Shown: one piece after another, positions 1-64,000 of the stretch
How positions within the stretch are numbered: position 1 is the first letter of the stretch
Layout: every line of letters begins with the position of its first letter
Assembly: GCA_022709525.1 (NCBI GenBank)
Contig: JAKLIQ010000002.1
Location: 262,003-326,002, forward strand
Length of the DNA stretch: 64,000 bases
Origin: Candidatus Omnitrophota bacterium
Lineage (GTDB): Bacteria > Omnitrophota > Omnitrophia > Omnitrophales > Aquincolibacteriaceae
Reading direction: 5' to 3'
The notes under the pieces: generated by a model
What the model was told of the DNA's origin: nothing
What the model saw: the letters and a program-made list of their open reading frames with translations, nothing else
Database searches by the model: none
Program-made: the position numbers and the translations under genes

Positions 1-226
1 GCCGTCGCGGGGCATCCCGTGGGCCTCCAGACAGGCGAAGAGATGCCGCTCTTCCTTGGCGTGATGAAAACGGTCCGCAAACATCCGAAAGAATTCGATC
101 ATGTCGCGCGCCGCGCCACAATCGAGTTTTTTACTGCTTTCGTTCTGATCCGCCATCGTTTCCAGGGCGGAAAGCACCTGCTCGATGATCCGGTGTTCGT
201 TTTCCAGTATTTCCGTGGGTTTCATG
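1..226 (-). CDS. hemerythrin-like (HHE cation-binding) domain protein, 5' part only (runs off window start)
   Basis: Minus-strand frame opening with ATG at 226-224 translates to MKPTEILENEHRIIEQVLSALETMADQNESSKKLDCGAARDMIEFFRMFADRFHHAKEERHLFACLEAHGMPRDG. The H..E / HHAKEE..LF pattern is typical of hemerythrin-like domains. AAGGATGA lies upstream as an RBS. Not in the ORF track because there is no in-window stop. Confidence 0.4.
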
Positions 227-230
227 GAAT

Positions 231-1919
231 TCATCCTTTCGATTTTTTCTTTTTCCCGCCTAAAAGCCCGCTCGTTCTTTTCTTCGCGAGCTTGGGTTTG
301 TTCTTGATCGCGATCCTTAGTCTAGGGATTGCTTTTGCGGAAACGCTGACAGTATGAATGCCGGCCATGATCAATTTTCTCGCATAGACAGGATTTGAGG
401 CTAATTCGCCGCAGATCGAAAGCGGTTTATGATGCTTTTTAGCCGCAGATGCCACATGATGGATCAGCTGCCAGAAAACCTTCCGGTCTGGATGATGGTC
501 ATAAGCGACGAGTTCGTTATCGCGATCGACGGCAAAAAGATACTGGATCAGGTCATTTGTGCCGATGCTCCCGAAATCCGCCTCTTTAAGGATCTCGTCG
601 GCATCAAGACACGCTGAAGGAACCTCGAACATAAGACCGTGTTTGATCTCACCCTGCGGAACATCCGCGGTCACTTCCTCAAAATTTTTCTTTAATTTAC
701 GGAATTGCTCAAGATCGATCACCATGGGATACATCACATGAACACGGCCGTGTTTGGAGGCGCGGGCCAAAGCCCTGGCCTGATCCCTGAAGAGCTCGGG
801 ATGCCCCAAAAGAAACCGGCTCCCCCGAAAGCCCAACACAGGATTTTGTTCTTTGGGGGGTTTTAAAAAATCCGCGGTCTTATCGCCGCCGAGATCAAGC
901 ATTCTGAAATAAACCGGTTTATCTTTCATGGCTCTCAAAACTTCGAGATAAAGGGCGTATTGTTCTTTTTCTCGAAGGATCTCCCCGGCCGCAAAAAATT
1001 CAAATTCGGTCCGGTAAAGCCCGATCCCTTCCGCCTTATGGTCCACGGCCTCCTTGACCTTCTTGGCGAGACTTAAATTGGCAAGCACCTTCAGCCCGGC
1101 GATCGGGTCAACGGGGCGTGCCTCTTCAACGGCTTCTCGGCGGAGGTCGGGATATTGTTCCAACGTTTTTTTATTCGGCCAGATCACGACTTCCCCGGTA
1201 TCCCCATCCACAAGCACTTCGGTGCCGCAAAAGATCATGTCGTGGATCCCGGGAATACCGCTGACAGCGGGGATCTTGAGAGAGCGCGCCAGGATCGCGG
1301 CGTGAGAAGCGATACCGCCGCGGTCGGTCACAAACCCCCGGATGAATTCGGTATTAAGTTCCATGGTAAGACTCGGCGTCAGCTCTTCTGCGATCACAAT
1401 ACGGTTTTTCCCTTTCTGGCAGAACGAATCATTCTGGCATTGAAAAGAAGGGTTCAGATTGGCGAGCGCGTCGAGCATCCGGCGCTTCACTTCGCCGATA
1501 TCCGAAGAACGCTCTTTAAGGTAAGCGTTATCCAATTGAGACAGCTGCTCTTCAAAAAAATCGAGCGAACTGATCACGGCTTTTTCGGCGTTAAAATTCT
1601 TGCTGCGGATATGATCCGTGACCCTTTCGATCAAAGCCGGATCCTCCAGGATCATTCTCTGGGCCGAAAAGATCTCGGCCTCGGCTTTTCCGACCCGCTC
1701 TTCCACTTCTTTTGTAAGAAGCGCGAGTTTCTCCCGGACAAGGGCCAAGGCTTTCCTGAAACGGTCGCCTTCATTGCGCACTTCTTTATCCGTTACATTC
1801 CCGACCGGAATGCTCATATGGCGCCTTTCATTAAAAAGGCAAACGCGCGCCACCGCTACGCCGGGGCTGAGCGGTAGTCCCTTGAACGTTGTTTCAGCAG
1901 ACGCTTGAATGATGGACAT
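231..1919 (-). CDS. ptsI: phosphoenolpyruvate-protein phosphotransferase (PTS enzyme I)
   Basis: 562 aa with the PEP-utilizing enzyme signature GGIASHAAILARSLKIPAV. Also shows the PtsI N-terminal HPr-interaction and C-terminal PEP-binding regions (GTNDLIQY). Confidence 0.85.
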   Translation of the reverse strand: MSIIQASAETTFKGLPLSPGVAVARVCLFNERRHMSIPVGNVTDKEVRNEGDRFRKALALVREKLALLTKEVEERVGKAEAEIFSAQRMILEDPALIERVTDHIRSKNFNAEKAVISSLDFFEEQLSQLDNAYLKERSSDIGEVKRRMLDALANLNPSFQCQNDSFCQKGKNRIVIAEELTPSLTMELNTEFIRGFVTDRGGIASHAAILARSLKIPAVSGIPGIHDMIFCGTEVLVDGDTGEVVIWPNKKTLEQYPDLRREAVEEARPVDPIAGLKVLANLSLAKKVKEAVDHKAEGIGLYRTEFEFFAAGEILREKEQYALYLEVLRAMKDKPVYFRMLDLGGDKTADFLKPPKEQNPVLGFRGSRFLLGHPELFRDQARALARASKHGRVHVMYPMVIDLEQFRKLKKNFEEVTADVPQGEIKHGLMFEVPSACLDADEILKEADFGSIGTNDLIQYLFAVDRDNELVAYDHHPDRKVFWQLIHHVASAAKKHHKPLSICGELASNPVYARKLIMAGIHTVSVSAKAIPRLRIAIKNKPKLAKKRTSGLLGGKKKKSKG

Positions 1920-2352
1920 GGCATTTTCCTTGGTTTGACCGGGCCGGGTGATGACCGTTCCCTAAAGAAGCGATCGAGATCCCGCGGAGCCGCTTCAGGA
2001 CATCCTGCTCGATCGCGTCGATCTCTTTTTTTAACGCGCAATTGTTCCGATTAGGGCAAAGCTTTTTCTTAAAGACGCATTCATTGAGCTGGATCGTATT
2101 TTGAAAAATCCTGATCAGATCCGTCAGCAGGATCTTCTGCGGCGAACGCGACAAGGCAAATCCTCCGCCCTGCCCTTTGGTAGACCTGAGAAGGCCTTCG
2201 CTGCTTAAAGTCTGGAGGATCTTCCTTAAAAAAGGCCTCGGGATCTTAAGCGCCGCGACCATTTCGGCCGCCGAAACGGACTCCTTGCGTTGTTTGGCGA
2301 TATGACACAAGGCCCGCATCGCGTAGTCGGTGTTGCGCGTGATAAGTTTCAT
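1894..2352 (-). CDS. Rrf2-family transcriptional regulator (IscR/NsrR-like)
   Basis: N-terminal wHTH MKLITRNTDYAMRALCHIA and a 3-Cys cluster motif CVFKKKLCPNRNNCALK typical of Fe-S-binding Rrf2 regulators. The ORF tail overlaps the ptsI start by 26 nt. Confidence 0.8.
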   Translation of the reverse strand: MKLITRNTDYAMRALCHIAKQRKESVSAAEMVAALKIPRPFLRKILQTLSSEGLLRSTKGQGGGFALSRSPQKILLTDLIRIFQNTIQLNECVFKKKLCPNRNNCALKKEIDAIEQDVLKRLRGISIASLGNGHHPARSNQGKCHVHHSSVC

Positions 2353-2446
2353 GCGTTAATGATACCATTTGAGTATCATTTGTCAAATAAAAAAATAGGG
2401 CCGCTTCCCGAAAGAAACGGCCCTATCTTAAAGCAGACGCTCGGTC

Positions 2447-3859
2447 TTAGACCAAGCCTTGATCGATCATCGCGTCCGCGACCTTGACGAACCCCGCGAT
2501 ATTGGCGCCGTTGACGTAATTAATGTACTTCGCGTCTTCTTTGCCGTATTTCACGCAGTTCTCGTGGATCGAGATCATGATGTCGTGAAGCTTCTCATCG
2601 ACTTCTTTGCGGGACCAGCGCAGCCGCATGCTGTTCTGGCTCATTTCAAGGCCCGAAGTCGCCACACCGCCGGCATTCGCCGCCTTGCCGGGAGCGTAGA
2701 GGATCTTCGCTTTTTGGAATACCGCGATGCCTTCCGGCGTGGTCGGCATGTTGGCGCCTTCCCCGATCGCGATACAGCCGTTTTTCACAAGGGCCTTCGC
2801 GTCCGCTTCATTGATCTCATTCTGCGTGGCGCTCGGGAAAGCTGCGTCGCACTCGACTTTCCACGGCCTCTGGCCGGCCACATATTCACAGCCGAATTCG
2901 TCGGCGTATTCTTTGATACGGCCGCGACGCACGTTTTTCAGCTCCATGACAAATTCCAGCTTCTTGGCGTCGATGCCTTTTTTGTCGTAGATGTAACCAT
3001 CCGAATCCGACAAGGTCACGACTTTCGCGCCGAGTTGGTTGAGCTTCTCGACAGTGTACTGCGCGACATTCCCGGAACCGGAAACCGCACAGGTCTTCCC
3101 GGCCAAGGACATCTTCCGGGTCTTCATCATTTCCTCGACAAAATAAACGCAGCCGTAACCGGTCGCCTCGGGACGGATCAAACTGCCGCCCCAATTCAGG
3201 GCCTTGCCGGTCAGCACGCCGGTAAACTCATTGCGGAGCCTCTTGTACTGGCCGAACATAAAACCGATCTCGCGGCCACCCACGCCGATATCGCCGGCCG
3301 GCACGTCCGTATCCGGTCCGATATGCCGGGAAAGCTCCGTCATGAAGCTCTGGCAGAATTTCATGACTTCATTGTCGGATTTCCCTTTAGGATCGAAATC
3401 GGAACCGCCTTTGCCGCCGCCCATCGCGAGCGTGGTCAAGCTGTTCTTGAACACTTGTTCGAACGCAAGGAACTTCAGAATGCCGAGGTTGACGCTCGGG
3501 TGAAAGCGAAGGCCGCCTTTGTAGGGGCCGATCGCGCTGTTCATTTCGATGCGGAACCCGCGATTGACCTGGATCTCGCCTTTATCGTCAAGCCAGGGAA
3601 CGCGGAACATAAGAACGCGCTCCGGTTCGACAAGTCTCTCGAGGATCTTTGCATTCTTATATTTATGATGTTTTTCGATGAACGGCGTAACGGATTCCAC
3701 CACTTCGCGGACGGCCTGATGGAATTCCTTTTCACCGGGGTTTCTTGCGATCACCTTCTTCATGAAGGCATCGATCTCTTTTTCTAGAGAAACTCCCCCC
3801 GTTTTGGTGGTCGTCTTTGCGGTGGTCCTTGTGGCGGTTCTTTCCATGGTCATTGTCAT
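2447..3859 (-). CDS. gdhA: NADP-specific glutamate dehydrogenase
   Basis: GdhA-wide similarity, including the Glu/Leu/Phe/Val dehydrogenase motif GGGKGGSDFDPKGKS and an NAD(P) Rossmann fold GSGNVAQY. Start set at the internal ATG 3859 (MTMTMERT...) which has AAGGA 8 nt upstream. The ORF-track start 3910 would lie inside the leader U-tract. Confidence 0.9.
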   Translation of the reverse strand: MTMTMERTATRTTAKTTTKTGGVSLEKEIDAFMKKVIARNPGEKEFHQAVREVVESVTPFIEKHHKYKNAKILERLVEPERVLMFRVPWLDDKGEIQVNRGFRIEMNSAIGPYKGGLRFHPSVNLGILKFLAFEQVFKNSLTTLAMGGGKGGSDFDPKGKSDNEVMKFCQSFMTELSRHIGPDTDVPAGDIGVGGREIGFMFGQYKRLRNEFTGVLTGKALNWGGSLIRPEATGYGCVYFVEEMMKTRKMSLAGKTCAVSGSGNVAQYTVEKLNQLGAKVVTLSDSDGYIYDKKGIDAKKLEFVMELKNVRRGRIKEYADEFGCEYVAGQRPWKVECDAAFPSATQNEINEADAKALVKNGCIAIGEGANMPTTPEGIAVFQKAKILYAPGKAANAGGVATSGLEMSQNSMRLRWSRKEVDEKLHDIMISIHENCVKYGKEDAKYINYVNGANIAGFVKVADAMIDQGLV

Positions 3860-3920
3860 GTTTTTATCCTTTTTCTGATCTTTCAATTGACCGGTTGAAT
3901 CACAATTCAAAGGTTCTTGG

Positions 3921-3962
3921 CAAAAAAAAATCCTTTCCGGCAGATCTTCCTGCCAAAAAGGA
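3921..3962 (-). terminator. intrinsic terminator/attenuator in the gdhA 5' leader
   Basis: Minus-strand RNA UCCUUUUUGGCAG-GAAGAU-CUGCCGGAAAGGA forms a 13-bp stem (including two G.U pairs) with a 6-nt loop, followed by U9. It sits between a predicted promoter and the gdhA SD/ATG. Confidence 0.55.
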
Positions 3963-4024
3963 CGTCATTATCCTGCGCTGCAACGTTGAACCCGCCCGGC
4001 ACTTCCTTTGTACCAGACAGCAGA

Positions 4025-4052
4025 ATTATAGCACGGACACCTTGATTTTCAA
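4025..4052 (-). promoter_or_regulatory. putative sigma70-type promoter for gdhA (-35 TTGAAA, 16-nt spacer, -10 TATAAT)
   Basis: Read on the minus strand. TTGAAA is at 4052-4047 and TATAAT at 4030-4025. It begins 9 nt after the stop of the upstream GAF-ANTAR gene. Confidence 0.3.
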
Positions 4053-4060
4053 TCCTGATT

Positions 4061-4837
4061 TTATTCCCGGCCGGACGAGAATTTCCGCATTTCTTCGCTC
4101 AAAAGGATCGCCTCCGAGACTTCTTTCATGCTCTTGCGGCGGTCCATGCTGTATTTTTGGATAAGCTTATAGGCCTCCTGTTCGTTCAGGTTCTCTCTTT
4201 TCATGAGAAGGCCCTTGGCGCGTTCGATCGCTTTTCTTGATTCCAGCTCTTCCTGGATCACCTGCGATTCGGCGACGAGCCGGAAGTTCTCAATAACGAT
4301 CGCCGCCTGGCTCGCGATCGAACGGATGACCCGGATCTCGTTCTGGGTAAAACGGCGGGGCTTCACGGTATAGCAATTCAGCACGCCGATCACCGTACCC
4401 TTAAAAACAAGCGGCACGCTTAAAAGCGAGCAAAGATTCTCTTTTTTGGCGATGGCTTGGTTCAGGTACCGCGCGTCCTTCCGGACATCAAGGACTGTGA
4501 TCGGTTTTCCCTGCTGGGCCACCCTTCCCGCAATGCCTTCCCCGAGTTTCGCGTTCGGTTTTTTGTTATAGAATTCGCTTATGGATTGCGTCGCTTTGAC
4601 GACAAGTTCGTTCGTGTCTTTATCCAGGAGCATCAGCGAGCATATTTTGGAATGCATGGTCTCGGCCGTGACGGTCACGATCAGCTTGAGGATCTCCTCA
4701 AGATAAAGGTTTGAAATGACGGCATCGCTGATCTTGGCTAACGCGTCGATGACCTGTCTGTTATTAATGGGTTTCATAGATTGAAAGCCTTTCTCCCGCC
4801 CCCGGATTTTCCATATTTTACACGATTCGTGGATCAA
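4061..4837 (-). CDS. GAF domain + ANTAR (RNA-binding antiterminator) regulator
   Basis: Central GAF-like region and a C-terminal ANTAR signature AIERAKGLLMKRENLNEQEAYKLIQKYSMDRRKSMKEVSEAIL. The real start is possibly the internal ATG at 4777 (MKPINN...). Confidence 0.75.
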   Translation of the reverse strand: MIHESCKIWKIRGREKGFQSMKPINNRQVIDALAKISDAVISNLYLEEILKLIVTVTAETMHSKICSLMLLDKDTNELVVKATQSISEFYNKKPNAKLGEGIAGRVAQQGKPITVLDVRKDARYLNQAIAKKENLCSLLSVPLVFKGTVIGVLNCYTVKPRRFTQNEIRVIRSIASQAAIVIENFRLVAESQVIQEELESRKAIERAKGLLMKRENLNEQEAYKLIQKYSMDRRKSMKEVSEAILLSEEMRKFSSGRE

Positions 4838-4851
4838 TGCGGAATAGGATT

Positions 4852-6288
4852 CTATGCCTTCCCCGTTCGATCGTAGGCGAAAAGAGCCCGTTTGCGGGCC
4901 GCATCGTGATCGATGATGGGACGAGGATAGTTTTGACCGAGCTTCACGCCCGCTTTGGTAAGAACCTCCAGCGGCGCCTGCCAGGGCTTATGAATAAATC
5001 TCGAGGGCATCCCGGAAAGCTCCGGGACCCAGCGACGGACGTAGGATCCTTCGGGATCGAATTTCTCGCCTTGCAATACAGGATTGAAGATCCGGAAATA
5101 AGGCGCGGCGTCCGCGCCGCATCCGGCGGTCCATTGCCACCCGAACGTATTATTCGCAAGATCCGCGTCCGCAAGCGTATCCATGAACCAGGCGGCTCCC
5201 GTTTGCCACGGCTGGAGCAGGTCTTTCACCAGAAACGAAGCGACGATCATCCTCACGCGGTTATGCATCCACCCGCTTCCCCACAATTGGCGCATCCCGG
5301 CATCCACGATCGGGTATCCTGTTCCGCCTTTCTGCCACGCGCGCAATACCCGGCGGTTGGTTTTCCACGGGAATTTGGAGAATTCTTTCCGGAGCGGCCT
5401 GGAAACGGTTCCGGGAAAATGATAAAGGAGATAGTAAGAAAATTCCCGCCAAACAAGCTGCCGCAAAAATGCCTCCGAGGATCTTGCCGAGCCGGGCCGG
5501 CGGTCCGAAGCGGCGTGTTTGCGCGTTGCATGCCAGACCTCGCGGATGCTGATCTCGCCGAAATGAAGGTGCGGGGAAAGCCCGGAAGTTCCCTTTACGG
5601 CGGGATTATTATGCTGGATGGGATAATCCTTGATCTTCTTCTTCAGGAATACCCGCAAAGCCGCTAAAGCCCCCTCGCTGCCCGGATCCCAAAACATGGC
5701 GAGTTTGCGGGGCCATTTCCCTTTCGGCCCTAATTTCAGGTCCTTGATCTTTTCAGAACGCGGCCAAACGGAGGGCGAAATCAACCGGCCGTAAGATTGA
5801 AACGGAGCGGAAGGTTCGGTCAAAGACAAGCAGTGATTCCAAAATGGCGTAAAAACCTTGAAGGGTTTGCCTTGCCGGTTGAAGATCCTCGCAGGGTTAA
5901 AAAGAAGGCTGTCATTGATAGAATCGCAAAAGGTCCCTTTCCGGAGAAGCGCGGCACGGATCTTTGCGTCTTCCTTCCGCTGCTCCGGTTCAAAGCTTTC
6001 GTCCCAAAGGACGGCACCAGCTTTTGATTCTTTGATAAGCGCTTGAAGGGCCTTGAGGGCATTTCCTTTACGGAGAATGAGCCGGGAATCCAATGCACGG
6101 AGATCGCGGTCGAGACTTTGAAGCGAACGCTCAAGCCACCATCGGCTTACGCTGCCAACAGCGGGATCATTGCCCCATATATAAACAAGGATCACGGGAC
6201 CGCCGCGACCTGAAGCGGCCTTCAGGATAAGGTTGTCCTTCGCTCTGAGATTCCGGCGAAGCCAAACAAGCGTGGGCGGACGAAGCAT
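4852..6288 (-). CDS. phr: deoxyribodipyrimidine photolyase / cryptochrome-family flavoprotein
   Basis: Photolyase N-terminus LVWLRRNLRAKDN and the FAD-binding C-terminal motifs TGYPIVDAGMRQL and WMHNRVRMIVASFL. Start placed at internal ATG 6288 (MLRPPTLVWLRR...). The ORF-track N-extension overlaps the receiver gene. Confidence 0.85.
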   Translation of the reverse strand: MLRPPTLVWLRRNLRAKDNLILKAASGRGGPVILVYIWGNDPAVGSVSRWWLERSLQSLDRDLRALDSRLILRKGNALKALQALIKESKAGAVLWDESFEPEQRKEDAKIRAALLRKGTFCDSINDSLLFNPARIFNRQGKPFKVFTPFWNHCLSLTEPSAPFQSYGRLISPSVWPRSEKIKDLKLGPKGKWPRKLAMFWDPGSEGALAALRVFLKKKIKDYPIQHNNPAVKGTSGLSPHLHFGEISIREVWHATRKHAASDRRPGSARSSEAFLRQLVWREFSYYLLYHFPGTVSRPLRKEFSKFPWKTNRRVLRAWQKGGTGYPIVDAGMRQLWGSGWMHNRVRMIVASFLVKDLLQPWQTGAAWFMDTLADADLANNTFGWQWTAGCGADAAPYFRIFNPVLQGEKFDPEGSYVRRWVPELSGMPSRFIHKPWQAPLEVLTKAGVKLGQNYPRPIIDHDAARKRALFAYDRTGKA

Positions 6289-6304
6289 TCTGCGGGCTTT
6301 GAAA

Positions 6305-6706
6305 TTATTTTCCGATAAGCCGTCTGATCTTAGCGAGAAGGTCGGCGGAATCGTAGGGTTTGCGGACGCATGCATTCGCGCCGGCGGCAAGGCACGATTT
6401 TTCAACATCATCCGCTCCGGCGGCGGTCGTGGAGACTATCGGTATGGTTTTGGTAACGGGGTTCGCACGAAGCAGGCGGCAGATCTCAAGGCCGTCCATG
6501 CCCGGCAAGATCACATCCAGCAGAATAAGGTCTGGTTTTTCTTCGGCGGCTTTCTTAAGCCCCGTTTCACCGTCCGAGCAGGATATCACTTCGTAACCGT
6601 TCTTTTCGAGGCGAAGCGTGATCATGGTGATCTGATCCGGCTCATCTTCCACAAAAAGGATCTTTTTTTTCCGATCGACCGTTTTTTCAGGCTTCTTTGA
6701 CTGCAT
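6305..6706 (-). CDS. stand-alone response-regulator receiver domain protein (CheY-like)
   Basis: KKILFVEDEPD...LILLDVILPGMDG...K receiver signature with no output domain. The start overlaps the kinase stop by 20 nt. Confidence 0.8.
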   Translation of the reverse strand: MQSKKPEKTVDRKKKILFVEDEPDQITMITLRLEKNGYEVISCSDGETGLKKAAEEKPDLILLDVILPGMDGLEICRLLRANPVTKTIPIVSTTAAGADDVEKSCLAAGANACVRKPYDSADLLAKIRRLIGK

Positions 6707-9700
6707 AAGCGGCTCCGTTCTTTACTTTCGAAATGTCCTTTTTAAAAAGCGGAAGGGTGAACGTGAACTTGGTTCCCTTGCCCCATTCGCTTTGGACCCA
6801 AATACGGCCCCCGTGCATCTCCACGATCCCTTTCGTGATCGGAAGGCCCAACCCGAGCCCTTTCTCGCCTCCGCCCGCAGTCCGGGCGAACTGCTGGAAT
6901 TTTTCGAACATTTTTGACAGATGCTCCTTTGAGATCCCGATCCCCGTATCGCGCACTGCGCATTCGGCTCTCCCCTTCGAGATCTTCGCCGAGATCTCCA
7001 CGGTGCCGTGCTCGGTGAATTTCAATGCGTTGTCTACAAGATTCATGATGACCTGAGTGATCCTGTCCGCATCCGCGAGGACCATGATATTTTCTTCGGG
7101 CAGTTCCAATCGAAGCTCGATTCCCCTCTCCTCAGCTTTTTTCTTGAATTCAAAAACCACATCCCGCGCCAAAACCCCGAGGTCCACCGGACCCTTACGG
7201 AGTTCGATCTTTCCGGTTTCGATCCGCGAAATATCCAGAAGGCTCGAGATCATGCGCGAAAGACGGTTGACGCTTCTCATTACCGTTTCGAGGATCATCT
7301 TCTGCTTTGGCGCGATGGGGCCCAAGGAACCATCCAAAACGAGATTGATGCCTTCCTTTTGGATCGAAAGCGGCGTGCGCAGCTCATGCGAGACGGTCCG
7401 AACAATATCGTTGCGAAATTCTTCCACCTTTTTCTGTTCCGTGACATCCACCGAAACACCCAGAATGCACGGATCTTTCACGCCCGCCAAGTGGAACGGG
7501 ATCTTGATCGTTTGGAGAACATGTTTTTTGCCGTAAGCGTCCGTAAAGCTCTCGGCGGAGATCACCCGGGGCTTACCGTCTTTTAAGATCTCCCGATCAA
7601 TTTGAAGATACTGTTCCAGTTCGGCCGGTACCGTATGGATGTCCGCGCGGCGGATCCCGATAAGCTCCTTCGGCGATTTATTGTAGGCGCGCGCCACTGC
7701 TTGATTGACCAGCAGGAACCGGCTATCCTTATCTTTGGCAAAGATCATGTGGGGCACCGTATCGATGATCTGTAAAAGCTGGTGCCGGTTTTCTCTTAAA
7801 GATTCTTCCATTTTTTTGCGCTGCGTGATATCAAAATTGAATTCAGCGACCATCCATTTTCCGCCGGGGTCACGGAATGGGATCGAATGGACCTCAATGA
7901 TACGGCCTTCCTGAGGAAGGACTTCTTCGGTAATATTGATCTTTTTTGTTCTTAAAGCCCGGGGAATGCCGCAGCCCGGGCATGGCTTTCTCCGGCGCAT
8001 AAAATACCGGTAACACTTTTTGCCAGCCGGATCGCCGTAAACCTTCTGCCATGCGGGATCCACATAATGGAGATTGAAATCGGCATCGATCACGTCGACC
8101 CCGGTCTTGGTGACGCCAAGCAGGTATTCGAGTCTTTCTTTTGTTTCTTTCAGCTGGAGTTCCATGGCCCGGCGCTCGGTAATATCACGGCCAAACCCCG
8201 ACGTCCCGATGATCCTCCGTCGGGCATCATAAACAGGAGTTTTAAAAGTCTCATGCCACTTTAAAGCCTCTCGAGTCTTGACCAGTTCCTCTGTGACAAG
8301 AGATTTTCTTGATCTCATGACTTTTTGATCGTCCGCCCGGTATTTTCTAGCAAGTTTTTCGGGCCAGATATCAAGATCTTTTTTTCCTATGAGCTTCTTT
8401 GGATCCTTATAGCCGCTAGCGTTCGCAAATTTCTCGTTCACGGCGAGGAGCCGACTCGCCCGGTCCTTGAGCCACACCAGGCCAGGCTGGTTCTCAAGAA
8501 TCGCCGACAAGTATGATTCGCGTTGGCTCAAGAGTTCAGTGGCTTTTTTCTGCTCCGTGACATCCCGGAAAATACCCATCATGGCCAACCGGCCGTTATA
8601 GATCAAGGACTGTCCGGTAATATCCGCGTAAAAGATCTTTCCTTTCTTGCAACAGCATGGAACGTTCGTGCTGACTTTTATTTTTTTCTGGAGAAGGCCC
8701 CGGAACTGCCTGAGAATGTGGGTAAGTTCTCTGGAGGGATGAATATCCATAATGGTCTTGCGAAGAATGTCTTTTTGGGAATAGCCGAACATCCGAGCAA
8801 ATTTTTTATTTACATAAAGGAATTTTTTTGTTTTGACGTCCGCGATCGCTAATCCGTCGCTCATCCTATCGGCGATGAGCTCGAGTTGTTCTTTGGATCC
8901 TTTTAAAGCATCCTCTGCCTTTTTGCGCTCCGTAATGTCAAGTTCGATCCCATCCCAATAAACACGCTTGCCGTCTAAGGACAATCTTGGGGCTGAAGCA
9001 AAGCGGCGCCACCTTAAGTCGCCATTGGGAAGTTGAATTCTCGTTTCAACTTCCAGGATCTTCAAAGATCTCGCCGCGCGAGCTTCCGCCCTGGCCACGA
9101 TGGACCGGTCTTTTGAAAATACCTGTCGATAAATTACCCCGGGATCCTCAAGAACCTTTTCCGGAGTTACTCCATGCATCCGCCTAACGGCCGGACTGAT
9201 ATAGGTAAAACGCTTTTTTCTTCCCGCGCGGTCGCTTTCGATCTGATAAACCATCCCGTTGGCTAGATTCTCGCTTAAGGCGCGCAATTGTTCTTTGCTC
9301 TCCCGTAATTGCTTCTCCGATCGCTCCTGCTCCGCGATGTCCTCTCCTGAGCTAAGAATTTCGACGATCTTGCCTTCTTCATTCCTTAAAAAAGTATTGT
9401 GCCAACGGATGAGTCTTTCTTCTTTCTTCCGGGTCAAAACAGGGTTTTCAAAATATTCGCCACCCTTCAGTTGGCCATGCATCAGCTTTCGGAAAATTCT
9501 TCCCGTTTGGAGGCGAATGCTTGGTGGAAGAAACGTTTTAAACCAGGACTTCCCGACGATAGCGCTCCGGGGCCACCCGAGGACTTTGCATCCTTTGCGG
9601 TTGATGAATTTGACATGGCCGCGTCGATCCAGGATCACTATGATGGTATCAACGATCTGGAGGTATTGGCAGGGCTCCAGATGATCTTGGTGGCTATGGT

Positions 9701-9719
9701 GAGAAACGCTTTTGGGCAT
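6687..9719 (-). CDS. multi-PAS/PAC sensor histidine kinase (hybrid-less, 1010 aa)
   Basis: At least four PAS/PAC repeats, an HisKA H-box SHELRTPLS, and HATPase_c N/G boxes (NLVDNALKFT, GTGIGI, GLGLGL). Confidence 0.85.
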   Translation of the reverse strand: MPKSVSHHSHQDHLEPCQYLQIVDTIIVILDRRGHVKFINRKGCKVLGWPRSAIVGKSWFKTFLPPSIRLQTGRIFRKLMHGQLKGGEYFENPVLTRKKEERLIRWHNTFLRNEEGKIVEILSSGEDIAEQERSEKQLRESKEQLRALSENLANGMVYQIESDRAGRKKRFTYISPAVRRMHGVTPEKVLEDPGVIYRQVFSKDRSIVARAEARAARSLKILEVETRIQLPNGDLRWRRFASAPRLSLDGKRVYWDGIELDITERKKAEDALKGSKEQLELIADRMSDGLAIADVKTKKFLYVNKKFARMFGYSQKDILRKTIMDIHPSRELTHILRQFRGLLQKKIKVSTNVPCCCKKGKIFYADITGQSLIYNGRLAMMGIFRDVTEQKKATELLSQRESYLSAILENQPGLVWLKDRASRLLAVNEKFANASGYKDPKKLIGKKDLDIWPEKLARKYRADDQKVMRSRKSLVTEELVKTREALKWHETFKTPVYDARRRIIGTSGFGRDITERRAMELQLKETKERLEYLLGVTKTGVDVIDADFNLHYVDPAWQKVYGDPAGKKCYRYFMRRRKPCPGCGIPRALRTKKINITEEVLPQEGRIIEVHSIPFRDPGGKWMVAEFNFDITQRKKMEESLRENRHQLLQIIDTVPHMIFAKDKDSRFLLVNQAVARAYNKSPKELIGIRRADIHTVPAELEQYLQIDREILKDGKPRVISAESFTDAYGKKHVLQTIKIPFHLAGVKDPCILGVSVDVTEQKKVEEFRNDIVRTVSHELRTPLSIQKEGINLVLDGSLGPIAPKQKMILETVMRSVNRLSRMISSLLDISRIETGKIELRKGPVDLGVLARDVVFEFKKKAEERGIELRLELPEENIMVLADADRITQVIMNLVDNALKFTEHGTVEISAKISKGRAECAVRDTGIGISKEHLSKMFEKFQQFARTAGGGEKGLGLGLPITKGIVEMHGGRIWVQSEWGKGTKFTFTLPLFKKDISKVKNGAAYAVKEA

Positions 9720-9845
9720 GGACGAATGACCCTCCCCCGTTTGTTTTTATTATACTCCAAAATCGCGATCTCCCCCAAGCGCATAATCATGGCGAGGTTA
9801 CTTTCCGGGTTAAAATGCCGATAGTTACGGAGAGGAAAAACGGAC

Positions 9846-11216
9846 ATGGATATCCGCTCACTGCATTTTCTGGCCCAGAACCCTTTTAAAAAAAGTCTGG
9901 ATATCTCCTGGAAAGAAGGCATCGCTGGAAGCGTGATGCAGGCTTCCATGGACGAATACTTGATCCCCCTCGGGCTTTTTCTGGGAGCGACGCCGATGGA
10001 CATCGGATTCCTGGTGGCGATACCCCATCTCCTCGGTTCGTTGTCGCAATTTTTTGCGGTAAAAGCGGCTGAGATCTTCTCAAGCCGCCTTAAGTTCCTC
10101 GTGCGCGCGACATTGCTTCAGGCGCTTTTTCTTCTTCCACTTGCTCTTTTCCCTTTGATCGTTTTTCCGTCGCGGATCCTCGCGCTGATCGTTTTTGTAA
10201 CGCTCTTCCGGGTCCTCGCGAACCTTATCGCAACGGTCTGGGGCAGTCTCGCAAGCGATTATCTTGCTCCCGAAGAGCGCGGCAAGTATTTCGGGTGGCG
10301 GTCCCGCATTACCGGTTTGGCCGGCGTCATCACGGCGATCGCGGGAGGGATCCTGCTTAATATTTCCCGGATATTCTCAACAGCCGTCGGTTTTTGCATC
10401 CTCTTTGCGACGACCGCAAGCGCGCGGTTCATTTCATCGACCCTGATGAGCCAGATGGAGGACGTGCCGGAGCAAAAAAAGCCGGAAGACGCCTTTACGT
10501 TCTTTATGTTCCTGCGGCGGTTCCGGGAAAGCAATTTCGTGAAATTTGTCTTTTATGTCGGAAGTATCACTTTTGCCACCATGCTTGCGGCGCCCTATTT
10601 TAGCGTCTATATGCTGCAAGACCTCAAGTTCAGCTATTTGACCTACATGTTCATTCACATGGGGGCCGTTGCGGCCAGCATCATTTCCTTCCCTCTTTGG
10701 GGAAAACATGCCGACCGCGTCGGAAACGCCAAGATCCTTAAAACGACGAGTTTGCTGATCCCCCTGATCCCGGTCTTGTGGCTTTTCTCATCCAATCTTG
10801 TTTATCTTTTTCTGATCGAGATCTTCGCGGGCTTTGTATGGGGCGGTTTTAACCTTTGTTCTCTCAACTTCATTTACGACGCCGTAAGCCCCGGAAAGCG
10901 GGTGCGTTGTCTCGGCTACTTCAGCTTCATTAACGGCGTCGCCACTTTTGTGGGCGCGGGACTTGGGGGTTACCTTGCCGAACGGCTTCCGATGCTGAAC
11001 GGTTCCCGCATCTTGACGCTTTTCGTGATCTCGGCGTTCTTCCGGCTTCTTTCGCACTTCCTGCTCTCGCGGCAATTCCATGAAGTGAGACCTTCCGCCC
11101 AGAAGATCTCGAGTGTGGAGCTTTTTTTCAGCGTGGTGGGGATACGGCCCTTCCTTGAAAAAGAGCGGGATTGGAGCGTTCTTTCCTTTTTGAAGCGTTC
11201 GCCCTGGAAGGATTAA
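9846..11216 (+). CDS. MFS-family transporter
   Basis: 456 aa with about 12 predicted TM segments and MFS-like loop spacing. No specific subfamily recognised. Confidence 0.65.
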   Translation: MDIRSLHFLAQNPFKKSLDISWKEGIAGSVMQASMDEYLIPLGLFLGATPMDIGFLVAIPHLLGSLSQFFAVKAAEIFSSRLKFLVRATLLQALFLLPLALFPLIVFPSRILALIVFVTLFRVLANLIATVWGSLASDYLAPEERGKYFGWRSRITGLAGVITAIAGGILLNISRIFSTAVGFCILFATTASARFISSTLMSQMEDVPEQKKPEDAFTFFMFLRRFRESNFVKFVFYVGSITFATMLAAPYFSVYMLQDLKFSYLTYMFIHMGAVAASIISFPLWGKHADRVGNAKILKTTSLLIPLIPVLWLFSSNLVYLFLIEIFAGFVWGGFNLCSLNFIYDAVSPGKRVRCLGYFSFINGVATFVGAGLGGYLAERLPMLNGSRILTLFVISAFFRLLSHFLLSRQFHEVRPSAQKISSVELFFSVVGIRPFLEKERDWSVLSFLKRSPWKD

Positions 11217-11234
11217 GAGCTCTGGGCGAGCGGA

Positions 11235-13742
11235 CTATTTGGGCGTCTTGACCGGAATATCCCAGACGTCGCGGCTGTATTCAAGGATGGTGCGATCGCT
11301 TGAGAATTTCCCCGACCTGGCCACGTTCAAAATGGCTTTTTCCGTCCACGCTTCGGGGTCCTGATATTCTTCCGAGATCTTGTCCTGGATCGCGCAATAA
11401 GATTCGAAATCGGCGCAAACAAGATAGGGATCGGACTGCGTCAGATTATTCACAAGCGGCTCAAAGATCCCCGACTCCATGGGCGAAAAGAAGTCCCCGC
11501 GGATCATGGCGAAGATCTCCCGGAGGTGCGGGGATCGCTCGATGAAAGATCCGGGGTTGTAGCCGCCGCGTTTCAAATCCCGGACCTCGTGGGCCTTGAG
11601 CCCGAACATAAAAATGTTCTCGGCTCCCACCGCCTGGGCGATCTCGATATTGGCCCCGTCATGCGTTCCGACCGTGAGCGCCCCGTTCATCATGAATTTC
11701 ATGCAACCCGTCCCCGAGGCCTCGGTGCCCGCCGTGGAGACCTGCTCGGAAAGATCGCTCGCCGGAAAGATCTTTTCGGCCAGCGAAACCCGGTAATTCT
11801 CGAGGAACACGACCTTCAGCTTGTCGCGGTTTACCTTGTCGTGATTGATCACATTCGCCACGTTATTGATGAATTTGATGATCAGTTTCGCCATGTAATA
11901 ACCGGGAGCGGCCTTGCCGCCGAAAATAAAGGTCCGGGGCGCGATGGCGGCCTTGGGATCCTCCCGGAGCTTCAGGTATTGGGAGATGGCGTAAAGAATA
12001 AAAAGGGTCTGACGTTTGTATTCATGGATCCTTTTAACCTGAACGTCGAACATGGAATCGACGTTGACGAGAAGCCCGGTTTGGCTCCGGATGATCTCGG
12101 CCAGGATCTTTTTGTTGTCCAGCTTGACCTGCTGCCATTTTTTCTTAAGAAGCCGGTCTTTTTTGTGGGGAGCCAACTTTTCAAGCTGGTAGAGGTCTTT
12201 TTCCCATCCCTCCCCGATCGCCTCGGTGATAAGCTTGGCGAGAGGACGGTTCGATTTCATCAGCCATCGGCGGTGAGAGATCCCGTTCGTTTTATTATTG
12301 AATTTCTCCGGAAAAACCTCAAAAAAGTCCCTGAAAAGCTGGGTTTTAAGAAGGCTCGAATGCAGTTCGGAAACCCCGTTGACAGAATGAGACCCGATGA
12401 TGGCCAGGTGGGCCATGCGCACCTTTTTAGGATTCCCCTCTTCGATCAGGGACATGCGGCCAAGGCGGTCCGGATCCCCCGGGTATTCGGAGGCAAGTTC
12501 TTTTAAGAACCGGTCGTTGATCTCGTAAATGATTTGCATGTGGCGCGGCAAAAGCTTTTCAAATGTCGGTACCGGCCAGGTTTCAAGCGCCTCCGGCATC
12601 ACCGTGTGGTTCGTGTAAGCGAAAGAACGGACGGTCAGGTCCCAGGCCGTCTCCCAATCCATCTGCTCCTCGTCAAGGAGGATCCTCATGAACTCCACGA
12701 TCGCAAGCGTCGGATGGGTGTCATTGAGCTGGATGACGGCCTTGTCCGGGAAATTCCTGAAAAGCGCGTTGTCCTCCTTGAAACGGCGGATCAGGTCCGC
12801 GACCGACGCCGCGGTAAAAAAATATTCCTGTTTAAGCCGGAGTTCGCGGCCCATGGAGGTCAGATCGTTGGGATAGAGCACTTTGGAGATATTCTCGGAG
12901 AACATTTTTTCATAAACGGCGTGCTCGTAGTCGCCGTCATTGAAATATTTGAGGTCGAATTCTTCGGAACCGCGGGCCGACCAAAGACGGAGCGTGTTGA
13001 CGATATTGTTCTGATATCCCGGAACCGGCATATCGTAGGGCATCGCGATCACATCTTCGGTGTTGACCCACTCCACGCAAAGACGGCCTTTTTTGTCGTG
13101 GTACATGTTGGTGTTGCCGTAAAACTTGATCTTTTGGGCGTATTCGGGCCTGGCAAATTCCCAGGGATTTCCGTGCTTCAGCCATTCGTCCGGCGATTCC
13201 ACCTGATAGCCGTTCACGATCTTTTGATTGAAGATCCCGTAGTCGTAACGGATCCCGTAACCGTGCGCGGCGATGCCCAAGGTGGCCATGGAATCAAGAA
13301 AGCAGGCGGCTAGGCGGCCCAGGCCGCCGTTCCCAAGCCCTGCGTCCACTTCTTCGTCGCGGACTTTTTCAACATCCAGACCGAATTCTTCGAGGGCCTT
13401 CTGGGTCTGATCGGTAAGGCCGAGATTCAGGATGTAGCTCCCCAAAAGACGGCCGATCAGGAACTCCAGGGAAAGATAATAGACGCGTTTGACATTGTCG
13501 CGATGATAGCGCTGCTGGGTCTTGATCCAGCGCTCGACTAAGCGTTCGCGGAGCGCCATGCCGAGCGCCATAAAATTGTCGCGGGGGGTTGCGGTAAAAC
13601 GGTCTTTAGCTAAGCCGTATTGGAGACTCGAGCTGAAGGAATGCTTGATCCCGTCTTTGGTCATATCCTTAGGTTCGAGATGCCAAAGGGCTTGCACCCC
13701 TTTTTCGTCTTCCATCATATTGCTTTTCTTTGATTGCGGCAT
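11235..13742 (-). CDS. glgP: glycogen/alpha-glucan phosphorylase
   Basis: 835 aa with the pyridoxal-phosphate site region EASGTGCMKFMMNGALTVGTHDGANIE and GT35-wide similarity. Confidence 0.9.
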   Translation of the reverse strand: MPQSKKSNMMEDEKGVQALWHLEPKDMTKDGIKHSFSSSLQYGLAKDRFTATPRDNFMALGMALRERLVERWIKTQQRYHRDNVKRVYYLSLEFLIGRLLGSYILNLGLTDQTQKALEEFGLDVEKVRDEEVDAGLGNGGLGRLAACFLDSMATLGIAAHGYGIRYDYGIFNQKIVNGYQVESPDEWLKHGNPWEFARPEYAQKIKFYGNTNMYHDKKGRLCVEWVNTEDVIAMPYDMPVPGYQNNIVNTLRLWSARGSEEFDLKYFNDGDYEHAVYEKMFSENISKVLYPNDLTSMGRELRLKQEYFFTAASVADLIRRFKEDNALFRNFPDKAVIQLNDTHPTLAIVEFMRILLDEEQMDWETAWDLTVRSFAYTNHTVMPEALETWPVPTFEKLLPRHMQIIYEINDRFLKELASEYPGDPDRLGRMSLIEEGNPKKVRMAHLAIIGSHSVNGVSELHSSLLKTQLFRDFFEVFPEKFNNKTNGISHRRWLMKSNRPLAKLITEAIGEGWEKDLYQLEKLAPHKKDRLLKKKWQQVKLDNKKILAEIIRSQTGLLVNVDSMFDVQVKRIHEYKRQTLFILYAISQYLKLREDPKAAIAPRTFIFGGKAAPGYYMAKLIIKFINNVANVINHDKVNRDKLKVVFLENYRVSLAEKIFPASDLSEQVSTAGTEASGTGCMKFMMNGALTVGTHDGANIEIAQAVGAENIFMFGLKAHEVRDLKRGGYNPGSFIERSPHLREIFAMIRGDFFSPMESGIFEPLVNNLTQSDPYLVCADFESYCAIQDKISEEYQDPEAWTEKAILNVARSGKFSSDRTILEYSRDVWDIPVKTPK

Positions 13743-13880
13743 TTCAGCCCCCGCTAGAAATTGTTAAAGGTTCATCCAAGGTTTTATAGTGTAGCAAAAA
13801 GAACGGAATGCTCCAAGCGCGGTTTTAACTGACATCGGTGCATTTTAGCCCGCGAAGGTTCCGGCAAAGTCGCGTCTTGA

Positions 13881-14059
13881 GGCCGTCCGGGCAAGGTGGG
13901 CTGAAGGAACTTCTTGTCAGGTACCGGCGCTTCAGCCGCTCCTGCGGCGGCTGTTCGCCTTGGCTCTCGCCGCTCAAATTCTCGCTACGGCGAGAAACCA
14001 AGCTTTGAGCGGCTCCGAGACATACCTTCCCAAGAAGTTCCTTCAGTCCGAGGACGGTC
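13881..14059. repeat. ~180-nt long imperfect inverted repeat (potential long hairpin / structured RNA or MITE-like element)
   Basis: Perfect 16-nt arms ctgaaggaacttcttg (13901-13916) and caagaagttccttcag (14031-14046). Further nested complementary segments include ggccgtcc/ggacggtc, agccgct/agcggct and ctctcgccg/cggcgagaa. It is non-coding, between glgP and the GH13 gene. Confidence 0.4.
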
Positions 14060-14154
14060 GAAAGCCGAGCGATGACTTTCACGCTGGGAAAGTCGAGCGT
14101 CGGCTGAGCCGGAGGCCTGAGCAAAGGCTAAAAGGTGCAAGGGTCTGGGCGCGC

Positions 14155-15630
14155 TTAGGCCTTGAAGTCGAAGAGGTGGGCTTGCCAGGGTCCGAGGTCC
14201 GCGTAGAGCCCTTTTTCCGAAAGCTCCTGGCCCGTGCGGTCGTAGGTTTTGTCGGTCAAAGCGTCCTTGAACTGGATAAAGAATTTCCGGTTGAGGAATT
14301 CAGGAAGGCGGATAAAGGCCTGGGCGCGGATCAGAGAATAATTGATGACGACAAGCTTCCAGTGCTGGCCTTCGCCCCAAAGCCAGGCGAGGATCGCCTG
14401 ATAAGTCTCGTTCTTTTCCCAGGCGGATTTTGTTTCCAGCAGTATCCAGTCGCCACAACGGGTCACGGACCCTTTCGTGAAACGCAAAAGGCGGCGGTAA
14501 GCGTCGCTGATCACGGGATCCGCCGGCTCCCGGGGTTCGCGCCTTAAGTGGATGGGCGTACGGATCCTTCTTCCCTCAAGCTGGCCGTCGTGAAAAAAAC
14601 GAAGCCCCGGAACGGTCGCGGTGATCATTCCCGCGGCTACGGATTTTTTCTTCCCGAAATTCACCGTTGCCCGCTCCTCATCGTGATTTTCGATGAAGCG
14701 GAGGCACTTATCGCGATAATCCGGTTCCGCCCTTAAATGGTCCCGCACGGAAACAGAAGAATCAAAAAACATCCTGTCATAAAGACGCTTGTCATAGGTA
14801 AAATCAAAACCCAGCTGCTGGAGGGGCCAATCCAGGTCCCAATAAACTTCGGCGATGAAGATAAAATGAGGCGCGGCCTTTTTCACTTCCGGGATCACCT
14901 CCGACCAGAATTCCGTTTCGGGCCGGGTTTCCTGGATGTGCTCGCCCCATACTTTCTGGAATACATCGTTCATGCCCAGCATCGCCATATCGCAACGCAC
15001 GCCGTCGGCGACCTTCGCAAGACTAAGCAGTTGGGTCCGCCAGGCCTCGCGGGCCGCGAGAGACCAGAAATTGATCTGGGCCGTATCGATCCAGGGCGGG
15101 AAATACGGATCGCGGCCATGCGCGATCTTTTTACCGTCAGGCGTGATAAAAGCCCAATCCGGGTGGGCCCGAAGGGTCTCCGGGCGGCAGGAAACGAATA
15201 CCTCTGGCCGCTCCAAGGTCCAGGGATGGTCGATGGCGAGGTGGTTTGGGACAAAATCAAGTACCAATCCGAGCCCGAGGCCGTTTAGCTTTATTTTTAA
15301 GGCCAGCAGGTCCTGTGGCGCGCCGAGATAGGGGTCCAATGTATAACCGTAGATCGCATAGGGGGAACCCGTCACATCCTCTTTTTTCCAATCCGGCAGG
15401 ATAAGATCGTAAGCCCGGCAAAGATTGGGCTCTTTCGCGGCGTGGGCGCGGGCCCAGGGGCTGCGGGTCCAAACACCCATGAGCCAAAGATAATCAAAAC
15501 CCTGGTCCGCAAAAACCTTCCATTCCTCGGCCGGAACGGTCAAAAGCGTCATGCGGCGCCCGTATTTTTCGGACATGCGGGAAACGAAAAAAAAGGCGTT
15601 CAGTTCAAGAAGCTGCGGGTGTTTTTTCAT
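14155..15630 (-). CDS. alpha-amylase-family (GH13) glycoside hydrolase
   Basis: GH13 region I LVLDFVPNHLAIDHPW and further catalytic-domain similarity. Substrate specificity unknown. Confidence 0.7.
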   Translation of the reverse strand: MKKHPQLLELNAFFFVSRMSEKYGRRMTLLTVPAEEWKVFADQGFDYLWLMGVWTRSPWARAHAAKEPNLCRAYDLILPDWKKEDVTGSPYAIYGYTLDPYLGAPQDLLALKIKLNGLGLGLVLDFVPNHLAIDHPWTLERPEVFVSCRPETLRAHPDWAFITPDGKKIAHGRDPYFPPWIDTAQINFWSLAAREAWRTQLLSLAKVADGVRCDMAMLGMNDVFQKVWGEHIQETRPETEFWSEVIPEVKKAAPHFIFIAEVYWDLDWPLQQLGFDFTYDKRLYDRMFFDSSVSVRDHLRAEPDYRDKCLRFIENHDEERATVNFGKKKSVAAGMITATVPGLRFFHDGQLEGRRIRTPIHLRREPREPADPVISDAYRRLLRFTKGSVTRCGDWILLETKSAWEKNETYQAILAWLWGEGQHWKLVVINYSLIRAQAFIRLPEFLNRKFFIQFKDALTDKTYDRTGQELSEKGLYADLGPWQAHLFDFKA

Positions 15631-15713
15631 GGTCCTTTCCCATAAGTCCTGCGACTATGGTTATCGGTCCCCTCTTGGATTTCCTTTATGAATCCTTCGA
15701 AAGACGGCGTTTT

Positions 15714-15760
15714 GAAAATAAAAAAGGCGCGGGCGACAATATCGTCCCGCGCCTTAAAAA
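15714..15760 (-). terminator. intrinsic terminator (usable in both directions) between the wHTH gene and the GH13 gene
   Basis: An 8-bp GC stem GGCGCGGG...CCCGCGCC (15726-15753) is flanked by an A-run on the plus strand. On the minus strand this gives a U-tract UUUUUUAUUUUC. Confidence 0.5.
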
Positions 15761-15782
15761 GATCGCTGGAATCCGTCAGAGT

Positions 15783-16001
15783 TCAGCCCTTAAGGAGGGA
15801 CACCTTAACGCTTTTACCCATTTTGTTGAAATTGATGTTATTTTCGCGGGCGAGCCAGCCGATCGCCTGATAGAACAAACCCTCTTCGACGCCGATCTCT
15901 TTTGAGAGCTTGGCCACTGTCATTTCGCCCTTTTGTTCCAAGGCCTTGTAGATCTTGCCCGCCGTTTCGCCGATCCCGTAATACTGTTCCTGCATGATCA
16001 T
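15783..16001 (-). CDS. small winged-helix DNA-binding protein (72 aa)
   Basis: MTVAKLSKEIGVEEGLFYQAIGWLAREN resembles a winged HTH. It lies between the GH57 and GH13 genes. Weak call. Confidence 0.4.
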   Translation of the reverse strand: MIMQEQYYGIGETAGKIYKALEQKGEMTVAKLSKEIGVEEGLFYQAIGWLARENNINFNKMGKSVKVSLLKG

Positions 16002-16034
16002 TCCCTTTCTGGTGTTTTCTCTAAGTTAGGATGA

Positions 16035-17612
16035 TTAAAAGACCCCGGCATCCACATCCGGAAAGATATTGTCTTTTGATTCCAGTTCCCTGAGCCATCC
16101 TTCATCAAGCCGGTGGTTCATCAGGTCCTCGTAGATCCTGGTAAAGTTCAGGAGGTGGTCCTTGGTCCGCTTGACCGCGTAAGGCACCATCGTGCCCGTG
16201 TGCATGATGAAGGCCCAGTCGCTTGATTGCGCGAGGAAAAGTTCCCTGGCCGCCTGTTTGAGCGCGCGGCCGGCCGTGCCGTTCTGGCCGCGGAATTTTT
16301 CGGTCATCTCGGTCATGCGAAGCGATGCCTTGTGCAGATGCCGGTAGACCCAATCGTTGGCGCCGGAAAGCCAGGTCTCGCTATAGCCCTTCCATCCCCA
16401 GCTGGAAAAGCACGGGGTGGATACCTGGTTGACCGGGTACTCTTTGAAATAATCCGACGGAGCGATCAAGCGGAACATTTTTTGATCGTAGGCCGTCTTC
16501 CGTATGAAGAAATTCAGGAATTCCGGACCTTCATACCACCAGTGGCCGTAAAGCTCCGCGTCGTAGGGCGCGACAATGAGCGGCTTGCGACCCATGAAAT
16601 CATGCAGGTATTCGATCTGTTTTTCGCGGTTGAACATGAAGTTGGCGGCATGGCTCGCGGCTTTCTGCATCGCCCAGCCCCGCACATAAGGTTCTTTGTG
16701 CTCGGTATTGCCGGTGATGCGGTGATATTTGATACCGGTGTTGACGCGCAAACCGTCGGGCGAAATATAAGGACGGATATATTCGAAATCGAGCTCAAAA
16801 CCGATATCGCGGTAGAATTCGCGGTAATCGGGATCGCCCGGATACCCTTCAATGGCCGACCAGACTTGCTTGGAGGATTCCACGTCGCGGCCGAACGCAG
16901 CCACGCCGCTGGGGCAGAAGATCGGAGCGAAGACGCCGTATTTGGGCCGGGGCGAAGCGTGCAGGATGCCGTGCGTATCGGTCAGGAAATAACGGATGCC
17001 TTGTTCTTTCAGGTATTTATCCACACCCGGATAATAACCGCATTCCGGAAGCCAAATACCGATCGGCCTGCGGCCGAGCACTTTTTCGTAAAGTTCCGCG
17101 GCGGTCTTGATCTGGCCCCGCACGGTCCCCTCATTGCGACTGATCAGCGGCAGAAAACCGTGTGTCGCGGCGCAGGTGATGATCTCGAGATGCCCGCGAT
17201 CCTGGAATTTCCGGAAGGCCTGCGTGATGTCTTTATGATAACGGTTCGCGAAGGTATCTTTGGCCCGCGTGAATTCCCAATAATAGTGGAGCGCGGTCTC
17301 GTGGAATTGCGGTTGGAAACGCGTCCGCTCGATTTCCTTGTTGGCCAGCTCGATCAGCTTGTCAAGATGGCGAAGATAGCGGTTCTGCAAAAGTTCGTCG
17401 CGAAGCATTGACATGAGTGAGGGCGTAAGCGACATGGTAAGGCGCCAGGGAACCTGGTCACGCTCAAGCGCTTCGAACATGTGGATGAGCGGAATGTAGG
17501 TCTCGGTGATCGCCTCATAAAGCCAGGCCTCTTCCAGGAAATACTCATGCTCCGGATGGCGGACGAACGGCAGATGCGCATGGAGGACTATGGAAAGAAA
17601 ACCTTTTTCCAT
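16035..17612 (-). CDS. GH57-family 1,4-alpha-glucan branching enzyme
   Basis: N-terminus LSIVLHAHLPFVRHPE and overall GH57 / DUF1957 (C-terminal domain of unknown function) branching-enzyme architecture, 525 aa. Confidence 0.8.
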   Translation of the reverse strand: MEKGFLSIVLHAHLPFVRHPEHEYFLEEAWLYEAITETYIPLIHMFEALERDQVPWRLTMSLTPSLMSMLRDELLQNRYLRHLDKLIELANKEIERTRFQPQFHETALHYYWEFTRAKDTFANRYHKDITQAFRKFQDRGHLEIITCAATHGFLPLISRNEGTVRGQIKTAAELYEKVLGRRPIGIWLPECGYYPGVDKYLKEQGIRYFLTDTHGILHASPRPKYGVFAPIFCPSGVAAFGRDVESSKQVWSAIEGYPGDPDYREFYRDIGFELDFEYIRPYISPDGLRVNTGIKYHRITGNTEHKEPYVRGWAMQKAASHAANFMFNREKQIEYLHDFMGRKPLIVAPYDAELYGHWWYEGPEFLNFFIRKTAYDQKMFRLIAPSDYFKEYPVNQVSTPCFSSWGWKGYSETWLSGANDWVYRHLHKASLRMTEMTEKFRGQNGTAGRALKQAARELFLAQSSDWAFIMHTGTMVPYAVKRTKDHLLNFTRIYEDLMNHRLDEGWLRELESKDNIFPDVDAGVF

Positions 17613-17614
17613 AG

Positions 17615-18613
17615 CTATTTGTGCTTTCCTGCTTTTAGGACAGGCGCGGGCCTTTCTGTATTGCGGCTAACGATCGGGGTGATGACCCTCTCTTCGACGC
17701 CGTCGGCAGATTCGGCGTGACAATCAAAAATGAACTTTCCGTCCGGAAGCCCGTAGCGCAGCGTGAAAGTGCCGTCCGGACGGAGCTGGACGGGCCTTCC
17801 CTGCATCGTGACCTTGGCGTCGGGTTCGGTGCCGCCGTAGATGATAAGCTCGCATTCAAGCCAAAAACGGAAACCGCGCTGCTTGATGCGGACAGGGCTT
17901 GAAAGACTTGAAACGGCGCCGGCTCCCGAGCCCGAGGTGATAGCGCTTTTGAGGCGCTCTTCCATGAGCTTGCGAAGCTCCGCCGAGCTTTTACCGACCT
18001 GAAATCCTCCCGAAAGGGCGTACATCTTGTCAAAATCAATCGACATCCACTGTTCGTCGATCACTTCCGACATGCCGGAGCGGGGGGTCGTGACGCGATT
18101 GGAACGGGCAAGGCAGATAAAGCGGCCGTCGCGGTGCAAGAGGCCGATCTCGACAAAATAGCTCCGGTTCGGCTGCGTATTGATGTACCAGCTTTTGGCC
18201 ATATTCTGAAGGACAATATCAAAAAATGAATGGCTCTTCCCGTCTTCCGTGACATCGTAGACCCGGAGCACGGACACAACGTTCTCCCAATTGCCGCCCA
18301 ACTTTGAAAGATGATGGCGCTGGTGGCCTTCCTGGATCTCCCAGTAAGCATAGATCCAGTAGGGGTCGCGCACGAGCAGGTAGATCTGGTTATCGCCGTA
18401 ATTATCCGGGAGTTCGCGCGGCATTTCTCGGACGGGCTGCGGTTCGAACCTGGGCGGCGCTACGATATTTTCCGGAATATCAAGAACGATCTCTTTGGGT
18501 TTGGGAACGGCTACGGATTTTTTTGTGACGGGGACCCGCTTACGAGTGGATGCGGCTGGTTTTGTCGACGGTTTTTTTTCTGCCCGAATTTTCTTGCGAG
18601 GCGATAGCGCCAT
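17615..18613 (-). CDS. DUF4912-domain protein (commonly adjacent to GH57 glycogen genes)
   Basis: Lys/Pro-rich N-terminus and a conserved core YLLVRDPYWIYAYWEI. Its stop directly abuts the GH57 start. Confidence 0.65.
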   Translation of the reverse strand: MALSPRKKIRAEKKPSTKPAASTRKRVPVTKKSVAVPKPKEIVLDIPENIVAPPRFEPQPVREMPRELPDNYGDNQIYLLVRDPYWIYAYWEIQEGHQRHHLSKLGGNWENVVSVLRVYDVTEDGKSHSFFDIVLQNMAKSWYINTQPNRSYFVEIGLLHRDGRFICLARSNRVTTPRSGMSEVIDEQWMSIDFDKMYALSGGFQVGKSSAELRKLMEERLKSAITSGSGAGAVSSLSSPVRIKQRGFRFWLECELIIYGGTEPDAKVTMQGRPVQLRPDGTFTLRYGLPDGKFIFDCHAESADGVEERVITPIVSRNTERPAPVLKAGKHK

Positions 18614-18836
18614 GGTTCGGTCCTCTATTTAATCATTCCCGCGGTAAAAGCGCCGTTTTAACTTTCACACGCTAGTTCGTGAGCAAAAAAACTATAAATA
18701 AAGACAAAAAGCACAAGCGCCAAAACCCGGCATCAATGACTTATGAAGACCAGATGGGGGGCACCATTAATATACCAAAACCTCGGTCATATAGCAACTG
18801 GCGAAATGGCTTTTTCTCTTTTTTGCCGAAACTTGC

Positions 18837-19445
18837 CTAGAATTTTTCAAAAAGGATCAAATAACACGCCACCAGAACAAGGGTTACGGCGGAAAGACGG
18901 CTGATAAGAGAGTGGTTCTTTTCCGTCCATTGATCGAGCTTTTTGAGGAGAAAGAACGCCAGCGGGACAAACCAGAGCATCGCGCCGATCACAAACCCCC
19001 CGAGGAAAAGCTCCTTGAACCAAGGTTGGCGAGTCTCCGGAAAGCGGGCATGGAGAAAACCGATGATGGCGATCCACATTAAAAAAACAGCCGGGTTGGT
19101 GATCACGACCAGGAAACCGACCAGAAAATTCCGGGTCGGGTTCCGCTTGCTGACCTCTTCGTTCTTCGGGAGCGGTTTGCCGTGGGTCCAAAAAACGCGC
19201 GCCGCCAGGATCAAGAGTATCGAGATGCCGACCCATCGGATGATCCCCCACCATTCCGGATGCTCCAACAGCGGGCGGGTCCCTTTAAAACCGATCCAAA
19301 GAAAGATCATATCGGCCGTGACCGATCCGCATCCGACAAGAAAAGCCGCGATCTTTCCGCGCCGGAGCCCGCGATGGATCATAAGCAGGTCGATCTGCCA
19401 ACCGAAACAAGAAGCGAGAAAACCGGCCACCATACCCAACAACAT
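18837..19445 (-). CDS. LysE/RhtB-type small-molecule exporter (6-TM)
   Basis: About 200 aa with 6 TM segments and a RhtB-like FLVGFLVVITNPAVFLMW motif. Start placed at internal ATG 19445, which overlaps the pssA stop as TAATG. Confidence 0.5.
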   Translation of the reverse strand: MLLGMVAGFLASCFGWQIDLLMIHRGLRRGKIAAFLVGCGSVTADMIFLWIGFKGTRPLLEHPEWWGIIRWVGISILLILAARVFWTHGKPLPKNEEVSKRNPTRNFLVGFLVVITNPAVFLMWIAIIGFLHARFPETRQPWFKELFLGGFVIGAMLWFVPLAFFLLKKLDQWTEKNHSLISRLSAVTLVLVACYLILFEKF

Positions 19446-20194
19446 TACGCGCCTCCTTCTTGCGGCGGAGCGTCGTGATCCCCGTTCGGCAAGAACCGCT
19501 GCGAGGAGATGCAATAAAATGGCGAAAGCACGAGGAATGTCAGAAATACGGCCGCGATCGCGCTTTCGATATTAAGAAAGAAGAACATCGTCGCAAGAAC
19601 GACCACCTGGACAAAAAACAGCGTCCGCCAGGAACGGAATTTTATGGCGGAGATCTTAGGGTAAGGAATGTCGCTGATCATGAGAAATCCGAGAGCGGTC
19701 ATCAAGAATACGACGGTCACAAGAGAGAAAGACCGGTCGGTCCAGTGATTTTTATAGAGAGCCAGCATGGTCATCATAAGCGTCAAGGCCGCGGCGGGGG
19801 TCGGAAGCCCCTCAAAGCATCCGCCGTGAATGGGGTTGACGTTAAAACGCGCCAAACGGAAGATACCCGAGCAGAGATAGAACACCACGATCAGGAGGAA
19901 GACAAAAGAAACATTCAAAAAAAACACTTTCGAGACAAGCATGCAGGGCGCCACCACGAACGAAACGGCGTCGGCTAAGGAATCCAGTTCGCGCCCGAAT
20001 TGGGTCTCGTTGCCGAAGATCCGCGCGACGTGGCCGTCCAGGGAATCCAGGATCAAAGCAAGAAAAACCAGCCAGACCGCGTACTCATATTTTTCCTGGA
20101 CGCTCATCAGGATCGACATGAAGCCCGCGACGAGATTGAGCATGGTGATCATGTTCGGAAAAGCGGCAGTCGTGAAATAGAACCGGTTTTTCAT
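19445..20194 (-). CDS. pssA: CDP-diacylglycerol--serine O-phosphatidyltransferase (phosphatidylserine synthase, CDP-alcohol phosphatidyltransferase family)
   Basis: CDP-OH-P-transferase motif DSLDGHVARIFGNETQFGRELDSLADAVSF and multiple TM segments. 3-nt gap to psd. Confidence 0.85.
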   Translation of the reverse strand: MKNRFYFTTAAFPNMITMLNLVAGFMSILMSVQEKYEYAVWLVFLALILDSLDGHVARIFGNETQFGRELDSLADAVSFVVAPCMLVSKVFFLNVSFVFLLIVVFYLCSGIFRLARFNVNPIHGGCFEGLPTPAAALTLMMTMLALYKNHWTDRSFSLVTVVFLMTALGFLMISDIPYPKISAIKFRSWRTLFFVQVVVLATMFFFLNIESAIAAVFLTFLVLSPFYCISSQRFLPNGDHDAPPQEGGA

Positions 20195-20197
20195 CTT

Positions 20198-20845
20198 TCA
20201 GGCCTCATCGTTCCATTGGCCCAGGACCGTGATGCCGGCCGCAACATGCTGCTTGACCTTGATATCCGCCCGGAACATTTTCGCCGGAATAAAGATCTCG
20301 ACCCCGGACCCGTAGCAGATCATCCCGATCTTTTCGCCGCGGCCCGCGACCTGTCCGATCGTCACATCCGAATAAATGCGCCTCGCGATCGCGCCCGTCA
20401 TTTGGCGCACAAGAACGCGGCGCGCGTGGTTTTCGATCCCGACCCAATTGGATTCATTATGGTCAAAAGCTTCCTTCCGTAAGGCATTCAAAAATTTTCC
20501 TTTAACATAATGTTGGTATTTTACGATGCCGGCCAAAGGCGATCGCGTGACATGCACGTCAAAGATCGAAAGAAAAATGCGGATACGGACCGCCGGACCG
20601 CGGAGAAACCGGTCTTCAAAGACCTCATCGACCCCGAGGACTGTGCCGTCCGCGGGGGCCAACAGGCCTTGGGCTGCGGGCGGGTCGCGGCGCGGGTCGC
20701 GGAAGAAAGCTAAATGCGCGAAAAGAAGAAATCCTAGGGCCGGCAATCCGAATGGAACCGGCCAGACTCTCTCCAAAAGGATCAGAGCGCCGAGGAGGAG
20801 GACTCCCGGCCAAACGCGTTTATCGAAAGGGATCTTGGGTCTCAT
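20198..20845 (-). CDS. psd: phosphatidylserine decarboxylase (short, archaeal-type Psd family proenzyme)
   Basis: 215 aa PSD family with LGS-type self-cleavage-region context (MICYGSGVEIFIP). Its ATG overlaps the stop of the upstream radical-SAM gene as ATGA. Confidence 0.8.
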   Translation of the reverse strand: MRPKIPFDKRVWPGVLLLGALILLERVWPVPFGLPALGFLLFAHLAFFRDPRRDPPAAQGLLAPADGTVLGVDEVFEDRFLRGPAVRIRIFLSIFDVHVTRSPLAGIVKYQHYVKGKFLNALRKEAFDHNESNWVGIENHARRVLVRQMTGAIARRIYSDVTIGQVAGRGEKIGMICYGSGVEIFIPAKMFRADIKVKQHVAAGITVLGQWNDEA

Positions 20846-22461
20846 GGTGCGGCAATAACAGGGGTCTTTTCTTTGTTCTTCGGTTCAAGGTGCTCCGCCG
20901 AAGACCCGTTCGCGTCTTCAAAAGGCGGTTTTTTCGGATCTTGCCCTTCCGGAACCCCCTGAGTTTCGATGACGTATTGCCGAAAAGCGCGATGCGTCCC
21001 GATCCATCTGAAGAATTCCAGCCACTTCCCCATCGAGAACGGTCCGCCCTTGGCCACGCGCCAAAAGGTCCCGGCAAAAAACTTCATGCGCTCAAAATCC
21101 AGGGTCAGCAAATAATAAGCCAGCAATTTGAACAACAAAGAAATAAATTTAAAATCAAGCGACGCGCGCTTATGCTCGGGGTTGAGGTTCCTGAAACGGC
21201 TCAAAGCCGTTACCAAACGGTCGCCATAGGCATCATAACGATAGAGGCACCGGCTCAGCCAGTTATACCCTTGATGGATCTCCTGAAGGGTCATGTTTTT
21301 GGGGATAAAATTACAGTCGGAAGACCCATGCCCGTTCATTTCGGTCCATTCCAGATCCAGCATCCGCCCTTCCGCTTGAAGTCGTTTCATAAGAGGCGTA
21401 TTCGGAAGCGCCATCAGGGTCCCGCAGGTTGTGAACGGGATCCCGAGCTCCTGGAGGAAATCAAAGGTTTCCTTAAAAATACTCTTGTCGTCAGAGTCAA
21501 AACCCACGATCATCCCGGCTACAACGGTCAGGTGATAGGAGTGGATGCGCTTGATATCTTCCAGGACATTTTCCCGGGTGTTCTGCACCTTGCCGGATTC
21601 CAAAAGACTCGCCTTGCGGGGCGACTCGATCCCGATGAAAAGCGCGTAGAAATTGGCCGCCTGAAAAAGCTCCAGAAGGTCCGGATGATGCGCGACATTG
21701 ATGGTCAGCTCGCACGAGAATTCGATCGGATAACCGTTCTTTTTGGAATAATCCGCGAGCGCCTTGAGAAGTTCCCGGGCATAAGGGATATTGCCGATGA
21801 AATTCGCGTCACCAAAAACGATGTAGTGAGCGCCTTGTTTGACGCAGTGATCGACCTCGGCAAGGACTTGGGCGATCGTCTTGGTGCGCGGCACGCGGCC
21901 GTCCATGATGATAATGTCACAGAATTCGCAATTGTAGGGACAGCCGCGGCTTGTCTGAAGCGAGAACATATTGTAAAGATGTCCCCGGATGAGATCGTAG
22001 CGCGGCGCGGGACTTTGGCGGATATCCACTTTTCTTGGGGCCTTGTAGAGCTCGCGCGCCTTCCCAGCTTCAAAATCACGAAGGAATTCCGGCCAAATCT
22101 CTTCGGCTTCTCCGGCGATCCGGTGATCGCATTTACCCTCGAAGGATTCGGGAAAGAGACTGCAATAAGGGCCGCCGACCACCACTTTTTTGCCGCGCTT
22201 GCGGAATTCCGCGATGATCTCAAGCGCCCGGTGATATTGAACATTGAATGCGCTAACGGCAACGAGATCAGCGTCTGTTTCGAAATTGATCGCCTCCACA
22301 TTCTCATCGGCGATCTCGACGTTCCAGGAGGTGGGCGTGAGCGCGGCGACCGTGCAGATCCCCAGCGGGGTGGTGGAGAACTTCGTCCCCGTCAGGGATT
22401 GAAGTCCCTCGAACGACCAGATGGTCGGTTGAAATTTGGGATTAACAATGTAAACTTTCAA
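20842..22461 (-). CDS. class-B (B12-binding domain) radical SAM enzyme with C-terminal DUF4070
   Basis: N-terminal cobalamin-binding Rossmann-like domain (DLVAVSAFNVQYHRALEIIAEFRKRGKKVVVGG) and a radical-SAM cluster motif CPYNCEFC. Long C-terminal domain follows. Confidence 0.85.
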   Translation of the reverse strand: MKVYIVNPKFQPTIWSFEGLQSLTGTKFSTTPLGICTVAALTPTSWNVEIADENVEAINFETDADLVAVSAFNVQYHRALEIIAEFRKRGKKVVVGGPYCSLFPESFEGKCDHRIAGEAEEIWPEFLRDFEAGKARELYKAPRKVDIRQSPAPRYDLIRGHLYNMFSLQTSRGCPYNCEFCDIIIMDGRVPRTKTIAQVLAEVDHCVKQGAHYIVFGDANFIGNIPYARELLKALADYSKKNGYPIEFSCELTINVAHHPDLLELFQAANFYALFIGIESPRKASLLESGKVQNTRENVLEDIKRIHSYHLTVVAGMIVGFDSDDKSIFKETFDFLQELGIPFTTCGTLMALPNTPLMKRLQAEGRMLDLEWTEMNGHGSSDCNFIPKNMTLQEIHQGYNWLSRCLYRYDAYGDRLVTALSRFRNLNPEHKRASLDFKFISLLFKLLAYYLLTLDFERMKFFAGTFWRVAKGGPFSMGKWLEFFRWIGTHRAFRQYVIETQGVPEGQDPKKPPFEDANGSSAEHLEPKNKEKTPVIAAP

Positions 22462-22512
22462 GAAGGATCCGTTCTGTATTTTTTAAAAATCATGGTATCC
22501 ATGGGCGCACGT

Positions 22513-24603
22513 TTAATGTTTTCTCAAAAAGATCCCGGAGATCAGGATGGAAAGCAGGAACCGGACGAACAGGACCGATTCCTCGACCGTTGCAAAAAAA
22601 AGACGGATATAATTGATCCCCCAAATGTTCCCGCGTTTCCAGGCGCTCCCGACATTTTCCCAAAAATGCTGCAGAGGAGCGCGCGTAAAAGTCAGGCGGA
22701 GTGAAAAAATATTCCACTTGTCAAGCCAGAGCCGGAATCCGGAGGGGGTCCGGAACCGGTAGACGCCTTTTTTCTCAAGCGACGCGGCGGCCTTCCGGTA
22801 AAGATTTTGAAGTTCTGAAACGCGAAGGTCGCGCCATTCTTTGGCGCACTGGGTCAGACGAGCGATCTCGGCGATCACTTTTTGTTCCAGCGGCCCGCGG
22901 CGGCGCGTTGCGAGCCAGACCTCTTCAAGCTCCAGCGCCAGTTTCCACCGTCCCCTCATCGCTCGCAGGATGTCGGAACATCTTCGTTTGAAATAGGTCC
23001 AGCGATCCTCGATCGGATAACCCGAGCGACGCTCCAGGCGTCCTTTCAAGCGGAAAAACCCGCAGATCATCGGATGCCCGCCTTCCACGTCGATGGAATT
23101 CTTATACCACATGAAATTCGAAAAAATACCCCAGTAATTATCTCCCTTGAGGTCCCTTGCCAGGATCCGCCTCATATTTTCCGTGCTGTAAAAGGTCTGC
23201 CAGGCGGCTTCATAAGCGGCAAGCCATTCCCCGGGTTTCATTCGGGGATGGCGGTGAGTCTCATGGAATGTGTCGTAGTTATTAAGATCGGCGTCCAGCA
23301 GCATCCCTTTTTCTAAAGCATTTTTGTAATCCATGGAACCCGGGAGCGGCGTCATCATGAAAAATGACGCTTGCCCGGCGCCGAACGACATCAGTTTTTC
23401 AACATCCTGTCTGACCGACTCCGCGGTGTCCAGGGGAAATCCAATGATGTAGGCTAAGTGGCAAACGACATCCACTTCATGAAAGGAATCCACCAGTTTT
23501 TTAAAATTCTCGATATCGTTCTGGTTCTTCTTCGCCGCTTTGAGATTTTCCTGGTTCAAGCTTTCGATGCCGATAAAGACTTGGCGGCAGCCGGCTCGGG
23601 CGGCTTTTTCCACAAAATTAGGTACCGTGTGGGCCTGAGTGTCCAGCTGCATCATGAAATGGAACGGGATCCCCTCTTTTTCCTTCAATTCGATAAGCCG
23701 GTCCAGGATCGTTTCCCAGTTCTTGTGGCGGCAGAAATTATCATCGGTAAAAAAGTAATGCGAAATGTTGTGACGGCGATAATCCTCGCGGATCCTCTGG
23801 ATCAGGAGATCCACGTCGCGGAAGCGCATCTTACGGCCCTGAACATTGATCACGGTGCAGAAACTGCATCCGAAGGGACATCCGCGGCCGCAATCAAGCG
23901 TCCCGAAGTGTTCAAGCGCGTAATGCTTCTGGTGTTTGGGGTTGATCCTCGGGAACGGGGCCTTGGAAATATCCGGGATATCGTTCAGGAAATTATAAAC
24001 GGGGCGGAGGCGGCCTTGCATCGCGTCACGAAGCAATCGCTCCCAGTGACCGCCCTCGGCCTCGCCGGCCACAAGGATCACGCCGGCGTTCTTGAGCGTC
24101 ACAAGTTCCGGGGAAAGATCCGGCAAGGTCGCCATGATGCCGCTGACATGAAACCCTCCGATCAGGACATCGATCCCCGCTTTTCGAAATTTTATCGCGA
24201 TATCGGAGGCGCGCGGAAATTGATTGGACTGGACCCCGACCAGACAGATCACGGTCTTGGTTCCGGCTTGGCGATCCTTCCGGGCGATCTTCCGGTAAGG
24301 GATCTTTTGGACCGTATCATCGATGAGCGTGATATCCCATGCCAGGTCCTTCCCCAGGACCTCGCGCTCACGGACATCCTCACTAAGACCGTTCAGGCAG
24401 GAAAGCGTATTGCTTGGCAGAACGCCCTTCCAGTAACGGATCAAATAGCCCTCGTCATCGTACTTGGAGGGCTTGATCAGATAAAGGCAGAGGCGCTTGT
24501 ATTTGTGAGAACAAGTTCCGGCAGGCCCTTCGCCTTGAGCTTCAAAAGAGGCTCCCGAGGCGCGGCCCAATTCAGAGGTTATGGGATTTTCTCGAATTTG
24601 CAT
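22513..24603 (-). CDS. class-B (B12-binding domain) radical SAM enzyme, long form (~696 aa)
   Basis: B12-binding domain (TKTVICLVGVQSNQFPRASDIAIKFRKAGIDVLIGG), a radical-SAM motif CGRGCPFGCSFC, and a ~250-aa C-terminal extension. The first ~35 residues look non-conserved, so the true start may be internal or non-ATG. Confidence 0.85.
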   Translation of the reverse strand: MQIRENPITSELGRASGASFEAQGEGPAGTCSHKYKRLCLYLIKPSKYDDEGYLIRYWKGVLPSNTLSCLNGLSEDVREREVLGKDLAWDITLIDDTVQKIPYRKIARKDRQAGTKTVICLVGVQSNQFPRASDIAIKFRKAGIDVLIGGFHVSGIMATLPDLSPELVTLKNAGVILVAGEAEGGHWERLLRDAMQGRLRPVYNFLNDIPDISKAPFPRINPKHQKHYALEHFGTLDCGRGCPFGCSFCTVINVQGRKMRFRDVDLLIQRIREDYRRHNISHYFFTDDNFCRHKNWETILDRLIELKEKEGIPFHFMMQLDTQAHTVPNFVEKAARAGCRQVFIGIESLNQENLKAAKKNQNDIENFKKLVDSFHEVDVVCHLAYIIGFPLDTAESVRQDVEKLMSFGAGQASFFMMTPLPGSMDYKNALEKGMLLDADLNNYDTFHETHRHPRMKPGEWLAAYEAAWQTFYSTENMRRILARDLKGDNYWGIFSNFMWYKNSIDVEGGHPMICGFFRLKGRLERRSGYPIEDRWTYFKRRCSDILRAMRGRWKLALELEEVWLATRRRGPLEQKVIAEIARLTQCAKEWRDLRVSELQNLYRKAAASLEKKGVYRFRTPSGFRLWLDKWNIFSLRLTFTRAPLQHFWENVGSAWKRGNIWGINYIRLFFATVEESVLFVRFLLSILISGIFLRKH

Positions 24604-24610
24604 GGGGACG

Positions 24611-24732
24611 GATTATAACCCAATTCCCCACCAACTCCTAGAAATGGTTTCCACCGCACGCCGTACGTGGTAGGTGGTAGGCAGTAGGTCATTTCAATCA
24701 ACCCACCACATACGACTTACCACATACTGTTC
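24611..24732 (-). promoter_or_regulatory. intergenic region with short direct repeats and a -10-like box upstream of the long radical-SAM gene
   Basis: Minus-strand reading shows GTATGTGGT twice (5-nt spacer), CCTAC three times, and TTATAAT 8 nt before the ATG. Confidence 0.3.
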
Positions 24733-25254
24733 CTAAAATTCGACCCCGGGTTGGGCCGGAACACCGCGATCAAAAGGATGCTTCACGCATCTCATTTCGG
24801 TGACAAGATCGGCGGCTTTAAGAAGGGCCTTGGGAGCGCCGCGGCCTGTCAGGATCACATGCTTCGTTTTAGGTCTTCGCCGAAGCGTCCGGATCACGCC
24901 CGGGATGTTCAGGAATTTATATTTAAGGGCAATGTTGATCTCATCAAGGATCACGAGCGCGTACCGGGGATCGCGCAGCAGCTGAACGCATTTTTTCCAG
25001 GCATCCCGCGCGGCTTTGAGATTTTCTTTCCGCGAAGTTTGCCAGGTAAATCCGCCGCCGAAACTCCAAACCTTGAATTGAGTATGCGGCAACATGTGGC
25101 GGCTTGGCGCTTTAAAAAATTGCACCATCGCGACGCGTTTGCCGTGTTTGATCATACGGACGGCCGATCCTACGGCGGCGGTTGTTTTCCCCTTCCCATT
25201 ACCGGTAAAAACCAGGATCAATCCTTGTTCCCGCTTCGCTTGCCGTATTTTCAT
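24733..25254 (-). CDS. cobA: cob(I)yrinic acid a,c-diamide / cob(I)alamin adenosyltransferase (CobA/BtuR/CobO family)
   Basis: Near-colinear with E. coli BtuR: ILVFTGNGKGKTTAA...VQF.K...L...FTW...DE......L....VI.TGRG. 5-nt gap after the TonB-dependent receptor. Confidence 0.85.
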   Translation of the reverse strand: MKIRQAKREQGLILVFTGNGKGKTTAAVGSAVRMIKHGKRVAMVQFFKAPSRHMLPHTQFKVWSFGGGFTWQTSRKENLKAARDAWKKCVQLLRDPRYALVILDEINIALKYKFLNIPGVIRTLRRRPKTKHVILTGRGAPKALLKAADLVTEMRCVKHPFDRGVPAQPGVEF

Positions 25255-25259
25255 TTCTG

Positions 25260-27350
25260 TTAATACTCCAATGAAAGACCGGACACGAATCCGCGCCCTT
25301 GAGCCGGATAATATCCTACCTGATTTGTACCGGAACTGTAACCGGCATATTCGGAATATTTCATATCAAAAAGGTTCGTCAATGACGCCCACGCCGTTAC
25401 CCAACGCCAGTGGTAACGGGCCTTAAGGTCCACGGTCGTATAGGCCTTAACTTTGGCGGCGTTATTGGTCGGATCGCTAATGGCGAAACGGCTGCTTAAG
25501 TGATTCAATTCCGCGGAAACCGTGAACCCCTTGACCGGCTCGGCGACGAATCCTGTCGCGTATTTGAATTCCGGCACGAAAGGAATGATCTTATTGGCGT
25601 AATCCCCGCCTTTAAAGTAGGGCTTTTGGACCGTCAGGTTGAAAAACGGTTTGATGTTGAACCAGCGTTTTTCAAAAAGCTTCAAGGAGGATTCCATTTC
25701 AAAGCCGTAGCGGCGCGTCGGAGAAATATAGTTGGAGTTCGCGAAGGTAAGCGGGTCGTAATAAAGCTCATCTTTGATGTCCGCTAAGAAAACATTCATG
25801 GCGACTTGAAGGGGTTTGTAGGTGTTATCACGAATGCCTAACTCATAATTCATTTCCTGTTGCTGCTTGAGTCCCGAATTCAGACCACCCGCCACCGGGC
25901 CCGTCCAGGAGATATAGGTATTCTGGTAGAATTCTTCGGTGGTCGGCGTTCGGAAAGAACGCGAAATATCAAAATAAGCGATAGAACGTTCGTTGTAACG
26001 GAACCCGATCCCGAAATCGAACGCCGGATCGCGCATGCTCGCCGTGTCGCGATTGGTCAGAGCGGCGGTCTGATTGAACCAGTAATTGGTCCATGCCCCT
26101 CGGAACCCGAGATTCAGAAGAAGTTTGTCCCAGAAAGTCAGGGTTTCGAGGATATAAACGCCGAGCGATTTTTTGGTGATATGAACTTCATCCTGGCCGG
26201 GCGCGCGATTGCCGCTCCGGATGCTGTCTTGGGCCGAAAAAAGATCGATCCCGGTCGTCATCTTGCTTGCCAGCCAATCCGTCAGGCGATACGTCCACTG
26301 GATCTTGGGCTGGAATTCATAAGTATCGATATGATGGATCGTTTCCCAATCGCCCCACGTGGATACAGAACTCCCTTTGCTTTGCCGGCGCCGGAATGAA
26401 TTGAACGCGGAAAGTTCAAAACCGTTCTTTCCAAGTTCAAAGCTCCACTTAGGGTCCGCGGTAAAAAAAGTCTCCTCGGTCCAGCCGCGGTCCTGCGAAT
26501 GCGTGCTGCCCCTGCGACCGATCGATTCAATGTCGTTCATAAAAAGCGCGCCGGGCATACCGTAGCGGTCTTTGTGAAAACCCGCTGTGAGATCCAGTCC
26601 CGCGCCATAAAAGGGCCCGACCCCGAGCTTGCCGAACCAGTCATTGGCCCAATAATCCGTATTGGTGCGCCAGCCGCCGTCCTGCGTATTTTCAAAATGA
26701 AAAGAGCCGCGGGCCCAATCGGTCGCCGCGGACACGGTCCCGCCGTTACGTTTATATTTATGGAGACCGATCTCGGTCTCGGCCTTTGCGTGGATCCCCG
26801 GTTCGATTTTTTTTGTGACGATATTGATCACGCCGCCCGCAGCGTTGTCGCCATATAGCACGGCAGAAGGACCGCGAATGATCTCGATGCGGTCAATGAT
26901 CGAGAGCGGAATCGCCGCCCAATCGGTGCCGGAAAGATCGATCTGATTGGTCCGGCGCCCGTCCACAAGAACAAGCACGTTCGTCCGGCCCGATTCCCCA
27001 AACCCGCGAATGTCGACCGACATGCCTTTGGGATTATCCTCCGTTTTGGTAACGACGATCCCCGCTTTAGATTTCAAAAGGTCGGGCACATAAAGCGCGG
27101 TGGAATTTTGGATCTCCTCCTGATCGATCACGGAGATGCTGCGGGTAATGTAAGAGCTTGAGTCGTCGGAACGGGTCACTTCCAGATGGATCGTATCCTG
27201 CGGGGTTTTTCCTTCTTCGACTTTCTTGGAAGTGTCCTGCGAAGATCCGTTCTCGGCGACCGGTTCCGGTGTTTCTATTTTTGGTTTTTGGGCCCAAACG
27301 GACGGGCTTAGAAAAAAACAAAGGATGCAAACTAAGAAAATCTTTTTCAT
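25260..27350 (-). CDS. TonB-dependent outer-membrane receptor (BtuB-like corrinoid receptor candidate)
   Basis: Signal peptide, a plug domain (IVVTKTEDNPKGMSVDIRGFG..NVLVLVDGRR) and a C-terminal beta-barrel. It is preceded by a cobalamin riboswitch. Confidence 0.8.
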   Translation of the reverse strand: MKKIFLVCILCFFLSPSVWAQKPKIETPEPVAENGSSQDTSKKVEEGKTPQDTIHLEVTRSDDSSSYITRSISVIDQEEIQNSTALYVPDLLKSKAGIVVTKTEDNPKGMSVDIRGFGESGRTNVLVLVDGRRTNQIDLSGTDWAAIPLSIIDRIEIIRGPSAVLYGDNAAGGVINIVTKKIEPGIHAKAETEIGLHKYKRNGGTVSAATDWARGSFHFENTQDGGWRTNTDYWANDWFGKLGVGPFYGAGLDLTAGFHKDRYGMPGALFMNDIESIGRRGSTHSQDRGWTEETFFTADPKWSFELGKNGFELSAFNSFRRRQSKGSSVSTWGDWETIHHIDTYEFQPKIQWTYRLTDWLASKMTTGIDLFSAQDSIRSGNRAPGQDEVHITKKSLGVYILETLTFWDKLLLNLGFRGAWTNYWFNQTAALTNRDTASMRDPAFDFGIGFRYNERSIAYFDISRSFRTPTTEEFYQNTYISWTGPVAGGLNSGLKQQQEMNYELGIRDNTYKPLQVAMNVFLADIKDELYYDPLTFANSNYISPTRRYGFEMESSLKLFEKRWFNIKPFFNLTVQKPYFKGGDYANKIIPFVPEFKYATGFVAEPVKGFTVSAELNHLSSRFAISDPTNNAAKVKAYTTVDLKARYHWRWVTAWASLTNLFDMKYSEYAGYSSGTNQVGYYPAQGRGFVSGLSLEY

Positions 27351-27397
27351 TTTTTACCTTTCACGCGAAGGAAAACCCGGCCGTTGTCTCCTGGCTC

Positions 27398-27520
27398 TTG
27401 GCAACCTACTCTCCGGCCTTCCCGCCTTTTTCAGGCAGTGGCCTCAAGGATTTCGTTCCAAGTTACAGTTGCGCGGCAGCAACGGATTTGCACCGTTTTC
27501 CGAAAACCGTCCGGATCCGC
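27398..27520 (-). promoter_or_regulatory. cobalamin (B12) riboswitch upstream of the TonB-dependent receptor
   Basis: Minus-strand RNA reads GGUGCAAAUCCGUUGCUGCCGCGCAACUGUAA...GAGGCCACUGCCUGAAAAAGGCGGGAAGGCCGGAG. This matches the conserved GGUGC, AAUCC, GCCACUG (B12 box) and GGGAAGGCCGG elements. Confidence 0.75.
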
Positions 27521-27521
27521 T

Positions 27522-28274
27522 TCATGTTCCTTTCTTGAAATAGGTTGAATGTGACGCTACCGAAAAAAATTCCGCGATCCTTTCCGGCCGTAAAAATTCC
27601 CCGGCAGGACCTGTCGCGGCCATTTTCCCCGAGCGGAGCATCACAACACGCCCGAGAAAAGGCTTCAGCCATTCCCATTGATGCGAGATCACGGCCACGG
27701 TCAGCTTTTCGCGCTGCTGTAGCCGCGTCAAAAGTTCAAAAAGGCCGATCTGCTGACGGATATCAAGATTGGAGACCGGCTCGTCTAAAAGAAGGATCTT
27801 AGCCTGCTGGCAGATCGCGCGGGCGATCTCAACGCGCCGCCTTTCGCCGCCGCTTAATTGAAGGATCGAGCGTTTGGCGAAACGCAGGGTGTCGGTCGCT
27901 TCCATCGCCCATGCGGCGCGCTCAAGATCCTCTTTGCGGTTCCAAAAACCGTGGGGCGCGTTCGGGAACCTTCCCATCAGGACCAGCTCCTCGACCGTGA
28001 ACGGAAAAATATAGGCGGCGTCCTGCTCGAGATAAGCCGCTTTGCGCGCGATCTCCAAGGCATTCATTCTTTCAACCGGGTTTTCAAAAAGAAAAGTTTT
28101 TCCCGAACGCGGCCGAAGCCAGCCAAGCGCGAGTTTAAAAAGTGTGGTTTTTCCGGCGCCGTTTTCGCCCAAAAAAAGCGTCATGCTCCCTTCTTCGAGC
28201 GAACATGAGAATGAATCGATATGAAAAGCGCTCCCGTATTGAAAGCTGACATCGCGCCACTCGACAGCGTTCAT
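27522..28274 (-). CDS. btuD: ABC transporter ATP-binding protein (cobalamin/iron-siderophore type)
   Basis: Walker A GENGAGKTT, ABC signature LSGGERRRVEIA and Walker B ILLLDEP. Start at internal ATG 28274, which overlaps the btuC stop as ATGA. Confidence 0.85.
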   Translation of the reverse strand: MNAVEWRDVSFQYGSAFHIDSFSCSLEEGSMTLFLGENGAGKTTLFKLALGWLRPRSGKTFLFENPVERMNALEIARKAAYLEQDAAYIFPFTVEELVLMGRFPNAPHGFWNRKEDLERAAWAMEATDTLRFAKRSILQLSGGERRRVEIARAICQQAKILLLDEPVSNLDIRQQIGLFELLTRLQQREKLTVAVISHQWEWLKPFLGRVVMLRSGKMAATGPAGEFLRPERIAEFFSVASHSTYFKKGT

Positions 28275-29251
28275 GAGATCACCCGTTTTCCTTCGCGCCT
28301 TTTGAGGATGACGATAAAGAACGGAACGCCTAAAAGGGCTGTCACGATCCCGACGGGGATCTCCGAAGGATAGAAAAGAGAACGCGCGAGCATATCGGCT
28401 CCGGCCAAAAGAACACCGCCGGCCCAAGCGCTCACGGGCAGGGAGCGGCGAAGGTCCGAACCGACAAAAAGCCGGGCGACGTGCGGGCTCATCAGCCCCA
28501 CAAAGCTGATCATGCCGCTTAAAGAGACCGCCGCGCCTGTCAGGATCGCGGCGGCGATAAAAAGAAGGATTTGGGTTTTTTCGACGCTTACGCCGAGCGA
28601 ACGGGCGGCGGATTCTCCCAGCGAAAGCAGGTTCAGTTTCGGCGCTTGCCTCATGAAGAAAAACCCCACGATACCGAGCGTGATAAATAAAAAAAGGATC
28701 TGAGCATAACCTGCCATGGACAAATTCCCTAAAAGCCAGTTAAAAGCTGCCGCGGTATCGTCGGAACGGAAAAGCGACTGGCAAAAAAGCATCAGCGACA
28801 CTAAAAAGGAATTGATCATGACGCCGAGAAGAAGCAGCGTGTACATGGAAAGCGCGCCTTTGCGCATGGAGAGCAGGAAAACAAGAAAAAGCACCGCGAG
28901 GGCCCCCAGCCCGGCAAATACGGGGAAAAATGAGAAGGAGAACCCAAACACCGCGCAGATCCATACTCCCGCGCCGGCGCCGGCGGAAACTCCGATCAAA
29001 TGCGGGTCGGCCAGAGGATTCCTGAAAAGGGACTGAAACACGGCGCCCGTCACCGCAAGCGACATCCCGACCCCCCAGGCGAGCAGGAAACGCGGTAATC
29101 TTAAATAAAAAAAGAGGAACCGGTCCTGTTCGCTCGCAAGGTCAAGAAGCCCGCGAGGACCGACAAGATTTAAAAAGAGCAAGCCGGCGGGGATAAACAT
29201 CAAGATGAGAAAACTCCGCAGCGCCCGTTTAGACATGGATCTTCTCCGCAT
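28271..29251 (-). CDS. btuC: FecCD-family ABC permease (BtuC-like)
   Basis: About 9-10 TM segments and FecCD-family similarity. Confidence 0.85.
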   Translation of the reverse strand: MRRRSMSKRALRSFLILMFIPAGLLFLNLVGPRGLLDLASEQDRFLFFYLRLPRFLLAWGVGMSLAVTGAVFQSLFRNPLADPHLIGVSAGAGAGVWICAVFGFSFSFFPVFAGLGALAVLFLVFLLSMRKGALSMYTLLLLGVMINSFLVSLMLFCQSLFRSDDTAAAFNWLLGNLSMAGYAQILFLFITLGIVGFFFMRQAPKLNLLSLGESAARSLGVSVEKTQILLFIAAAILTGAAVSLSGMISFVGLMSPHVARLFVGSDLRRSLPVSAWAGGVLLAGADMLARSLFYPSEIPVGIVTALLGVPFFIVILKRREGKRVIS

Positions 29252-30131
29252 AAGGATTTTCAGGACCCGGCGTGTCTTCAGCCGCTAATGTGACCGTTTC
29301 AAGCCACATCGGCGTTCTGGGGCCCGGTACCGGAAGCGCTTCTTTTTTAAAAAGATAAACACGCCCTTCGCGTACAGCTCTTAGAGCGCGGTATTTCCCC
29401 CAGAATGCGCGGGCTTCTTTCATTTCGTCGGCCCAGGATTTATCCCGCTCAAACGCGCTCGCGTCAAGGATCACATCCGGGTCCTCCCTGAAAACCGCTT
29501 CCATGGTCCATTTGGGATACCGTGTCCGGCTGGATCCTGCGATATTTTGAGCACCGATCGTCCGGAGCGCGTCATCTTCCATGGTTCCCTTGCCCGCGAC
29601 GATCAAAGGGAAACGCCATGCGACATAAAGCGCTTTTATTTTTGGATCCTGAAGGGCGCGATCACGGTATTTTTCTATTTCCCCGGAGATTTTCTGGCGC
29701 GCGGTTTTCGCTTCCCGCTCATGCCCCGAAACTTCCCCCAAAGCTGAAAAACTTTCAAGAAGATCTTCCAAGGAATAAAACGAAACGGAGATAACGGGTT
29801 TGCGGAATTCGACGAACTTTTCATAAATGATCCGCGTTCCCGAATTCGGGGTAACGGTCACAAGATCGGGGCTGCGCGCCAGGATCGCTTCAAGGGAATG
29901 ACGGTCGAATCCGCCGATCCGCGGGATCTTCCGGGCTTCGGGCGGCCAGACGCAGAAATCGGTCACGCCCGCGATCTGAGGGCCCGCGCCGATCGCGAAA
30001 AGGATCTCGGTCGTGGAAGGAGAAAGAGAAACGATTCTTGCCGGACGTTGATCCGCGGATGTTTCCGCAAAACCGCCGGCCGGAAGAAGAAAACAAATCA
30101 AAAATAAAGAACAAAGACCTTTCGGAAACAA
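29229..30131 (-). CDS. btuF: periplasmic cobalamin-binding protein (BtuF-like ABC substrate-binding protein)
   Basis: Signal peptide and a BtuF-like fold (RIVSLSPSTTEILFAIGAG..GVTDFC). The first codon appears to be TTG at 30131-30129, located right after the leader hairpin. Confidence 0.8.
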   Translation of the reverse strand: MFPKGLCSLFLICFLLPAGGFAETSADQRPARIVSLSPSTTEILFAIGAGPQIAGVTDFCVWPPEARKIPRIGGFDRHSLEAILARSPDLVTVTPNSGTRIIYEKFVEFRKPVISVSFYSLEDLLESFSALGEVSGHEREAKTARQKISGEIEKYRDRALQDPKIKALYVAWRFPLIVAGKGTMEDDALRTIGAQNIAGSSRTRYPKWTMEAVFREDPDVILDASAFERDKSWADEMKEARAFWGKYRALRAVREGRVYLFKKEALPVPGPRTPMWLETVTLAAEDTPGPENPYAEKIHV

Positions 30132-30133
30132 AA

Positions 30134-30167
30134 AGCCCTTTCCGCCTCAAAGGGGCAAGAAAGGGCT
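30134..30167 (-). promoter_or_regulatory. riboswitch expression platform: SD-sequestering hairpin / terminator abutting the btuF start
   Basis: Minus-strand RNA AGCCCUUUC-uugccccuuugaggcg-GAAAGGGCU is followed by UUUUUG-UUG(start). The 3' arm contains the SD GAAAGGG. Confidence 0.5.
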
Positions 30168-30264
30168 AGCCTGTCTTGACCTCTGCTCGGAGGCATTTTA
30201 AAAATCTCAAATCTGAAATTTGAAATTTATGGATAATGGGTTGATATTCTGACTAGGCAAGTAC

Positions 30265-30385
30265 AAACCTACTCGCGGCCTTCCCGCCCTTTAATCTTGC
30301 TCGGGGCAGTGGCGATTCGCTTTCGTCCTTACCGACAGCGGCGGCACCGTGGAGTCCCCGCAAAACTCAGCGGGTCTCTCTTCCC
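30265..30385 (-). promoter_or_regulatory. cobalamin (B12) riboswitch upstream of btuF-btuC-btuD
   Basis: Minus-strand RNA reads GGUGCCGCCGCUGUCGGUAAGGACGAAAGCGAAUCGCCACUGCCCCGAGCAAGAUUAAAGGGCGGGAAGGCCGCGAG. It carries the GGUGC, AAUCGCCACUG (B12 box) and GGGAAGGCCGC elements. Confidence 0.75.
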
Positions 30386-30469
30386 AAATGCTCCCATTAT
30401 CATACTTTCTTCAAAGAACGATAATCTTGACGTTCAGTATAAAGAAAAAACTCATCAGCGCAACGTTTT

Positions 30470-31807
30470 TCATTCGCGCGAAAGATCTTTAAGATTTGTT
30501 GCGGATTCCAATCCTTCGATAACCTCCGGGATAATGCCTTTTTCCACATAAACCGGACGCATCTGCCGGCGGATCAAAGGAAGTTTCCTGATGAAAAGAA
30601 GCGCGATCGCCACACAGCAAACGCCCCCGAGTAAAACTGTATAAGGCGCGCCGATCCTGGCGGCCAAAAATCCTCCGAGCAAACTCCCGAAAGGGGCGGT
30701 TCCTAAAAAGGCGACGGTATAAAAACCCATGACTCTGCCCCGTTTGTCCTCATCGACGACGCTTTGAAGGACCGTATTGCAGGCCGCGATATTCACCATG
30801 ATCCCGAACCCCGCGGCCAAAATGACCGGCATCGCAAGCCAAAAATCGTTCAAAAAAGAAAAGAGCGTGATCGAGATCCCAAAAAGAACGGCTGTTCCCG
30901 CGATCACTTTGGAAAGTCCGCGGACATCTTTTCGCGAAGCAAGATAAACGGCGCCGACAAGAGCGCCGAACCCCGACATTCCCATCAAAAGACCCAAGGT
31001 CCCGGGGCCTCCGTGAAAAATATCGCGCGCAAAAACAGGCATCAGGACCTGATAAGGAACGCCCAAGACGCTCATCATCGACAAAAGGATCAGGATCCAC
31101 TTGATGGGGGCGAGCCGGAAGGCATAACCAAGTCCCTCTTTTAACTCGATGAGAATATGGCGTGGCGGCGCGGCAGTTTTGGATGGAGCGATCCGCATCG
31201 CCGCCAAAGCAAAGATCACGGGAATGAAACTGACCGCGTTCAAGAGAAAACAAACACCTTCGCCCGCCGAAGCGATCAGGATCCCCGCAATCGAGGGCCC
31301 GATCAGTCGCGCCGCATTCAGCATTGAAGAATTAAGCGCGATCGCGTTCCCCAGGTCTTCCCTGTCTTCGATCATCTCGACGGTGAATGCCTGACGGATC
31401 GGGATATCAAATGCAAAGATCGCCCCGAGAAAAAAACTTAACGCCATGATGTGCCAGACTTCGATCCGGTTTGAAAGCACCAAAAATGCCAGGATCGAGG
31501 CCTGGATAAAAAAAGAGACTTGTGTCCCGATCAACATGTTCCGTCGGTTGTGGCGATCGGCAAAAACGCCGGCAAAAGGCGTCAGAAAAAAAACAGGGAT
31601 CTGGCTCATGAACATGGCCATACCCAAAAGAAAAGGCGAATTTGTCATGCGATAGACCAGCCAGCTTAACGCGACCTGCTGCATCCAGGTCCCGATCAGG
31701 GACGCACTCTGGCCCCAGAAAAAGATACGGTAATTCCGGTGCCGCAACGCGCGGAACACGAGCTGGAGGTTGGTCTTTTTTTCGGAATGCTGCGCGGCAG
31801 GATCCAT
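30470..31807 (-). CDS. MFS-family transporter (EntS/DHA-like)
   Basis: 445 aa, 12 TM segments, and an MFS motif region GVFADRHNRRNMLIG. Confidence 0.7.
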   Translation of the reverse strand: MDPAAQHSEKKTNLQLVFRALRHRNYRIFFWGQSASLIGTWMQQVALSWLVYRMTNSPFLLGMAMFMSQIPVFFLTPFAGVFADRHNRRNMLIGTQVSFFIQASILAFLVLSNRIEVWHIMALSFFLGAIFAFDIPIRQAFTVEMIEDREDLGNAIALNSSMLNAARLIGPSIAGILIASAGEGVCFLLNAVSFIPVIFALAAMRIAPSKTAAPPRHILIELKEGLGYAFRLAPIKWILILLSMMSVLGVPYQVLMPVFARDIFHGGPGTLGLLMGMSGFGALVGAVYLASRKDVRGLSKVIAGTAVLFGISITLFSFLNDFWLAMPVILAAGFGIMVNIAACNTVLQSVVDEDKRGRVMGFYTVAFLGTAPFGSLLGGFLAARIGAPYTVLLGGVCCVAIALLFIRKLPLIRRQMRPVYVEKGIIPEVIEGLESATNLKDLSRE

Positions 31808-31815
31808 GGGTCTTC

Positions 31816-32562
31816 TTAAAGTTTGAGATCGCCGGCAAGATAGCGAAGAGCATAGTGGGCCGTGACAAGGCCGAACGCTCCGGTCACGGTCGGCAGGCTT
31901 CCGAGTTTTTGACGGCGGCGGCCGCGATCGTAATCCTGCTCTTCGTTAAGGATATTCGTTTTTTGGATGGGTTCTTCGCTGACGGGGGTATCGGAATAAA
32001 TGCAGAAGATCCCTTTTTCGATCCCCCGGCGGCGGAGGCGCGACCGGACATTGCGGGCCAGCGGGCATCCCTGGGTCTTGAAAAGATCCCCTGCCTTGAT
32101 CGAGAAGATGTCCATCCGGAGCGCCGCACCCATGGAGGAGATCACAGGGATCTTTTTTTCGTGGCAATAGGCGAGGATCTGGGTCTTGGGGTTGAGCGAA
32201 TCGACGGCGTCGATCACAAGGTCGGGATCCCCTTCAACGATGCGTTCCATTGTTTCTTCAGCCGCAAACTCCTTTAAGGCCTCGACCTTGCAGTCCGGAT
32301 TGATCTGGGCGATGCGCTCCTTGGCGGCTTCGGCCTTGAGTTTGCCGAGATTGGGCGTGATGGCGAGAATATGACGATTGAAATTGGTCGTCTTGATCGT
32401 GTCGAAATCAACCAAACGCAGGCGGCCGATGCCGGCGCGAGCAAGCGCTTCGGCCGCGTAACTGCCGACCGCTCCGATCCCGATCACGGTCACGAACGCG
32501 CGCTGGAACCTTTTAACCTTCTCCTTGCCGAGCAGGAGTTCCAGACAAAAAAGCCTTTCCAT
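31816..32562 (-). CDS. tcdA: tRNA threonylcarbamoyladenosine dehydratase (ThiF/MoeB-like E1 fold, TcdA/CsdL)
   Basis: Rossmann motif VTVIGIGAVGSYAAEALARAGIG and colinearity with E. coli TcdA. Start at internal ATG 32562 (MERLF...). Confidence 0.7.
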   Translation of the reverse strand: MERLFCLELLLGKEKVKRFQRAFVTVIGIGAVGSYAAEALARAGIGRLRLVDFDTIKTTNFNRHILAITPNLGKLKAEAAKERIAQINPDCKVEALKEFAAEETMERIVEGDPDLVIDAVDSLNPKTQILAYCHEKKIPVISSMGAALRMDIFSIKAGDLFKTQGCPLARNVRSRLRRRGIEKGIFCIYSDTPVSEEPIQKTNILNEEQDYDRGRRRQKLGSLPTVTGAFGLVTAHYALRYLAGDLKL

Positions 32563-33307
32563 TCTCCGATACCGCTTTCTCCAATTCGCTTTCTTCGATC
32601 CCCTTCGCGCGGGCCGCGATCTGGTAAACCCCGCGGATGCATTCAAAATACTGGTCGGCCGTGACCGTCGCTCCGATCTTGCCGGGCTCCGTGTAAGGAA
32701 AATCCGTTTCCAAGAGCAAGCGGTCCAGTGGAACTTGCCGGATGAGCGCCATCATGTCGGGAGTGCCGCCGCGCAGCCATTTCCAGGAAAAAGAAATAAA
32801 ACCGCCGAGCCCGAGAAGTTCGCGGAGGATCTCGGAAGGGCCGTGATAGGAGTGCACCATGAAACGCAGAGAACCTTCCGGAAAATCGCGTAACGCTTTC
32901 AGCAGATCGCCCCACGCTTGCACGCAATGAATGGCAACGGGCCGCGACAATCGAACGGCAAGTCTCAACTGACGCTGGAAAATTCTGGTTTGGGCTTCGA
33001 GGCCGTTGTCCACGCGGGCCTTGTCCAACCCGACCTCGCCGACGCCGGCTTTCCGGTGTTTTAAAAGACTTTCGAGTTCTTTTTCCCATCCTTTGCCGGC
33101 TTTTTCGGCATACCAGGGATGCACACCCCAGAACGGAATGACTCTTTCATCCACGCCCGCGAGTTTTTCTGAAAAGGCCCAGTCTTCCGGGCGGACGGCA
33201 TTGCACCAGAACTGCCCGAGCCCGAAATCCCAGGCGCGACTTAAGATCTCGGCTAAAACTCCCTTGTCCCGGATATCCTGAAAATGAAGGTGCGCGTCAA
33301 GCAACAT
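32513..33307 (-). CDS. tatD: TatD-family metal-dependent hydrolase/DNase
   Basis: N-terminal MLLDAHLHF and TatD-wide similarity (HCVQAW, ETDFPY). The tail overlaps the tcdA start. Confidence 0.8.
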   Translation of the reverse strand: MLLDAHLHFQDIRDKGVLAEILSRAWDFGLGQFWCNAVRPEDWAFSEKLAGVDERVIPFWGVHPWYAEKAGKGWEKELESLLKHRKAGVGEVGLDKARVDNGLEAQTRIFQRQLRLAVRLSRPVAIHCVQAWGDLLKALRDFPEGSLRFMVHSYHGPSEILRELLGLGGFISFSWKWLRGGTPDMMALIRQVPLDRLLLETDFPYTEPGKIGATVTADQYFECIRGVYQIAARAKGIEESELEKAVSENGKAFLSGTPARQGEG

Positions 33308-33390
33308 AGGTGGATTCTAACCCGCCCGGATGGCCGCGTCTACTTTGACTATGGGGAAAAATACATGAGGCGGGCGGCGGATAGCGCCGG

Positions 33391-33804
33391 TCATTCGGGA
33401 GGCGGGGCGTCGCCTTTCAAGCTCGCTATTTCCCGCTTCAGATCATTGACCGCTTCCTGGAGGCCCTTCTGGCCCGCTTCTATCTTTTCAAAACGTTCGT
33501 TCACGCCTTGGAAGGATCTGGCGGCGAATTCCGAGGGGCCTTCCATCACCATGATATCGCCTTTTTTTTCTATCTTCAGCCCCTTCGGCACGATCACATA
33601 AACGCCGCCGGTATTGAGCATTTCCATGCCGGGAGGAATTTCTACCGGCGGAACAAACTTCTTTTTTATGAGCTCATCCTGGTTCACGGCATACGGCGAA
33701 TGATCCTTCTCCGGGCCGTCACTAGTCTGGGCAAAACCGTTGTGAGGAAGGACGGTTGCGAAATAAACACAAACGATAAGGGAAAACAACCTGGTCTTTT
33801 TCAT
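33391..33804 (-). CDS. secreted hypothetical protein (signal peptide)
   Basis: Starts MKKTRLFSLIVCVYFATVLPHNGFAQ (Sec signal). No recognisable domain. Confidence 0.45.
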   Translation of the reverse strand: MKKTRLFSLIVCVYFATVLPHNGFAQTSDGPEKDHSPYAVNQDELIKKKFVPPVEIPPGMEMLNTGGVYVIVPKGLKIEKKGDIMVMEGPSEFAARSFQGVNERFEKIEAGQKGLQEAVNDLKREIASLKGDAPPPE

Positions 33805-33844
33805 CGGGGGTTCTTCCTCCGTTTCAAATACCAAAAACCAAAAC

Positions 33845-33938
33845 CGGACGCCGTCCGCAAAGCCGGACGCCGTCCGAAGGGATATGTCAATTTGACACTG
33901 TAATTATAATTCTAACCTCTCCCCGCGGACGGCGTCCT
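33845..33938. promoter_or_regulatory. three copies of a GC-rich palindrome CGGACG-N-CGTCC(G) plus a TGTCAATTTGACA palindrome in the promoter region of the secreted-protein gene
   Basis: Copies at 33845-33857, 33864-33876 and 33927-33938. The palindrome TGTCAATTTGACA sits at ~33883-33897, followed by TATAAT-like taattataat. Confidence 0.35.
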
Positions 33939-34042
33939 GTTTAGGCGTCCTGTTTATGTTTATTTACTGTTTATGAAAACCGGCGGCAGCCGCCTTCTTG
34001 GCTCTTGTTAGCTTTAAAGGACGAATCTTAAATCGGGCGCGG

Positions 34043-34516
34043 CTATTTCATGCACTCCGTGATCAAGTCAACGTACTCCTGCTCCAGGATATCATTGAAA
34101 CTTCGGCCGTGAATCTCGCCGTCGGTTTTCAATAGCGACGTCACGTCGGAAGACGCCCTGGCGAACCACCGGTCAAAAAGGCCATGGATATCTATTTTTT
34201 TCTTTTTTAATTCTTCTTTAAGCTCCTGCTCCGCTTCGATCCAGTCGTCAAAAGCTGTGCGTAGCGACTTGACCTTTTCTTCCCGGATCGCCCGCGCCCT
34301 CGCCCTGATCTTGGCGATGTCCTCCTTCGTATATTGATCCGGCTTTTTATCCTTAAGGCCGTCGCTTACCGTAAGCTCGCGCTCTGCCTGGAGCCAGTCA
34401 TCGAGGGCAGTATTGAGCGTCTGGCACTTCCGCCTCCAGATCTTGGCTGCCCGCTCCCGTATTTTTTCAAGATCGGTTTTGGAATATTGTTCCTCACTCG
34501 CAGGTTTTTTTGTCAT
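34043..34516 (-). CDS. DUF2934-repeat protein (two tandem DUF2934-like modules)
   Basis: Two repeats of the form ...IRERAAKIWRRKCQTLNTALDDWLQAEREL and ...IRARARAIREEKVKSLRTAFDDWIEAEQEL. Confidence 0.55.
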   Translation of the reverse strand: MTKKPASEEQYSKTDLEKIRERAAKIWRRKCQTLNTALDDWLQAERELTVSDGLKDKKPDQYTKEDIAKIRARARAIREEKVKSLRTAFDDWIEAEQELKEELKKKKIDIHGLFDRWFARASSDVTSLLKTDGEIHGRSFNDILEQEYVDLITECMK

Positions 34517-34880
34517 AACTTATCCTCTCGTTAAAAGACTGGACGCACTGAACTGCTTATAAAGATTTATATGAAGTTTAGCGCAGTCCTAATCGCCATT
34601 CCGGAAAAGAAAGAAGAGATCGGCACGCCGCCCCTGCCTACCGGCAGACAGGCGTAGGGAGACGTCAATCCCCATCCCCTTGCTCTCATCAGATTCTCTG
34701 CCTCTTCGACGGGAGTTTCAAGAAAAATTACCGCATTTTTCAGAAGAGGCACAGAAGAAATAAAACCGGTTAAAACTGCTGACAGTCGCCTTATTGGCCT
34801 TATTGGGCAATCGTAAGTCGGGGATGTGCAAATGAAAATTGGAGATGCCAATTTGGCGCCTCCAATCTTGGTTTTAAACA

Positions 34881-35630
34881 TCAAATGATCGAAAAATCGA
34901 CGCGGACGACCGCGGTGACTTTCTTCCGGAGAGCGCTCGTGTCATTAGAGCCCCAATCGGAGACCTCCGTAGAATTTTCCGGCGTGATCTGGAAAACACC
35001 CGACCGCGCCGAACGCATGGACCCGGCCTTGTTCCCGGTCGCGGCAAGCATCCGCTCGGCCCTCCGCTTCGCGTCCTGCGTCGCTTCCGCCAAAAGTTCG
35101 TGCTTTAGTTCCGAAAGCCGTGTGTAGAAAAATTCCGGCGCATAGGAAATAAATTCGACCCCCTGATCGATCAGTTCCGTGGAACCTCGCGAGATCCCCG
35201 CAATCTTTTCGACATCCTTGGATTTCACCTCGATGTTCTGGCTTACCAGGTAGGCCTCGATATCGTTGGTGTCATTTCCCTTTTCGTTCTTGCGGTAGAG
35301 GATTTTAGTGGCGGCCTGCTGCACGGCGATCTCGTTATCCTTCACTCCTTGGTCGCTGAGGTATTTTTTGACAAGCTCCAGATCATCCTTCAAAAGCCCG
35401 TAAGCTGTCTTAAGATCGGCCGCGCGCCTTGAAAAACCTCCCAACCACACAATCTCGTCGGAAAGGATCTTCCGCTCCGCGGAGCCCGTTACGCCGATCA
35501 TTTCGGTCGTCATCTTTTTTATTTTCATAAAACCTTTGGAAAGGATCACGCTCGAACCGAGCGTCGCGACGGCGATACACAGGCCGAGGATGATGATCTG
35601 AGAGTTCTTGAGAATGTTTTCTTTTTCCAT
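34881..35630 (-). CDS. SIMPL-domain (DUF541) periplasmic/membrane-anchored protein
   Basis: N-terminal TM anchor and a SIMPL-like C-terminus GVFQITPENS...VTAVVRVDF. A hairpin plus U-run sits just downstream (~34835-34875). Confidence 0.6.
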   Translation of the reverse strand: MEKENILKNSQIIILGLCIAVATLGSSVILSKGFMKIKKMTTEMIGVTGSAERKILSDEIVWLGGFSRRAADLKTAYGLLKDDLELVKKYLSDQGVKDNEIAVQQAATKILYRKNEKGNDTNDIEAYLVSQNIEVKSKDVEKIAGISRGSTELIDQGVEFISYAPEFFYTRLSELKHELLAEATQDAKRRAERMLAATGNKAGSMRSARSGVFQITPENSTEVSDWGSNDTSALRKKVTAVVRVDFSII

Positions 35631-35946
35631 GGCGGGCCTCCTGGATGCGGTTTTGTTGCGGTTTTTGTTTTCCTCGGATATTTCCGGGGGGTCAGGTTAT
35701 CGGGGCCTTTGCGTGAAACTGAATATAGCAAAAACTAGCATTTCAGGATAAAGCGGGCGTGGCAAAGGGTGTCGCGAAAAAATGAGGAAGATCAGGATCT
35801 TTTGCCGGATTTGGGAAAGCAACGATTGGCGAAATATTCTTTTCCGGTTCTTGCCGCCGGGTATTTGACCGATCGCTCAAACGCGGGTAGACCCCAACCC
35901 TTTGGTCGGAGTCAACAGGAAGAGAAAACGCCTTCGGGGGCCCGGT

Positions 35947-36162
35947 TTATGCCCGGCCGCCCTTGACGAGTCTTTCGGCCTCAAGCCAGATCTCGAGATC
36001 CTGATTCTGGACACGGCCTCTTTTTTCCCAGATCTCTTTGGCTTTTTGCTGGATGCGAGCGTTGAGCTCTTCTTTGGAAAGCTTGGGCGCGGAAGTCTTG
36101 CTCCACCCAAAATTGGTGTTGAGTTTCGCCATTGCGGATCCCTCCTCTGCGGTTGAATGCAC
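35947..36162 (-). CDS. small DUF2934-like protein (71 aa)
   Basis: KEIWEKRGRVQNQDLEIWLEAERLV matches the DUF2934 core seen in the 34043-34516 protein. Confidence 0.4.
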   Translation of the reverse strand: MHSTAEEGSAMAKLNTNFGWSKTSAPKLSKEELNARIQQKAKEIWEKRGRVQNQDLEIWLEAERLVKGGRA

Positions 36163-36228
36163 AGGATCATGATACTCCTTTATCGCGTACGAATAAAGAA
36201 CGGTTTTATTCCGGGAGCGGGGAAAGAT

Positions 36229-37752
36229 CTATTTTCTCGGAAGGAATTTGGAGATCATCGCCGGAACTTCGGCGGGAAGAGAGCCGCGAAAAACAAGGGA
36301 AAGGCGCCGCTCGGTGATATCTTCGACCGTGCGGGCCATTTCGGTCTCGACGGAATAGACGATCTGCGCCTTGATGACGGGGGGATCGTTCAAGATCCTT
36401 TCTTTAAGAGAGGGGTCCTTTTGCGCGAGCGCAAGGACGTCGCGGTAACGCGCCCCGTAAAGATCCATCAGGAACTGAACCGGCTCTTTGGCGAGGCCGC
36501 AGCGCGCAGCCGCCGTCTCGGCGCTTTCCTGGACCGTTCCGCTGCCATAGATCTTGAACGTTTCTTTTTCATAAACTTTGTGGATGCGGTTCATGCAATC
36601 TTCGGCGACTTTCCGGTAAGTCGTGTATTTACCGCCGACCACGAAAATGACGCCGGAAGGCGCTTCATAAAAAAGGTGCTTGCGCGAAACCTTGCTTGCG
36701 GAACCGCCCTTGCGGATAAGCGGCCGGAGGGCCGCGAATGTCGCGATGATCTTATCGGGGCTGAGATCAAGCGAAGGAAAGATGCGCTTCGATTCGCGGA
36801 TAAGATACTCCAGGTCCCCCTGTTCGACCTTTACCCCGTCCGGGCTCACAATGTAATCGGTGTCTGTCGTGCCGATCAACGAATTCCCCATCCACGGGAT
36901 CAAAAAGAAAATGCGCCGGTCGCTTTGCGAACCCATCAAAACGGCGTGCTTGGAGATCTCGCCTTTATAAACGATGTGGATCCCTTTGGTGGTACGGACC
37001 TTCTTTTTTGCGGCGGGCGTATCAAGCCGGAGAAGCCCGTTCGTCCAGGGGCCCGCAGCGCAAATGACCCGCTTCGCGCGCACCTCAAATTCCTTGATGC
37101 CATGAAGATCGTGCGCCCGCACCCCCGCGACCCGGCCGTTCTCTTTGACGAATGAAACGACTTTGACGTAATTGGCGACATGCGCGCCGTACTGGGCCGC
37201 CATAAGGACGTTTTCAAGGCAAAGGCGCGCGTCATCCATTTGAGCGTCGTAATAAAGCACGCCGCCTTTCAACCCTTTCTGCTCGATGCCCGGTTCGAGT
37301 TTTATCACCTCTTCGCGGGTAAGGTTGCGGTGCGGCTTGATCCGGTAGTGGCCTGCCAAAAGATCGTAGAGAAAAACACCGAGGCGCATCATCCAAAGCG
37401 GCCGTTTGTCGCCTTCATAGACCGGGATCACGAACGGAAGCGCCTTCACAAGATGCGGCGCGACCTCAAGCTGGATGTGGCGCTCGCGAAGGGATTCGTA
37501 GACAAGATCGAATTCGAGATTTTCAAGGTAGCGGATGCCGCCATGGATCAGTTTGGTGGATTTGCTTGAGGTGCCGCTCGCGAAATCGCCTTTTTCAAGA
37601 AGCGCGACCTTCATGCCGCGCTTGGCCGCGAGATGCGCGATGGCGGCCCCGTTGATCCCGCCGCCGATCACAAGAAGATCATAGACCGTCCGCTTGAAAC
37701 GCTCGATATCGCGGATCACGGAAGCATCGTCCGCCGGACGGCCCTCAGCCAT
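36229..37752 (-). CDS. glpD: FAD-dependent glycerol-3-phosphate dehydrogenase
   Basis: DLLVIGGGINGAAIAHLAAKRGMKVALLEKGDFASGTSSKSTKLIHGGIRYLE, matching the GlpD N-terminal FAD-binding region. 507 aa. Confidence 0.85.
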   Translation of the reverse strand: MAEGRPADDASVIRDIERFKRTVYDLLVIGGGINGAAIAHLAAKRGMKVALLEKGDFASGTSSKSTKLIHGGIRYLENLEFDLVYESLRERHIQLEVAPHLVKALPFVIPVYEGDKRPLWMMRLGVFLYDLLAGHYRIKPHRNLTREEVIKLEPGIEQKGLKGGVLYYDAQMDDARLCLENVLMAAQYGAHVANYVKVVSFVKENGRVAGVRAHDLHGIKEFEVRAKRVICAAGPWTNGLLRLDTPAAKKKVRTTKGIHIVYKGEISKHAVLMGSQSDRRIFFLIPWMGNSLIGTTDTDYIVSPDGVKVEQGDLEYLIRESKRIFPSLDLSPDKIIATFAALRPLIRKGGSASKVSRKHLFYEAPSGVIFVVGGKYTTYRKVAEDCMNRIHKVYEKETFKIYGSGTVQESAETAAARCGLAKEPVQFLMDLYGARYRDVLALAQKDPSLKERILNDPPVIKAQIVYSVETEMARTVEDITERRLSLVFRGSLPAEVPAMISKFLPRK

Positions 37753-39212
37753 CCTTTATAAAGCCTGGAACGCACTGCGGGATTCATGGAGGGAACAAAC
37801 ATGCGGTCGATCCGGTGTTGTTTTTTGAGATCGTGGCTCTTTTCCCAAAGCCCCATCGTCACGCCGGCCAAGTGCGCGACCCCGCGCGCCGTCAGCTCGA
37901 TGATCTTAGGGCGGAAGATCCTGGCTTTCAAAATATCGGCTTGGAATTGCATCAGTAGATTATTTTTGCAGGCGCCACCGTCCACTTTGAGCTCCCGGAT
38001 CGGCCGGCCGAACGCTTTTTGCATGATGTCGAAGACATCGCGCGTCTGATAGGCGATCGACTCCAGGCAAGCGCGAATGAGATGCGCTGCGCTTGTTCCC
38101 CGCGTGATGCCGGCGATCAAGCCTCGCGCATCGCTTTTCCAGTAAGGCGCTCCCAATCCGACAAAAGCGGGCACGACATAAACCCCGCCCGTATCTTTCA
38201 AGTCCCCGATCGCTTTTTCGGTATCCGAAGAATTTTTGATCACGCGAAGGCCATCACGCAGCCACTGAACGACCGCTCCCGCGATAAAGACCGATCCTTC
38301 CAGCGCGTAAACGGGCCTTCCTTTGAAATCGCAGGCAAGCGTCGTCAGGAGCCCGTCCTTGGATGTAATGAGTTTTTTGCCCGTGTTAAGCACAATAAAA
38401 CAACCGGTCCCGTAAGTGTTCTTGCTTGCGCCGGCTTCGTAACAACCTTGGCCATAAAGCGCCGCCTGCTGGTCCCCCATCACCCCCGCGATCGGGATCC
38501 CTGCAGGAAGCCCCGCGATGTTTTGCGTTGTCCCGAAAATAGAACCGGAAGGACGAAGTTCGGGAAGAACTTTGGCGGACGCGCCGAAGATCCTTAAAAG
38601 TTTCGGGTCCCATTTTTTTGTCCGGATATTGAGAAGCAGCGTGCGGGAAGCGTTCGTAAGGTCCGTCACATGCGAACGGCCGCCCGTGAGCTTCCAGATA
38701 AGCCAGCTGTCGATCGTTCCGAACGCGATATGGCCTTTGGCTGCGCGCGCGCGAAGCCCCGGCACATGGTCAAGCAGCCACCGGACCTTGGTGCCCGAAA
38801 AATAAGGGTCCAAAACAAGGCCTGTGTGCCGGTGAATATAAGGTTCGTGTCTTTTGAGTTTGCGGCAAAGATCCGCCGTGCGGCGGCACTGCCAGACGAT
38901 CGCGCGGTGAACGGGCCTTGAGGTCTTACGATCCCACAGGACCGTGGTTTCGCGCTGGTTGGTGATCCCGATCGCGAGGATCTCGCCGGGGCGGACCCCG
39001 CTTTTTTTCACCGTCTGCCGGATCACAGCTTCACACGAACGCCAGATCTCCGAAGCATCGTGTTCCACCCAGCCGGGTTTCGGAAAATATTGTTTAAATT
39101 CGCGGTAGGCGCTTGCAACGGCCCTGCCCGCCGCGTCAAAAAGAATGGCGCGCGAACCCGTGGTCCCCTGATCGATCGCGAGGATATGTTTTTTTATCTT
39201 CGTTCCCACCAT
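37716..39212 (-). CDS. glpK: glycerol kinase
   Basis: FGGY-kinase signature and high GlpK similarity throughout (ILAIDQGTTGSRAILFD...). ATG at 39212-39210. Confidence 0.9.
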   Translation of the reverse strand: MVGTKIKKHILAIDQGTTGSRAILFDAAGRAVASAYREFKQYFPKPGWVEHDASEIWRSCEAVIRQTVKKSGVRPGEILAIGITNQRETTVLWDRKTSRPVHRAIVWQCRRTADLCRKLKRHEPYIHRHTGLVLDPYFSGTKVRWLLDHVPGLRARAAKGHIAFGTIDSWLIWKLTGGRSHVTDLTNASRTLLLNIRTKKWDPKLLRIFGASAKVLPELRPSGSIFGTTQNIAGLPAGIPIAGVMGDQQAALYGQGCYEAGASKNTYGTGCFIVLNTGKKLITSKDGLLTTLACDFKGRPVYALEGSVFIAGAVVQWLRDGLRVIKNSSDTEKAIGDLKDTGGVYVVPAFVGLGAPYWKSDARGLIAGITRGTSAAHLIRACLESIAYQTRDVFDIMQKAFGRPIRELKVDGGACKNNLLMQFQADILKARIFRPKIIELTARGVAHLAGVTMGLWEKSHDLKKQHRIDRMFVPSMNPAVRSRLYKGWLRAVRRTMLP

Positions 39213-39266
39213 TTCACACCCCGGGTGTGTGGAACCATTTCACACACCCGGGGTGTGAAATGGTTC
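39208..39266. promoter_or_regulatory. nested direct + inverted repeat element overlapping the glpK start codon and filling the cdaA-glpK gap
   Basis: Perfect 14-bp arms gaaccatttcacac / gtgtgaaatggttc around ACCCGGG (39232-39266). There is also a direct repeat of ccatttcacac(ac)ccggg(g)tgtg at 39209-39229 and 39235-39257. Confidence 0.4.
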
Positions 39267-39275
39267 AGCTGAAAC

Positions 39276-40064
39276 TTACGTCAGATCGTCCAGCACTTTA
39301 GTCGTCACGATAAAATTGGCGTTCTTCAGGCGCAGGATGTTCTTGCCTTTGAGTACCCACTGCAACGTTTTCAAAAATTCCGTGCGATCCGCGATATGGA
39401 CCAGGCAACCGCGATAAGCGATGCTGACCTGGCCGCGTTCTTCGGAAACGACCAGCGCGATCGCGTCGGTTTTTTCGGTGATCCCGATCGCGGCGCGGTG
39501 GCGCGTACCGAAACTCGGCGCAAGGTCCGTCAGGGCGGCGAGCGGAAGGATCCCTTTAACGGCTTGGATGCGGCCTTTGTGAACGATCAACGCCCCGTCA
39601 TGGACAGGAGAAGAGGTCAGGAACAGAGGGACCAGGATCTCAGCTTTGATCTCGCCGTCGAAGGGCATCCCGCCCTTCAGGAAGGGACGAAGCGGCTGTT
39701 TCCGCTGCAGGACGATCAGCGCGCCCACCTTACGCGACGCCATCCGCTCCACGGCCAGCCAGATCTCGAGAAGATAGTGCGGAAGCTGCGGTATTTTCCT
39801 GAAAAGATTGCCCACAAGCTCGCCGAACCACAAAGCCCCGGCAATGAGCATGTCCGCACAAAGCAACCCGCCGGCAACGGCCAAAAAGGCCGTGCCGGTC
39901 AGGCGGATCAGTCCCGGATCGACCGGCGGCGCGGCAAAGAAGAGCGCTCCCCAAAGACAAAATAGGCCGACCAGGTATTTTAAAGAGGCGCGAAGCCAGA
40001 AAACCTTGAGTGGGTAAAGAAAATAGCCGAGCGCGATCGCCGCGGCCGCAACGGTAATGAACAT
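39276..40064 (-). CDS. cdaA: diadenylate cyclase (c-di-AMP synthase, CdaA type)
   Basis: Three N-terminal TM segments and a DAC domain with DGA and GTRHRAAIGITEKTDAIALVVSEERGQVS motifs. Start at internal ATG 40064. Confidence 0.8.
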   Translation of the reverse strand: MFITVAAAAIALGYFLYPLKVFWLRASLKYLVGLFCLWGALFFAAPPVDPGLIRLTGTAFLAVAGGLLCADMLIAGALWFGELVGNLFRKIPQLPHYLLEIWLAVERMASRKVGALIVLQRKQPLRPFLKGGMPFDGEIKAEILVPLFLTSSPVHDGALIVHKGRIQAVKGILPLAALTDLAPSFGTRHRAAIGITEKTDAIALVVSEERGQVSIAYRGCLVHIADRTEFLKTLQWVLKGKNILRLKNANFIVTTKVLDDLT

Positions 40065-40202
40065 ATTCTCCCCTCTGAAAGGTTGTTGATCCTTCAATAT
40101 AGTTACGGCTATTGGGGATTTTAATGAAGTGCGGCGCGCCATGCGCAACGGCCGGCGCGCAACGAATTGACCCCGAGTTTTTTGTTGCGCGCCGCGCGAC
40201 GT

Positions 40203-41096
40203 TCAGGCCGTCTTGCGAACAATGAGCTTGGGAAGATACCGTTTGTGAACGGGACGGGAGTCCGGACGCCGGGCTTTACGGATCAGAATGTCGACGGCGT
40301 CTTTTCCCATTTGGATAAGCGGCTGGTGGACGGTCGTAAGCGGCGGACAAGATTTTTTCGCGCGCTTGTTATCATCAAACCCGATAATTGCGACATCCTG
40401 CGGCGCGCGCTTCCCGGTCTTACGAATCGCCTTAAGCGCGCCGAACGCGAGGTCGTCATTCCCGCAAAGGATCGCCTCAGGAAGCGCCTTCCCCCGAAGC
40501 CATTCTTGCATGACCCTTTCCCCTTCTGATTCGGTATTCGCCAGGCCCGCGCGGATCCATTTTTGATTAATAGGAATTTTTTTGGATCTGAGAGTTTTCA
40601 AAAAACCTTCCCGCTTAAGCCGCGTATCAATAAAGGGGACTCGCGTTATTTTTTTTCCTGTTTTGAAAGCAACGGACATCGGCCCATGCAGCATGCCGAT
40701 CCGCCGGAGGCCTTTTTTTATAAGATGCGACACAGCTTGCCGTATGCCGGCATCCGTATCGGTAGAGACGAGGTTAACGCGAAGGCCCGGAACGGGGTCG
40801 TTGACGACAAGCACTTGGGGATGGCGCGTTTTTTCGATGAGGCGGACGATCGACGGATGGATCCAACGCCAGGTCAGGATCAAAAGCCCGTCTAATTGAT
40901 GGTGTTTGAGGATCTGATCCAGACTTTGATAAGGACAGGACGGCATCATGATGACCTTCAGCTGTCCTTTGAACGCTTTCAGGCGGGGCCGGATGCCGGC
41001 AAGAAGCCCGAGATGGTAGGAAGAACGGAAAATACCCTTCGCCGGCGTGGTCAGGATACCTAAAACAAAGCGGGATCTTTTGAAGCCCTTCTTCAC
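40203..41096 (-). CDS. LacI/periplasmic-binding-protein-type ligand-binding domain protein lacking an N-terminal HTH
   Basis: Peripla_BP_3-like core (ILCGNDDLAFGALKAIRKTGKRAPQDVAIIGFDD) but the N-terminus (MKKGFKRSRFVLG...) has no helix-turn-helix. Confidence 0.55.
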   Translation of the reverse strand: MKKGFKRSRFVLGILTTPAKGIFRSSYHLGLLAGIRPRLKAFKGQLKVIMMPSCPYQSLDQILKHHQLDGLLILTWRWIHPSIVRLIEKTRHPQVLVVNDPVPGLRVNLVSTDTDAGIRQAVSHLIKKGLRRIGMLHGPMSVAFKTGKKITRVPFIDTRLKREGFLKTLRSKKIPINQKWIRAGLANTESEGERVMQEWLRGKALPEAILCGNDDLAFGALKAIRKTGKRAPQDVAIIGFDDNKRAKKSCPPLTTVHQPLIQMGKDAVDILIRKARRPDSRPVHKRYLPKLIVRKTA

Positions 41097-41449
41097 GCAC
41101 CCGCCTCGGCGACCTCGATGGAAACGGCTTTCCAGACATCGTTGGGTTCGTCGTACCGGGCCTCGATCGTGACGTCATCGTTCTGGCGGATATCCTTCAA
41201 GGACTCAACGCCGGAGAAAACGGTGGCATCATCGATCAGGATCTCTACCCTTTCCTCGGCTTCCGTGATCGGGTCGATCTCGCTGATTATGACCGTCCTG
41301 GTTTTTAAATCGACCTTTTTGACTTCGCCGTCAAACCATTCCGCGCGAGCCGCGACCAGAAATGGGAGCATCAACGCAAGGAGTAGGATGAACGTTTTGG
41401 AAGTTTTCATGGTCTTTTTCCTAAAAACGCTGAGGTTAAAAACTGACAA
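41093..41449 (-). CDS. small secreted hypothetical protein
   Basis: Signal-peptide-like MKTSKTFILLLALMLPFLVAARA. Its stop overlaps the downstream gene start by 4 nt. Confidence 0.4.
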   Translation of the reverse strand: MSVFNLSVFRKKTMKTSKTFILLLALMLPFLVAARAEWFDGEVKKVDLKTRTVIISEIDPITEAEERVEILIDDATVFSGVESLKDIRQNDDVTIEARYDEPNDVWKAVSIEVAEAGA

Positions 41450-41479
41450 ACTCTGAGGGATAGGATACCCAAAAAAGAG

Positions 41480-43207
41480 CTAGCCGACAATCAATAAATG
41501 GCAATCCCTGCGAAGGTTATGCGCTAGCGTGCGGAGGACGTCGCCGCGCAACAAATTAATGAGGGCGCTGCGTTTTGTGGCGCCGATCGCGACGGTTTTA
41601 ACATCAAGATCCTGGGCCGCGCGGGCGATCAGCCGCCCGGGGCTCTCCCCGATCTGCCAGATCGGAACAGCCGTGATCCCGTGTTTTTCCATCTCACCTT
41701 GCGCTTTGGCAAGCACTTCCACGGACTCCCGCGACGGCTCGAGTTCCGTCGGCAGCTCGGGAGACGGCGGCGTTTCTTCAACATAGTTCAAATAAACCGA
41801 ATTCTCTCCCATGGCCTTAACGTGAAGCGCGGCCTCTTGAAGCAGTACGGGATTGAAGGATTTAAGCGCCACAAGAGCCGAGCTTTTATAAAGCGACGCG
41901 AGCTCTTTTGCTTCCGCGACGGTCAGCACGTTCACCTCGGAAGCCAGCTCGGGCATCGGCGCCAAGGCGATCTTTTTCGCGGCGTGCCGCAAGGCAAAGC
42001 CGGTTCCCAAAATGATCAATGCAAAGAAAAGAGCATCCCGTTTTTCAATTGCGATCGTTAGCTCGATAAAAATCGTGATAACGGCGCAAACGGCCAGAAG
42101 AACGCGCTCCCAAACTTTAAGCCGCACTGAAAAATTTGTGGCGCTCGTGGCAAGATTAAGCGCGATCGCCCCGACTACACCGATCGCGTAAAGTGCGGCA
42201 AGGTGCATAATGTCGCGCTCTATAATAAGCACAATAACAGGAACCGCCGTCGCAACGATCAGGGAGAACCAGGGCATTCCAAAACGGTTCAGTTTTAAAA
42301 AAATCGGAGGTAGCTCTCTGTCTTTGGCAAGCGTGAATTGAATGCTTACCATGGCGGAAATAGCCGTATTTCCTGCCGAAAGAAGAAGGAATCCGAAAGC
42401 GATGGAAATGAGTTTTCCATACCAGGGACCGATGAAGTGGTTTCCGAGAGCGCGAAGCATGTCTTCGGTGTGCCCGGTCAGCCCGGGAATCGCATTCATC
42501 GCCAAACCTAGAAGAAAGGTCAGAATCGAAACTTCAATTAGCACCGGTACAATCGCGCGGCGGGAAGTCTTCCCGACCGGCTCCACCATAATACCCGTCA
42601 TATTCGCGATCGCTTCGACGCCGGAAATGGCCAAAATGATCCCCACGAACGTCGCCCAGTTTCGCCCCCAATTTAAAGCGGGTAGTTGCAATTCGACATG
42701 CTTTAAATGAGGGACCGTGAAAACAAAAAGAATGATCGCAGCCAACGAGGCAAAAACGGCGATCGCGGCCGCAATGTTGCCTCCTTTGGAAGGGCCAACC
42801 CAGTTAAGAAGCCCTATGAAAAGAATGGTCCCGATAGCCCAAAGTTCCGGATTTGCCACATTGAAATAGTGAAAAGCGTCAAGCACGCTAAGGGCGACTG
42901 TGACTACAAAATTTGCGAAAAGCAAGAAAGCGCCGATCACGGCAAGGGTTTGGGAGCGTTGTTTTACCGAAGAGTAGACGCCGCCGCCGTCGGGGTAGCT
43001 GCGGCAAATGATCGTGTAGCAGACCCCGACCAGCGCCACAAGAAGGGACATGAACCCGAGGAAGAACCAGGAAGCGTGCCCGGCCAGGGCAAAAGCGATA
43101 CCGAGCACATAGGCCTTGCTTGTGCCCCAGTCGCCGTAGAGCATGGCGCCGGCTTGGTACCATTTGAGTTCACGGGGCCGTTCGACCCGTTTGATCATGA
43201 CTGCCAT
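41480..43207 (-). CDS. APC-family amino-acid/polyamine permease fused to a C-terminal universal-stress-protein (UspA) domain
   Basis: About 12 TM segments with an APC-like topology, then a ~140-aa Usp-like alpha/beta domain (VKTVAIGATKRSALINLLRGDVLRTLAH..CHLLIV). Confidence 0.7.
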   Translation of the reverse strand: MAVMIKRVERPRELKWYQAGAMLYGDWGTSKAYVLGIAFALAGHASWFFLGFMSLLVALVGVCYTIICRSYPDGGGVYSSVKQRSQTLAVIGAFLLFANFVVTVALSVLDAFHYFNVANPELWAIGTILFIGLLNWVGPSKGGNIAAAIAVFASLAAIILFVFTVPHLKHVELQLPALNWGRNWATFVGIILAISGVEAIANMTGIMVEPVGKTSRRAIVPVLIEVSILTFLLGLAMNAIPGLTGHTEDMLRALGNHFIGPWYGKLISIAFGFLLLSAGNTAISAMVSIQFTLAKDRELPPIFLKLNRFGMPWFSLIVATAVPVIVLIIERDIMHLAALYAIGVVGAIALNLATSATNFSVRLKVWERVLLAVCAVITIFIELTIAIEKRDALFFALIILGTGFALRHAAKKIALAPMPELASEVNVLTVAEAKELASLYKSSALVALKSFNPVLLQEAALHVKAMGENSVYLNYVEETPPSPELPTELEPSRESVEVLAKAQGEMEKHGITAVPIWQIGESPGRLIARAAQDLDVKTVAIGATKRSALINLLRGDVLRTLAHNLRRDCHLLIVG

Positions 43208-43395
43208 ATGGGGCCCTAATATAGCAGAAGCGGAGAGACAATCAATAGACGCTTGTTTCTTTCATTTAGTATTTTTCCTCCGTTGGCATTAAATTTGGGT
43301 GGCATTTTTTTGTCTTTTTGATATCATAGGGCCCCATTCGAGATTCGTCCTCAAGAATTTCATCAACCTCAAAAATAAAAGATAATTATTAGCTG

Positions 43396-43511
43396 ACCCT
43401 CGAGGTGTTTTCCCCGAGGGAGTCATCCTGAGCGAAGCGAAGGATCTATTATTCTGGATCCTTCGGTAAAGTGCGCCTCAGGATGAGTGGGTCGGAGAAA
43501 ACTTCCCGACC
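43396..43511 (+). promoter_or_regulatory. highly structured 5' leader of hppA (three consecutive hairpins ending 24 nt before the SD)
   Basis: Hairpin 1: CCCTCG...CGAGGG (43398-43421). Hairpin 2 is nested: CATCCTGAG(cg)...CGCCTCAGGATG containing CGAAGGATC...GATCCTTCG (43424-43485). Hairpin 3: GGGTCGG...CCGACCC (43488-43511). Then GGAG and ATG at 43540. Confidence 0.35.
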
Positions 43512-43539
43512 CCTCAGTTACTAATTCGGCTGGAGACAT

Positions 43540-46020
43540 ATGAAAAAACTTTTTTCCCGATTCTTTCTTTTTAGCTCATTCTGCCTGTGGCAAACCGCTG
43601 CGTGGGCCAGCGAAGCGGATCTGAAGATCCCGGATCTTCACGAAGGCCGTTTTGACATGTTTGGCGGCCTCACGGGTTTTGAGATCCTTCTTTACGGTGC
43701 CCTCGTTATCCTAGGAACCGTCGGAGTTGCGCTTTTTCAGTTCTTGAGGGTCAAATCCCTTCCCGCGCATAAATCGATGCTCGACATCGCGGAGACGATC
43801 TTTCAAACCTGCAAGACCTACCTCAAGCAGCAGGTGAAGTTCCTTGCGATCCTGTTCGCGATCATCGCCTCTGCGATGAGTTATTACTTTGTAGGACTCA
43901 AGCACGAACCTCTGGCAACCTTGGGCCTGGTCCTCCTTTTTTCGGTCATTGGTATGGGGGGATCCGCTCTGGTTGCGTACTATGGGATCCGCATCAACAC
44001 CTATGCAAATGCCCGGACAGCTTTCGCCTCCTTGCGCGGAAAACCTTGGGATGTAGTCAATATCCCTTTGCGCTCGGGTATTTCCGTCGGCCTTTTCCTG
44101 ATCTCGGTCGAGTTGGTGATGATGGTGATCATCTTGCTCTTCGTGCCGCGCGAAATCGTGGGCTACTGCTTTTTGGGTTTTGCCATCGGAGAATCGCTCG
44201 GAGCAAGCGCTCTGAGGATCGCGGGTGGTATTTTCACCAAGATCGCCGATATCGGCTCGGACCTCATGAAGATCGTTTTTAATGTCAAAGAGGATGATCC
44301 GCGCAATCCCGGCGTTATCGCCGACTGCACGGGCGATAACGCGGGCGATTCGGTAGGGCCGACCGCCGACGGTTTCGAGACCTACGGCGTGACCGGCGTC
44401 GCGCTTATTTCGTTCATCACCCTCGCGATCAAAGATCCTTCGCTTCAGGCAAAGCTCATCGTCTGGATCTTCGCCATGCGCTTTTTGATGGATTTCATGT
44501 CGGGAGCCGCCTATTTCATCAATCAGGCTATTTCCGAGCGTAAGTACAAGGGCCTGAAGGAATTCGATTTCGAAGAGCCGCTCACGCGCCTGATCAAGAT
44601 TGCTTCAGTCCTCTGCATCTCCACTTCCTACGGAATGTCGTACCTGCTTGTAGGTGATCTTCCCGACCCGACGCTCTGGTGGAAACTTGCCTCAATCATC
44701 ACTTGCGGAACTTTGGCGGCCTACCTCATTCCTGAATTCACCAAGATCTTCACTTCTTCCCACTCGAAGCATGTTCAAGAGATCGTCATCGCTTCACGCG
44801 AAGGCGGAGCGTCGTTGACGATCCTTTCGGGCCTCGTGGCAGGATACTTCTCGGCTTTTTGGAAGGGCATCCTTATCGTGGGCCTGATGTTCGGGGCCTA
44901 CCTGATCGCGGGAATGGGGCTCCAGAACATCATGCCTCACGCCTCTATTTTCGCTTTCGGCCTTGTGGCTTACGGCTTTCTCTGTATGGGCCCCGTCAAT
45001 ATCGCGGTGGATTCTTACGGACCGGTCACAGACAACGCCCAATCGATCTTTGAACTCGCTCAGACAGAATCGATCCCCGGGATCGAAAAAGAGATCGAAA
45101 AAGATTTCGGATTTAGACCCGACTTCAAAATAGGAAAACATTACCTTGAAGCCAATGACTCGGCCGGGAATACTTTCAAAGCGACGGCCAAGCCCGTGCT
45201 GATCGGGACCGCCGTTGCCGGGGCGACCACCATGATCTTTTCGATCATCCTGCTTCTCCAGGAACACCTTCAATCTGCAGCGATCGCCGCGGCGGCAGGC
45301 GGGTTCGTTCCGGAAAATATCGGCCAAATCTTATTAAACGAAAAAGAGTCGCTCACGGCCGCGCCGATCCTCTTGGGAATTCTCTGCGGCGGCGCCGTGA
45401 TCTTTTGGTTCTGCGGTGCTTCCATTCAAGCTGTAGCCACAGGGGCCTACTCCGCCGTCGAGTACATCAAGAAAAACTTCAACCTCGACAAGAAGGAAGC
45501 TAATCGCGCGGATTCGATCAAGGTTGTGCAGATCTGTACCGAGTACGCCCAAAAAGGGATGTGGAATATTTTCGTGGGGCTCCTTATGCTCACGCTCGCC
45601 TTTGCGATGTTCGATCCCTATTTCTTCATTGCCTACCTCATCGCCATCGCCGCCTTCGGGCTTTTTCAGGCGATGTTCATGGCCAATGCAGGCGGTTCGT
45701 GGGATAACGCGAAAAAAGTTGTTGAGGTTGATCTGAGAGAGAAGGGCACGCCGCTTCATGCCGCAACCGTCATTGGCGACACGGTGGGAGATCCCTTCAA
45801 AGACACCACTTCAGTCTCGCTCAATCCTATCATTAAGTTCTCAACGCTCTTCGGTATGCTTGCCGTCGAGATCGCGATCAAGATGAACCCAACCACTACC
45901 ACCATTAGCGGAGCGGTCTTCTTTATTGCGGGGCTGTATTTTGTCTGGAGATCTTTTTACAAAATGCGGATCCCGCAGCTGAAGGTCCCGCTCGCGACAG
46001 AAAAAGCGGTCATTGTATAG
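43540..46020 (+). CDS. hppA: membrane-bound proton/sodium-translocating pyrophosphatase
   Basis: 826 aa, about 16 TM segments, and V-PPase motifs (DCTGDNAGDSVGPTADGFETYG, GGSWDNAKK). The N-terminal signal-like extension is as in the ORF track. Confidence 0.9.
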   Translation: MKKLFSRFFLFSSFCLWQTAAWASEADLKIPDLHEGRFDMFGGLTGFEILLYGALVILGTVGVALFQFLRVKSLPAHKSMLDIAETIFQTCKTYLKQQVKFLAILFAIIASAMSYYFVGLKHEPLATLGLVLLFSVIGMGGSALVAYYGIRINTYANARTAFASLRGKPWDVVNIPLRSGISVGLFLISVELVMMVIILLFVPREIVGYCFLGFAIGESLGASALRIAGGIFTKIADIGSDLMKIVFNVKEDDPRNPGVIADCTGDNAGDSVGPTADGFETYGVTGVALISFITLAIKDPSLQAKLIVWIFAMRFLMDFMSGAAYFINQAISERKYKGLKEFDFEEPLTRLIKIASVLCISTSYGMSYLLVGDLPDPTLWWKLASIITCGTLAAYLIPEFTKIFTSSHSKHVQEIVIASREGGASLTILSGLVAGYFSAFWKGILIVGLMFGAYLIAGMGLQNIMPHASIFAFGLVAYGFLCMGPVNIAVDSYGPVTDNAQSIFELAQTESIPGIEKEIEKDFGFRPDFKIGKHYLEANDSAGNTFKATAKPVLIGTAVAGATTMIFSIILLLQEHLQSAAIAAAAGGFVPENIGQILLNEKESLTAAPILLGILCGGAVIFWFCGASIQAVATGAYSAVEYIKKNFNLDKKEANRADSIKVVQICTEYAQKGMWNIFVGLLMLTLAFAMFDPYFFIAYLIAIAAFGLFQAMFMANAGGSWDNAKKVVEVDLREKGTPLHAATVIGDTVGDPFKDTTSVSLNPIIKFSTLFGMLAVEIAIKMNPTTTTISGAVFFIAGLYFVWRSFYKMRIPQLKVPLATEKAVIV

Positions 46021-46032
46021 AGAGCTCTCATT

Positions 46033-46083
46033 AAAAAAACGCCCTCGCGTTTTCTTGCGGAAGCAAGCGCGGGGGCGTTTTTT
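46033..46083. terminator. bidirectional intrinsic terminator between hppA (+) and the CaCA gene (-)
   Basis: AAAAAAACGCCCTCGCG-ttttcttgcggaagcaa-GCGCGGGGGCGTTTTTT. A GC-rich stem is flanked by an A-run and a T-run. Confidence 0.6.
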
Positions 46084-46086
46084 ATA

Positions 46087-47100
46087 TCAATAGCCGATGA
46101 TCGTGACAACAAGATAGGCCAATAAAAGCAATCCGCCGACCCAGCGCTTCAGGTAATCGCCGCTTAACCATGCGCCAGCGCGGAAAAGCAACAAGATCCC
46201 CAGCATTGCGGGAAAATAGAGAGTGAAAAAAATAACCGGAACTTCTAGGCCGCCTCGGGTTGCGGCCGTGGCCGCACCCGTCACAAAAAGAACGTTCAAG
46301 ATATCCGCGCCGATGATATTCCCCACCGCGATCTCCCCGTGACCGCGCCGGACAGCCGTCAGAGAAGTGACCAACTCAGGCAGCGATGTGCCAAAAGCCA
46401 CAAGCGTGGCGGCCACGATGCTACTCGGCACGCCTATACGCAAAGCTAAAATCTCCACCGCCGTAATGAGCGCTTGGGACGAGATCACTACCAAACCCGC
46501 TCCGCAAACAAGTTTGGCAAAAACCCACGGCATTGAACGCGAGTCCGTCTTAATGAGATCGACGCCATCCGGTAAATTATCCCGCCGGGCCCAAATGATC
46601 GAGATATAGAGGTACGCGGCCAACAAACCAAGCATAAGAAATCCAGCCCATCGCGGAATATTCCCACCGGCCCCAAGAACATCCCGCCACCCCGGGAATG
46701 GAAACGCGAGAACAACAAGAAGCACCGCCGCGGCAACCTGGATAAACCCTTGCCGGTTGACAACGCTTTTAACAAGAGGAAGGGGCGAGATCAGGGTCGC
46801 CAAACCGAGGATGAGCCCGGTATCACAAATAATGGAACCAACGGCGTTGCCGAGCGCTAATCCGGGGTTTCCCTGGACAGCCGCCAGCACAGAGACCGTG
46901 GCCTCAGGCAATGTAGTGCCTAGACTGACTATCGTTGCGCCGATCAGGGCTTTGGGTACGCGCCACCGCTCCGAGAGCGTCACCGCTTCATCGATGAGCC
47001 AGTTGGCCCCTTGGGCTAACGCGTAAAAACTGGCTCCGATCACACCGGCTAAAATTATCAACGGCGCTTGGTCCAATAGGACATGCAACCACGCTTCCAT
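46087..47100 (-). CDS. CaCA-family sodium/calcium (cation) antiporter (YrbG-like)
   Basis: Two alpha-repeat motifs, GTTLPEATVSV and GTSLPELVTSL, with 10 TM segments. Confidence 0.8.
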   Translation of the reverse strand: MEAWLHVLLDQAPLIILAGVIGASFYALAQGANWLIDEAVTLSERWRVPKALIGATIVSLGTTLPEATVSVLAAVQGNPGLALGNAVGSIICDTGLILGLATLISPLPLVKSVVNRQGFIQVAAAVLLVVLAFPFPGWRDVLGAGGNIPRWAGFLMLGLLAAYLYISIIWARRDNLPDGVDLIKTDSRSMPWVFAKLVCGAGLVVISSQALITAVEILALRIGVPSSIVAATLVAFGTSLPELVTSLTAVRRGHGEIAVGNIIGADILNVLFVTGAATAATRGGLEVPVIFFTLYFPAMLGILLLFRAGAWLSGDYLKRWVGGLLLLAYLVVTIIGY

Positions 47101-47139
47101 CCAAATACTCCTTCGCTAAAAACCTGGATTTGGCCCAAC

Positions 47140-47176
47140 AAAAGAAGGCCGATCCCGAAGGACCGGCCTTCTTGCG
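47140..47176 (-). terminator. intrinsic terminator/attenuator hairpin inside the long 5' leader of the CaCA gene
   Basis: Minus-strand RNA AAGAAGGCCG-guccuucgggau-CGGCCUUCUU is followed by UUGUUGGG. 34 nt further on are the SD GAAGGAG and the ATG at 47100. Confidence 0.45.
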
Positions 47177-47199
47177 AGAATTCTACCTTAAATAAAAAC

Positions 47200-47335
47200 A
47201 ATCTGCAACGCCGACGGGATTAGTTCCTGTTCTTTTGGTTCGGACCGCAGATTAGCCCTTCCCGCCAAACATCCGGCAGGATTCACCGTTTGATTTCTCC
47301 CGTTCCCTGCAATAGCAGGTATTAGGCGATCATGC
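47200..47335 (-). ncRNA. candidate riboswitch/structured leader upstream of the CaCA antiporter (possible ydaO/c-di-AMP-class; unverified)
   Basis: Minus-strand RNA contains repeated AAUC-containing blocks (GAAAUCAAACGGUGAAUCCUGCCGG, GGGCUAAUCUGCGGUCCGAACC) and GGGAACGGGAG / GGCGGGAAGGG. These resemble conserved ydaO-motif segments (ACGGGGUGAAUCC, CCGAAC) recalled from memory. Confidence 0.3.
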
Positions 47336-47363
47336 GCCGCGCGTTTCCGCGCCGGAGCAAGTC

Positions 47364-47657
47364 TTACATTTTTGCTTCTTTCAAGGCTTCCTTTTTGGCG
47401 GCCTTGATGTCTTTGATTTCCTGCTTTGCTTCCGTTTTCACTTCTTTAATGGCTTCCTTCGCTTCCGCCTTTATTTCTTTCGCGGTAGCCGGGGCGTAGA
47501 GTTCGTCGACTTCGAAGGCCTCTCCGACCACGTCACCGGTTTCGGCATCTTCCGCCACAAGAAGCGTTTCCTCGACGGCAACGGGTTCCTGTTCGACGGC
47601 CAATGCAAAAGCGGGACAAAGCATGATCGCCACTAAAAACATCGCGATACTTTTCAT
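47364..47657 (-). CDS. small secreted Lys/Glu/Ala-rich protein
   Basis: Signal peptide MKSIAMFLVAIMLCPAFALA, then an acidic stretch and a KEAKEAIKEVKTEAKQEIKDIKAAKKEALKEAK low-complexity tail. Confidence 0.4.
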   Translation of the reverse strand: MKSIAMFLVAIMLCPAFALAVEQEPVAVEETLLVAEDAETGDVVGEAFEVDELYAPATAKEIKAEAKEAIKEVKTEAKQEIKDIKAAKKEALKEAKM

Positions 47658-47757
47658 GCGTTTGGATCTCCTTTCCGCACCCTCAAGTGCTTCGTTCCGG
47701 CATCGTTCCGGTCTTGCGAACAACGCCGTATTTCAAAAGCCAACAGAAAAGCTTGCC

Positions 47758-47979
47758 TTATATTTTAACGTCTTCGGCATCATCATCGTCCGGGTCCACC
47801 GAAGGGCTCGTGAGCTCATCGGTCATCACGATGCCCTCCCCTGCGACATCAGCCGAATCTTCCGTAAATGTCATATCTTCCGCCACAGCAACAATACTGT
47901 TCTCAGACTCGGCGAAAACCAGCCCCTGAGAAAGCAACATGAGGGCCATTAAAATTCCTGCTATCCATTTTGTTTTCAT
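47758..47979 (-). CDS. small secreted acidic protein (paralogue-like of the preceding one)
   Basis: Signal peptide MKTKWIAGILMALMLLSQGLVFA, then an Asp/Glu-rich region with the same VAVAED..A..GE layout as the neighbouring protein. Confidence 0.4.
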   Translation of the reverse strand: MKTKWIAGILMALMLLSQGLVFAESENSIVAVAEDMTFTEDSADVAGEGIVMTDELTSPSVDPDDDDAEDVKI

Positions 47980-48325
47980 TTTTTGATCTCCGGTTGAATA
48001 TGAAAAACGCCTTCCGGTTCCAAGCAATACCCTGCCATTGCCCATGGCAAGCCGTTACCTAAAACTGAAGGCGCCTAATGCCTACTCTCCATCGCTGGTG
48101 GAAAAACCCGCAAGCCCTTCCTGCGCAATGCGTTCGGAGGTGACAAAAAACCTTCCAGGGCACGTTCCGTTTCTCGCTGCGATGCTCTCGAGAAGTCTAC
48201 GCTGAAAGCGGTTTGGTGTCAAATGGACGGAAAGGGCCATAAGCCACAAAGGCCCCTATTTTTGGTATTTGTGCCAAAAAGATCCAAAAGACCTAACTGC
48301 ATGAAAATAAACAGGATAAGACCTG

Positions 48326-49963
48326 CTACTTTCTTCTCTTGTCAGAAACCCAAAATTCCATTCTCCTATTGAGCATAAGACGGGTCTGAGCGTCCAAGGC
48401 CGGTATAGCGCTTAAGAAAACCAGGATCAGGGGGACGAGAAACCACTCAAGGCCGTGAACGATGGTCCAAAGAAATGGAAAGCGCTTCTTTTTCTTGGGC
48501 AAAAGCCAGATACTCATGATGATCGTCCCCAATAAAGCAAGCGTCGAGAGGCCGAAGATCGCGTTCGTGAACCTTCCGGCGCTGTAATAGAGGACCGTAT
48601 TTGAGAACTCCTTATCGGCGGAGATCGCGGGGATCCAGCCGATCACGGTCAGGAGAAGCGGAAGGGTCGCCCAGCTTACGTGCCCCTCAAAGAGTTTGAA
48701 CCCGTGCCGGAGTTTGTTGTAAAGCGAAATCTTTTTATTCGCAAGGAACCCCCGCATAACCAGCGGAAAGTTCTCAACGCCCCACGCCCACCTCCGTTTT
48801 TGCTTATAGAGACTTATCACAGTGCGCCACCAGGAACCGGCATCCACAATATCCATGGAAAGGGTCGTGGGAAGCGGAACGACCTGATATTGGCCGTCAA
48901 AATACAGGTAGGACTTCCAGAAAATGCCGGAATCATCCGAGATCATATCCGCCGGCCAATACCCCACCTCGACAAGGGCCTTGAAACTCATGCTGTGGCT
49001 TGAAAAGGTCACGAGTTTTTCCGGATCCGTGGTTTCAATCAGTTGAAAAAACGAGGACCCCGTTTCGATCACGCGCGCGAAGCCCGGTACCTCCCAAATA
49101 TTGTTATGGAAAACAGGGATCGGCTGAAAGCTCGCCCGGTGACGGTCCGGACAGCTCATAAAACTATAAGTCAGGCATGGGAAGTAATGACAGCTCACGA
49201 CTGTATCCGCATCGAAACAGGAAACGATGATATTCTCAAAAGGAATCCTTTTTTCTTCAAAATATTCGGCAGCAGATCTCGCGGCATAGCTTGTATTGGC
49301 GCCTTTGACGCGCGCTTCGCCTGGGAGACCGTCCGGATGTTCGACGGCAAGAAAGTTCATGAACCGGTCCCGGTATTTATTCACGATCTCGTCCATCCCG
49401 GCCTTCACGGATTCTTCGGCCCTTGCCTCGATCGCCAATATAATGACCATTTGTTTTGCAAGCGTCACATTGTTGGCAATGCTTAGAATATTCGCCTCGA
49501 CCACGGAAGAAGGTTCCTTTGTCACGGGGATCACCACCAAATGAAAGATCTCCGAAGAAAGCGGCGGGACCTCCCCGCTTTTTCTTAAAGTCTCCAGATC
49601 TTTGCGGTGGATCCAATGGGAGATCTTTTTATACCACCCTTTTGCGCGATGGGATTTTTCGATCTCCCGTGAATATTCATGGAAACGGTCCAGGCCGCGG
49701 ATCCTGGCCAGCCAGTCCGTGCTTTTTTCGGCGGAAAGGCGGATGTAAGAAAGCAGAAGAAAGATCGTCAGATAAAAAAGTTTCAAGATCCAAGCCAACA
49801 TGAATGCGATCACGAGGATCACCGAGACAAGCGGGGCCCAGATCGAAAGGGCGATAAGGCCCAACACCATGGTCCAGCTGGCCAGCCCGGGAAGTATCTC
49901 AAAAAAACGCTGTTGGAGGGCATCGCTGCCACTCAGGTTGCAGTGGGAGTAAACAAATTTCAT
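48326..49963 (-). CDS. processive family-2 glycosyltransferase (cellulose/chitin/hyaluronan-synthase-like, membrane-integrated)
   Basis: D,D,D,QxxRW signature (CFDADTVV ... QKRRWAWG) with N- and C-terminal TM bundles. Start at internal ATG 49963, which overlaps the PEGA gene stop as ATGA. Confidence 0.75.
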   Translation of the reverse strand: MKFVYSHCNLSGSDALQQRFFEILPGLASWTMVLGLIALSIWAPLVSVILVIAFMLAWILKLFYLTIFLLLSYIRLSAEKSTDWLARIRGLDRFHEYSREIEKSHRAKGWYKKISHWIHRKDLETLRKSGEVPPLSSEIFHLVVIPVTKEPSSVVEANILSIANNVTLAKQMVIILAIEARAEESVKAGMDEIVNKYRDRFMNFLAVEHPDGLPGEARVKGANTSYAARSAAEYFEEKRIPFENIIVSCFDADTVVSCHYFPCLTYSFMSCPDRHRASFQPIPVFHNNIWEVPGFARVIETGSSFFQLIETTDPEKLVTFSSHSMSFKALVEVGYWPADMISDDSGIFWKSYLYFDGQYQVVPLPTTLSMDIVDAGSWWRTVISLYKQKRRWAWGVENFPLVMRGFLANKKISLYNKLRHGFKLFEGHVSWATLPLLLTVIGWIPAISADKEFSNTVLYYSAGRFTNAIFGLSTLALLGTIIMSIWLLPKKKKRFPFLWTIVHGLEWFLVPLILVFLSAIPALDAQTRLMLNRRMEFWVSDKRRK

Positions 49964-51417
49964 TTCATCATCTCCTGGGTCTCTTTCTCCAGTTCGGTTA
50001 TCAGGCGTGAGAGCTTGATGCCTTCCGGCAGCAACTGCAAAGCCATGAAATGCCCCTGCGAAGGTTCCAGGTAATAAAGGGCCCCTGTCTTTTCTGAGTA
50101 GAAGATCGCGGCCCCTTCGCATATTTTGATCGGCTTCTCGGCGGAACTTCCCTCTTCTTTAACCGGCGCCAAAAATACTTCGCCCCTGTCGCTAAAAAGA
50201 ATATAAGCGGCGTCATAGACAAAATAGGCATCCCGCACATCCGCGGCCCGGTCAAAGACCCATTTGATCTCGGGGCCTCGCTCAAAAAATTCTTTTTTCC
50301 GTTCGGGTTTTTCGAGGTCCAGGATACCGACCCGCCGTTCCTGCCATAGAACGACTTTCCGGCCCTCCGGAGCCGCATGATAACCTCTGACCCCTTCCTC
50401 CACGAACCGATAGGGCAACGCGTTGGAAAAAAACTCGCCCTTTTCGCTGGAGATGCAGATCGTGTTGTGAGAAATGAAATCGATCTTAAATTTCCCGTCT
50501 TCGCGGAAAAGATCCTCTAAAAAAGCGCCGCTTTCCACAAAGGTTTCATCGCCCGGCTTAGCGTTGAAATTTGTTCTTACAATGGAAGGGCCGGAAAGCG
50601 CGTAGATCTTTCCTTTAAAGATCCCGACCCCCCTGACATTCTGGAAAAAGCCGGGCAATACCTTCATCTTCTCCAGATCGATCCTTGAAACGTTGCGATC
50701 GTAGCGGACGAAAAGATAATCGGGTTTGGCTCCTTCCCAGAGGATCTCATCCGGCGCGCGCTCTTTGAAAAGGCCGGAAAGGTCTTGCGCTTCGGATTTA
50801 TCTTTATCAAGCGAATAACCGAGAAATTTCATCCCGCCGGCATGTTCTATTTGAACAAGAATAAATGGGCTCTCGTTGGCCGTAAATATTCTGACGAGCT
50901 TTGCGTTAGCAAAGGGAAAAGGTTTCGGAAAAACCCAAGAAACAGTTTCATTCTTCCAGTCAAACGCCCGGAGGTCGCCCGCCAACTCGGAGCCCTTTAA
51001 CAGGAGAAAGCGGGTTCCGGGAACCGGGTAGAGGCCGGTAAAAGGACCGGTAATCAAGGGCCGAGGATCAAGTTTTCGGGGCACCAATAGAACGTGGGAA
51101 AAACTGGCTGCTTTACCCGGTTCCACCGTAATCCTGCGTATCCAAGGCCTGTGGCCGGCTAAAGAGATCCTGATGTCGTAATCGCCGGCCAGAAGGTTCC
51201 GGATCGTGGCGGGTGTTTTTTCCGAGAAGCGTTTGTTCGCGATCCAGACGGAAGCGCCGGAAGGAAGCGTCTCGACCCGGATGAGGCCGGTCTTAGCGAA
51301 CCCCTCTTCAAGTTTTGGCGTGAAGATGTAACCCAAGGCATAGAAAATAATGAGGGGGCATAAAACGAGGTAGAGTAGAAACAAAAAATAAAAAACGACC
51401 CGCCGGAAAAGATTCAC
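49960..51417 (-). CDS. PEGA-domain membrane protein (EPS-synthase partner)
   Basis: N-terminal TM, then a PEGA domain (GASVWIANKRFSEKTPATIRNLLAGDYDIRISLAGHRPW), then a ~350-aa C-terminal domain of unknown function. Confidence 0.65.
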   Translation of the reverse strand: MNLFRRVVFYFLFLLYLVLCPLIIFYALGYIFTPKLEEGFAKTGLIRVETLPSGASVWIANKRFSEKTPATIRNLLAGDYDIRISLAGHRPWIRRITVEPGKAASFSHVLLVPRKLDPRPLITGPFTGLYPVPGTRFLLLKGSELAGDLRAFDWKNETVSWVFPKPFPFANAKLVRIFTANESPFILVQIEHAGGMKFLGYSLDKDKSEAQDLSGLFKERAPDEILWEGAKPDYLFVRYDRNVSRIDLEKMKVLPGFFQNVRGVGIFKGKIYALSGPSIVRTNFNAKPGDETFVESGAFLEDLFREDGKFKIDFISHNTICISSEKGEFFSNALPYRFVEEGVRGYHAAPEGRKVVLWQERRVGILDLEKPERKKEFFERGPEIKWVFDRAADVRDAYFVYDAAYILFSDRGEVFLAPVKEEGSSAEKPIKICEGAAIFYSEKTGALYYLEPSQGHFMALQLLPEGIKLSRLITELEKETQEMMK

Positions 51418-51601
51418 CCCGTTCGATCCCCCAATACATTAACTCTTCGAAAAAGACGCATTACCCCGAAAATCTCGCTTAGTCAAAAAACACAGAGATC
51501 TAACGGGGTTCATAGGCACATTATGCCACAAAGCATCCTCCTCTCCAAGCGCGAGGCCGGGCGGTAAAGAAGCAATGGTATCCTGCCGATGCTTTAACGC
51601 C

Positions 51602-52234
51602 ATGATGAACTTATGGGACTTCACGGTCCTTTCCTTCACATCTCTTTTCGTCATCGTTGACCCGATCGGGCTTATTCCCTCCTTTCTAGCCATGACCCAG
51701 CGAAATTCTGTGGAGGAGCGGGCCCATATGGCCCGGCTGGCTTCCCTGGTCGCATTTATAATCCTTCTTTTGAGCTTCTTTTTCGGCCAGCGGCTCCTGA
51801 TGGCTTTCGGGATCACTATCCCCGCCTTCGAGATCGCGGGCGGCATCATCCTGCTTTTGGTGGCGCTCGATATGCTCCAGGCGCGCCGCACGGCGCTTAA
51901 AGAAACGCAGGAAGAAAAAGCAGAAGGCATCACCAAAGAAGACGTAGCCGTCACTCCCATGGCCATCCCGATGCTCGCGGGGCCCGGGGCCATTACGGCG
52001 GTTATCCTTTTATCGAACAAGGCAGAAACATTTGCTTTCCACGCGATCTTGGCGGCTGTAATCGTCCTAGTTTCGCTTTTGACCTTCCTGATCCTATGGG
52101 TTGCGGCTCTTCGCTCTAAGCTGCTTAGTGTGATCGCGCTCAAGATCGTCGCCCGTTTGATGGGCCTTATCCTTGCCGCCATTGCTGTTCAGTTCATCCT
52201 GAACGGCGTTCTGGCGGCCCGCATTTTTTCCTAA
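51602..52234 (+). CDS. MarC-family (UPF0056) integral membrane protein
   Basis: 6 TM segments and MarC motifs (FVIVDPIGLIPSFL, AGPGAIT). Start at internal ATG (MMNLWDF). Confidence 0.7.
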   Translation: MMNLWDFTVLSFTSLFVIVDPIGLIPSFLAMTQRNSVEERAHMARLASLVAFIILLLSFFFGQRLLMAFGITIPAFEIAGGIILLLVALDMLQARRTALKETQEEKAEGITKEDVAVTPMAIPMLAGPGAITAVILLSNKAETFAFHAILAAVIVLVSLLTFLILWVAALRSKLLSVIALKIVARLMGLILAAIAVQFILNGVLAARIFS

Positions 52235-52328
52235 AATCCCCTTGCTTTCCCGCCAAAGAGCCATTATACTTCGAAGTGTAAATAGTTAAATATATTAACT
52301 ATTATCAATTTTAACAAAAGAGGCCCCC

Positions 52329-52778
52329 GTGAAACACCGTGATGCGTTTGTCGCGAATTTTAGAGAACTGCACCCGAAATTCTCCCGCATGTACGCGCAG
52401 ATGCTTGACCGGGTCGACCTGACCCTTTCGCAATATTCCCTTCTCTATCAGCTGGCCCTCCTCGGGACTATCTCGATGTCTGAGGTGAGTTCCCGGCTTG
52501 AGATCAGTAAGCCGGCCGTGACAAATCTGGTGGACCGGCTGGAAGAAAAGAAACTGCTCCGGCGGCTCCCCCACCCCAAAGACCGGCGGGTGATCCTATT
52601 GAAGATCCTCCCAAAAGGGGAGAAGGTCATTGAGGATCTCCGGAAGAAAAGTCTTGAAGTGCTTTTGAAGGCCTACGACCAGTTCAATGCCGGCGAACAT
52701 GAAACGATCAGCCGTTTCTATGCAACGGTTTCAAAAGTGATGGATGATTTTTTGTTGAGATTAAAAAATGAAAAATAA
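52329..52778 (+). CDS. MarR-family transcriptional regulator
   Basis: wHTH LTLSQYSLLYQLALLGTISMSEVSSRLEISKPAVTNLVDRLEEKKLLRRLPHPKDRRV. Confidence 0.8.
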   Translation: MKHRDAFVANFRELHPKFSRMYAQMLDRVDLTLSQYSLLYQLALLGTISMSEVSSRLEISKPAVTNLVDRLEEKKLLRRLPHPKDRRVILLKILPKGEKVIEDLRKKSLEVLLKAYDQFNAGEHETISRFYATVSKVMDDFLLRLKNEK

Positions 52779-54072
52779 CCGTATTTTGATCTACGCGCTC
52801 GCTTTTTTCTTTCTTGCCTTGCCGCTTGCCGCCCAGGCGCAGCAAAGCGCCTCCCCGGCCCCAGAAACAAATACACCCGTCTTGACGCTTGAAGAATGTT
52901 ACCGGCTTGCGCTGATCCAAAGCGAAATCGTCGCCATTCAAAAAGAAGCGATTGGCCGCGCCACGGCGCAGATCTTCAATGCTACAAGTCAAGCGCTCGG
53001 CGATGTTGATTTTGTTATCAATCGTTCTTTTCAAGACCATCAAAAAGACAGTTTGACCGGTGATTTTGCATACGACCCCAACATCCGGGAAGACAAATTC
53101 GCGATCAGCCAGCCGCTTTTCCAGGGATTCAAAGCGATCGGAGCCTTGACGGGAGCCGGAAGCTTCCGCAGGGAGCAAACGGAAGCGTGGATCCGCGCCA
53201 AAGAATTACTTTATTTGGACGTCGCCCGCGCTTTCTATAGCGTTCTGCGGTATGAGAGAGACATCAGGATCGGCGAAGATATTTGCGATCTGCTCGGCAA
53301 AAGGATCAAAGAGCTTGAAGAAAGAGAGCGGATCGGCCGGTCCCGTGTCAGCGAAGTGCTCACGATCCAAACCAGGCTCAAGGTAGTTGAGGCCGAAGTG
53401 GCAAGCGCCCGGGGGCTTCTTGCGACGGCCCGGTATTTGCTTGAATTTTTGACGGGAACCGAACTTGGGAATAGCCGTCTCCGGGAAGAGTTGTTCGAAG
53501 AAGTCTCCTCGCAACCGCTCGCCGAACACTTAAAACTAGCCGCAGTGCGCTCCGATGTCAAAGCCGCCGAGCAGGCCGTCAGAACGGCTTGGGGCGGCAT
53601 CGTGGTAGCTCAAAGCGGATTCTGGCCCACGGTCACTTTTACGCATAATCAATACACGCGGCGTGAAGGTACCTTGTCGAACCTGGACTGGGACACCCTC
53701 CTAAAATTCAGCGTTCCCCTTTTCTCCGGGACAGAGACGATCGGCGAGGTTAAAGATGCCATCGGTATTTTAAAACAGAAAAAACTCAGTTTTTCCCTGG
53801 CAAAACGACAGGCGGAGCTGGACATCAAACAAAGTTATCAGGTATGGCTGTCTTCAAAAGAAACGAACGATCTCCTGATGGAGGCCGTGCGCCAGGCGGA
53901 AAAAAATTACAAGGTCCAGTCGGAAGAATATACCCGCAGTCTTGTCAGCAACCTCGATGTGCTGGCGGCGTTGGAATCCCTCCAAAGCACCCGCCAAAAT
54001 CAGAATAGAGTTTATTACATCATGAAACAGGATGAGGCGGCCTTCCGGGTTGCGATCGGGGACGTATCATGA
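52768..54072 (+). CDS. TolC-family outer-membrane efflux protein (OMF)
   Basis: Signal peptide plus duplicated OEP repeats. Overlaps the marR end by 11 nt and the RND start by 4 nt. Confidence 0.75.
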   Translation: MKNNRILIYALAFFFLALPLAAQAQQSASPAPETNTPVLTLEECYRLALIQSEIVAIQKEAIGRATAQIFNATSQALGDVDFVINRSFQDHQKDSLTGDFAYDPNIREDKFAISQPLFQGFKAIGALTGAGSFRREQTEAWIRAKELLYLDVARAFYSVLRYERDIRIGEDICDLLGKRIKELEERERIGRSRVSEVLTIQTRLKVVEAEVASARGLLATARYLLEFLTGTELGNSRLREELFEEVSSQPLAEHLKLAAVRSDVKAAEQAVRTAWGGIVVAQSGFWPTVTFTHNQYTRREGTLSNLDWDTLLKFSVPLFSGTETIGEVKDAIGILKQKKLSFSLAKRQAELDIKQSYQVWLSSKETNDLLMEAVRQAEKNYKVQSEEYTRSLVSNLDVLAALESLQSTRQNQNRVYYIMKQDEAAFRVAIGDVS

Positions 54073-57000
54073 ATTTATCCGAGATCTCCATCAAGAACCC
54101 GGTCTTCGCGTGGATGCTCATGATCGGGCTTATGGTCTTCGGCGTGATCGGCTGTCACGGGATGGGTGTCGGACAAATGCCGGATGTGGACTTTCCCGTC
54201 TTGAATGTAAGCGTGCTTTGGGAAGGCGCCGCGCCCGAGGTTATGGAAAGCGACGTCGTCGACATCATTGAAGACTCTGTTATGGGGATCGAGGGGCTCC
54301 GTGAGATCTCGTCCTCCTCTGCGGAAGGAAAAGCCAGCATCAAGCTCGAGTTCGATCTCGACCGCGATATTGACGTTGCGCTGCAAGAAGTTCAGAGCAA
54401 GATCTCGGAAGCGCGGCGCCGCCTCCCTACGGATGTCGATCCTCCCATCATCCAGAAATTCAATCCCGAAGACCAGCCGATCATGTGGCTTTCGATCACC
54501 TCGCGCCTCCCCCTGAAAGAATTGATGGATTATGTCGACCGGAGCATCAAGGACCGCTTCAAGACCGTACCGGGGGTCGGTGAGATCTTCCTTGGCGGGT
54601 TCCTGGAACGGAATCTCCGCGTGTGGATCGATACCCCGAAACTTGCCGCATACCAGCTGACGGTCGAGGACGTCATTGCCGCGATCCAGACAGAACACGT
54701 TGAGATCCCGGCCGGAAAACTCGAAACCCAGGAAAAAGAATCCGCGGTCCGCGCCATGGGCGAAGCCCAATCCGTCGTGGAATTCGAGAAGATCGTCATC
54801 AATAGCCGTAACGGTAAACCCATTTACCGCCCGATCAAATTAAGCGAGGTTGCCCGGATCGAGGACGGTCTTGCGGACCTTAGAAGGATGTCACGCACCG
54901 GCGGAGAGCCGTCCGTCGGCCTCGGGATCCGGAAACAGCGGGGCGCCAATACCGTCGCCGTAGCCGACGGGGTCAGAAAACGGCTTGCGGAGATCCAACG
55001 CGAACTCCCGACGGATTTTTCGATCGGGATCAATTTCGATTCGAGTAAATTTATCTCGGACAGCGTCCATGAACTGTTCCTGACCCTGATCCTTTCCGCC
55101 GTTCTCACGTCTCTGGTATGCTGGCTTTTTTTAGGGTCGTGGAGTTCGAATATGAACATCCTGCTCGCCATCCCCACCTCGATCCTTGGAACTTTCATCG
55201 TGATGAAAGCATGCAATTTCACCATGAACATATTCACTTTACTCGGCCTCTCGCTCGCCATCGGCATTGTCGTGGATGACGCCATCATGGTGCTTGAAAA
55301 CATCGTCCGTCATCGTGAAATGGGAGAAGGAAAGGTCGATGCCGCCTTAAAAGGGTCGAAAGAGATCACGTTCGCGGCGCTTGCGGCCACCTTAGCTATC
55401 GCGGCGATCTTCATGCCCGTGGTCTATATGCAAGGGATTATCGGGAAATTCTTCCTCCAGTTCGGCATTACGATCACTGCCGCTGTTTTTCTTTCGCTTT
55501 TGGAAGCCCTGACCCTCGCGCCTATGCGATGCTCCCAACTGCTTGAGATTGAAGAGAGAAAAACGCGCTTCGGCAAAGCATTTGAGCATGGCATGATCAA
55601 GCTCAAGGAACTCTATGGAAAAAGCCTGGTCCTGACCCTCAAACATAAATGGAAAATCCTTCTTTTGTCTTTTATCTTTTGTGTTGTCTCTTATATGATC
55701 ACGGCTCCCCTGCTCCGAAAAGAATTCACTCCCCCGCAGGACCAGAGCATGTTCCTGGCGGGGCTGGAAACGCCCATCGGTTCCTCGGTTTATTTTACGA
55801 GTGAAAAATTCAAAGAAGTCGAAGCCTTCGCCATGGCGCACCCCTGCGTTAAACGTTACTTTTGCATCATCGGCGTTCGCATGGGCGGGATCGAAGGTGA
55901 AGTGAACGCGGGTATGCTTTTCGTGACCCTTAAGCAACCGCAGGAACGGCCTTATGATCCGGCGCTCAAACGGCGCCCGACCCAACAGGATGTGATGGAC
56001 CAGTTCAGGGAAGGCCTCAACAAGATCCCGAGCATCCGGGCGACCATGCAAGACCTCTCCACGCGCGGCTTCTCGGCCACGCGTGGGTACCCCGTCGAAT
56101 TTTCGATCCGGGGGCCCAACTGGGACAAGCTGATCGAATACGCCCAGACGATCCAGGACAAGATGAAAAAGAGCCCCTACTTTCAGGATATCGACAGCGA
56201 CTACCGTTCCGGCCTCACGGAAGTGCGGATCACTCCGGACCGCGACAAAGCTTTCGACCATGCCGCGAGCGTCGAAACGATCGCCCGTACGGTGAACGCC
56301 ATGATCGGGGGCGAGCGTGTCGCGAAATATACGCAAGACGGAAGACGCTATGATGTCCGGGTCAAAGCCAACGATCAGGACCGCAATGATGCAGAAGATA
56401 TCAAGGAGCTTTGGATATGGAATAACCGAGGCGAAATGGTCCGGCTCGGGGATGTGGTCAAGGTCACGGAACGCCCCAGCCTTTTAAGTATCACCCGTCA
56501 GGGTCGCGAGCGCGCTATCAGTCTTTACGCCGGTACGGCTAGCGGCCAGTCGCTCGCCACCGCCATTCAGCAGGCCAAAAAGATCGCTGACGAGACGCTG
56601 CCGGCTCCCTATCGGGTCGTTTTCAGCGGAACAAGCCAGACATTCAAGGAATCGATGAGGAGCCTCATCTTCGCGCTTGTGCTCGGCATCGTGGTCGCCT
56701 ACATGATCCTGGCCTCCCAATTCAACCACATCGTTCACCCCATCACGGTGCTTTTGGCGCTTCCTTTCAGCGTCATCGGCGCTTTCTGGGCGCTTTTGAT
56801 CGCCAACCAATCGCTTAATATTTTCAGCTTCATCGCTTTGTTGCTTCTAATGGGCATCGTGAAAAAGAACTCCATCCTGCTTGTGGATTTCACAAATAAA
56901 ATGCGGGAACGCGGCATGAACACTTACGACGCGATCCTTACCGCCTGTCCGATACGGTTGCGCCCCATCATTATGACTTCCATCGCCACCATTGCGGCCG

Positions 57001-57221
57001 CCATCCCGCCGGCCCTTGCGCTCGGCCCGGGCGCGGAGACCCGTATCCCCATGGGTGTCGCGATCATCGGCGGGGTATTAGTCTCAACACTCCTTACCTT
57101 ATTCGTCGTCCCCGCTTTTTATCTGGTCTGCGATAAACTGGAACAAAAAGGCTCGATGAGCGTGATCTTTGGCGAGCTTAAGAACAAAATATTCCTTCGC
57201 TTTGGAAAGAAATCCACGTAA
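54069..57221 (+). CDS. RND-family efflux permease (AcrB/CzcA-like, 1050 aa)
   Basis: 12 TM segments with two large periplasmic loops and ACR_tran-wide similarity (GIVVDDAIMVLENI). Confidence 0.85.
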   Translation: MNLSEISIKNPVFAWMLMIGLMVFGVIGCHGMGVGQMPDVDFPVLNVSVLWEGAAPEVMESDVVDIIEDSVMGIEGLREISSSSAEGKASIKLEFDLDRDIDVALQEVQSKISEARRRLPTDVDPPIIQKFNPEDQPIMWLSITSRLPLKELMDYVDRSIKDRFKTVPGVGEIFLGGFLERNLRVWIDTPKLAAYQLTVEDVIAAIQTEHVEIPAGKLETQEKESAVRAMGEAQSVVEFEKIVINSRNGKPIYRPIKLSEVARIEDGLADLRRMSRTGGEPSVGLGIRKQRGANTVAVADGVRKRLAEIQRELPTDFSIGINFDSSKFISDSVHELFLTLILSAVLTSLVCWLFLGSWSSNMNILLAIPTSILGTFIVMKACNFTMNIFTLLGLSLAIGIVVDDAIMVLENIVRHREMGEGKVDAALKGSKEITFAALAATLAIAAIFMPVVYMQGIIGKFFLQFGITITAAVFLSLLEALTLAPMRCSQLLEIEERKTRFGKAFEHGMIKLKELYGKSLVLTLKHKWKILLLSFIFCVVSYMITAPLLRKEFTPPQDQSMFLAGLETPIGSSVYFTSEKFKEVEAFAMAHPCVKRYFCIIGVRMGGIEGEVNAGMLFVTLKQPQERPYDPALKRRPTQQDVMDQFREGLNKIPSIRATMQDLSTRGFSATRGYPVEFSIRGPNWDKLIEYAQTIQDKMKKSPYFQDIDSDYRSGLTEVRITPDRDKAFDHAASVETIARTVNAMIGGERVAKYTQDGRRYDVRVKANDQDRNDAEDIKELWIWNNRGEMVRLGDVVKVTERPSLLSITRQGRERAISLYAGTASGQSLATAIQQAKKIADETLPAPYRVVFSGTSQTFKESMRSLIFALVLGIVVAYMILASQFNHIVHPITVLLALPFSVIGAFWALLIANQSLNIFSFIALLLLMGIVKKNSILLVDFTNKMRERGMNTYDAILTACPIRLRPIIMTSIATIAAAIPPALALGPGAETRIPMGVAIIGGVLVSTLLTLFVVPAFYLVCDKLEQKGSMSVIFGELKNKIFLRFGKKST

Positions 57222-57230
57222 AAATTCGAT

Positions 57231-57356
57231 TCACCCGTGAAAAGGTCGACCGTTTTTCTTTTTCTTAACGCTTAAAATTTTCCCGTAGGCCAGTACCATG
57301 AGACTTATGATCGCGGTCCATGAAAAGATCATGAAAATCCAGCCGGACCATCTCAT
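57231..57356 (-). CDS. small membrane peptide (41 aa), not in the ORF track
   Basis: AAGGAG-TTTT-ATG lies immediately after the treS stop. Translation: MRWSGWIFMIFSWTAIISLMVLAYGKILSVKKKKNGRPFHG (one TM segment plus a basic tail). Confidence 0.35.
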   Translation of the reverse strand: MRWSGWIFMIFSWTAIISLMVLAYGKILSVKKKKNGRPFHG

Positions 57357-57368
57357 AAAACTCCTTCT

Positions 57369-59012
57369 TTAGGCGGGCTTGCTTAAGCGAAACCAATAAA
57401 AACCGTGAGGCCCTAGAGTCAGAAAATAAGGAAGTTCCCCGATCTTCGGGAACTTCACATTCCCCCACAGCTCTACGGGCTCCAAACCGTTGTATTTTTT
57501 CAGATCCAATTCCACGGGCTGAACGTATCGTGAAAGATTGTTCACGATCAAGAGAGTTTCGTCTTCATAAGCGCGGATATAAGCGAGGATTTTCGGATTT
57601 TTATGCGCCAAAAACTCAAGCGTGCCCCTGCCGAAAGCTCGGAGGCTTTTCCGTACCCGGATCATTCTTTTAGTCCAATTAAGGAGCGATGACTGCGTTT
57701 GCGACTGCGCCTCCACATTGACCGCCTGGTAACCATACACCGGGTCCTCGATCACGGGCGCATAAAGGTTTGCGGGATCCACGGTCGAGAATCCCGCATT
57801 GTGGTCCCGGTTCCACTGCATCGGCGTCCGCACCCCATTACGGTCCCCGAGGTGGAAATTATCCCCCATACCGATCTCATCGCCATAGTAGATCACCGGC
57901 GTCCCGGGGAGACTGAAAAGCAGGCTGCTTAAAAGCTCCATTTGCCTCCGACCGTTGCTCATGAGAGGAGCGAGGCGGCGGCGGATGCCCAGATTCAGCC
58001 TGGCCTTGGGATCGGTGGCATATTCGCGGTACATATAATCCCGCTCCTCCTCGGTCACCATCTCAAGTGTTAGTTCGTCATGATTGCGAAGAAAAAGCGC
58101 CCATTGGCAGTTGTCGGGGATGGCGGGCGTTTGCCGCATGATGTCCAGAATGGGCGTGTTGTCCTCTTTGCGGATCGCCATAAAGATCCTTGGCATCAAG
58201 GGAAAATGGAAGGCCATGTGGCATTCATCCCCGTTCGCGAAATAAGGACGCACATCCGCCGGCCATTGGTTGGCTTCCGCCAAAAGGACCTTCTCCCGGA
58301 ACATCTTGTCCACCTGGGCGCGTATTTTTTTCAGGTAGTCGTGAGTTTCCGGAAGATTCTCGCAACTCGTTCCTTCGCGTTCAAAAAGATAGGGCACCGC
58401 ATCCAGCCGAAAACCGTCAACGCCGGTCAAAAGCCAGAAAAAAAGTATGTCGAGCATGGCCTTCTGGACCGACGGATTGGCGTAATTAAGATCCGGCTGA
58501 TGGCTGAAAAACCGGTGCCAGTAATATTGACCCGATTCCGGATCGAAGGTCCAGTTCGATTTCTCCGTATCGGTGAAAATGATCCTCGCGTCTTTATATT
58601 TTTGCGGGTCATCGCTCCAGATATAAAAGTCTCGTTTGGAGGAATTTTTCGAAGAACGCGCTTCCTTGAACCAGGGATGCTGGTCCGAAGTGTGGTTAAG
58701 CACAAGCTCGATCAGAACCTTGATCCCCCTCCCGTGAGCTGCTTTGACAAAATCCCGGAAATCCTGCATGGTCCCGTATTCCGGAGCCACTTCCTGAAAA
58801 TCGGAGATATCGTAGCCATCATCTTTCATGGGGCTTTTATAAAACGGGAGAAGCCAGATGCAGTTGATGCCGAGATCCCGGAGATAATCGAGTTTCTGGG
58901 TTAGGCCATGAAAATCGCCGAACCCGTTGGCGTTGCTGTCAAAAAAAGTCTTCACATGAAGCTCGTAGATAATGGCATCCTTATACCAAAGACTCTGCTC
59001 ATTCATGAACAA
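57369..59012 (-). CDS. treS: trehalose synthase / maltose alpha-D-glucosyltransferase (GH13)
   Basis: Near-colinear with mycobacterial TreS: WYKDAIIYELHVKTFFDSNANGFGDFHGLTQKLDYLRDLGINCIWLLPFYKSP...LVLNHTSDQHPWF. 547 aa. Confidence 0.8.
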   Translation of the reverse strand: MFMNEQSLWYKDAIIYELHVKTFFDSNANGFGDFHGLTQKLDYLRDLGINCIWLLPFYKSPMKDDGYDISDFQEVAPEYGTMQDFRDFVKAAHGRGIKVLIELVLNHTSDQHPWFKEARSSKNSSKRDFYIWSDDPQKYKDARIIFTDTEKSNWTFDPESGQYYWHRFFSHQPDLNYANPSVQKAMLDILFFWLLTGVDGFRLDAVPYLFEREGTSCENLPETHDYLKKIRAQVDKMFREKVLLAEANQWPADVRPYFANGDECHMAFHFPLMPRIFMAIRKEDNTPILDIMRQTPAIPDNCQWALFLRNHDELTLEMVTEEERDYMYREYATDPKARLNLGIRRRLAPLMSNGRRQMELLSSLLFSLPGTPVIYYGDEIGMGDNFHLGDRNGVRTPMQWNRDHNAGFSTVDPANLYAPVIEDPVYGYQAVNVEAQSQTQSSLLNWTKRMIRVRKSLRAFGRGTLEFLAHKNPKILAYIRAYEDETLLIVNNLSRYVQPVELDLKKYNGLEPVELWGNVKFPKIGELPYFLTLGPHGFYWFRLSKPA

Positions 59013-59818
59013 ATTCCCCTGAAATGGGCCCGGCGGGATTGGATCAAATACCGCAAAAAATCAAACACTTCCGCAGGAGAATGAATGTAATATCTGGCTT
59101 TTGAGACCGCTCTGGGATTTTGAGTCACTTTGACCGTGATCCCGGAACTCGAAAGGGCCCCAAAAGCGTCTTCATCCGTACGATCATCCCCAAAAAACAC
59201 CGGCAAAAAACGCCCTCCTTGGCAGTGTTTTTTAAGAAGCTGTTGTACGATTTTTCCTTTGTGCCAAAGACGGGGACGGAAACGCACTTCCCAGACCTTC
59301 TTCCCCTCCTGGACACGGATCATGCCGAGCCGAAGCCATGGCGCTATCGCCTTCTGGAACTGCGCGTACAAAGAAGCGACTTTGCTCTCCGGAACCAGCC
59401 GGTAGTGCAGACTGATCCCCAGGGTCTTATTTTCAAGCAACATACCCGCGACAGGGCGTATTTTTTTCTTAAGGTCCGCCCGGATCCGGGCCATGACCTT
59501 GGCAGCTTGCTTGGCGGCAGGATAGATCCAATTGAAATCTTTGGACTTTATTTCAAGGCCGTGGTTACCGGCGTAGATAGCCCCCGGGATGGGCCCGGCG
59601 ACACCCTGAAGATCTTTCAAAGAGCGACCGCTCACAATGGCGATTTTTACGCCTTTGAAGCGGCTTAAGGCGCGCAAAGACTCGCGGACATCCTTCTTTA
59701 GAACGGCCTTCTCGGGTCTTTGTACGATCGGTGTCAGCGTTCCGTCATAATCAAAAAAAAAGAAAACTCTCGGAGCGCGCGCGATCTTTTCGGCGAGTTT
59801 GTCGTTAAAACATCGCAT
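59003..59818 (-). CDS. otsB: trehalose-6-phosphate phosphatase (HAD-IIB)
   Basis: HAD motif I FFFDYDGTL and OtsB-like layout. Overlaps treS by 10 nt. Confidence 0.8.
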   Translation of the reverse strand: MRCFNDKLAEKIARAPRVFFFFDYDGTLTPIVQRPEKAVLKKDVRESLRALSRFKGVKIAIVSGRSLKDLQGVAGPIPGAIYAGNHGLEIKSKDFNWIYPAAKQAAKVMARIRADLKKKIRPVAGMLLENKTLGISLHYRLVPESKVASLYAQFQKAIAPWLRLGMIRVQEGKKVWEVRFRPRLWHKGKIVQQLLKKHCQGGRFLPVFFGDDRTDEDAFGALSSSGITVKVTQNPRAVSKARYYIHSPAEVFDFLRYLIQSRRAHFRGICS

Positions 59819-59830
59819 AGTGGATTCCTC

Positions 59831-62053
59831 TCAAAAAGACCTGAGGAGCTCGGTGATCATATCTGCGGCCCAGCGGTAAATATTGTACTCGCGGACGATC
59901 TGACGCATTTTGCGCATTCGTTCTTTTTTCTCTTCGGGATGCATCGTGAGCGCCTGATGGATCGCCTCCGCGGTTCCTTCAACATCATAAGGATTGACCA
60001 AAAGAGCGCTTGAAAATTCATGGCTTGCGCCGGTAAAACGGCTGAGGATCAAAACGCCATTCTCGTCTTCGCGGGATGAAGCGAACTCCTTGGCTACAAG
60101 ATTCATGCCGTCATGAAGCGAACTGACCAGACAGAAATCCGCAAGGCGGTAGAAATCAAAAATGCGTTTCTGATCATGATGTTCTTCAAGAAAAAGTATG
60201 GGACGGTAATTCCCTTTTTGAAAGCGTTGGTTGATCTTCTCTACAAGCTTTTCAACTTCCTTGAGATGGTCCTGATAGCTCCCGATCAGGGTCCGGGAAG
60301 GGGCGCCCAATTCGACGAAAACCAATTCCCCTTGAAGATGGGGGTATTTTTCAAGAACCCGCTCGATCGCCCGGAACCGTTCCAAAAGGCCTTTGGTGTA
60401 ATCAATGCGGTCCACTCCCAAGCCGACTTTCTTGTCCTTCAGCCCGTGATCCTGACGCAATTTCTCAAGCGGATCTTTGCCTGTTTCTTGAGCCGCGGCA
60501 TTTGGCACGCCGGAGATGCTGATGGGAAACGGGCGGACAGCGCTTGTTTTCCCGCCGCGAGTGATTTCAAAATTCGCCCAATTGATCTTACATTCAAGGG
60601 CGCGGTCCACCGTATCAAGGAAATTGTTGCAATGGAACTGCGTGTGAAAACCAACAATATCACTTCCGAGCATACCCTCCAGGATCTCTTCCTGCCAGGG
60701 ACAGATGCCGAATGCCTCCGCGTTGGGCCAGGGAATATGCCAAAAAAGCGCTATTTTCGCATCCGGGCGTTCGTCTTTGATCATTTTGGGTAAAAGCGCG
60801 AAGTGATAATCCTGGATCAGGATCATGGGAGGATCATCGTCAAGCTCTTTAAGAAGCGCATCCGCAAACTTTTGGTTCACCTCTCTGTAACAATGCCAAT
60901 CCTCCATACGGAAAACAGGCCTCACATGGCTGATATGGCAAAGCGGCCACAATCCTTCGTTGGAAAACCCGTAGTAATACCCTTTTTCCTCTTCCTCCGA
61001 AAGCCATACGCGCTTTAAAGTAAAAGAAGGTTTCCACGGCGGCACCGAAACCTTGCTATCTTTATCAACTACCTCCCGGTCGGCATTGCCGGCGGCGTGC
61101 GCGATCCAGAGCCCGCCGGTCGCCTGCAGGACAGGGTCGAGCGCCGTCACAACGCCGCTGGCGGGCGTGATGCACTCGATCTCATTTCCTTTTTTGCGGT
61201 GAATGTACGGCTCACGGTTCGAGACGACAAAAAGCTTCTTCCCGCGAAGCTGGGAATTTAAATAGTCCTTAAGGCGTTCTTTGGTCCAGATAGTCCCCTC
61301 GGCATTGACCGCCCGCGACTGCTCCACTAAGTCTAATCTGGCCGCTTTGAGGCTTGCGGCCATATGGCTCACTCCGTAAAGAAGCTTTTCGATGTCGCCC
61401 TGCTCCTTGTCAGTTTTCGGCTCCACCCCCGTCTCCACCCCGAGGGCTTTTTGGACCATCAGGCCGATCCGCGCGATCGGTCCCGTCACGCTCCAACGGA
61501 TCACGAAGAGCGAAACGATCGAGAGAATGATCGCAAGAATTGAAAAAGTAAGGGCGGAATTTTTCCAGAATTGCCCGATCTGGGCCACGATAAAACCGCG
61601 ATCATGAACAAGGCCTAAGGCGCCGACGATCTGATCTTCTTTAACCAGCGGCACGCCATGGTAATTGACTTTCCGGCCGTTCCATTTACTGTTGATATCA
61701 ACGGGTTTATTTCCTTCAATAACTTTTTCGGATTCTTTTTTAAACAACTCTTCCTGCGTCAATTCGGGCGGCAAAGCGATCCTCTGCCCGTCCTTCATAT
61801 CCACCACAAGTCCGATCAGTCTTGTGTGCCCCTGGAATTTTTCGATAAATCTCTGGATCCGGTCCGGTTGGTCTGTCCGTTCCAAAAAAGATTCGATAGC
61901 TTCTTTGAAAGATTTGGAAAGAACCGTGGTGCGAAGGCGAAGCTCTTCGTTCAGGCGTTTTTCCTCATGCTTCGCCTGAAAATAGGAGAACCCCGCCACA
62001 ACGATGGTGGTAGCAATCAAAAGAGAAAGGATAAGCCGAAGCGTTATTTTCAT
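59831..62053 (-). CDS. otsA: membrane sensor domain::trehalose-6-phosphate synthase (GT20) fusion
   Basis: The C-terminal ~480 aa form a GT20 OtsA domain ([11 protein letters not shown]...[10 protein letters not shown]...). The N-terminal ~270 aa have TM1 ([20 protein letters not shown]), a ~150-aa extracytoplasmic domain, TM2 ([19 protein letters not shown]) and a HAMP-like linker. Start at ATG 62053, overlapping the MscS stop as ATGA. The ORF-track start is TTG at 62101. Confidence 0.75.
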
Positions 62054-62934
62054 GATTTGTCCCCCGAAACGCTTGAGGCCATTTTGGGGCCCGCCCCCCA
62101 ATAAATTTTCCGGTGCGGGAAAGGAATTTCGATGCCTAGCTCATCAAAACGATTTTTAAGCCGACGTCGGTATTCTCTCGCCACCTCCCATTGTTTGATG
62201 GGCAGGGTCTTCATGCGGCATTTAATGATCACGGCAGAATCCATAAAAGCGTCGACCCCGAGCATTTCCATATCCTCCAAGATCAGCTTGCCGAAATAAG
62301 GGTCTTGGCGCATTTCCTGTGCGATCTCTTTCATAACGCGCATGACGTCATCAACCTTTTCCTTATAGGCAATGCCGACATCCAAGAGGGCTTGAGAATG
62401 TCCTTTTGTAAAATTGATGACGGTTTTGATCTCCCCGTTCGGAATATAGATCACCCGGCCTTCCAGATCCCGGAGCTGGGTCACTCGCAGGTTCATCGAT
62501 TCCACCAAACCTCCGAGCTCGCCGATCTTGACGACATCGTTAACGCGGAATTGACCTTCCAAAAGAATAAAAATACCATTGATAAGATCGCGGATGAGGT
62601 ATTGCCCGCCGAAACCGAACGCAAGGCCCACGATACCGGCTCCCGCAAGCAGCGGAGCAACATCGATTCCGAAATTTTCAAGCAATTCATAAAGGCCGAA
62701 ACATACGATAAAGATCGAACCAAGCCATTTAAGCACATGCAAAAAAGTTTTCAGGCGAAGAATGGATTCTTCCTCCCGGAGGACCTCTTTTCGCGAAATG
62801 GCCGCTTCAAGCCTCTTGAGGCCGAATTTTAACGCGAGAAAAAGCCCCCAGCATAAAAGGAGAATAACGAAGGGCTTCCAAAGCTTGTTGGACCATATTC
62901 CTTGGAAAATTTCGTCCCAAGATGCTGCTGACAT
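62050..62934 (-). CDS. MscS-family mechanosensitive channel
   Basis: 3 TM segments and an MscS beta-domain (GLVESMNLRVTQLRDLEGRVIYIPNGEI). Confidence 0.8.
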   Translation of the reverse strand: MSAASWDEIFQGIWSNKLWKPFVILLLCWGLFLALKFGLKRLEAAISRKEVLREEESILRLKTFLHVLKWLGSIFIVCFGLYELLENFGIDVAPLLAGAGIVGLAFGFGGQYLIRDLINGIFILLEGQFRVNDVVKIGELGGLVESMNLRVTQLRDLEGRVIYIPNGEIKTVINFTKGHSQALLDVGIAYKEKVDDVMRVMKEIAQEMRQDPYFGKLILEDMEMLGVDAFMDSAVIIKCRMKTLPIKQWEVAREYRRRLKNRFDELGIEIPFPHRKIYWGAGPKMASSVSGDKS

Positions 62935-62955
62935 TTAATTAACCTCGCTGACCGG

Positions 62956-63060
62956 TTATTTCTTGTTTTGCCGAGAGCGGATGGCGGCAAACACAATGAA
63001 AGCAACAAAAGCGGCAACTCCCGCATAAACTACTAGATCACCGATCCATCTTGTATTCAT
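62956..63060 (-). CDS. small membrane peptide (34 aa), not in the ORF track
   Basis: ATG at 63060 with GAGGGAAA upstream. Translation: MNTRWIGDLVVYAGVAAFVAFIVFAAIRSRQNKK. Same layout (N-terminal RW, one TM segment, basic tail) as the 57231-57356 peptide. Confidence 0.35.
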   Translation of the reverse strand: MNTRWIGDLVVYAGVAAFVAFIVFAAIRSRQNKK

Positions 63061-63246
63061 GTCCGTTTCCCTCTTCATGCCGGGGCCCGCAAAAATGAAA
63101 AGGGCCGCCGTCTGACTTCTGCGTCAGATGGCGGCCCGACCACCCTCAATACCTCTAACGAATCTTTCCGTTAGACCCTTTCCCAAAAATGAATATCGCG
63201 TTCATGCTAGCTCTCTTATTTTAAAAATGCAACTTCCATTTTGATA

Positions 63247-63945
63247 TCACTTGCCGGCAATGCTGCCGGAAACGATATGAAGGTCCCGCTGCGGAAACGG
63301 GATAGCGATCTTCGCAGCGGCAAGCGCTTTATGGATCGCGAGATTTACCGCGCAAAGCGTTTGGAAATATTTGGTCATCGGGATCCAATACCGGCATCCG
63401 ATATTAAGCGAGGACTCCCCGAACTCCTGAAGCCCGACTTGAGGTTTCGGCTCCTTGGCAACTTCGTTGAAGCTCATGATCGTTCTTTCGATAACCTGGA
63501 TCGCTTTTTCAGGATCATCTCCATAAGAAATGCCGACCATATTTTCGACAATCTTGTATTGAAAAGAATTATGGATGATCTCGCCTACGATATGCTTGTT
63601 CGGAATGGTGATCTTCACACCGTCTTCATCGGTCAGGACCGTACACGCCAGCGTTACTTCTTTGACGATCCCAGCTTGACCCTTCACTTGAATGGTATTG
63701 CCTACCACAAAAGGGCGGCCGAGAATAATCGCGAGCCCGGCCCCGTAGTTGGAAAGCGGCCCCTGGATGGCAAAAGTCAAACCGAAAGCGGCGGCCGAGA
63801 GAGCGGCGACGAGAGGGGTGATCGTGATCCCAAATTTTCCGAGCGCGATGAGAACGGCAAAAGCGAGGATAATGATCTTGATACAATTTGCCAAAAATTT
63901 AGAGAGCGTGATGTCGAATTTTTTCTTCTCGAAGAACCGAAGCAT
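63247..63945 (-). CDS. MscS-family mechanosensitive channel (second copy; N-terminus possibly beyond ORF start)
   Basis: Pore-lining helix AAFGLTFAIQGPLSNYGAGLAIIL and an MscS beta-domain (GIVKEVTLACTVLTDEDGVKITIPN). Confidence 0.75.
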   Translation of the reverse strand: MLRFFEKKKFDITLSKFLANCIKIIILAFAVLIALGKFGITITPLVAALSAAAFGLTFAIQGPLSNYGAGLAIILGRPFVVGNTIQVKGQAGIVKEVTLACTVLTDEDGVKITIPNKHIVGEIIHNSFQYKIVENMVGISYGDDPEKAIQVIERTIMSFNEVAKEPKPQVGLQEFGESSLNIGCRYWIPMTKYFQTLCAVNLAIHKALAAAKIAIPFPQRDLHIVSGSIAGK

Positions 63946-64000
63946 TATGTCGTGGACCCATTTCCCGACAAAGTGCCCGATAACAAGGACAATGATGGCG

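Follow-up and report, generated by a model that had tools for sequence, protein, structure and literature searches.

Cobalamin riboswitches are usually OFF switches. The product of cobA is adenosylcobalamin, and class-B radical-SAM (rSAM) enzymes alternate between methylcobalamin and cob(I)alamin. To our knowledge, AprD4 shares the fold of these enzymes but binds no cobalamin and is not a methylase. For HpnP, cobalamin dependence has been demonstrated (PMC10697835), and the AhbD-like rSAM proteins include the lipid cross-linker Gms/Hbs (10.1101/2023.10.20.563219). The locus described here belongs to an uncultured member of the Omnitrophota and lies in a window of 64 kb, i.e. the whole stretch of DNA that was analysed. 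Rfam, Pfam and NCBIfam searches placed on its minus strand, to which all coordinates given below refer, two cobalamin riboswitches, btuFCD, a TonB-dependent receptor gene, cobA, two rSAM genes, psd, pssA and a LysE-type gene, confirming the gene order and both riboswitches proposed in the sequence-only reading at the same positions.

Corrinoid uptake genes

Both riboswitches exceed the gathering score of RF00174 (31.5). Riboswitch 1, located 5' of btuF (30222..30412), reaches 39.9 bits (E 1.3e-06) and matches the model over its full length; riboswitch 2, between btuD and the receptor gene (27386..27501), reaches 80.3 bits (E 3.6e-18), and its orthologue in the related locus L087 74.3 bits. A terminator-like hairpin with a U-run (30126..30154; CCCTTTGAGGCGGAAAGGG then CTTTTTGTTT), a consensus match only, separates riboswitch 1 from the start of btuF and is probably the expression platform of this riboswitch.

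The BtuF-like periplasmic corrinoid-binding protein (29229..30131; Pfam Peripla_BP_2, E 1.1e-27) has BtuF as its top NCBIfam match with 87.8 bits, below the equivalog cut-off. The top NCBIfam match of the ABC permease of the BtuC/FecCD type (28271..29251; Pfam FecCD, E 3.5e-84) is BtuC, likewise below cut-off. We revised the start of the BtuD-like ABC ATPase (27522..28274; Pfam ABC_tran) to the ATG at 28274, the junction being read from the sequence. The protein then comprises 250 aa, as does its orthologue in L087, and the gene consequently shares an ATGA overlap with btuC. The TonB-dependent outer-membrane receptor (25260..27350; Pfam Plug and TonB_dep_Rec_b-barrel) does not reach the NCBIfam equivalog cut-off for BtuB, and a role in corrinoid uptake is presumed from the riboswitch. 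The gene cobA/btuR (24733..25254), encoding ATP:cob(I)alamin adenosyltransferase, follows after 5 nt and passes TIGR00708 with 197.4 bits (cut-off 167.75; Pfam CobA_CobO_BtuR, E 7.6e-57). The region from 30412 to 24733 (unit 1) represents an ordinary corrinoid scavenging unit under riboswitch control, with the order riboswitch, btuF, btuC, btuD, riboswitch, receptor gene and cobA, and would be off when cobalamin is plentiful.

Boundary between cobA and the radical-SAM genes

A gap of 129 nt separates cobA from the long rSAM gene. It had been described as the single gap and as containing repeats, but 51 nt also lie between the two rSAM genes. Direct reading of the sequence bore out the remaining junctions as claimed: the 5 nt already mentioned, an ATGA overlap of the short rSAM gene with psd, 3 nt between psd and pssA and a TAATG overlap of pssA with the LysE-type gene. 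As for the repeats, folding revealed an inverted repeat with 27-nt arms and an 11-nt loop directly 3' of the cobA stop codon (24663..24727); a conserved promoter-like element comes after it. The whole gap folds at -51.9 kcal/mol (z -3.25). The inverted repeat is present in a single copy within the window, lacks a canonical U-tract and may form the 3' end of the B12 unit or its terminator hairpin. Its sequence is not kept in L087. By eye, another, unscored inverted repeat apparently lies at the same place in that locus.

The promoter-like element (24604..24655) consists of GAAACCATTyCTAGnAGT, about 17 nt, TATAAT, 8 nt and the ATG of the long rSAM gene. A TAnAAT hexamer precedes this start codon in 19 of 19 loci of Omnitrophota clade A, which show 66-100% protein identity; the distance to the ATG is 8 nt in 17 of them and 10 nt in L015 and L025. 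Hexamer positions 1, 2, 4, 5 and 6 are invariant and position 3 alone varies, a conservation pattern of the -10 type; the upstream box has degenerated in several loci and is missing from L025. The element is kept irrespective of the gene upstream of the long rSAM gene: cobA in the window, L087 and L004, protoporphyrinogen oxidase in eight loci (L008, L010, L011, L013, L016, L020, L021 and L024) and other genes in loci such as L019, where FabF precedes. (FabF is also upstream in L018, where the sequence compared comes from within the N-terminal coding region.) TATAAT-N5-10-ATG occurs once in the 64 kb, before the long rSAM gene, and the upstream box is single-copy in the window, too. A Shine-Dalgarno sequence is absent, structure prediction gave no RNA consensus fold for the element, and its -35 region is unlike the sigma-70 consensus. 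Judged from its sequence conservation, it would be the promoter of a second unit (24655 to 18837) comprising the long and the short rSAM gene, psd, pssA and the LysE-type gene. Given the short distance from this predicted promoter to the ATG, the transcript probably has little or no leader.

The sequence-only reading had taken all 11.5 kb as one unit, i.e. a riboswitch-governed super-operon in which corrinoid import and adenosylation share one transcript with the B12-dependent rSAM enzymes and the synthesis of phosphatidylserine (PS) and phosphatidylethanolamine (PE) and feed directly into them. In its favour, all genes share one strand and are closely spaced, the stretch from cobA to the long rSAM gene contains no canonical intrinsic terminator (hairpin plus U-tract), and cobA directly adjoins this gene in three lineages (window, L087 and L004). 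Such a super-operon is nevertheless unlikely, because all 19 clade-A loci possess the promoter-like element, independently of what lies upstream, and a strong hairpin follows cobA. Moreover, in four relatives cobA lies at a distance of about 8 kb, separated by unrelated genes, and in five it is absent within 10 kb. In the relatives, cobalamin riboswitches occur only before transport genes and none near the rSAM genes. With riboswitches of the OFF type, co-transcription would repress the B12-requiring enzymes just when B12 is plentiful. Nor could adenosylation by CobA feed the rSAM enzymes directly, since adenosylcobalamin is, according to established knowledge, not the cofactor of class-B enzymes. 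The 11.5 kb probably represent two adjacent units. Closeness to B12 genes is nonetheless recurrent: cobA is found within 10 kb upstream in seven of the 12 clade-A loci with enough flank, and in the window and L004 the B12 unit abuts the long rSAM gene although its internal gene order differs. The need of the rSAM enzymes for cofactor, and not co-transcription, would explain this closeness.

The two radical-SAM proteins

The long rSAM protein (22513..24603; 696 aa) consists of a class-B-type Rossmann domain, an rSAM core with the cysteines C242-x3-C246-x2-C249 and a helical C-terminal domain, and ends in a hydrophobic helix with conserved positions (residues 675-693, Kyte-Doolittle 2.03). In the short rSAM protein (20842..22461; 539 aa, TTG start at 22461), Pfam detected the B12-binding domain PF02310 (42.2 bits, cut-off 32.1), Radical_SAM PF04055 (68.8 bits) and DUF4070 PF13282 (45.1 bits). 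The earlier designation of both as B12-radical-SAM enzymes therefore holds at Pfam level for the short protein, but no B12-binding domain was found by Pfam in the long one, whose B12-type N-terminal domain is visible only by profile comparison and fold. Residues 34-477 of the long and 1-412 of the short protein were aligned by hhalign with a probability of 99.9, and the two are paralogous proteins of class-B (B12-type) architecture.

The AlphaFold2 models of the long and the short protein (mean pLDDT 77.5 and 87.0, respectively) match AprD4, CysS, TsrM, TokK, MgmA and OxsB, and these are also the top Foldseek matches of the short protein. AprD4 ranks first for each of the two in both the Foldseek and the phmmer PDB search. 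Neither protein reaches the cut-off of any curated family; the best NCBIfam matches, far below threshold, include BchE and HpnJ. Both proteins are predicted to use cobalamin.

Linkage to phospholipid genes

The phosphatidylserine decarboxylase gene psd (20198..20845; Pfam PS_Dcarbxylase, E 1.9e-32) is of the short type. Its product scores 185 bits against NF003678, below the cut-off of 225, and possesses the Gly-Ser site (YGSG). The CDP-diacylglycerol-serine O-phosphatidyltransferase gene pssA (19445..20194) passes TIGR00473 with 135.3 bits (cut-off 107), and residues 50-75 of its product contain the CDP-alcohol phosphatidyltransferase motif D-x2-DG-x2-AR-x8-G-x3-D-x3-D. The last gene (18837..19445), read from the ATG of TAATG, encodes a LysE/RhtB-type membrane protein of 202 aa with six hydrophobic segments (Pfam LysE, E 5.2e-21).

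The block of rSAM genes, psd, pssA and LysE is kept in about 20 loci. L025 and L050 have the long rSAM gene, psd and pssA without the short rSAM gene. In L028, psd-pssA-LysE is situated about 5.4 kb upstream of the rSAM pair, the LysE-type gene accompanying psd-pssA even there. The overlaps and the 3-nt gap support the proposed operon-level joining of the rSAM genes to psd and pssA, but among the homologues sampled this linkage is confined to clade A and absent from all others (Omnitrophota clade B, Acidobacteriota, Bacteroidota and others). In clade A, the unrelated glycogen genes downstream (DUF4912, GH57 and phosphorylase) are as syntenic as psd and pssA, so the conserved order may reflect inheritance and not function.

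Neighbourhoods of the homologues

In other Omnitrophota, homologues of both the short (57-76% identity) and the long rSAM protein (52-74%) adjoin genes of fatty-acid and lipid metabolism in several unrelated arrangements. For the short protein, a small sample of eight loci was judged qualitatively. One contains genes for a methyltransferase, ACP, holo-ACP synthase, two KAS enzymes, a reductase, a glycosyltransferase and MMPL, another LPG_synthase_C directly upstream and LuxC, LuxE and LuxD downstream, and a third a P450, a hydrolase, KAS III, a CMAS-type methyltransferase and a second DUF4070 rSAM. Further loci have LPG_synthase_C with a 4HBT thioesterase, a fatty-acid desaturase, MlaC with MMPL, or a GDSL lipase with a methyltransferase.

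Next to the long rSAM gene, a hotdog thioesterase is encoded directly downstream in 10 Omnitrophota loci, FabF directly upstream in L018, L019 and L044 and a thioester reductase upstream in L034. L048 shows the order NirJ1-like rSAM, NMO-family protein, long rSAM, AhbD-like rSAM, fatty-acid hydroxylase, MFS and AsmA/YhdP-like protein; L044 starts in the same way and has an additional FabF in front of the long rSAM. We assume that the NMO-family protein of L048 is possibly FabK-like, as the Pfam family includes FabK enoyl-ACP reductases. Outside the Omnitrophota (46-50% identity; Acidobacteriota, Bacteroidota, Ignavibacteriota and others), the neighbours of the long rSAM homologues are heterogeneous with no lipid signal, and no neighbour is enriched in the wider DUF4070 family (35-45% identity).

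Proposed role

We consider modification of the acyl chains of membrane phospholipids to be the role of the rSAM pair with a probability of about 0.5. Both proteins, each combining a Rossmann domain of the cobalamin type with a [4Fe-4S]/SAM core, would act at the membrane; the long one bears a C-terminal hydrophobic anchor. Their substrate would be unactivated carbons in the fatty-acyl chains of the cell's phospholipids, and they may act on or alongside PS and PE formed by the co-encoded PssA and Psd. Cobalamin-dependent C-methylation would be the likeliest reaction, ring formation or cross-linking being alternatives. The lipid genes next to the Omnitrophota homologues of both proteins favour this role, but the psd/pssA linkage is restricted to a single clade and cobalamin binding is a prediction.

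It is fairly unlikely that the synteny is inherited without functional coupling, with psd, pssA and LysE representing a housekeeping PE pathway and the rSAM enzymes acting on a non-lipid substrate such as a tetrapyrrole (BchE-like chemistry), a cofactor, a quinone or a protein. The equally syntenic glycogen genes, the lack of psd/pssA linkage outside the clade, the missing context signal in the DUF4070 family and the weak BchE and HpnJ matches are all in line with this explanation. So is the protoporphyrinogen oxidase (TIGR00562, 213 bits, above cut-off) directly upstream in eight clade-A loci, but there the promoter-like element sits in between. In six clade-B loci the long rSAM gene is flanked by genes for NirJ1/AhbC-like and AhbD-like rSAM proteins; these, however, remain below the equivalog cut-offs and are clustered with FabF, a FabK-like gene, a fatty-acid hydroxylase and an AsmA-like gene and no other haem genes, and AhbD-like proteins include Gms/Hbs. 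Lipid-type neighbours recurring for both rSAM families in unrelated arrangements likewise argue for a lipid substrate.

A class-B fold without cobalamin use, as in AprD4, with the B12 unit nearby by coincidence and a SAM-only radical reaction (e.g. dehydration, desaturation or C-C coupling), appears unlikely. This alternative bears on the cofactor alone and fits a lipid substrate equally. The top rank of AprD4, the lack of a Pfam B12-binding domain in the long protein and the five of 12 clade-A loci without B12 genes within 10 kb point in this direction, but the true cobalamin enzymes CysS, TsrM, TokK, MgmA and OxsB match nearly as well as AprD4, the short protein passes the Pfam B12-binding threshold, and the seven loci with B12 uptake genes and cobA within 10 kb exhibit two internal orders. 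With acyl-chain modification as the preferred reading, the rSAM-psd-pssA operon of this uncultured member of the Omnitrophota is a credible, unproven lead to a new membrane-lipid modification. The three-domain layout of the short rSAM protein resembles that of the cobalamin-dependent HpnP (PMC10697835), which again argues against a cobalamin-free reaction.

The corrinoid salvage locus and the genes following it

On the minus strand of the window two cobalamin riboswitches were detected, one at 27386-27501 with 80.3 bits and one at 30222-30412 with 39.9 bits (RF00174, gathering threshold 31.5 bits). Pfam and NCBIfam support a gene string consisting of a btuF-like gene, btuC, btuD, the gene of a TonB-dependent receptor, cobA, two radical-SAM (rSAM) genes, psd, pssA and a LysE-type gene. 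After correction of its start, btuD overlaps btuC in an ATGA. The adenosyltransferase CobA/BtuR reached 197.4 bits (TIGR00708, equivalog cut-off 167.75). PssA (19445-20194) exceeded its cut-off as well (TIGR00473, 135.3 bits versus 107) and contains the catalytic motif D-x2-DG-x2-AR-x8-G-x3-D-x3-D at residues 50-75. Psd (20198-20845) scored 113 bits against PF02666 (PS_Dcarbxylase, cut-off 22) and carries a Gly-Ser self-cleavage site (YGSG) close to its C-terminus; with 185 bits versus 225 it is below the NCBIfam equivalog cut-offs.

The part reaching from the first riboswitch to cobA (30412 to 24733) is a standard example of the riboswitch-controlled btuB-btuFCD-btuR loci for corrinoid salvage: besides cobA it encodes an ABC importer and a TonB-dependent receptor, and it contains two RF00174 aptamers. 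Its sole oddity compared to standard salvage loci is the second riboswitch, located within the gene string in the interval between btuD and the receptor gene.

In several lineages a transporter gene of the MFS_3 family is located near the rSAM genes or near the B12 unit (window 30470-31807, minus strand; 8436-9719, 2353-3657 and 8605-9897 in the relatives' loci L001, L004 and L088, respectively). In L088 it lies directly 3' of a homologue of the short rSAM gene, in L001 it is divergent from the rSAM pair. A further riboswitch-class element, the nhaA-I RNA (RF03057), was matched at 63126-63178 of the minus strand with 48.9 bits (gathering score 37).

A conserved promoter-like element between cobA and the long rSAM gene

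The gap of 129 nt between cobA and the long rSAM gene consists of two parts, a distal inverted repeat and a proximal conserved element of about 50 nt. The repeat has arms of 27 nt and is located at 24663-24727, directly 3' of the cobA stop codon. No second copy of this hairpin was found in the window, and its interpretation as a dispersed repeat or mobile element was therefore rejected. Its sequence is not kept in the 91% identical locus L087, where a different inverted repeat was recognized by eye at the same place.

The conserved element (24604-24655, minus strand) reads GAAACCATTyCTAGnAGT, about 17 nt, TATAAT, 8 nt and ATG. In clade A, the Omnitrophota loci nearest to the window, it was recognized in all 19 loci, at protein identities of 66-100% (window, L004, L006-L011, L013, L015, L016, L019-L025 and L087). 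The gene located 5' of the element differs among the loci: cobA in the window, L087 and L004, a protoporphyrinogen oxidase gene in L008, L010, L011, L013, L016, L020, L021 and L024, a FabF gene in L019, and further genes elsewhere. The hexamer is variable at position 3 only (TACAAT, TAGAAT), a conservation pattern as in the -10 box of sigma-70 promoters. In 17 loci it is separated from the ATG by 8 nt, in the other two (L015, L025) by 10 nt, and no Shine-Dalgarno sequence was detected at the start of the long rSAM gene. RNAalifold predicted no pairs in the element and compensation in a GGGG/CCCC flank was weak, so that a structured RNA leader was rejected in favour of a promoter or operator at DNA level. 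A generic leaderless-promoter pattern of this genome was rejected, too, because TATAAT-N5-10-ATG occurs only once in the 64 kb. The element is probably the promoter or operator of the rSAM-psd-pssA unit itself, with an mRNA that would be leaderless or nearly so, and its CTAG-containing box may be the site of a regulator.

The cobalamin riboswitches found in the relatives all precede receptor or btu genes. Such riboswitches normally turn genes off when cobalamin is abundant, which would be a perverse control for enzymes requiring cobalamin. Moreover, class-B rSAM enzymes do not work with adenosylcobalamin, the product of CobA, as their cofactor. Together with the promoter-like element these points suggest an ordinary salvage locus and, separate from it, the unit beginning with the long rSAM gene; the conserved TATAAT element and the hairpin argue for two transcription units. 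Gene order, gene identities, riboswitches (Rfam, Pfam, NCBIfam) and the junctions of 5 nt, 129 nt, ATGA, 3 nt and TAATG agreed with the sequence-only reading, from which a 51-nt gap separating the two rSAM genes was absent. Its single unit of 11.5 kb, governed by riboswitches and joining corrinoid import and cobA to two B12-dependent rSAM enzymes and the phosphatidylserine and phosphatidylethanolamine (PS/PE) genes, appears unlikely in view of the promoter-like element, the hairpin after cobA and the position of the riboswitches in front of transport genes only.

Among the 12 clade-A loci with enough flanking sequence, cobA lies within 10 kb upstream in seven, in two different internal orders. 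This recurring proximity is compatible with a loose association by cofactor demand and is at most suggestive of cobalamin use by the rSAM proteins. Upstream of the protoporphyrinogen oxidase gene (TIGR00562, 213 bits) in its eight loci, about 1.4 kb 5' of the long rSAM gene, we observed genes encoding a chagasin-type inhibitor, a small uncharacterised protein and a GGDEF/MshEN response regulator. In L011, L016, L021 and L024 these three genes stand between the protoporphyrinogen oxidase gene and cobA. This segment of about 7 kb is missing in the lineage of the window, explaining why cobA abuts the rSAM gene there.

The two radical-SAM proteins

The long rSAM protein (22513-24603, minus strand) comprises 696 amino acids, the short one (20842-22461, minus strand) 539 amino acids with B12-binding, rSAM and DUF4070 domains. 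The cluster motifs are C242-x3-C246-x2-C249 in the long (PF04055, 60 bits) and C174-x3-C178-x2-C181 in the short protein (PF04055, 68.8 bits), and their cysteines are invariant in alignments of 36 sequences. The B12-binding domain of the short protein was matched with 42.2 bits (PF02310, cut-off 32.1). A Pfam search of the long protein yielded neither a B12-binding domain nor DUF4070. Nevertheless, hhalign aligned residues 34-477 of the long with residues 1-412 of the short protein at a probability of 99.9, including the N-terminal domain; judged by these profiles the two are paralogues.

The AlphaFold2 model of the long protein (pLDDT 77.5) exhibits a beta-alpha-beta Rossmann-type domain (residues 37-205), an rSAM barrel and a helical C-terminal domain of about 230 residues ending in a hydrophobic helix (residues 675-693). 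In Foldseek searches both models matched AprD4 at the top, as well as CysS, TsrM, TokK, MgmA and OxsB. Domain matches, profile comparison and these fold matches indicate a class-B architecture for both proteins, with a putative use of cobalamin. AprD4 has the class-B fold without cobalamin, and since it is the best match, cobalamin binding is termed putative here.

None of the curated NCBIfam families was reached by either protein; the best ones, HpnJ, PhpK-type, BchE, TIGR04013 and TIGR04072, were all far below their cut-offs. The long rSAM shares 100% identity with a protein of a Candidatus Omnitrophota MAG. All named sequences among the best 120 homologues of each protein are from Omnitrophota, and family members are named only "radical SAM protein" or "B12-binding domain-containing radical SAM protein" in their sources. 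The family of the long rSAM comprises 486 clusters (50% identity) at E<=1e-30; its wider members were collected as loci L054-L085 and proteins P0241-P0390. Outside the phylum, homologues with 46-50% identity over the full length occur in Acidobacteriota (Terriglobia, Solibacteraceae, Vicinamibacteria), Bacteroidota, Ignavibacteriota, Tectomicrobia, Latescibacterota and Spirochaetes. Oceanospirillum beijerinckii (WP_051227484.1) is a cultured carrier.

Gene neighbourhoods in related genomes

Using tblastn with the proteins of the window, 80 species-level genome loci of long-rSAM homologues were compared. In clade A (at least 67% identity, about 20 loci) the block of long rSAM, short rSAM, psd, pssA and the LysE-type gene (18837-19445) is intact. 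The same applies for the glycogen-type cluster 3' of it, which in the window follows directly at 11235-18613 of the minus strand and encodes a DUF4912 protein, a GH57 branching enzyme, an alpha-amylase-like protein and glycogen phosphorylase. These unrelated genes are equally syntenic, so that conserved order alone is no proof of function, and the cluster serves as a useful control: in this region, genes may be syntenic without having a common function.

At about 60% identity the block is incomplete: L025 and L050 contain long rSAM, psd and pssA without the short rSAM, and L001 and L028 the rSAM pair without adjacent psd, psd-pssA-LysE being located 5.4 kb upstream in L028. In clade B, the more distant Omnitrophota copies of the long rSAM with 52-58% identity, and in all homologues outside the phylum, neither psd nor pssA was found within 10 kb. 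The metagenome-assembled genome fen_1321 (PLLJ01) possesses both a clade-A copy (L021, 82% identity, with short rSAM and psd/pssA) and a clade-B copy (L034, 58% identity, preceded by a thioester reductase gene), indicating that the clades are paralogues and not orthologues.

Several neighbours of the long rSAM in other Omnitrophota are lipid-type genes. A hotdog (4HBT) thioesterase gene follows it in ten loci, and FabF precedes it in L018, L019 and L044. In L048 (5229-16980) it is part of a cluster encoding a NirJ1-like rSAM, an NMO-family protein (possibly FabK-like), the long rSAM, an AhbD-like rSAM, a fatty-acid hydroxylase, an MFS transporter and an AsmA/YhdP-like protein. A cluster of the same type in L044 (6080-15265) has its FabF, lacking in L048, 5' of the long rSAM and a further class-B rSAM 3' of it. 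Both hosts are high-GC Omnitrophota. By its gene content this multi-rSAM cluster is a candidate for lipid-tail remodelling in its own right. The NirJ-like and AhbD-like proteins remained below equivalog cut-offs and lie beside FabF, the FabK-like gene, the fatty-acid hydroxylase and the AsmA-like gene, which weakens their interpretation as members of a haem pathway. The lipid cross-linker Gms/Hbs is itself among the AhbD-like rSAMs, and in bacteria the genes of its homologues lie in clusters with those of lipid synthases (10.1101/2023.10.20.563219).

The short rSAM was sampled at eight loci outside clade A (57-76% identity), six or seven of which have lipid-type neighbours. In L089 (7001-14079) the homologue (73% identity) heads genes for a methyltransferase, an acyl carrier protein (ACP), a holo-ACP synthase, a hypothetical protein, two ketoacyl synthases (KAS) and an NAD-dependent reductase, adjoined by a glycosyltransferase and an MMPL gene; this cluster resembles specialised fatty-acid or ladderane-style gene clusters. 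The neighbours at the other loci are LPG_synthase_C with LuxC, LuxE and LuxD; KAS III with a CMAS-type methyltransferase, a P450 and a second DUF4070 rSAM; LPG_synthase_C with a 4HBT thioesterase; a fatty-acid desaturase; MlaC with MMPL; and a GDSL lipase with a methyltransferase. The eighth locus had no informative neighbour.

Beyond these groups the signal is lost. The 112 neighbours of long-rSAM homologues outside clade A were heterogeneous in a Pfam enrichment, with the 4HBT signal confined to Omnitrophota, and nothing was enriched in 145 neighbours of the wider DUF4070 family (35-45% identity) among the matches listed, which are mostly distant relatives. The linkage to psd and pssA suggested by the sequence-only reading holds for clade A and neither for clade B nor for other phyla. 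That reading had also counted homologues in unrelated contexts lacking lipid genes as speaking against a lipid role; lipid-type neighbours were found within Omnitrophota, and outside the phylum the contexts were heterogeneous.

Possible role of the rSAM-psd-pssA unit

We favour, at a probability of roughly one half, a reading in which the B12 salvage unit is an ordinary one and the operon next to it has a promoter of its own; two paralogous class-B-type rSAM proteins encoded by this operon, at least one of them membrane-anchored, would modify acyl chains of the phospholipids made by PssA and Psd. For an rSAM pair of this architecture methylation would be the default reaction. Alternatively it might be that the gene order is merely inherited and the rSAM substrate is not a lipid. 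The glycogen genes, in clade A as syntenic as psd and pssA, are in line with this, as are the uninformative contexts outside the phylum and protoporphyrinogen oxidase, a tetrapyrrole-flavoured neighbour of the long rSAM in eight clade-A loci. However, the promoter-like element stands between the latter gene and the rSAM gene, and we consider a non-lipid substrate rather doubtful. A chemistry independent of cobalamin as in AprD4, the top structural match of both proteins, appears unlikely; it concerns the cofactor only and overlaps with the other readings. A super-operon governed by the riboswitches is improbable given the conserved element and the hairpin in front of the long rSAM gene.

For archaeal tetraethers, hopanoids and the diabolic acids of bacteria, radical-SAM enzymes that rewrite the lipid tails have been described. 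If the favoured acyl-chain role is true, this kind of enzyme would be extended to an operon with psd and pssA; if it is false, what is left is an ordinary unit for B12 salvage with two uncharacterised rSAM genes as neighbours. To our knowledge, the lipids of Omnitrophota are essentially unknown. It would be a long shot that the operon represents a previously undescribed cobalamin-dependent remodelling of PS/PE acyl chains in this phylum (methyl branching, ring formation or cross-linking) and that the long-rSAM family could be a missing enzyme of iso-diabolic-acid/brGDGT biosynthesis or methylation. The latter idea arises because the family is large and common in Acidobacteriota, where Mss is reported to be absent, and because Tes homologues occur in only 3 of 14 iso-diabolic-acid producers. 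The brGDGT lipids of Acidobacteriota underpin palaeoclimate proxies and their set of biosynthetic enzymes is still incomplete, which gives the reach of the family into this phylum its bearing.

Comparison with known lipid radical-SAM systems

A 2026 review lists Tes, Mss, Gms, GrsA/B, Gmm, Cds, HpnH/J/P/R, Jaw5 and a proposed ladderane enzyme as lipid-modifying rSAMs, but neither a class-B rSAM acting on ordinary bacterial glycerophospholipids nor an operon joining such enzymes to psd/pssA (PMC13459092). The B12 rSAM of the anammox ladderane cluster is a class-B protein encoded among ACP, KAS and FabZ fatty-acid genes, its function being only proposed (PMC13459092). The L089 cluster is similar in its ACP, holo-ACP synthase and two KAS genes. 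Against TIGR04072 ("lipid biosynthesis B12-binding/radical SAM protein", cut-off 360) the short protein reached 78.2 and the long one 57.4 bits, so that neither belongs to the ladderane-type family.

Tes and Mss likewise are rSAM enzymes functionalising lipid tails. The solved GDGT-MAS (Tes) was found neither among phmmer PDB matches at E<=0.01 nor among the top 50 Foldseek PDB matches of either protein, and an identity with Tes was rejected. Hydrophobic regions near the C-terminus were reported for Mss (PMC13159169), compared here by description only, and the long rSAM shares such a region. Mss is described simply as "another radical SAM enzyme", whereas GrsA/GrsB are called B12-binding. Furthermore, the Acidobacteria examined for Mss were reported to have no homologue of it, whereas homologues of the long rSAM are common in this phylum. 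The GDGT ring synthases GrsA/GrsB and the GMGT methylase Gmm/Hgm are class-B rSAMs acting on tails of intact membrane lipids, and their genes frequently occur in clusters together with further lipid rSAM genes (10.1101/2023.10.20.563219; PMC13459092). Compared by description only, the multi-rSAM clusters of L044 and L048 resemble such archaeal clusters, but their hosts are bacteria with fatty-acid-based lipids.

Neither rSAM is an orthologue of HpnR (TIGR04367, 34.1 bits for the short and 37.2 bits for the long protein versus a cut-off of 650), and no HpnP model was among the NCBIfam matches of either. No hopanoid genes adjoin the short rSAM, its neighbours being glycerophospholipid and fatty-acid genes. 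HpnP and the uncharacterised "HpnP-like" proteins are defined by B12-binding, radical SAM and DUF4070 domains (Hoshino et al. 2023, PMC10697835). Exactly these three domains make up the layout of the short rSAM, the long one is without DUF4070, and the presumed substrate is, as for HpnP and HpnR, a hydrophobic membrane lipid.

Follow-up and report, generated by a model that had tools for sequence, protein, structure and literature searches.

Two class-B-type radical SAM genes, rsam-1 and rsam-2 (products rSAM-1 and rSAM-2), stand directly ahead of the genes for phosphatidylserine and phosphatidylethanolamine (PS/PE) synthesis in a Candidatus Omnitrophota bacterium, and their position raises the question of whether the two enzymes act on membrane lipids or have merely come to lie there. 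We approach it through the 64,000-nucleotide stretch of DNA analysed here (the window) and through the related loci in which the two families recur.

Operon organisation and the adjacent corrinoid module

Five minus-strand open reading frames were confirmed as originally predicted:

22513..24603, minus strand: rSAM-1, 696 aa, class-B-type radical SAM protein with a predicted Rossmann N-terminal domain, a CxxxCxxC core and a helical C-terminal region
20842..22461, minus strand: rSAM-2, 539 aa, B12-binding, radical SAM and DUF4070 domains; TTG start
20198..20845, minus strand: psd, phosphatidylserine decarboxylase (short type); Pfam PS_Dcarbxylase
19445..20194, minus strand: pssA, CDP-diacylglycerol--serine O-phosphatidyltransferase; TIGR00473
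18837..19445, minus strand: LysE-family exporter; Pfam LysE, 74.7 bits

Read from the sequence, the rSAM-2 stop overlaps the psd start as ATGA (20845-20842), the psd TGA is separated from the pssA ATG by the 3-nt spacer aag, and the pssA TAA and the LysE ATG share one base (TAATG, 19447-19443); GAAGGAGG closely precedes the LysE start. These junctions agree with the original prediction, as does its description of the rSAM genes, psd, pssA and lysE as one tightly packed string. Its coupling of the tandem rSAM genes to psd-pssA holds at the rSAM-2/psd overlap, whereas rSAM-1 and rSAM-2 are set apart by a spacer of 51 nt. The tight spacing is, however, no more than expected for the window, in which further ATGA overlaps at btuC/btuD (28274-28271) and OEP/AcrB (54069-54072) bring the total to three and many other junctions are spaced by 2-5 nt. 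Because 4-nt overlaps are thus routine, the tight coupling gives no argument for the stoichiometric co-production with PS/PE synthesis that had been proposed from it.

Regarding the downstream products, psd scores 113 against 22 bits for Pfam PS_Dcarbxylase and shows a YGSG candidate processing site in its translation; with the NCBIfam PSD equivalog models it reaches up to 185 bits, below the cut-off (225). The pssA product scores 135.3 bits with TIGR00473 (cut-off 107) and carries the CDP-alcohol phosphatidyltransferase motif D-x2-DG-x2-AR-x8-G-x3-D-x3-D as DSLDGHVARIFGNETQFGRELDSLAD, and the LysE exporter has six or seven hydrophobic segments.

Upstream of rSAM-1 lie two candidate regulatory elements and a module for corrinoid uptake and adenosylation:

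24612..24651, minus strand: conserved promoter-like block upstream of rSAM-1, from the alignment of five related loci
24663..24727, minus strand: long imperfect hairpin in the cobO/rSAM-1 spacer, from RNA folding
24733..25254, minus strand: cobO/btuR, ATP:corrinoid adenosyltransferase; Pfam CobA_CobO_BtuR 193 bits, NF004637 213 bits (cut-off 185)
25260..27350, minus strand: TonB-dependent receptor (BtuB-like); Pfam Plug and TonB_dep_Rec_b-barrel
27386..27501, minus strand: cobalamin riboswitch before the TonB receptor-cobO pair; Rfam RF00174, 80.3 bits (gathering score 31.5)
27522..30131, minus strand: BtuF/BtuC/BtuD-type ABC importer by Pfam (Peripla_BP_2 29229-30131, FecCD 28271-29251, ABC_tran 27522-28274)
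30222..30412, minus strand: second cobalamin riboswitch, before the ABC importer; Rfam RF00174, 39.9 bits (gathering score 31.5)

The cobO gene is placed directly upstream of the rSAM operon and keeps that position in L082 and L166, so that riboswitch-controlled B12 uptake and cobO adjoin the pair in three loci. The promoter-like block comprises GAAACCATTTCTAG at 24651-24638 and TATAAT at 24617-24612, 8 nt before the rSAM-1 ATG. AAAACCATTyCTAG, GTATAAT and the rSAM-1 ATG stay in register across five aligned related loci despite differing upstream genes, the start codon itself being conserved in all five, and this suggests that rSAM-1 through lysE form a separate transcript, probably leaderless, from the transcription start that we infer. 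Folding of 24604-24735 yields -46.5 kcal/mol (z = -2.17 against shuffles); the hairpin, for which the locus alignment revealed no conservation in the other related loci, may act as a terminator or insulator behind cobO.

Fold and family placement of rSAM-1 and rSAM-2

Pfam resolves rSAM-2 into a B12-binding domain (PF02310, 42.2 bits, cut-off 32.1), a Radical_SAM domain (PF04055, 69 bits, cut-off 29.5) and, as predicted for the shorter protein, DUF4070 (45 bits). Its CPYNCEFC (C174/C178/C181) is invariant in 16 homologues, and each of the seven related loci starts the gene with TTG or GTG. For rSAM-1, Pfam returns Radical_SAM (PF04055, 60 bits, cut-off 29.5), with CPFGCSFC (C242/C246/C249) invariant in the 16-sequence family alignment, and no B12-binding match even at E<=10. 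The AF2 model (pLDDT 71, pTM 0.69) nevertheless places a beta/alpha Rossmann domain at 37-204; the best Foldseek matches are AprD4, TsrM, CysS, TokK, MgmA and OxsB, aligned over 430-690 columns with TsrM, TokK, CysS and OxsB. Compared by hhalign, rSAM-1 aligns with the rSAM-2 family at E 6.8e-33, in an alignment that takes in part of the Pfam B12 domain of rSAM-2, the two being distant paralogues of 26% identity. Pfam therefore does not show the class-B architecture of rSAM-1, which becomes visible only in structure prediction and in the comparison of profiles. The assignment of both proteins to the class-B type holds, for rSAM-2 by Pfam and for rSAM-1 by AF2, Foldseek and hhalign, and applies to the predicted fold, with cobalamin binding and use putative. 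rSAM-1 ends in a hydrophobic C-terminal helix (residues 673-695, Kyte-Doolittle 2.03).

It is unlikely, whatever the substrate, that the two proteins share the class-B fold only and, as in AprD4, make no use of cobalamin, catalysing a dehydration, isomerisation or ring formation in place of methylation. The lack of a Pfam B12 domain in rSAM-1 would fit such chemistry, but rSAM-2 exceeds the B12-binding cut-off, B12 uptake and cobO accompany the pair in three loci, and the methylases CysS, MgmA, TsrM and TokK come close to AprD4 in their structure-comparison scores.

By their scores, rSAM-1 and rSAM-2 fall outside the curated HpnR, HpnJ, BchE, ladderane-type and PhpK families. Against NCBIfam cut-offs of 650 (HpnR, TIGR04367), 577.6 (HpnJ, TIGR03471) and 481 bits (BchE, TIGR02026), rSAM-1 reaches 37, 71 and 63 bits and rSAM-2 reaches 34, 45 and 27.5 bits. 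The ladderane-type lipid B12/radical SAM model (TIGR04072, cut-off 360) gives 57 bits for rSAM-1 and 78 for rSAM-2, and the models for PhpK/Sden_1168 P-methyltransferases, KedN5, TsrM-type enzymes and MgmA (TIGR04014) all give 22-77 bits against cut-offs of 360-700. Membership of BchE, an outcome that the original prediction had considered, is not borne out, and the same applies to HpnR.

These scores bear on a reading of rSAM-2 as an HpnP-like methylase acting on hopanoids or other isoprenoid lipids, with rSAM-1 as a second isoprenoid-modifying enzyme. The three-domain architecture of rSAM-2 is that of HpnP, and it is common to many non-HpnP 'HpnP-like' clades, whose members have no known action on hopanoids (Hoshino et al. 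2023, PMC10697835). Relatives of rSAM-2 at 35-49% identity belong mostly to groups rich in hopanoids (Acidobacteriota, Planctomycetota, Acetobacteraceae, Hyphomicrobiaceae, Burkholderiales), and squalene-hopene cyclase (SHC) is reported in Omnitrophota at low frequency (PMC12324291). The HpnR, HpnJ and BchE models argue against it; neither the 64-kb window nor the related loci examined hold an shc or hpn gene; and the rSAM-2 family is near-universal among the Omnitrophota matches, whereas SHC is rare there. Taken together, we consider an isoprenoid substrate improbable.

Tail-to-tail coupling of acyl chains by one or both enzymes, Tes/Mss-like on a B12-type scaffold and leading to diabolic-acid or membrane-spanning lipids, was among the originally proposed chemistries and is not favoured here. 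No class-B enzyme is known to couple tails between molecules. Beyond the CxxxCxxC motif only 2-3 scattered cysteines are invariant in the two families, with no further conserved cysteine cluster of the kind that forms the auxiliary clusters in Tes; a PDB sequence search at E<=0.01 returned no Tes match, and structure comparison with Tes (PDB 7TOL) found no likeness beyond the common barrel. A 2026 Nat Prod Rep review treats Mss in connection with Tes homologues of bacteria and mentions no B12 domain in it. On the other side stand the operon shared with PS/PE synthesis, the radical SAM chemistry of Tes and Mss themselves (PMC13459092, PMC13159169) and the presence of Mss homologues in only 15 of 267 Omnitrophota MAGs (PMC11868695), which makes another route conceivable. 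On balance, tail coupling is very improbable.

Gene neighbourhoods and the origin of the psd-pssA linkage

The pair lies upstream of psd in the window, L001, L081-83, L166 and L167, and elsewhere upstream of ilvD (L163), of a small ORF followed by glycogen phosphorylase (L169) or of an unknown gene encoding 935 aa (L170). What is conserved, across several Omnitrophota lineages and before four different downstream genes, is the rSAM-1/rSAM-2 pair. L168 lacks rSAM-2 and runs from rSAM-1 directly into psd with a 4-nt overlap; this retention of the psd link was counted for a lipid substrate. In the rSAM-1 tree the linkage occurs within a single sub-clade of Omnitrophota (rSAM-1 identity 61% or more), and neither psd nor pssA was found within 10 kb of rSAM-2 in 79 non-Omnitrophota relatives or near rSAM-1 in about 75 relatives. 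The psd-pssA linkage is not unique to this genome, as the original prediction had allowed it might be, and it looks like a single event.

Because the same clade also keeps unrelated glycogen genes (DUF4912-GH57-DUF2582-amylase) in synteny, a gene order inherited since a single ancestral rearrangement would explain the linkage without a functional tie. The substrate could then be a non-lipid one (a cofactor, a quinone or tetrapyrrole intermediate, protein or RNA), a reading to which we give nearly even weight and which is at least as likely as a lipid substrate. The varied downstream genes and the routine ATGA overlaps speak for it, as do a lone rSAM-2 copy between ppk and AcrB, rSAM-1 relatives upstream of tilS-hpt-ftsH-folP in Candidatus Acidoferrales, and a UbiH-family hydroxylase and MenI/PaaI-like thioesterase near some copies, which could equally hint at quinone chemistry. 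In the assessment of the lipid reading, neighbours unrelated to lipids (tilS-hpt-ftsH-folP, ppk, AcrB, ilvD) were counted against it. High conservation, with rSAM-2 about 70% identical across the Omnitrophota homologues listed, is typical of housekeeping modification enzymes; it was likewise set against the lipid reading as also fitting a macromolecular or cofactor substrate.

Evidence opposing a non-lipid substrate comes from the persistence of the linkage down to 61% rSAM-1 and 50% psd identity, from the tight junction re-formed without rSAM-2 in L168, from the hydrophobic C-terminal helix of rSAM-1 and from recurrent neighbours: a hotdog thioesterase that follows rSAM-1 directly in five loci and lies near rSAM-2 in L161/162, a DesA-family desaturase beside rSAM-2 relatives in Omnitrophota (L164/165), Acidobacteria (L069) and Isosphaeraceae (L032), and MprF upstream in L161. 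The conserved neighbours, moreover, implicate no specific non-lipid pathway. The neighbours that point to lipids are few, and each counts for little on its own.

Proposed function and relation to known systems

The original prediction's own reservation, that sequence does not reveal the substrate, stands. Our best guess, a tentative one, is that the rSAM pair carries out cobalamin-dependent C-methylation of a membrane lipid. The hints are weak and consist of the rSAM-1 C-terminal helix, the thioesterase, desaturase and MprF neighbours and the B12 uptake/cobO module; from the operon context, with the link present in one sub-lineage only, lipid modification is a reasonable guess. Both enzymes would act on the same hydrophobic substrate within the membrane, most probably either the acyl chain of a glycerophospholipid or some other membrane lipid. 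In each, the SAM-derived 5'-deoxyadenosyl radical would take hydrogen from an unactivated carbon, to which a methyl group would then be moved from methylcobalamin, as in TokK, CysS and MgmA, the two paralogues working at different positions or in different rounds. The rSAM module would have joined the housekeeping psd-pssA operon in this lineage, such that modification and PS/PE synthesis would be transcribed together as convenient co-expression, not as obligatory stoichiometric coupling. Our literature search found no lipid data for Omnitrophota, and this was counted against a lipid substrate.

A bolder version, in which the pair represents an unrecognised bacterial system for cobalamin-dependent methylation or other alkylation of unactivated carbons in phospholipid acyl chains at the PS/PE stage, giving mid-chain-branched Omnitrophota lipids, appears doubtful. 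Bacterial branched tetraether (brGDGT) lipids serve as palaeoclimate proxies. Uncultured Acidobacteriota of soil and peat (Candidatus Acidoferrales) are rich in relatives of rSAM-1, as Acidobacteriota and Planctomycetota are in relatives of rSAM-2; for this reason the two families could, if the proposal is true, include the so far unknown enzymes responsible for the extra methyl branching of brGDGTs. The rSAM-psd-pssA operon is a useful lead, not a discovery.

Among solved structures, AprD4 (PDB 6FD2) is closest to both proteins, at an identity of only 16-19%, and lacks the DUF4070 and C-terminal helical regions present here. AprD4 is the radical SAM 1,2-diol dehydratase of apramycin biosynthesis, acting on an aminoglycoside; as the best structural match, its B12-like domain without cobalamin use was counted against methylation. 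The methylases TokK (7KDX), CysS (9N1B), TsrM (6WTE) and MgmA (9CCB) show 13-22% identity, and none belongs to a phospholipid operon; TokK acts on a carbapenam, CysS on a pantetheinylated small molecule, TsrM on tryptophan and MgmA on a protein glutamine. Tes and Mss are radical SAM enzymes on complete membrane lipids, but they belong to another sub-family, which has additional Fe-S cluster domains and lacks a Rossmann/B12 domain. GrsA/GrsB and Gmm, likened here by description only, are class-B radical SAM enzymes, although archaeal and with isoprenoid substrates; they cyclise or methylate GDGT/GMGT tails at unactivated carbons in completed membrane lipids and are often encoded in lipid gene clusters or as pairs of paralogues. 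The domain order of rSAM-2, not of rSAM-1, recurs in HpnP and in the uncharacterised 'HpnP-like' proteins, a likeness in domain architecture alone; on the proposed reading rSAM-2 would likewise be a cobalamin-type radical SAM enzyme of membrane lipids. It differs from HpnP in being paired with a longer paralogue and joined, in this lineage, to psd-pssA. Modification of lipids by B12-type radical SAM enzymes has its precedents in HpnP, HpnR, GrsA/B and Gmm (PMC13459092, PMC10697835).

Gene array and family of the two radical SAM proteins

Upstream of genes for phosphatidylserine decarboxylase (psd), CDP-diacylglycerol--serine O-phosphatidyltransferase (pssA) and a LysE-family exporter (lysE), the window encodes two radical SAM proteins, rSAM-1 and rSAM-2. 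Both are uncharacterised additions to the class-B radical SAM superfamily (enzymes with a Rossmann cobalamin-type domain), and Omnitrophota conserve them as a two-gene module. The joining of this module to psd-pssA is lineage-specific, and a lipid role is worth testing, not established. The ORF reading places five genes in a tight array at 18837-24603 on the minus strand:

22513-24603, minus strand: rSAM-1, 696 aa; Pfam Radical_SAM; motif CPFGCSFC
20842-22461, minus strand: rSAM-2, 539 aa; TTG start; Pfam B12-binding, Radical_SAM and DUF4070, all above cut-offs; motif CPYNCEFC
20198-20845, minus strand: psd, by domain/family profile matches
19445-20194, minus strand: pssA, by domain/family profile matches
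18837-19445, minus strand: LysE-family exporter (lysE), by domain/family profile matches

The junctions described in the original prediction are found in the sequence, with an ATGA at 20845-20842 common to the rSAM-2 stop and the psd start, a psd-pssA spacer of 3 nt, and a one-base overlap of the pssA TAA with the lysE ATG (TAATG; ribosome-binding site GAAGGAGG upstream); one correction is that rSAM-1 and rSAM-2 adjoin without overlap, at a junction of 51 nt. Such tight coupling had been taken to argue for stoichiometric co-production, but the spacing is not informative in this respect, given that the window has further ATGA overlaps (btuC/btuD; the OEP/AcrB pair at 54069-54072) and spacers of 2-5 nt elsewhere (GH57/DUF4912, cobO/TonB). 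Among overlaps within bacterial operons, those of four bases are the most common. Regarding rSAM-2, its start at 22459-22461 (minus strand) is TTG or GTG at each of the seven loci compared (consensus (T/G)TGAAAGTyTAT), hence seems to be non-ATG as a conserved feature, and perhaps sets a lower translation level than that of rSAM-1; no obvious Shine-Dalgarno sequence precedes it in the window's spacer. A 14-codon mini-ORF (MDTMIFKKYRTDPS; 22458-22502, minus strand), whose TGA overlaps the rSAM-2 TTG, was rejected as a coupling device, the spacer being unconserved in six related loci, and the overlap is probably coincidence.

Both CxxxCxxC motifs are present as predicted, and so is the DUF4070 domain of the shorter protein, rSAM-2. 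The N-terminal B12-binding Rossmann domain claimed for both is recognized by Pfam in rSAM-2 only; in rSAM-1, where Pfam gives no B12-binding match even at E<=10, it emerges from structure model and profile comparison. The AlphaFold2 model of rSAM-1 (pLDDT 71, pTM 0.69) has, in order, a beta/alpha Rossmann domain (37-204), a radical SAM barrel and a helical C-terminal region, and among PDB structures Foldseek matches it best to AprD4, TsrM, CysS, TokK, MgmA and OxsB (E 6e-14 to 3e-10). Profile-profile comparison of the two families (probability 99.9%, E 6.8e-33, 26% identity) aligns rSAM-1 68-458 with rSAM-2 53-422; since the match spans part of the Pfam B12 domain, as well as the DUF4070 start, the two are understood as distant paralogues of the same class-B architecture, with cobalamin binding itself only predicted.

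Comparison with characterised class-B families gave generic similarity, not assignment to a known family. About twenty class-B families of NCBIfam are matched by both proteins, at 20-84 bits against curated cut-offs of 250-775 bits; HpnJ, HpnR, BchE, the ladderane-associated TIGR04072 and PhpK-type P-methylases are among them, and KedN5, TsrM-type and MgmA likewise stay below cut-off. Judged by these scores, rSAM-1 and rSAM-2 belong to none of these curated families, and such an assignment was rejected, the NCBIfam and Pfam scans showing generic class-B similarity only. Tail-to-tail coupling, one of the chemistries originally suggested, is without family support, because the tail-coupling lipid synthase Tes is unmatched in a PDB sequence search with both proteins (only remote class-B matches) and absent from their top structural matches, and the bacterial membrane-spanning lipid synthases (Mss) are presented under bacterial Tes homologues, with no B12 domain noted (2026 Nat Prod Rep review). 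Tes/Mss-like coupling is a minor alternative, and the least probable of those considered.

Conservation of the gene neighbourhood

In related loci (L-numbers), the conserved unit is the rSAM-1/rSAM-2 pair, which stands ahead of four different downstream genes and, on this evidence, very probably functions together. Whole recurrence of the arrangement is seen in L166 (rSAM-1 71% identical; TonB receptor, btuFCD and cobO upstream; DUF4912, GH57, DUF2582 and amylase downstream), and L167 (67%) has rSAM-1, rSAM-2, psd, pssA, lysE and glycogen genes. In L168 (61%), psd directly follows rSAM-1 with a 4-nt overlap and is itself followed by pssA, without rSAM-2 and lysE. The pair precedes ilvD in L163 (59%), a small ORF and then glycogen phosphorylase in L169, and a 935-aa unknown protein in L170. 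L161/162 have rSAM-2 without rSAM-1, near MprF, a UbiH-like hydroxylase and a 4HBT thioesterase; in L164/165 the lone rSAM-2 adjoins a DesA-type desaturase, and in L171 it is flanked by ppk and AcrB.

The linkage to psd-pssA is not unique to this genome (L166, L167 and L168, among others) and is confined to one sub-lineage. Across 80 metagenome loci with rSAM-1 relatives (43-83% identity), rSAM-2 and psd/pssA accompany only the three closest (74-83%); when 83 rSAM-1 homologues are arranged in a neighbour-joining tree, every psd-linked locus falls in one clade, with L163 as its sister and a thioesterase-linked clade next. The linkage would have arisen once and been retained in one sub-lineage, where the order of the glycogen genes, unrelated in function, is retained as well. 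As evidence for a functional tie it is weak: the contextual case for a lipid role rests on one evolutionary event and the gene order of one lineage, and is a good lead. The main alternative, an unspecific one, is a non-lipid substrate with psd adjacency as inherited synteny, to which we give nearly an even chance.

The glycogen/alpha-glucan string of the window (11235-18613, minus strand) comprises DUF4912, a GH57 branching enzyme, DUF2582, an alpha-amylase-like protein and glycogen phosphorylase:

15789-15995, minus strand: DUF2582 winged-helix protein

In L166, L167 and L168 its synteny with the psd-pssA block extends as far as the amylase-like gene; the phosphorylase is also in L168, and L081 matched as far as DUF2582 only. 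GH57 identity stays at 85-92% between loci whose rSAM-1 identity is only 61-83%. Directly upstream of rSAM-1 are ORFs of more than 1,970 aa (L167 1-4469) and more than 3,085 aa (L168 1-6866) that run off the loci, in agreement with the giant proteins reported in Omnitrophota.

Omnitrophota, an uncultured phylum of wide distribution, consist of very small bacteria that may depend on hosts, and nearly all of the best 120 homologues of each protein come from them or from unlabelled metagenomes (rSAM-1 55-100% identical; rSAM-2 57-99%, typically about 70%). The identical rSAM-1 carries a Candidatus Omnitrophota MAG annotation. At E<=1e-30, rSAM-1 has 486 clusters (50% identity) in a library of 1.8 billion proteins, the names of its distant cluster members indicating no function; uncultured Acidobacteriota (Candidatus Acidoferrales, Acidoferrum, Angelobacter) account for a large clade from soil and peat at 45-49% identity. 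rSAM-2 relatives, 35-49% identical, extend to Acidobacteriota, Planctomycetota, Binatia, Spirochaetes, Myxococcota, some Proteobacteria and Mycobacterium. Within 10 kb of the rSAM-2 relative, psd, pssA and rSAM-1 relatives are absent from all 79 non-Omnitrophota genome loci, and no partner recurs in these loci beyond scattered Crp-type regulators and histidine kinases; the closest such relatives (Spirochaetia, Binatia) neighbour SRAP, a xylose-isomerase-like TIM barrel, FtsX, an M23 peptidase and a TPP enzyme. A conserved partner for the wider rSAM-1 family was likewise rejected, synteny being lineage-specific only (tilS-hpt-ftsH-folP in Acidoferrales; a hotdog thioesterase in one Omnitrophota clade). 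The homologue of rSAM-1 (45-49%) that uncultured Acidobacteriota carry (Candidatus Acidoferrales and relatives) lies just upstream of the housekeeping tilS-hpt-ftsH-folP string (L108, L114, L116, L117, L119-L121, L126, L130-L133, L135, L138, L139, L141, L145, L147, L152, L153, L155), in some loci with an aldo/keto reductase between.

Transcription and the cobalamin genes

Riboswitch-led TonB receptor/cobO and BtuF/C/D genes lie immediately upstream of the pair on the same strand:

27386-27501, minus strand: cobalamin riboswitch (Rfam RF00174, 80 bits), preceding the TonB receptor and cobO
30222-30412, minus strand: cobalamin riboswitch (Rfam RF00174, 40 bits), preceding the BtuF/C/D-type importer

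The 129 nt from the cobO end to rSAM-1 include a long hairpin (24663-24727; RNA folding of the whole spacer, -46.5 kcal/mol, z -2.2) and a conserved block (24612-24651, minus strand) composed of AAAACCATTyCTAG, about 20 nt, and GTATAAT, with TATAAT at 24617-24612, 8 nt before the rSAM-1 ATG. This promoter-like block is kept in five loci (window, L081, L082, L166, L167), with varying upstream gene. Co-transcription with the riboswitch-controlled btuB-cobO is unlikely because loci lacking cobO also have the block ahead of rSAM-1. We infer that rSAM-1 to lysE form their own transcription unit outside riboswitch control, probably with a leaderless or near-leaderless transcript; the block is possibly a conserved regulator site. 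An MFS_3 gene directly flanks rSAM-1 in L163 and is found beyond the B12 cluster in the window (30470-31807), so that the B12 import/cobO cluster appears to have been inserted between the two in this sub-lineage, a placement which fits, circumstantially, both enzymes as B12 consumers. L166 has the same B12 genes in another order (TonB receptor, TonB_C, btuFCD, cobO).

Elsewhere in the window, an nhaA-I RNA (63126-63178, minus strand; Rfam RF03057, a cis-regulatory riboswitch class; score 48.9 bits, gathering score 37) lies upstream of a gene for an MscS-type mechanosensitive channel (62050-62934), and another MscS-type gene is at 63247-63945.

Candidate substrates and relation to known class-B enzymes

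Several hints, each weak, bear on the substrate. In the window's clade the long C-terminal helix of rSAM-1 is strongly hydrophobic, with a Kyte-Doolittle value of 2.0 over 19 residues; in most of the remaining members it is amphipathic (about 1.0-1.5). This fits peripheral membrane association; a true transmembrane anchor was rejected as a family feature, values of 1.6 or more being consistent only in the window's clade. A small PaaI/MenI-like hotdog thioesterase (about 137 aa) follows rSAM-1 in five loci (L084, L085, L086, L088, L105), and L161/162 have a related one two genes beyond rSAM-2; these lineages are Omnitrophota without psd linkage, and the 64-kb window has no copy. DesA-family desaturase genes adjoin rSAM-2 relatives in three phyla, and MprF is found upstream in one lineage. 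Taken with the psd-pssA operon, the hints lean towards an acyl or lipid substrate, and a prenylated quinone would be compatible with them too. The remainder of the window is ordinary chromosome, where glpK and glpD are the only additional lipid genes: genes for a glpD-like FAD glycerol-3-phosphate dehydrogenase, for glycerol kinase (FGGY) and for a DAC-domain protein (c-di-AMP cyclase) stand in a row at 36229-40148 (minus strand), the window's sole other genes touching glycerolipid precursors.

Modification of a membrane lipid by the pair, methylating an unactivated carbon via the standard class-B route, is the mechanism we favour, tentatively and at clearly less than even odds. Reductive cleavage of SAM would give the 5'-deoxyadenosyl radical, which would take hydrogen from the unactivated carbon; methylcobalamin would donate a methyl group to it and be regenerated from a second SAM. 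rSAM-1 and rSAM-2 might serve different positions or different rounds of action, and in this lineage the module would be co-expressed with PS/PE synthesis. To our knowledge, saturated lipid tails are methylated or cyclised without oxygen only by cobalamin-type radical SAM enzymes, and all characterised lipid-acting examples we know of act on hopanoids or archaeal isoprenoids. Action on ordinary bacterial phospholipids would, if true, open a new branch of lipid biochemistry and supply candidate genes for the orphan branched lipids of anoxic sediments. Orphan B12-type radical SAM enzymes number thousands; even with a non-lipid substrate, two large, well-conserved, uncharacterised class-B families are defined, rSAM-1 with hundreds of 50%-identity clusters. 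Literature searches found no paper on Omnitrophota lipids and nothing specific on either family, on DUF4070 functions or on brGDGT methylases.

Among known systems, AprD4 is the best structural match to both proteins and has the fold without the cobalamin cofactor; cobalamin-independent chemistry of the AprD4 kind, a minor alternative which concerns the chemistry independently of substrate, is considered unlikely. HpnP, the hopanoid C-2 methylase, has a three-domain architecture identical in kind to that of rSAM-2, as HpnP-like isoprenoid methylation would have it, a minor alternative of very low probability; the same architecture is also common to many uncharacterised 'HpnP-like' clades (Hoshino et al. 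2023, PMC10697835).

What the first reader, a model, noticed from the sequence alone, without database searches (positions are those of the whole stretch)
27398..27520. Unannotated cobalamin riboswitch in the 150-nt gap between btuD and the TonB-dependent receptor
Read on the minus strand, the gap contains GGUGCAAAUCCG...CCGCGCAACUGUAA...GCCACUG...GGGAAGGCCGG. These are the hallmark B12-box and flanking conserved blocks. The element identifies the downstream receptor as a corrinoid receptor. It also places cobA and, if read-through occurs, the rSAM-psd-pssA genes under cobalamin control.
Basis: seen in the sequence. Interest (0 to 1): 0.55.

Follow-up and report, generated by a model that had tools for sequence, protein, structure and literature searches.

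The report
Cobalamin riboswitch before corrinoid receptor gene
The gap between the btuD-like and TonB-dependent receptor genes holds a genuine vitamin-B12 (cobalamin) riboswitch that most likely blocks translation of the receptor when B12 is plentiful; it is an ordinary member of a well-known RNA family.

Summary
Rfam's cobalamin model (RF00174) matches window 27501-27386 on the minus strand at 80.3 bits (gathering score 31.5, E 3.6e-18). The quoted motifs are all there.

The full element spans 27524-27348. It has an outer helix, the four-way junction core, a long P6 extension, no P2 arm, and a weak hairpin whose 3' arm is the receptor's ribosome-binding site. The hairpin loop (CGCGUG) complements the unusual L5 loop (CCGCG). 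One relative shows a compensatory change there, and L5 and loop motifs co-vary across 64 Omnitrophota riboswitch-like instances. There is no terminator.

Best reading: an adenosylcobalamin-sensing OFF switch that acts on translation through a kissing loop, as in E. coli btuB.

A second, divergent cobalamin riboswitch with a terminator (30412-30222) heads the upstream btuFCD genes. Two riboswitches in one btu locus are already known in Bacteroides thetaiotaomicron.

Control of cobA is plausible but indirect. Control of the radical-SAM, psd and pssA genes is not supported. This is a new member of a known kind, of low to moderate interest.

The parts
27386..27501 (-). Cobalamin aptamer core: G27501-C27386 closing pair, P4/L4, P5/L5, P6 with its long extension, and the B12 box
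   Evidence: RF00174 at 80.3 bits, E 3.6e-18, model positions 47-167. Helices show covariation in 26 Omnitrophota sequences: 95.5% of cells paired, 23 pairs with double-sided changes, 0 of 500 shuffles reach this.
27511..27518 (-). 5' arm of the outer helix (GGAUCCGG). Two to four further inner pairs in 27505-27509 have an ambiguous register. Only about 3-6 nt separate this helix from the core, so there is no P2 arm.
   Evidence: Recovered in unconstrained and core-constrained folds. Invariant in three orthologues except G27518 to A in L087, which changes G.U to A-U. A rival upstream partner (CGGCCG near 27580) is not conserved.
27373..27380 (-). 3' arm of the outer helix (CCGGGUUU), directly after the atypical B12-box tail GAC-AACGG
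27481..27497 (-). P4 (AACGG/CCGUU) with the canonical L4 loop UGCAAAU
   Evidence: Rfam alignment. P4 pairs co-vary across Omnitrophota (helix 3).
27472..27476 (-). L5 loop CCGCG (family consensus UCCCG), the proposed aptamer side of the kissing loop
   Evidence: C27476 to U in L087 is matched by G27362 to A.
27397..27462 (-). P6 and its long extension, with the conserved GCCACUG (27442-27436) and GGGAAGGC (27423-27416). This is the Cbl-I-type peripheral element.
   Evidence: Full match to the model's P6 extension. Pair 27460-27399 changes from U-A to C-G in L087. Class criteria come from PMC7367189.
27386..27396 (-). B12 box AGCCAGGAGAC, followed by AACGGCC instead of the usual CUGCC
27357..27371 (-). 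P13-like hairpin: CCUU (27371-27368), loop CGCGUGA (27367-27361), and AAGG (27360-27357), which is the ribosome-binding site
   Evidence: Read from the sequence. Hairpin energy is -2.4 kcal/mol in the window and -4.1 in L087. The loop complements L5 with a duplex of about -5 kcal/mol. The motif CGCG.[GA] has a chance expectation of 0.03 per sequence.
27348..27350 (-). AUG of the TonB-dependent receptor, 6 nt after the RBS; the product starts with a signal-peptide-like MKKIFLVCILCFFLSPSVWA
   Evidence: the gene call is identical in 11 public contigs.
27520..27524 (-). UGAAG (includes the btuD stop UGA, 27524-27522). It can pair with CUUCG (27370-27366) as a candidate anti-sequestor that leaves the RBS open.
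   Evidence: Core-constrained folds prefer this state by 5.9 kcal/mol over the P13 state. Both strands are identical in all three orthologues. Inference only.
30222..30412 (-). Upstream riboswitch RS#1, a divergent cobalamin riboswitch (L5 UGCCG at 30346-30342, long P4, B12 box AGUCAGAAUAUC). It heads the btuF/btuC/ATPase genes.
   Evidence: RF00174 at 39.9 bits, full length. The same type leads the receptor gene in relatives.
30136..30193 (-). RS#1 expression platform: hairpin CCUC-CGAGCA-GAGG (30193-30180), whose loop complements L5 UGCCG, then the terminator-like CCCUUUGAGGCGGAAAGGG followed by CUUUUUGUUU (30154-30136 plus tail)
27522..30131 (-). btuF-like (30131-29229), btuC-like (29251-28271) and ABC ATPase (28274-27522) genes
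   Evidence: Pfam and NCBIfam; gene calls.
24733..27350 (-). TonB-dependent receptor (27350-25260) and the cobA adenosyltransferase (25254-24733), 5 nt apart

Best explanation
This is a functional cobalamin (coenzyme-B12) riboswitch of the RF00174 family. It is transcribed on the minus strand as the leader of the TonB-dependent receptor gene.

Shown: the aptamer has the conserved four-way-junction core, a canonical L4, a long Cbl-I-type P6 extension, and an outer closing helix. It has no P2 arm.

Inferred: when adenosylcobalamin binds, loop L5 (CCGCG, 27476-27472) base-pairs with the loop (CGCG-U-G, 27367-27362) of a weak hairpin 15 nt downstream of the B12 box. This kissing loop stabilises the hairpin. 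The hairpin's 3' arm is the receptor's ribosome-binding site (AAGG, 27360-27357), so translation initiation is blocked. Without ligand, the 5' arm of the hairpin pairs with UGAAG at the end of btuD by extending the outer helix, which leaves the RBS open.

The element is the second of two cobalamin riboswitches in one transport cluster. The first (30412-30222) carries a terminator and gates transcription into btuFCD and probably everything downstream. The second adds translational control of the outer-membrane receptor. cobA then converts imported corrinoid into the adenosylated ligand, which closes a negative feedback loop (inferred).
For: Family identity: 80.3 bits against a gathering score of 31.5. 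The same hit occurs in orthologues with 98% and 88% identical receptors (77.5 and 74.3 bits). Core helices co-vary in 26 Omnitrophota sequences.

Selection: changes in L087 fall in loops or are compensatory. P6 pair 27460-27399 changes from U-A to C-G, kissing-loop pair 27476-27362 from C-G to U-A, and outer-helix pair 27518-27373 from G.U to A-U.

Kissing loop: across 64 riboswitch-like instances, L5 UCCCG goes with loop CG.GGA in 20 of 36 (3.2 expected) and never with CG.GCA. L5 UGCCG goes with CG.GCA in 12 of 17 (1.3 expected). RS#2's L5 goes with CGCG.[GA] in 2 of 2 (0.03 expected each).

Translational mode: the RBS lies inside the hairpin. No terminator-like site lies between 27386 and 27350, whereas canonical relatives have a strong stem plus U-run about 100 nt after the box. 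The hairpin alone is weak (-2.4 kcal/mol). The open state is favoured by 5.9 kcal/mol and the loop-loop duplex is worth about -5 kcal/mol, so the switch is balanced.

Published mechanism: in E. coli btuB and env8, the L5-L13 kissing loop stabilises P13 and the RBS hairpin (PMC10327014; PMC9600662).

Ligand: the long P7-P11 extension creates the adenosyl pocket and the P2 arm plays no major role in it (PMC7367189).

Context: btuFCD-like genes lie upstream and a cobA equivalog downstream.
Against: There are no experimental data. The RS#2 lineage has only three known members, which are 86-95% identical in the element, so the RS#2-specific covariation rests on single events.

The three-pair helix next to the core (Rfam positions 45-47/167-169) is reduced to one solid pair, and the B12-box tail is atypical. 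That is why the Rfam alignment stops at positions 47 and 167.

The whole-region fold is not more stable than shuffles (z = 0.39). This is common for tertiary-structure-rich aptamers, but it gives no support.

The anti-sequestor is only a nearest-neighbour prediction, and its conservation is confounded by the stop codon.

Whether the element is co-transcribed with btuD or has its own promoter is unknown. No sigma-70-like site was found, but Omnitrophota promoters are uncharacterised.

Ligand selectivity is inferred from architecture alone, and the published classes have exceptions.
Confidence: 0.7

Rival explanations
1. The riboswitch is genuine but acts mainly at the RNA level, not by simple RBS occlusion. 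Ligand binding would trigger Rho-dependent termination or nuclease attack in the early receptor ORF. That would lower the RNA for both the receptor and cobA.
For: The element sits inside a gene cluster with no obvious promoter of its own, and cobA is only 5 nt downstream of the receptor gene. If receptor translation is blocked, secondary polarity is plausible on general knowledge of translational riboswitches in E. coli.
Against: No intrinsic terminator lies in the leader. The platform has exactly the RBS-in-P13 design of known translational cobalamin riboswitches. Rho usage in Omnitrophota was not examined. This rival extends the main model more than it replaces it.
Confidence: 0.15
2. Translation-coupled switch. 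Ribosomes finishing btuD, or re-initiating at the AUG that overlaps its stop (AUGA, 27525-27522) and translating a 20-codon upstream ORF through P1-P5, would unfold the outer helix and aptamer. Receptor expression would then depend on btuD translation as well as on B12.
For: The btuD stop lies 3 nt from the outer helix and inside the predicted anti-sequestor. An ORF MKRIRTVFGKRCKSVAAAQL* starts at the AUGA overlap and is preceded by AAGGAA. It is kept in L090. Interplay between a uORF and a B12 riboswitch has been described in M. tuberculosis; I saw only the title and abstract of PMC11260477.
Against: In L087 the same frame reads AUG AAG UAG, a stop at codon 3, and the SD-like AAGGAA is absent. 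So the uORF is not conserved even in the closest lineage. Any intercistronic element lies close to a stop codon.
Confidence: 0.07
3. The element is a decaying, non-functional remnant of a riboswitch, left over after btuFCD was placed in front of the receptor gene.
For: The P2 arm is absent, the helix next to the core is weakened, the B12-box tail is atypical, and the Rfam match is only partial in length. An upstream riboswitch already exists that could do the job.
Against: The score is very high at 80.3 bits. All family-conserved blocks are intact. Changes in the 88% relative are compensatory or lie in loops, while the flanking genes are only 81% identical. L5 and its partner loop match each other although both depart from the consensus.
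Confidence: 0.03
4. The element is an activating (ON) corrinoid riboswitch, like the A. halodurans cobT element.
For: Activating corrinoid riboswitches exist and also use an L5-L13 kissing loop (PMC10327014).
Against: Here the hairpin stabilised by the kissing loop contains the RBS, so ligand binding should close it. Uptake genes are normally repressed by B12.
Confidence: 0.03

Closest known systems
E. coli btuB adenosylcobalamin riboswitch (RF00174; translational, L5-L13 kissing loop)
   Same: Same Rfam family. It also sits directly upstream of a TonB-dependent corrinoid receptor gene. It has a long P6 extension, and regulation works through a kissing loop that stabilises P13 and the RBS hairpin (PMC10327014). 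No terminator is involved.
   Different: RS#2 has no P2 arm. Its L5 is CCGCG instead of UCCCG, with a matching non-consensus partner loop that probably has one bulged U. Its B12-box tail is AACGGCC instead of CUGCC. It lies 3 nt after the stop of an upstream gene and not in a free-standing 5' UTR.
Bacteroides thetaiotaomicron btu operon 1 (two B12 riboswitches in one locus)
   Same: Two cobalamin riboswitches lie in one corrinoid-uptake locus. The second sits immediately before btuB and represses its translation (PMC13616437).
   Different: In B. thetaiotaomicron each riboswitch has its own promoter and the upstream genes are btuK/btuH. Here the upstream genes are btuFCD-like, no second promoter is evident, and the two riboswitches are of different subtypes with different platforms (terminator versus RBS hairpin).
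Cbl-I class as defined structurally (T. tengcongensis 4GMA, S. thermophilum)
   Same: Conserved P3-P6 core, T-loop-type L4 sequence, long P6 extension with the conserved GCCACUG and GGGAAGGC blocks, and an L5 kissing-loop partner.
   Different: [quoted passage not shown] RS#2 has only 3-6 unpaired or bulged nucleotides there. In this respect it is the mirror image of the B. subtilis yvrC hybrid, which has a P2 arm and a short P6 extension.
Canonical Omnitrophota receptor-leader cobalamin riboswitches (e.g. L043, L044, L041, L048)
   Same: Same phylum, same downstream gene family, same core; they score 40-60 bits against the RS#2 model.
   Different: They have the consensus L5 UCCCG, the canonical GAC-CUGCC tail, a P13 loop CG-N-GGA, and a strong terminator with a U-run. 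They are therefore transcriptional, whereas RS#2 is compact and translational.

Membership tests
Rfam RF00174 Cobalamin riboswitch | Covariance-model score at or above the curated gathering score (31.5 bits) | tested here: met
   80.3 bits, E 3.6e-18, on the minus strand. Orthologues score 77.5 and 74.3 bits.
Rfam RF00174 Cobalamin riboswitch | B12 box and the conserved L4, P5/P6 and P6-extension blocks | tested here: met
   AGCCAGGAGAC at 27396-27386, GGUGCAAAUCC at 27494-27484, GCAACUGUAA at 27472-27463, GCCACUG at 27442-27436, and GGGAAGGC at 27423-27416. The box's 3' tail is atypical (AACGGCC).
Rfam RF00174 Cobalamin riboswitch | Outer closing helices (model positions 9-21/170-182) and the three-pair helix (45-47/167-169) | tested here: inconclusive
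   These are not part of the Rfam alignment, which covers positions 47-167 only. A local outer helix, 27518-27511 with 27380-27373, is predicted and conserved. The three-pair helix has one solid pair, and the other two vary between orthologues.
Rfam RF00174 Cobalamin riboswitch | Base-paired helices maintained by covariation | tested here: met
   In 26 Omnitrophota sequences, 95.5% of cells are paired, 23 of 33 pairs show double-sided changes, 0 of 500 shuffles reach this, and slid controls give 33-50% paired. The alignment was fitted to the model. Within the RS#2 trio there is one compensatory pair in P6.
Rfam RF00174 Cobalamin riboswitch | Location in the sense-strand leader of a B12 transport or metabolism gene | tested here: met
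   The aptamer core ends 35 nt before the AUG of a TonB-dependent receptor. btuFCD-like genes lie upstream and cobA lies downstream.
Rfam RF00174 Cobalamin riboswitch | Direct, specific binding of a corrinoid with a structural change | not testable with these tools
   Needs in-line probing, ITC or SHAPE with AdoCbl, MeCbl and HyCbl.
Cbl-I structural class (AdoCbl-selective) | Long P6 extension (P7-P11) that folds back on the core | tested here: met
   Positions 27462-27397 match the model's P6 extension along its full length, including its conserved internal-loop blocks. Criterion from PMC7367189.
Cbl-I structural class (AdoCbl-selective) | Loop-stem-loop P2 module between P1 and P3 | tested here: not met
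   Only GUUUUC (27507-27502) lies between the outer helix and G27501. No alternative upstream partner is conserved. For this reason I do not file RS#2 as a strict Cbl-I member, only as Cbl-I-like in the adenosyl-pocket element.
Kissing-loop translational cobalamin riboswitches (btuB/env8 type) | L5 complementary to the loop of a downstream hairpin (L13) | tested here: met
   L5 CCGCG pairs with loop CGCG-U-G. C27476-G27362 becomes U-A in L087. L5 types and loop motifs co-vary across 64 instances.
Kissing-loop translational cobalamin riboswitches (btuB/env8 type) | The P13 or linked hairpin sequesters the RBS, and no intrinsic terminator is present | tested here: met
   AAGG (27360-27357) forms the 3' arm of the hairpin, 6 nt before the AUG. 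No terminator-like site lies in 27386-27350.
BtuB (TonB-dependent vitamin B12 receptor) for the downstream gene | Score above the equivalog cutoff of TIGR01779 or NF007926 | tested here: not met
   103.4 bits against a cutoff of 599.7, and 77.9 against 836. Only the plug region matches. Heme and siderophore models score similarly, and PDB hits are plug-only. Corrinoid specificity therefore rests on context.

The most novel reading that the evidence does not exclude
RS#2 could be an intercistronic riboswitch whose decision is coupled to translation of the upstream gene. The btuD stop codon is part of the helix that keeps the receptor's RBS open, and it lies 3 nt from the aptamer's closing helix. 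In the window's own lineage an AUGA overlap also opens a 20-codon ORF through the aptamer. Ribosome traffic on btuD would then reset or bias the switch. Together with the terminator-type RS#1, this would set the ratio of inner-membrane to outer-membrane transporter as a function of both B12 level and translation.
Probability: 0.08. Interest if true: 0.55.

Novelty: new member of a known kind. Interest (0 to 1): 0.25.

Why it matters
The element gives a functional label to an otherwise unassignable TonB-dependent receptor. It also points to corrinoid scavenging, by import plus adenosylation, in an uncultured Omnitrophota lineage from anaerobic-digester-type metagenomes.

It adds a compact natural example in which the whole sensor and translational platform fit in about 175 nt, without a P2 arm and with a non-consensus but matched L5/L13 pair. 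That may be useful for kissing-loop engineering and for studying how far cobalamin aptamers can be trimmed.

The side finding may matter more for annotation. A divergent riboswitch subtype (RS#1) that leads many Omnitrophota btu loci often falls below Rfam's gathering score, so B12 regulons in this phylum are probably under-called.

None of this changes how cobalamin riboswitches are understood.

Tried and rejected
1. Whole-region thermodynamic signal. The 231-nt fold is not more stable than shuffles (z = 0.39), so it says nothing either way.

2. Imposing the Rfam pairs gives +2.3 kcal/mol. The model contains non-canonical and tertiary pairs, so nearest-neighbour energy cannot judge the core.

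3. Searching for more RS#2-lineage members. The metagenome scan with GCAACTGTAACNNGGAACGAAANCC returned only the L087 contig and one unrelated high-GC riboswitch with a terminator, L091. Relatives with 59-78% identical receptors carry the other subtype (RS#1), not RS#2. The origin of RS#2 remains unknown.

4. An alternative long-range P1 using the palindromic CGGCCG near 27580, which would have made a P2 arm out of the end of btuD. It is not conserved (TGTCCCG in L087) and is not chosen in a 320-nt constrained fold.

5. An intrinsic terminator in the RS#2 leader. None was found. The GGGUUUUCCUU run follows only the long-range outer helix, not a compact hairpin.

6. An internal sigma-70-type promoter in the end of btuD. 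None was found at 9 of 12 matches, but Omnitrophota promoters are uncharacterised, so this is inconclusive.

7. An upstream ORF through the aptamer. It is present in the window and L090 but stops at codon 3 in L087, so I rejected it as a conserved feature.

8. Assigning the receptor to BtuB by sequence or by solved structures. Only plug-domain similarity was found.

9. A kissing-loop register of five contiguous pairs using C27471. This is disfavoured because C27471 closes P5 and because L087 would lose a pair. The register of four pairs, a bulged U and one further pair is the one supported by the compensatory change.

Full report
**1. The observation**

- GGUGCAAAUCCG at 27494-27483
- CCGCGCAACUGUAA at 27476-27463
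- GCCACUG at 27442-27436
- GGGAAGGCCGG at 27423-27413

A scan of the whole 64-kb window against Rfam 15 gives RF00174 (Cobalamin riboswitch aptamer) at 27501-27386 (-). The score is 80.3 bits against a gathering score of 31.5, with E 3.6e-18. A permissive local search gives the same hit and nothing else credible.

Three details need correcting:
- The quoted blocks are L4, L5/P6 and P6-extension motifs.
- The gap from the btuD stop (27524-27522) to the receptor AUG (27350) is 171 nt, not 150.
- The functional unit is longer than stated, about 27524-27348.

**2. Surroundings**

On the minus strand the order is:

| Feature | Coordinates |
|---|---|
| MFS transporter | 31807-30470 |
| Second RF00174 hit, RS#1 (39.9 bits, full length) | 30412-30222 |
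| btuF-like binding protein | 30131-29229 |
| btuC-like permease | 29251-28271 |
| ABC ATPase | 28274-27522 |
| The element in question, RS#2 | about 27524-27348 |
| TonB-dependent receptor | 27350-25260 |
| cobA adenosyltransferase (equivalog: 197 bits, cutoff 168) | 25254-24733 |
| Radical-SAM protein, 696 aa | 24603-22513 |
| B12-binding radical-SAM protein with DUF4070 | 22461-20842 |
| psd | 20845-20198 |
| pssA | 20194-19445 |

The receptor reaches no equivalog cutoff. BtuB, heme and siderophore models all match only its plug domain.

The same cluster occurs on 11 public metagenome or MAG contigs, including GCA_035454205.1. The nearest named relatives of the receptor are Candidatus Omnitrophota MAGs. 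The phylum assignment is therefore an inference from homologues.

**3. Anatomy of RS#2**

The Rfam alignment covers model positions 47-167 only. That span holds the closing G27501-C27386 pair, P4 with the canonical L4 (27497-27481), P5/L5 (27478-27470), P6 with the complete long extension (27462-27397), and the B12 box.

The outer part of the model is not aligned because the box is followed by AACGGCC instead of the usual CUGCC. Of the three pairs next to the core, only one is solid.

An outer helix does exist. GGAUCCGG (27518-27511) pairs with CCGGGUUU (27380-27373), and two to four inner pairs have an ambiguous register. The helix appears in unconstrained and core-constrained folds. It is invariant in the orthologues except for a G.U to A-U change. 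Only 3-6 nucleotides separate it from the core, so there is no P2 arm. A possible long-range partner inside btuD is not conserved and is not chosen in longer folds.

By the published structural criteria, Cbl-I has a P2 module plus a long P6 extension, and Cbl-II has neither (PMC7367189). RS#2 is therefore Cbl-I-like in the extension that builds the adenosyl pocket, but it lacks the P2 module. The same paper states that the P2 element plays no major role in the pocket of Cbl-I structures. That is the basis for predicting adenosylcobalamin as the ligand, and it is an inference.

**4. Expression platform**

After the outer helix comes UUUUCCUU-CGCGUGA-AAGGUAAAAAAUG. CCUU (27371-27368) pairs with AAGG (27360-27357), which is the Shine-Dalgarno sequence, 6 nt before the AUG. 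The hairpin is weak on its own: -2.4 kcal/mol here and -4.1 in L087, where the SD is AAGGAG.

Its loop complements L5 as follows: G27472-C27367, C27473-G27366, G27474-C27365, C27475-G27364, then a bulged U27363, then C27476-G27362.

No terminator-like site lies between the box and the AUG.

With the aptamer imposed, the nearest-neighbour model prefers a state in which CUUCG (27370-27366) pairs with UGAAG (27524-27520, including the btuD stop). This extends the outer helix and leaves the RBS single-stranded. That state is 5.9 kcal/mol more stable than the P13 state, and the L5-loop duplex is worth about -5 kcal/mol. This is the balance expected for a switch that needs a ligand-dependent tertiary contact to close.

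Published work on E. coli btuB and env8 shows exactly this logic: the L5-L13 kissing loop stabilises P13 and thereby the RBS hairpin. The L5 consensus is UCCCG, and bulged kissing loops are known (PMC10327014; PMC9600662).

**5. Comparative evidence**

Two close relatives share the btuFCD | RS#2 | receptor order and the same partial-length Rfam hit:
- L090: receptor 98% identical, 77.5 bits
- L087: receptor 88% identical, 74.3 bits

Between the window and L087 the element is 86.5% identical, against 81-82% for the flanking genes. The differences are structured:
- P6 pair 27460-27399: U-A to C-G
- Kissing-loop pair 27476-27362: C-G to U-A
- Outer-helix pair 27518-27373: G.U to A-U
- One P6-extension pair is lost (27455-27411, C-G to C.A)

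A metagenome pattern scan found no further members of this lineage.

To widen the test I built a covariance model from the trio and scanned 86 sources. Most distant Omnitrophota receptor loci carry a canonical cobalamin riboswitch just upstream of the receptor gene, scoring 40-60 bits. On the 26-sequence alignment the core helices are 95.5% paired, with 23 pairs changed on both sides. None of 500 shuffles reach this, and slid controls give 33-50%. The caveat is that the alignment was fitted to the model.

A regex survey found 64 distinct riboswitch-like instances. It shows that L5 and the first downstream hairpin loop co-vary:

| L5 type | n | Matching loop motif found | Expected by shuffling | Other type's motif |
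|---|---|---|---|---|
| UCCCG | 36 | CG.GGA in 20 | 3.2 | CG.GCA in 0 |
| UGCCG | 17 | CG.GCA in 12 | 1.3 | CG.GGA in 1 |
| CCGCG / UCGCG (RS#2) | 2 | CGCG.[GA] in 2 | 0.03 each | neither motif |

In the canonical leaders this hairpin is followed by a strong stem and U-run about 100 nt after the box. Those leaders are therefore transcriptional, whereas RS#2 goes directly into the RBS.

**6. The second riboswitch and the history of the locus**

RS#1 (30412-30222) has a long P4 in place of the canonical L4, L5 UGCCG, and B12 box AGUCAGAAUAUC. Its hairpin CCUC-CGAGCA-GAGG (30193-30180) has a loop that fits its L5. A terminator-like stem with a U-run follows at 30154-30136.

In relatives with 59-78% identical receptors, this RS#1 type leads the receptor gene itself. 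In L088, tonB-btuFCD-cobA lie downstream of the receptor. In the window's lineage, btuFCD sits between RS#1 and the receptor, and the receptor has a different riboswitch. Where RS#2 came from is unknown.

Two B12 riboswitches in one btu locus, with the second directly before btuB and acting on translation, are described for Bacteroides thetaiotaomicron operon 1 (PMC13616437). The layout therefore has precedent.

**7. Regulatory reach**

cobA starts 5 nt after the receptor stop, and a GGAG lies inside the end of the receptor gene. Co-transcription and coupling are likely. Because RS#2 is translational, however, its effect on cobA is indirect. RS#1 is the more likely common gate.

Between cobA and the first radical-SAM gene lies a 129-nt gap. 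It holds a long stable hairpin (z -3.0). L087 has a hairpin of different sequence at the same place (z -2.5). A block follows that is almost identical in both and contains TATAAT just before the start codon. This argues for separate control of rSAM-psd-pssA. Repressing a B12-binding enzyme when B12 is abundant would also be odd (my inference).

**8. Alternatives considered**

- RNA-level polarity, as an extension of the main model.
- Translation coupling or a upstream ORF. The 20-codon ORF from the AUGA overlap exists in the window and L090 but stops at codon 3 in L087.
- A decayed relic. This is contradicted by the score and by the pattern of substitutions.
- An activating switch. This is contradicted by the RBS lying inside the hairpin that the kissing loop stabilises.

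**9. Verdict**

This is a genuine cobalamin riboswitch. It is most probably an adenosylcobalamin-responsive translational OFF switch of the btuB/env8 kissing-loop type. It is compact, lacks a P2 arm, has a non-consensus but matched L5/L13 pair, and serves as the second riboswitch of a corrinoid-uptake cluster in an Omnitrophota genome.

It is a new member of a known kind. I put confidence in family identity at about 0.97 and in the stated mechanism at about 0.7. Interest is low to moderate.

Noticed in passing
window 30222-30412 (-) and platform to 30136; also L007, L009, L010, L011, L014, L017, L088, L089 upstream of the receptor gene: A divergent cobalamin-riboswitch subtype (long P4 instead of GGUGCAAAUCC, L5 UGCCG, B12 box AGUCAGAAUAUC, P13 loop CG-N-GCA, then a terminator) leads btu genes in 17 distinct Omnitrophota loci. 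Rfam's gathering threshold missed it in 8 of them, so B12 regulons in this phylum are probably under-annotated.
   Followed up: partly
window 27463-27525 (-): An AUG overlaps the btuD stop (AUGA) and opens a 20-codon ORF (MKRIRTVFGKRCKSVAAAQL*) that runs through the aptamer's 5' half and ends in the conserved CUGUAA. It is kept in L090 but stops at codon 3 in L087.
   Followed up: yes
window 24604-24732 (-), between cobA and the 696-aa radical-SAM gene: A long imperfect hairpin (z -3.0, no U tail) built from GUAUGUGGU-like repeats. A roughly 60-nt block follows (GGAAACCATTTCTAGGAGTTGGTGGGGAATTGGGTTATAATCCGTCCCCATG) that is nearly identical in L087, although the flanking genes are about 81% identical. 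It may be a promoter or leader element for the radical-SAM genes.
   Followed up: partly
window 19445-24603 (-): Two radical-SAM genes, one with a B12-binding domain and DUF4070, are followed by psd and pssA with overlapping or abutting ends. The best partial NCBIfam hits, all below cutoff, include a lipid-biosynthesis B12-binding/radical-SAM family (TIGR04072) and HpnJ. This suggests a B12-dependent lipid-modification cluster next to the B12 uptake genes.
   Followed up: no
window 63126-63178 (-): Rfam hit to nhaA-I RNA (RF03057) at 48.9 bits against a gathering score of 37, full length.
   Followed up: no
L088 1-10232 and L089: In relatives with 78% identical receptors the order is MFS, glgB, RS#1-type leader, receptor, tonB, btuF, btuC, btuD, cobA. 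The window's lineage has therefore rearranged the cluster (btuFCD moved ahead of the receptor, tonB lost from the cluster) and acquired a different riboswitch in front of the receptor.
   Followed up: partly
L088 4100-4160: The annotated N-terminal extension of the L088 receptor contains tandem GTACGG(G/A)-like repeats. The real start codon is probably further downstream.
   Followed up: no
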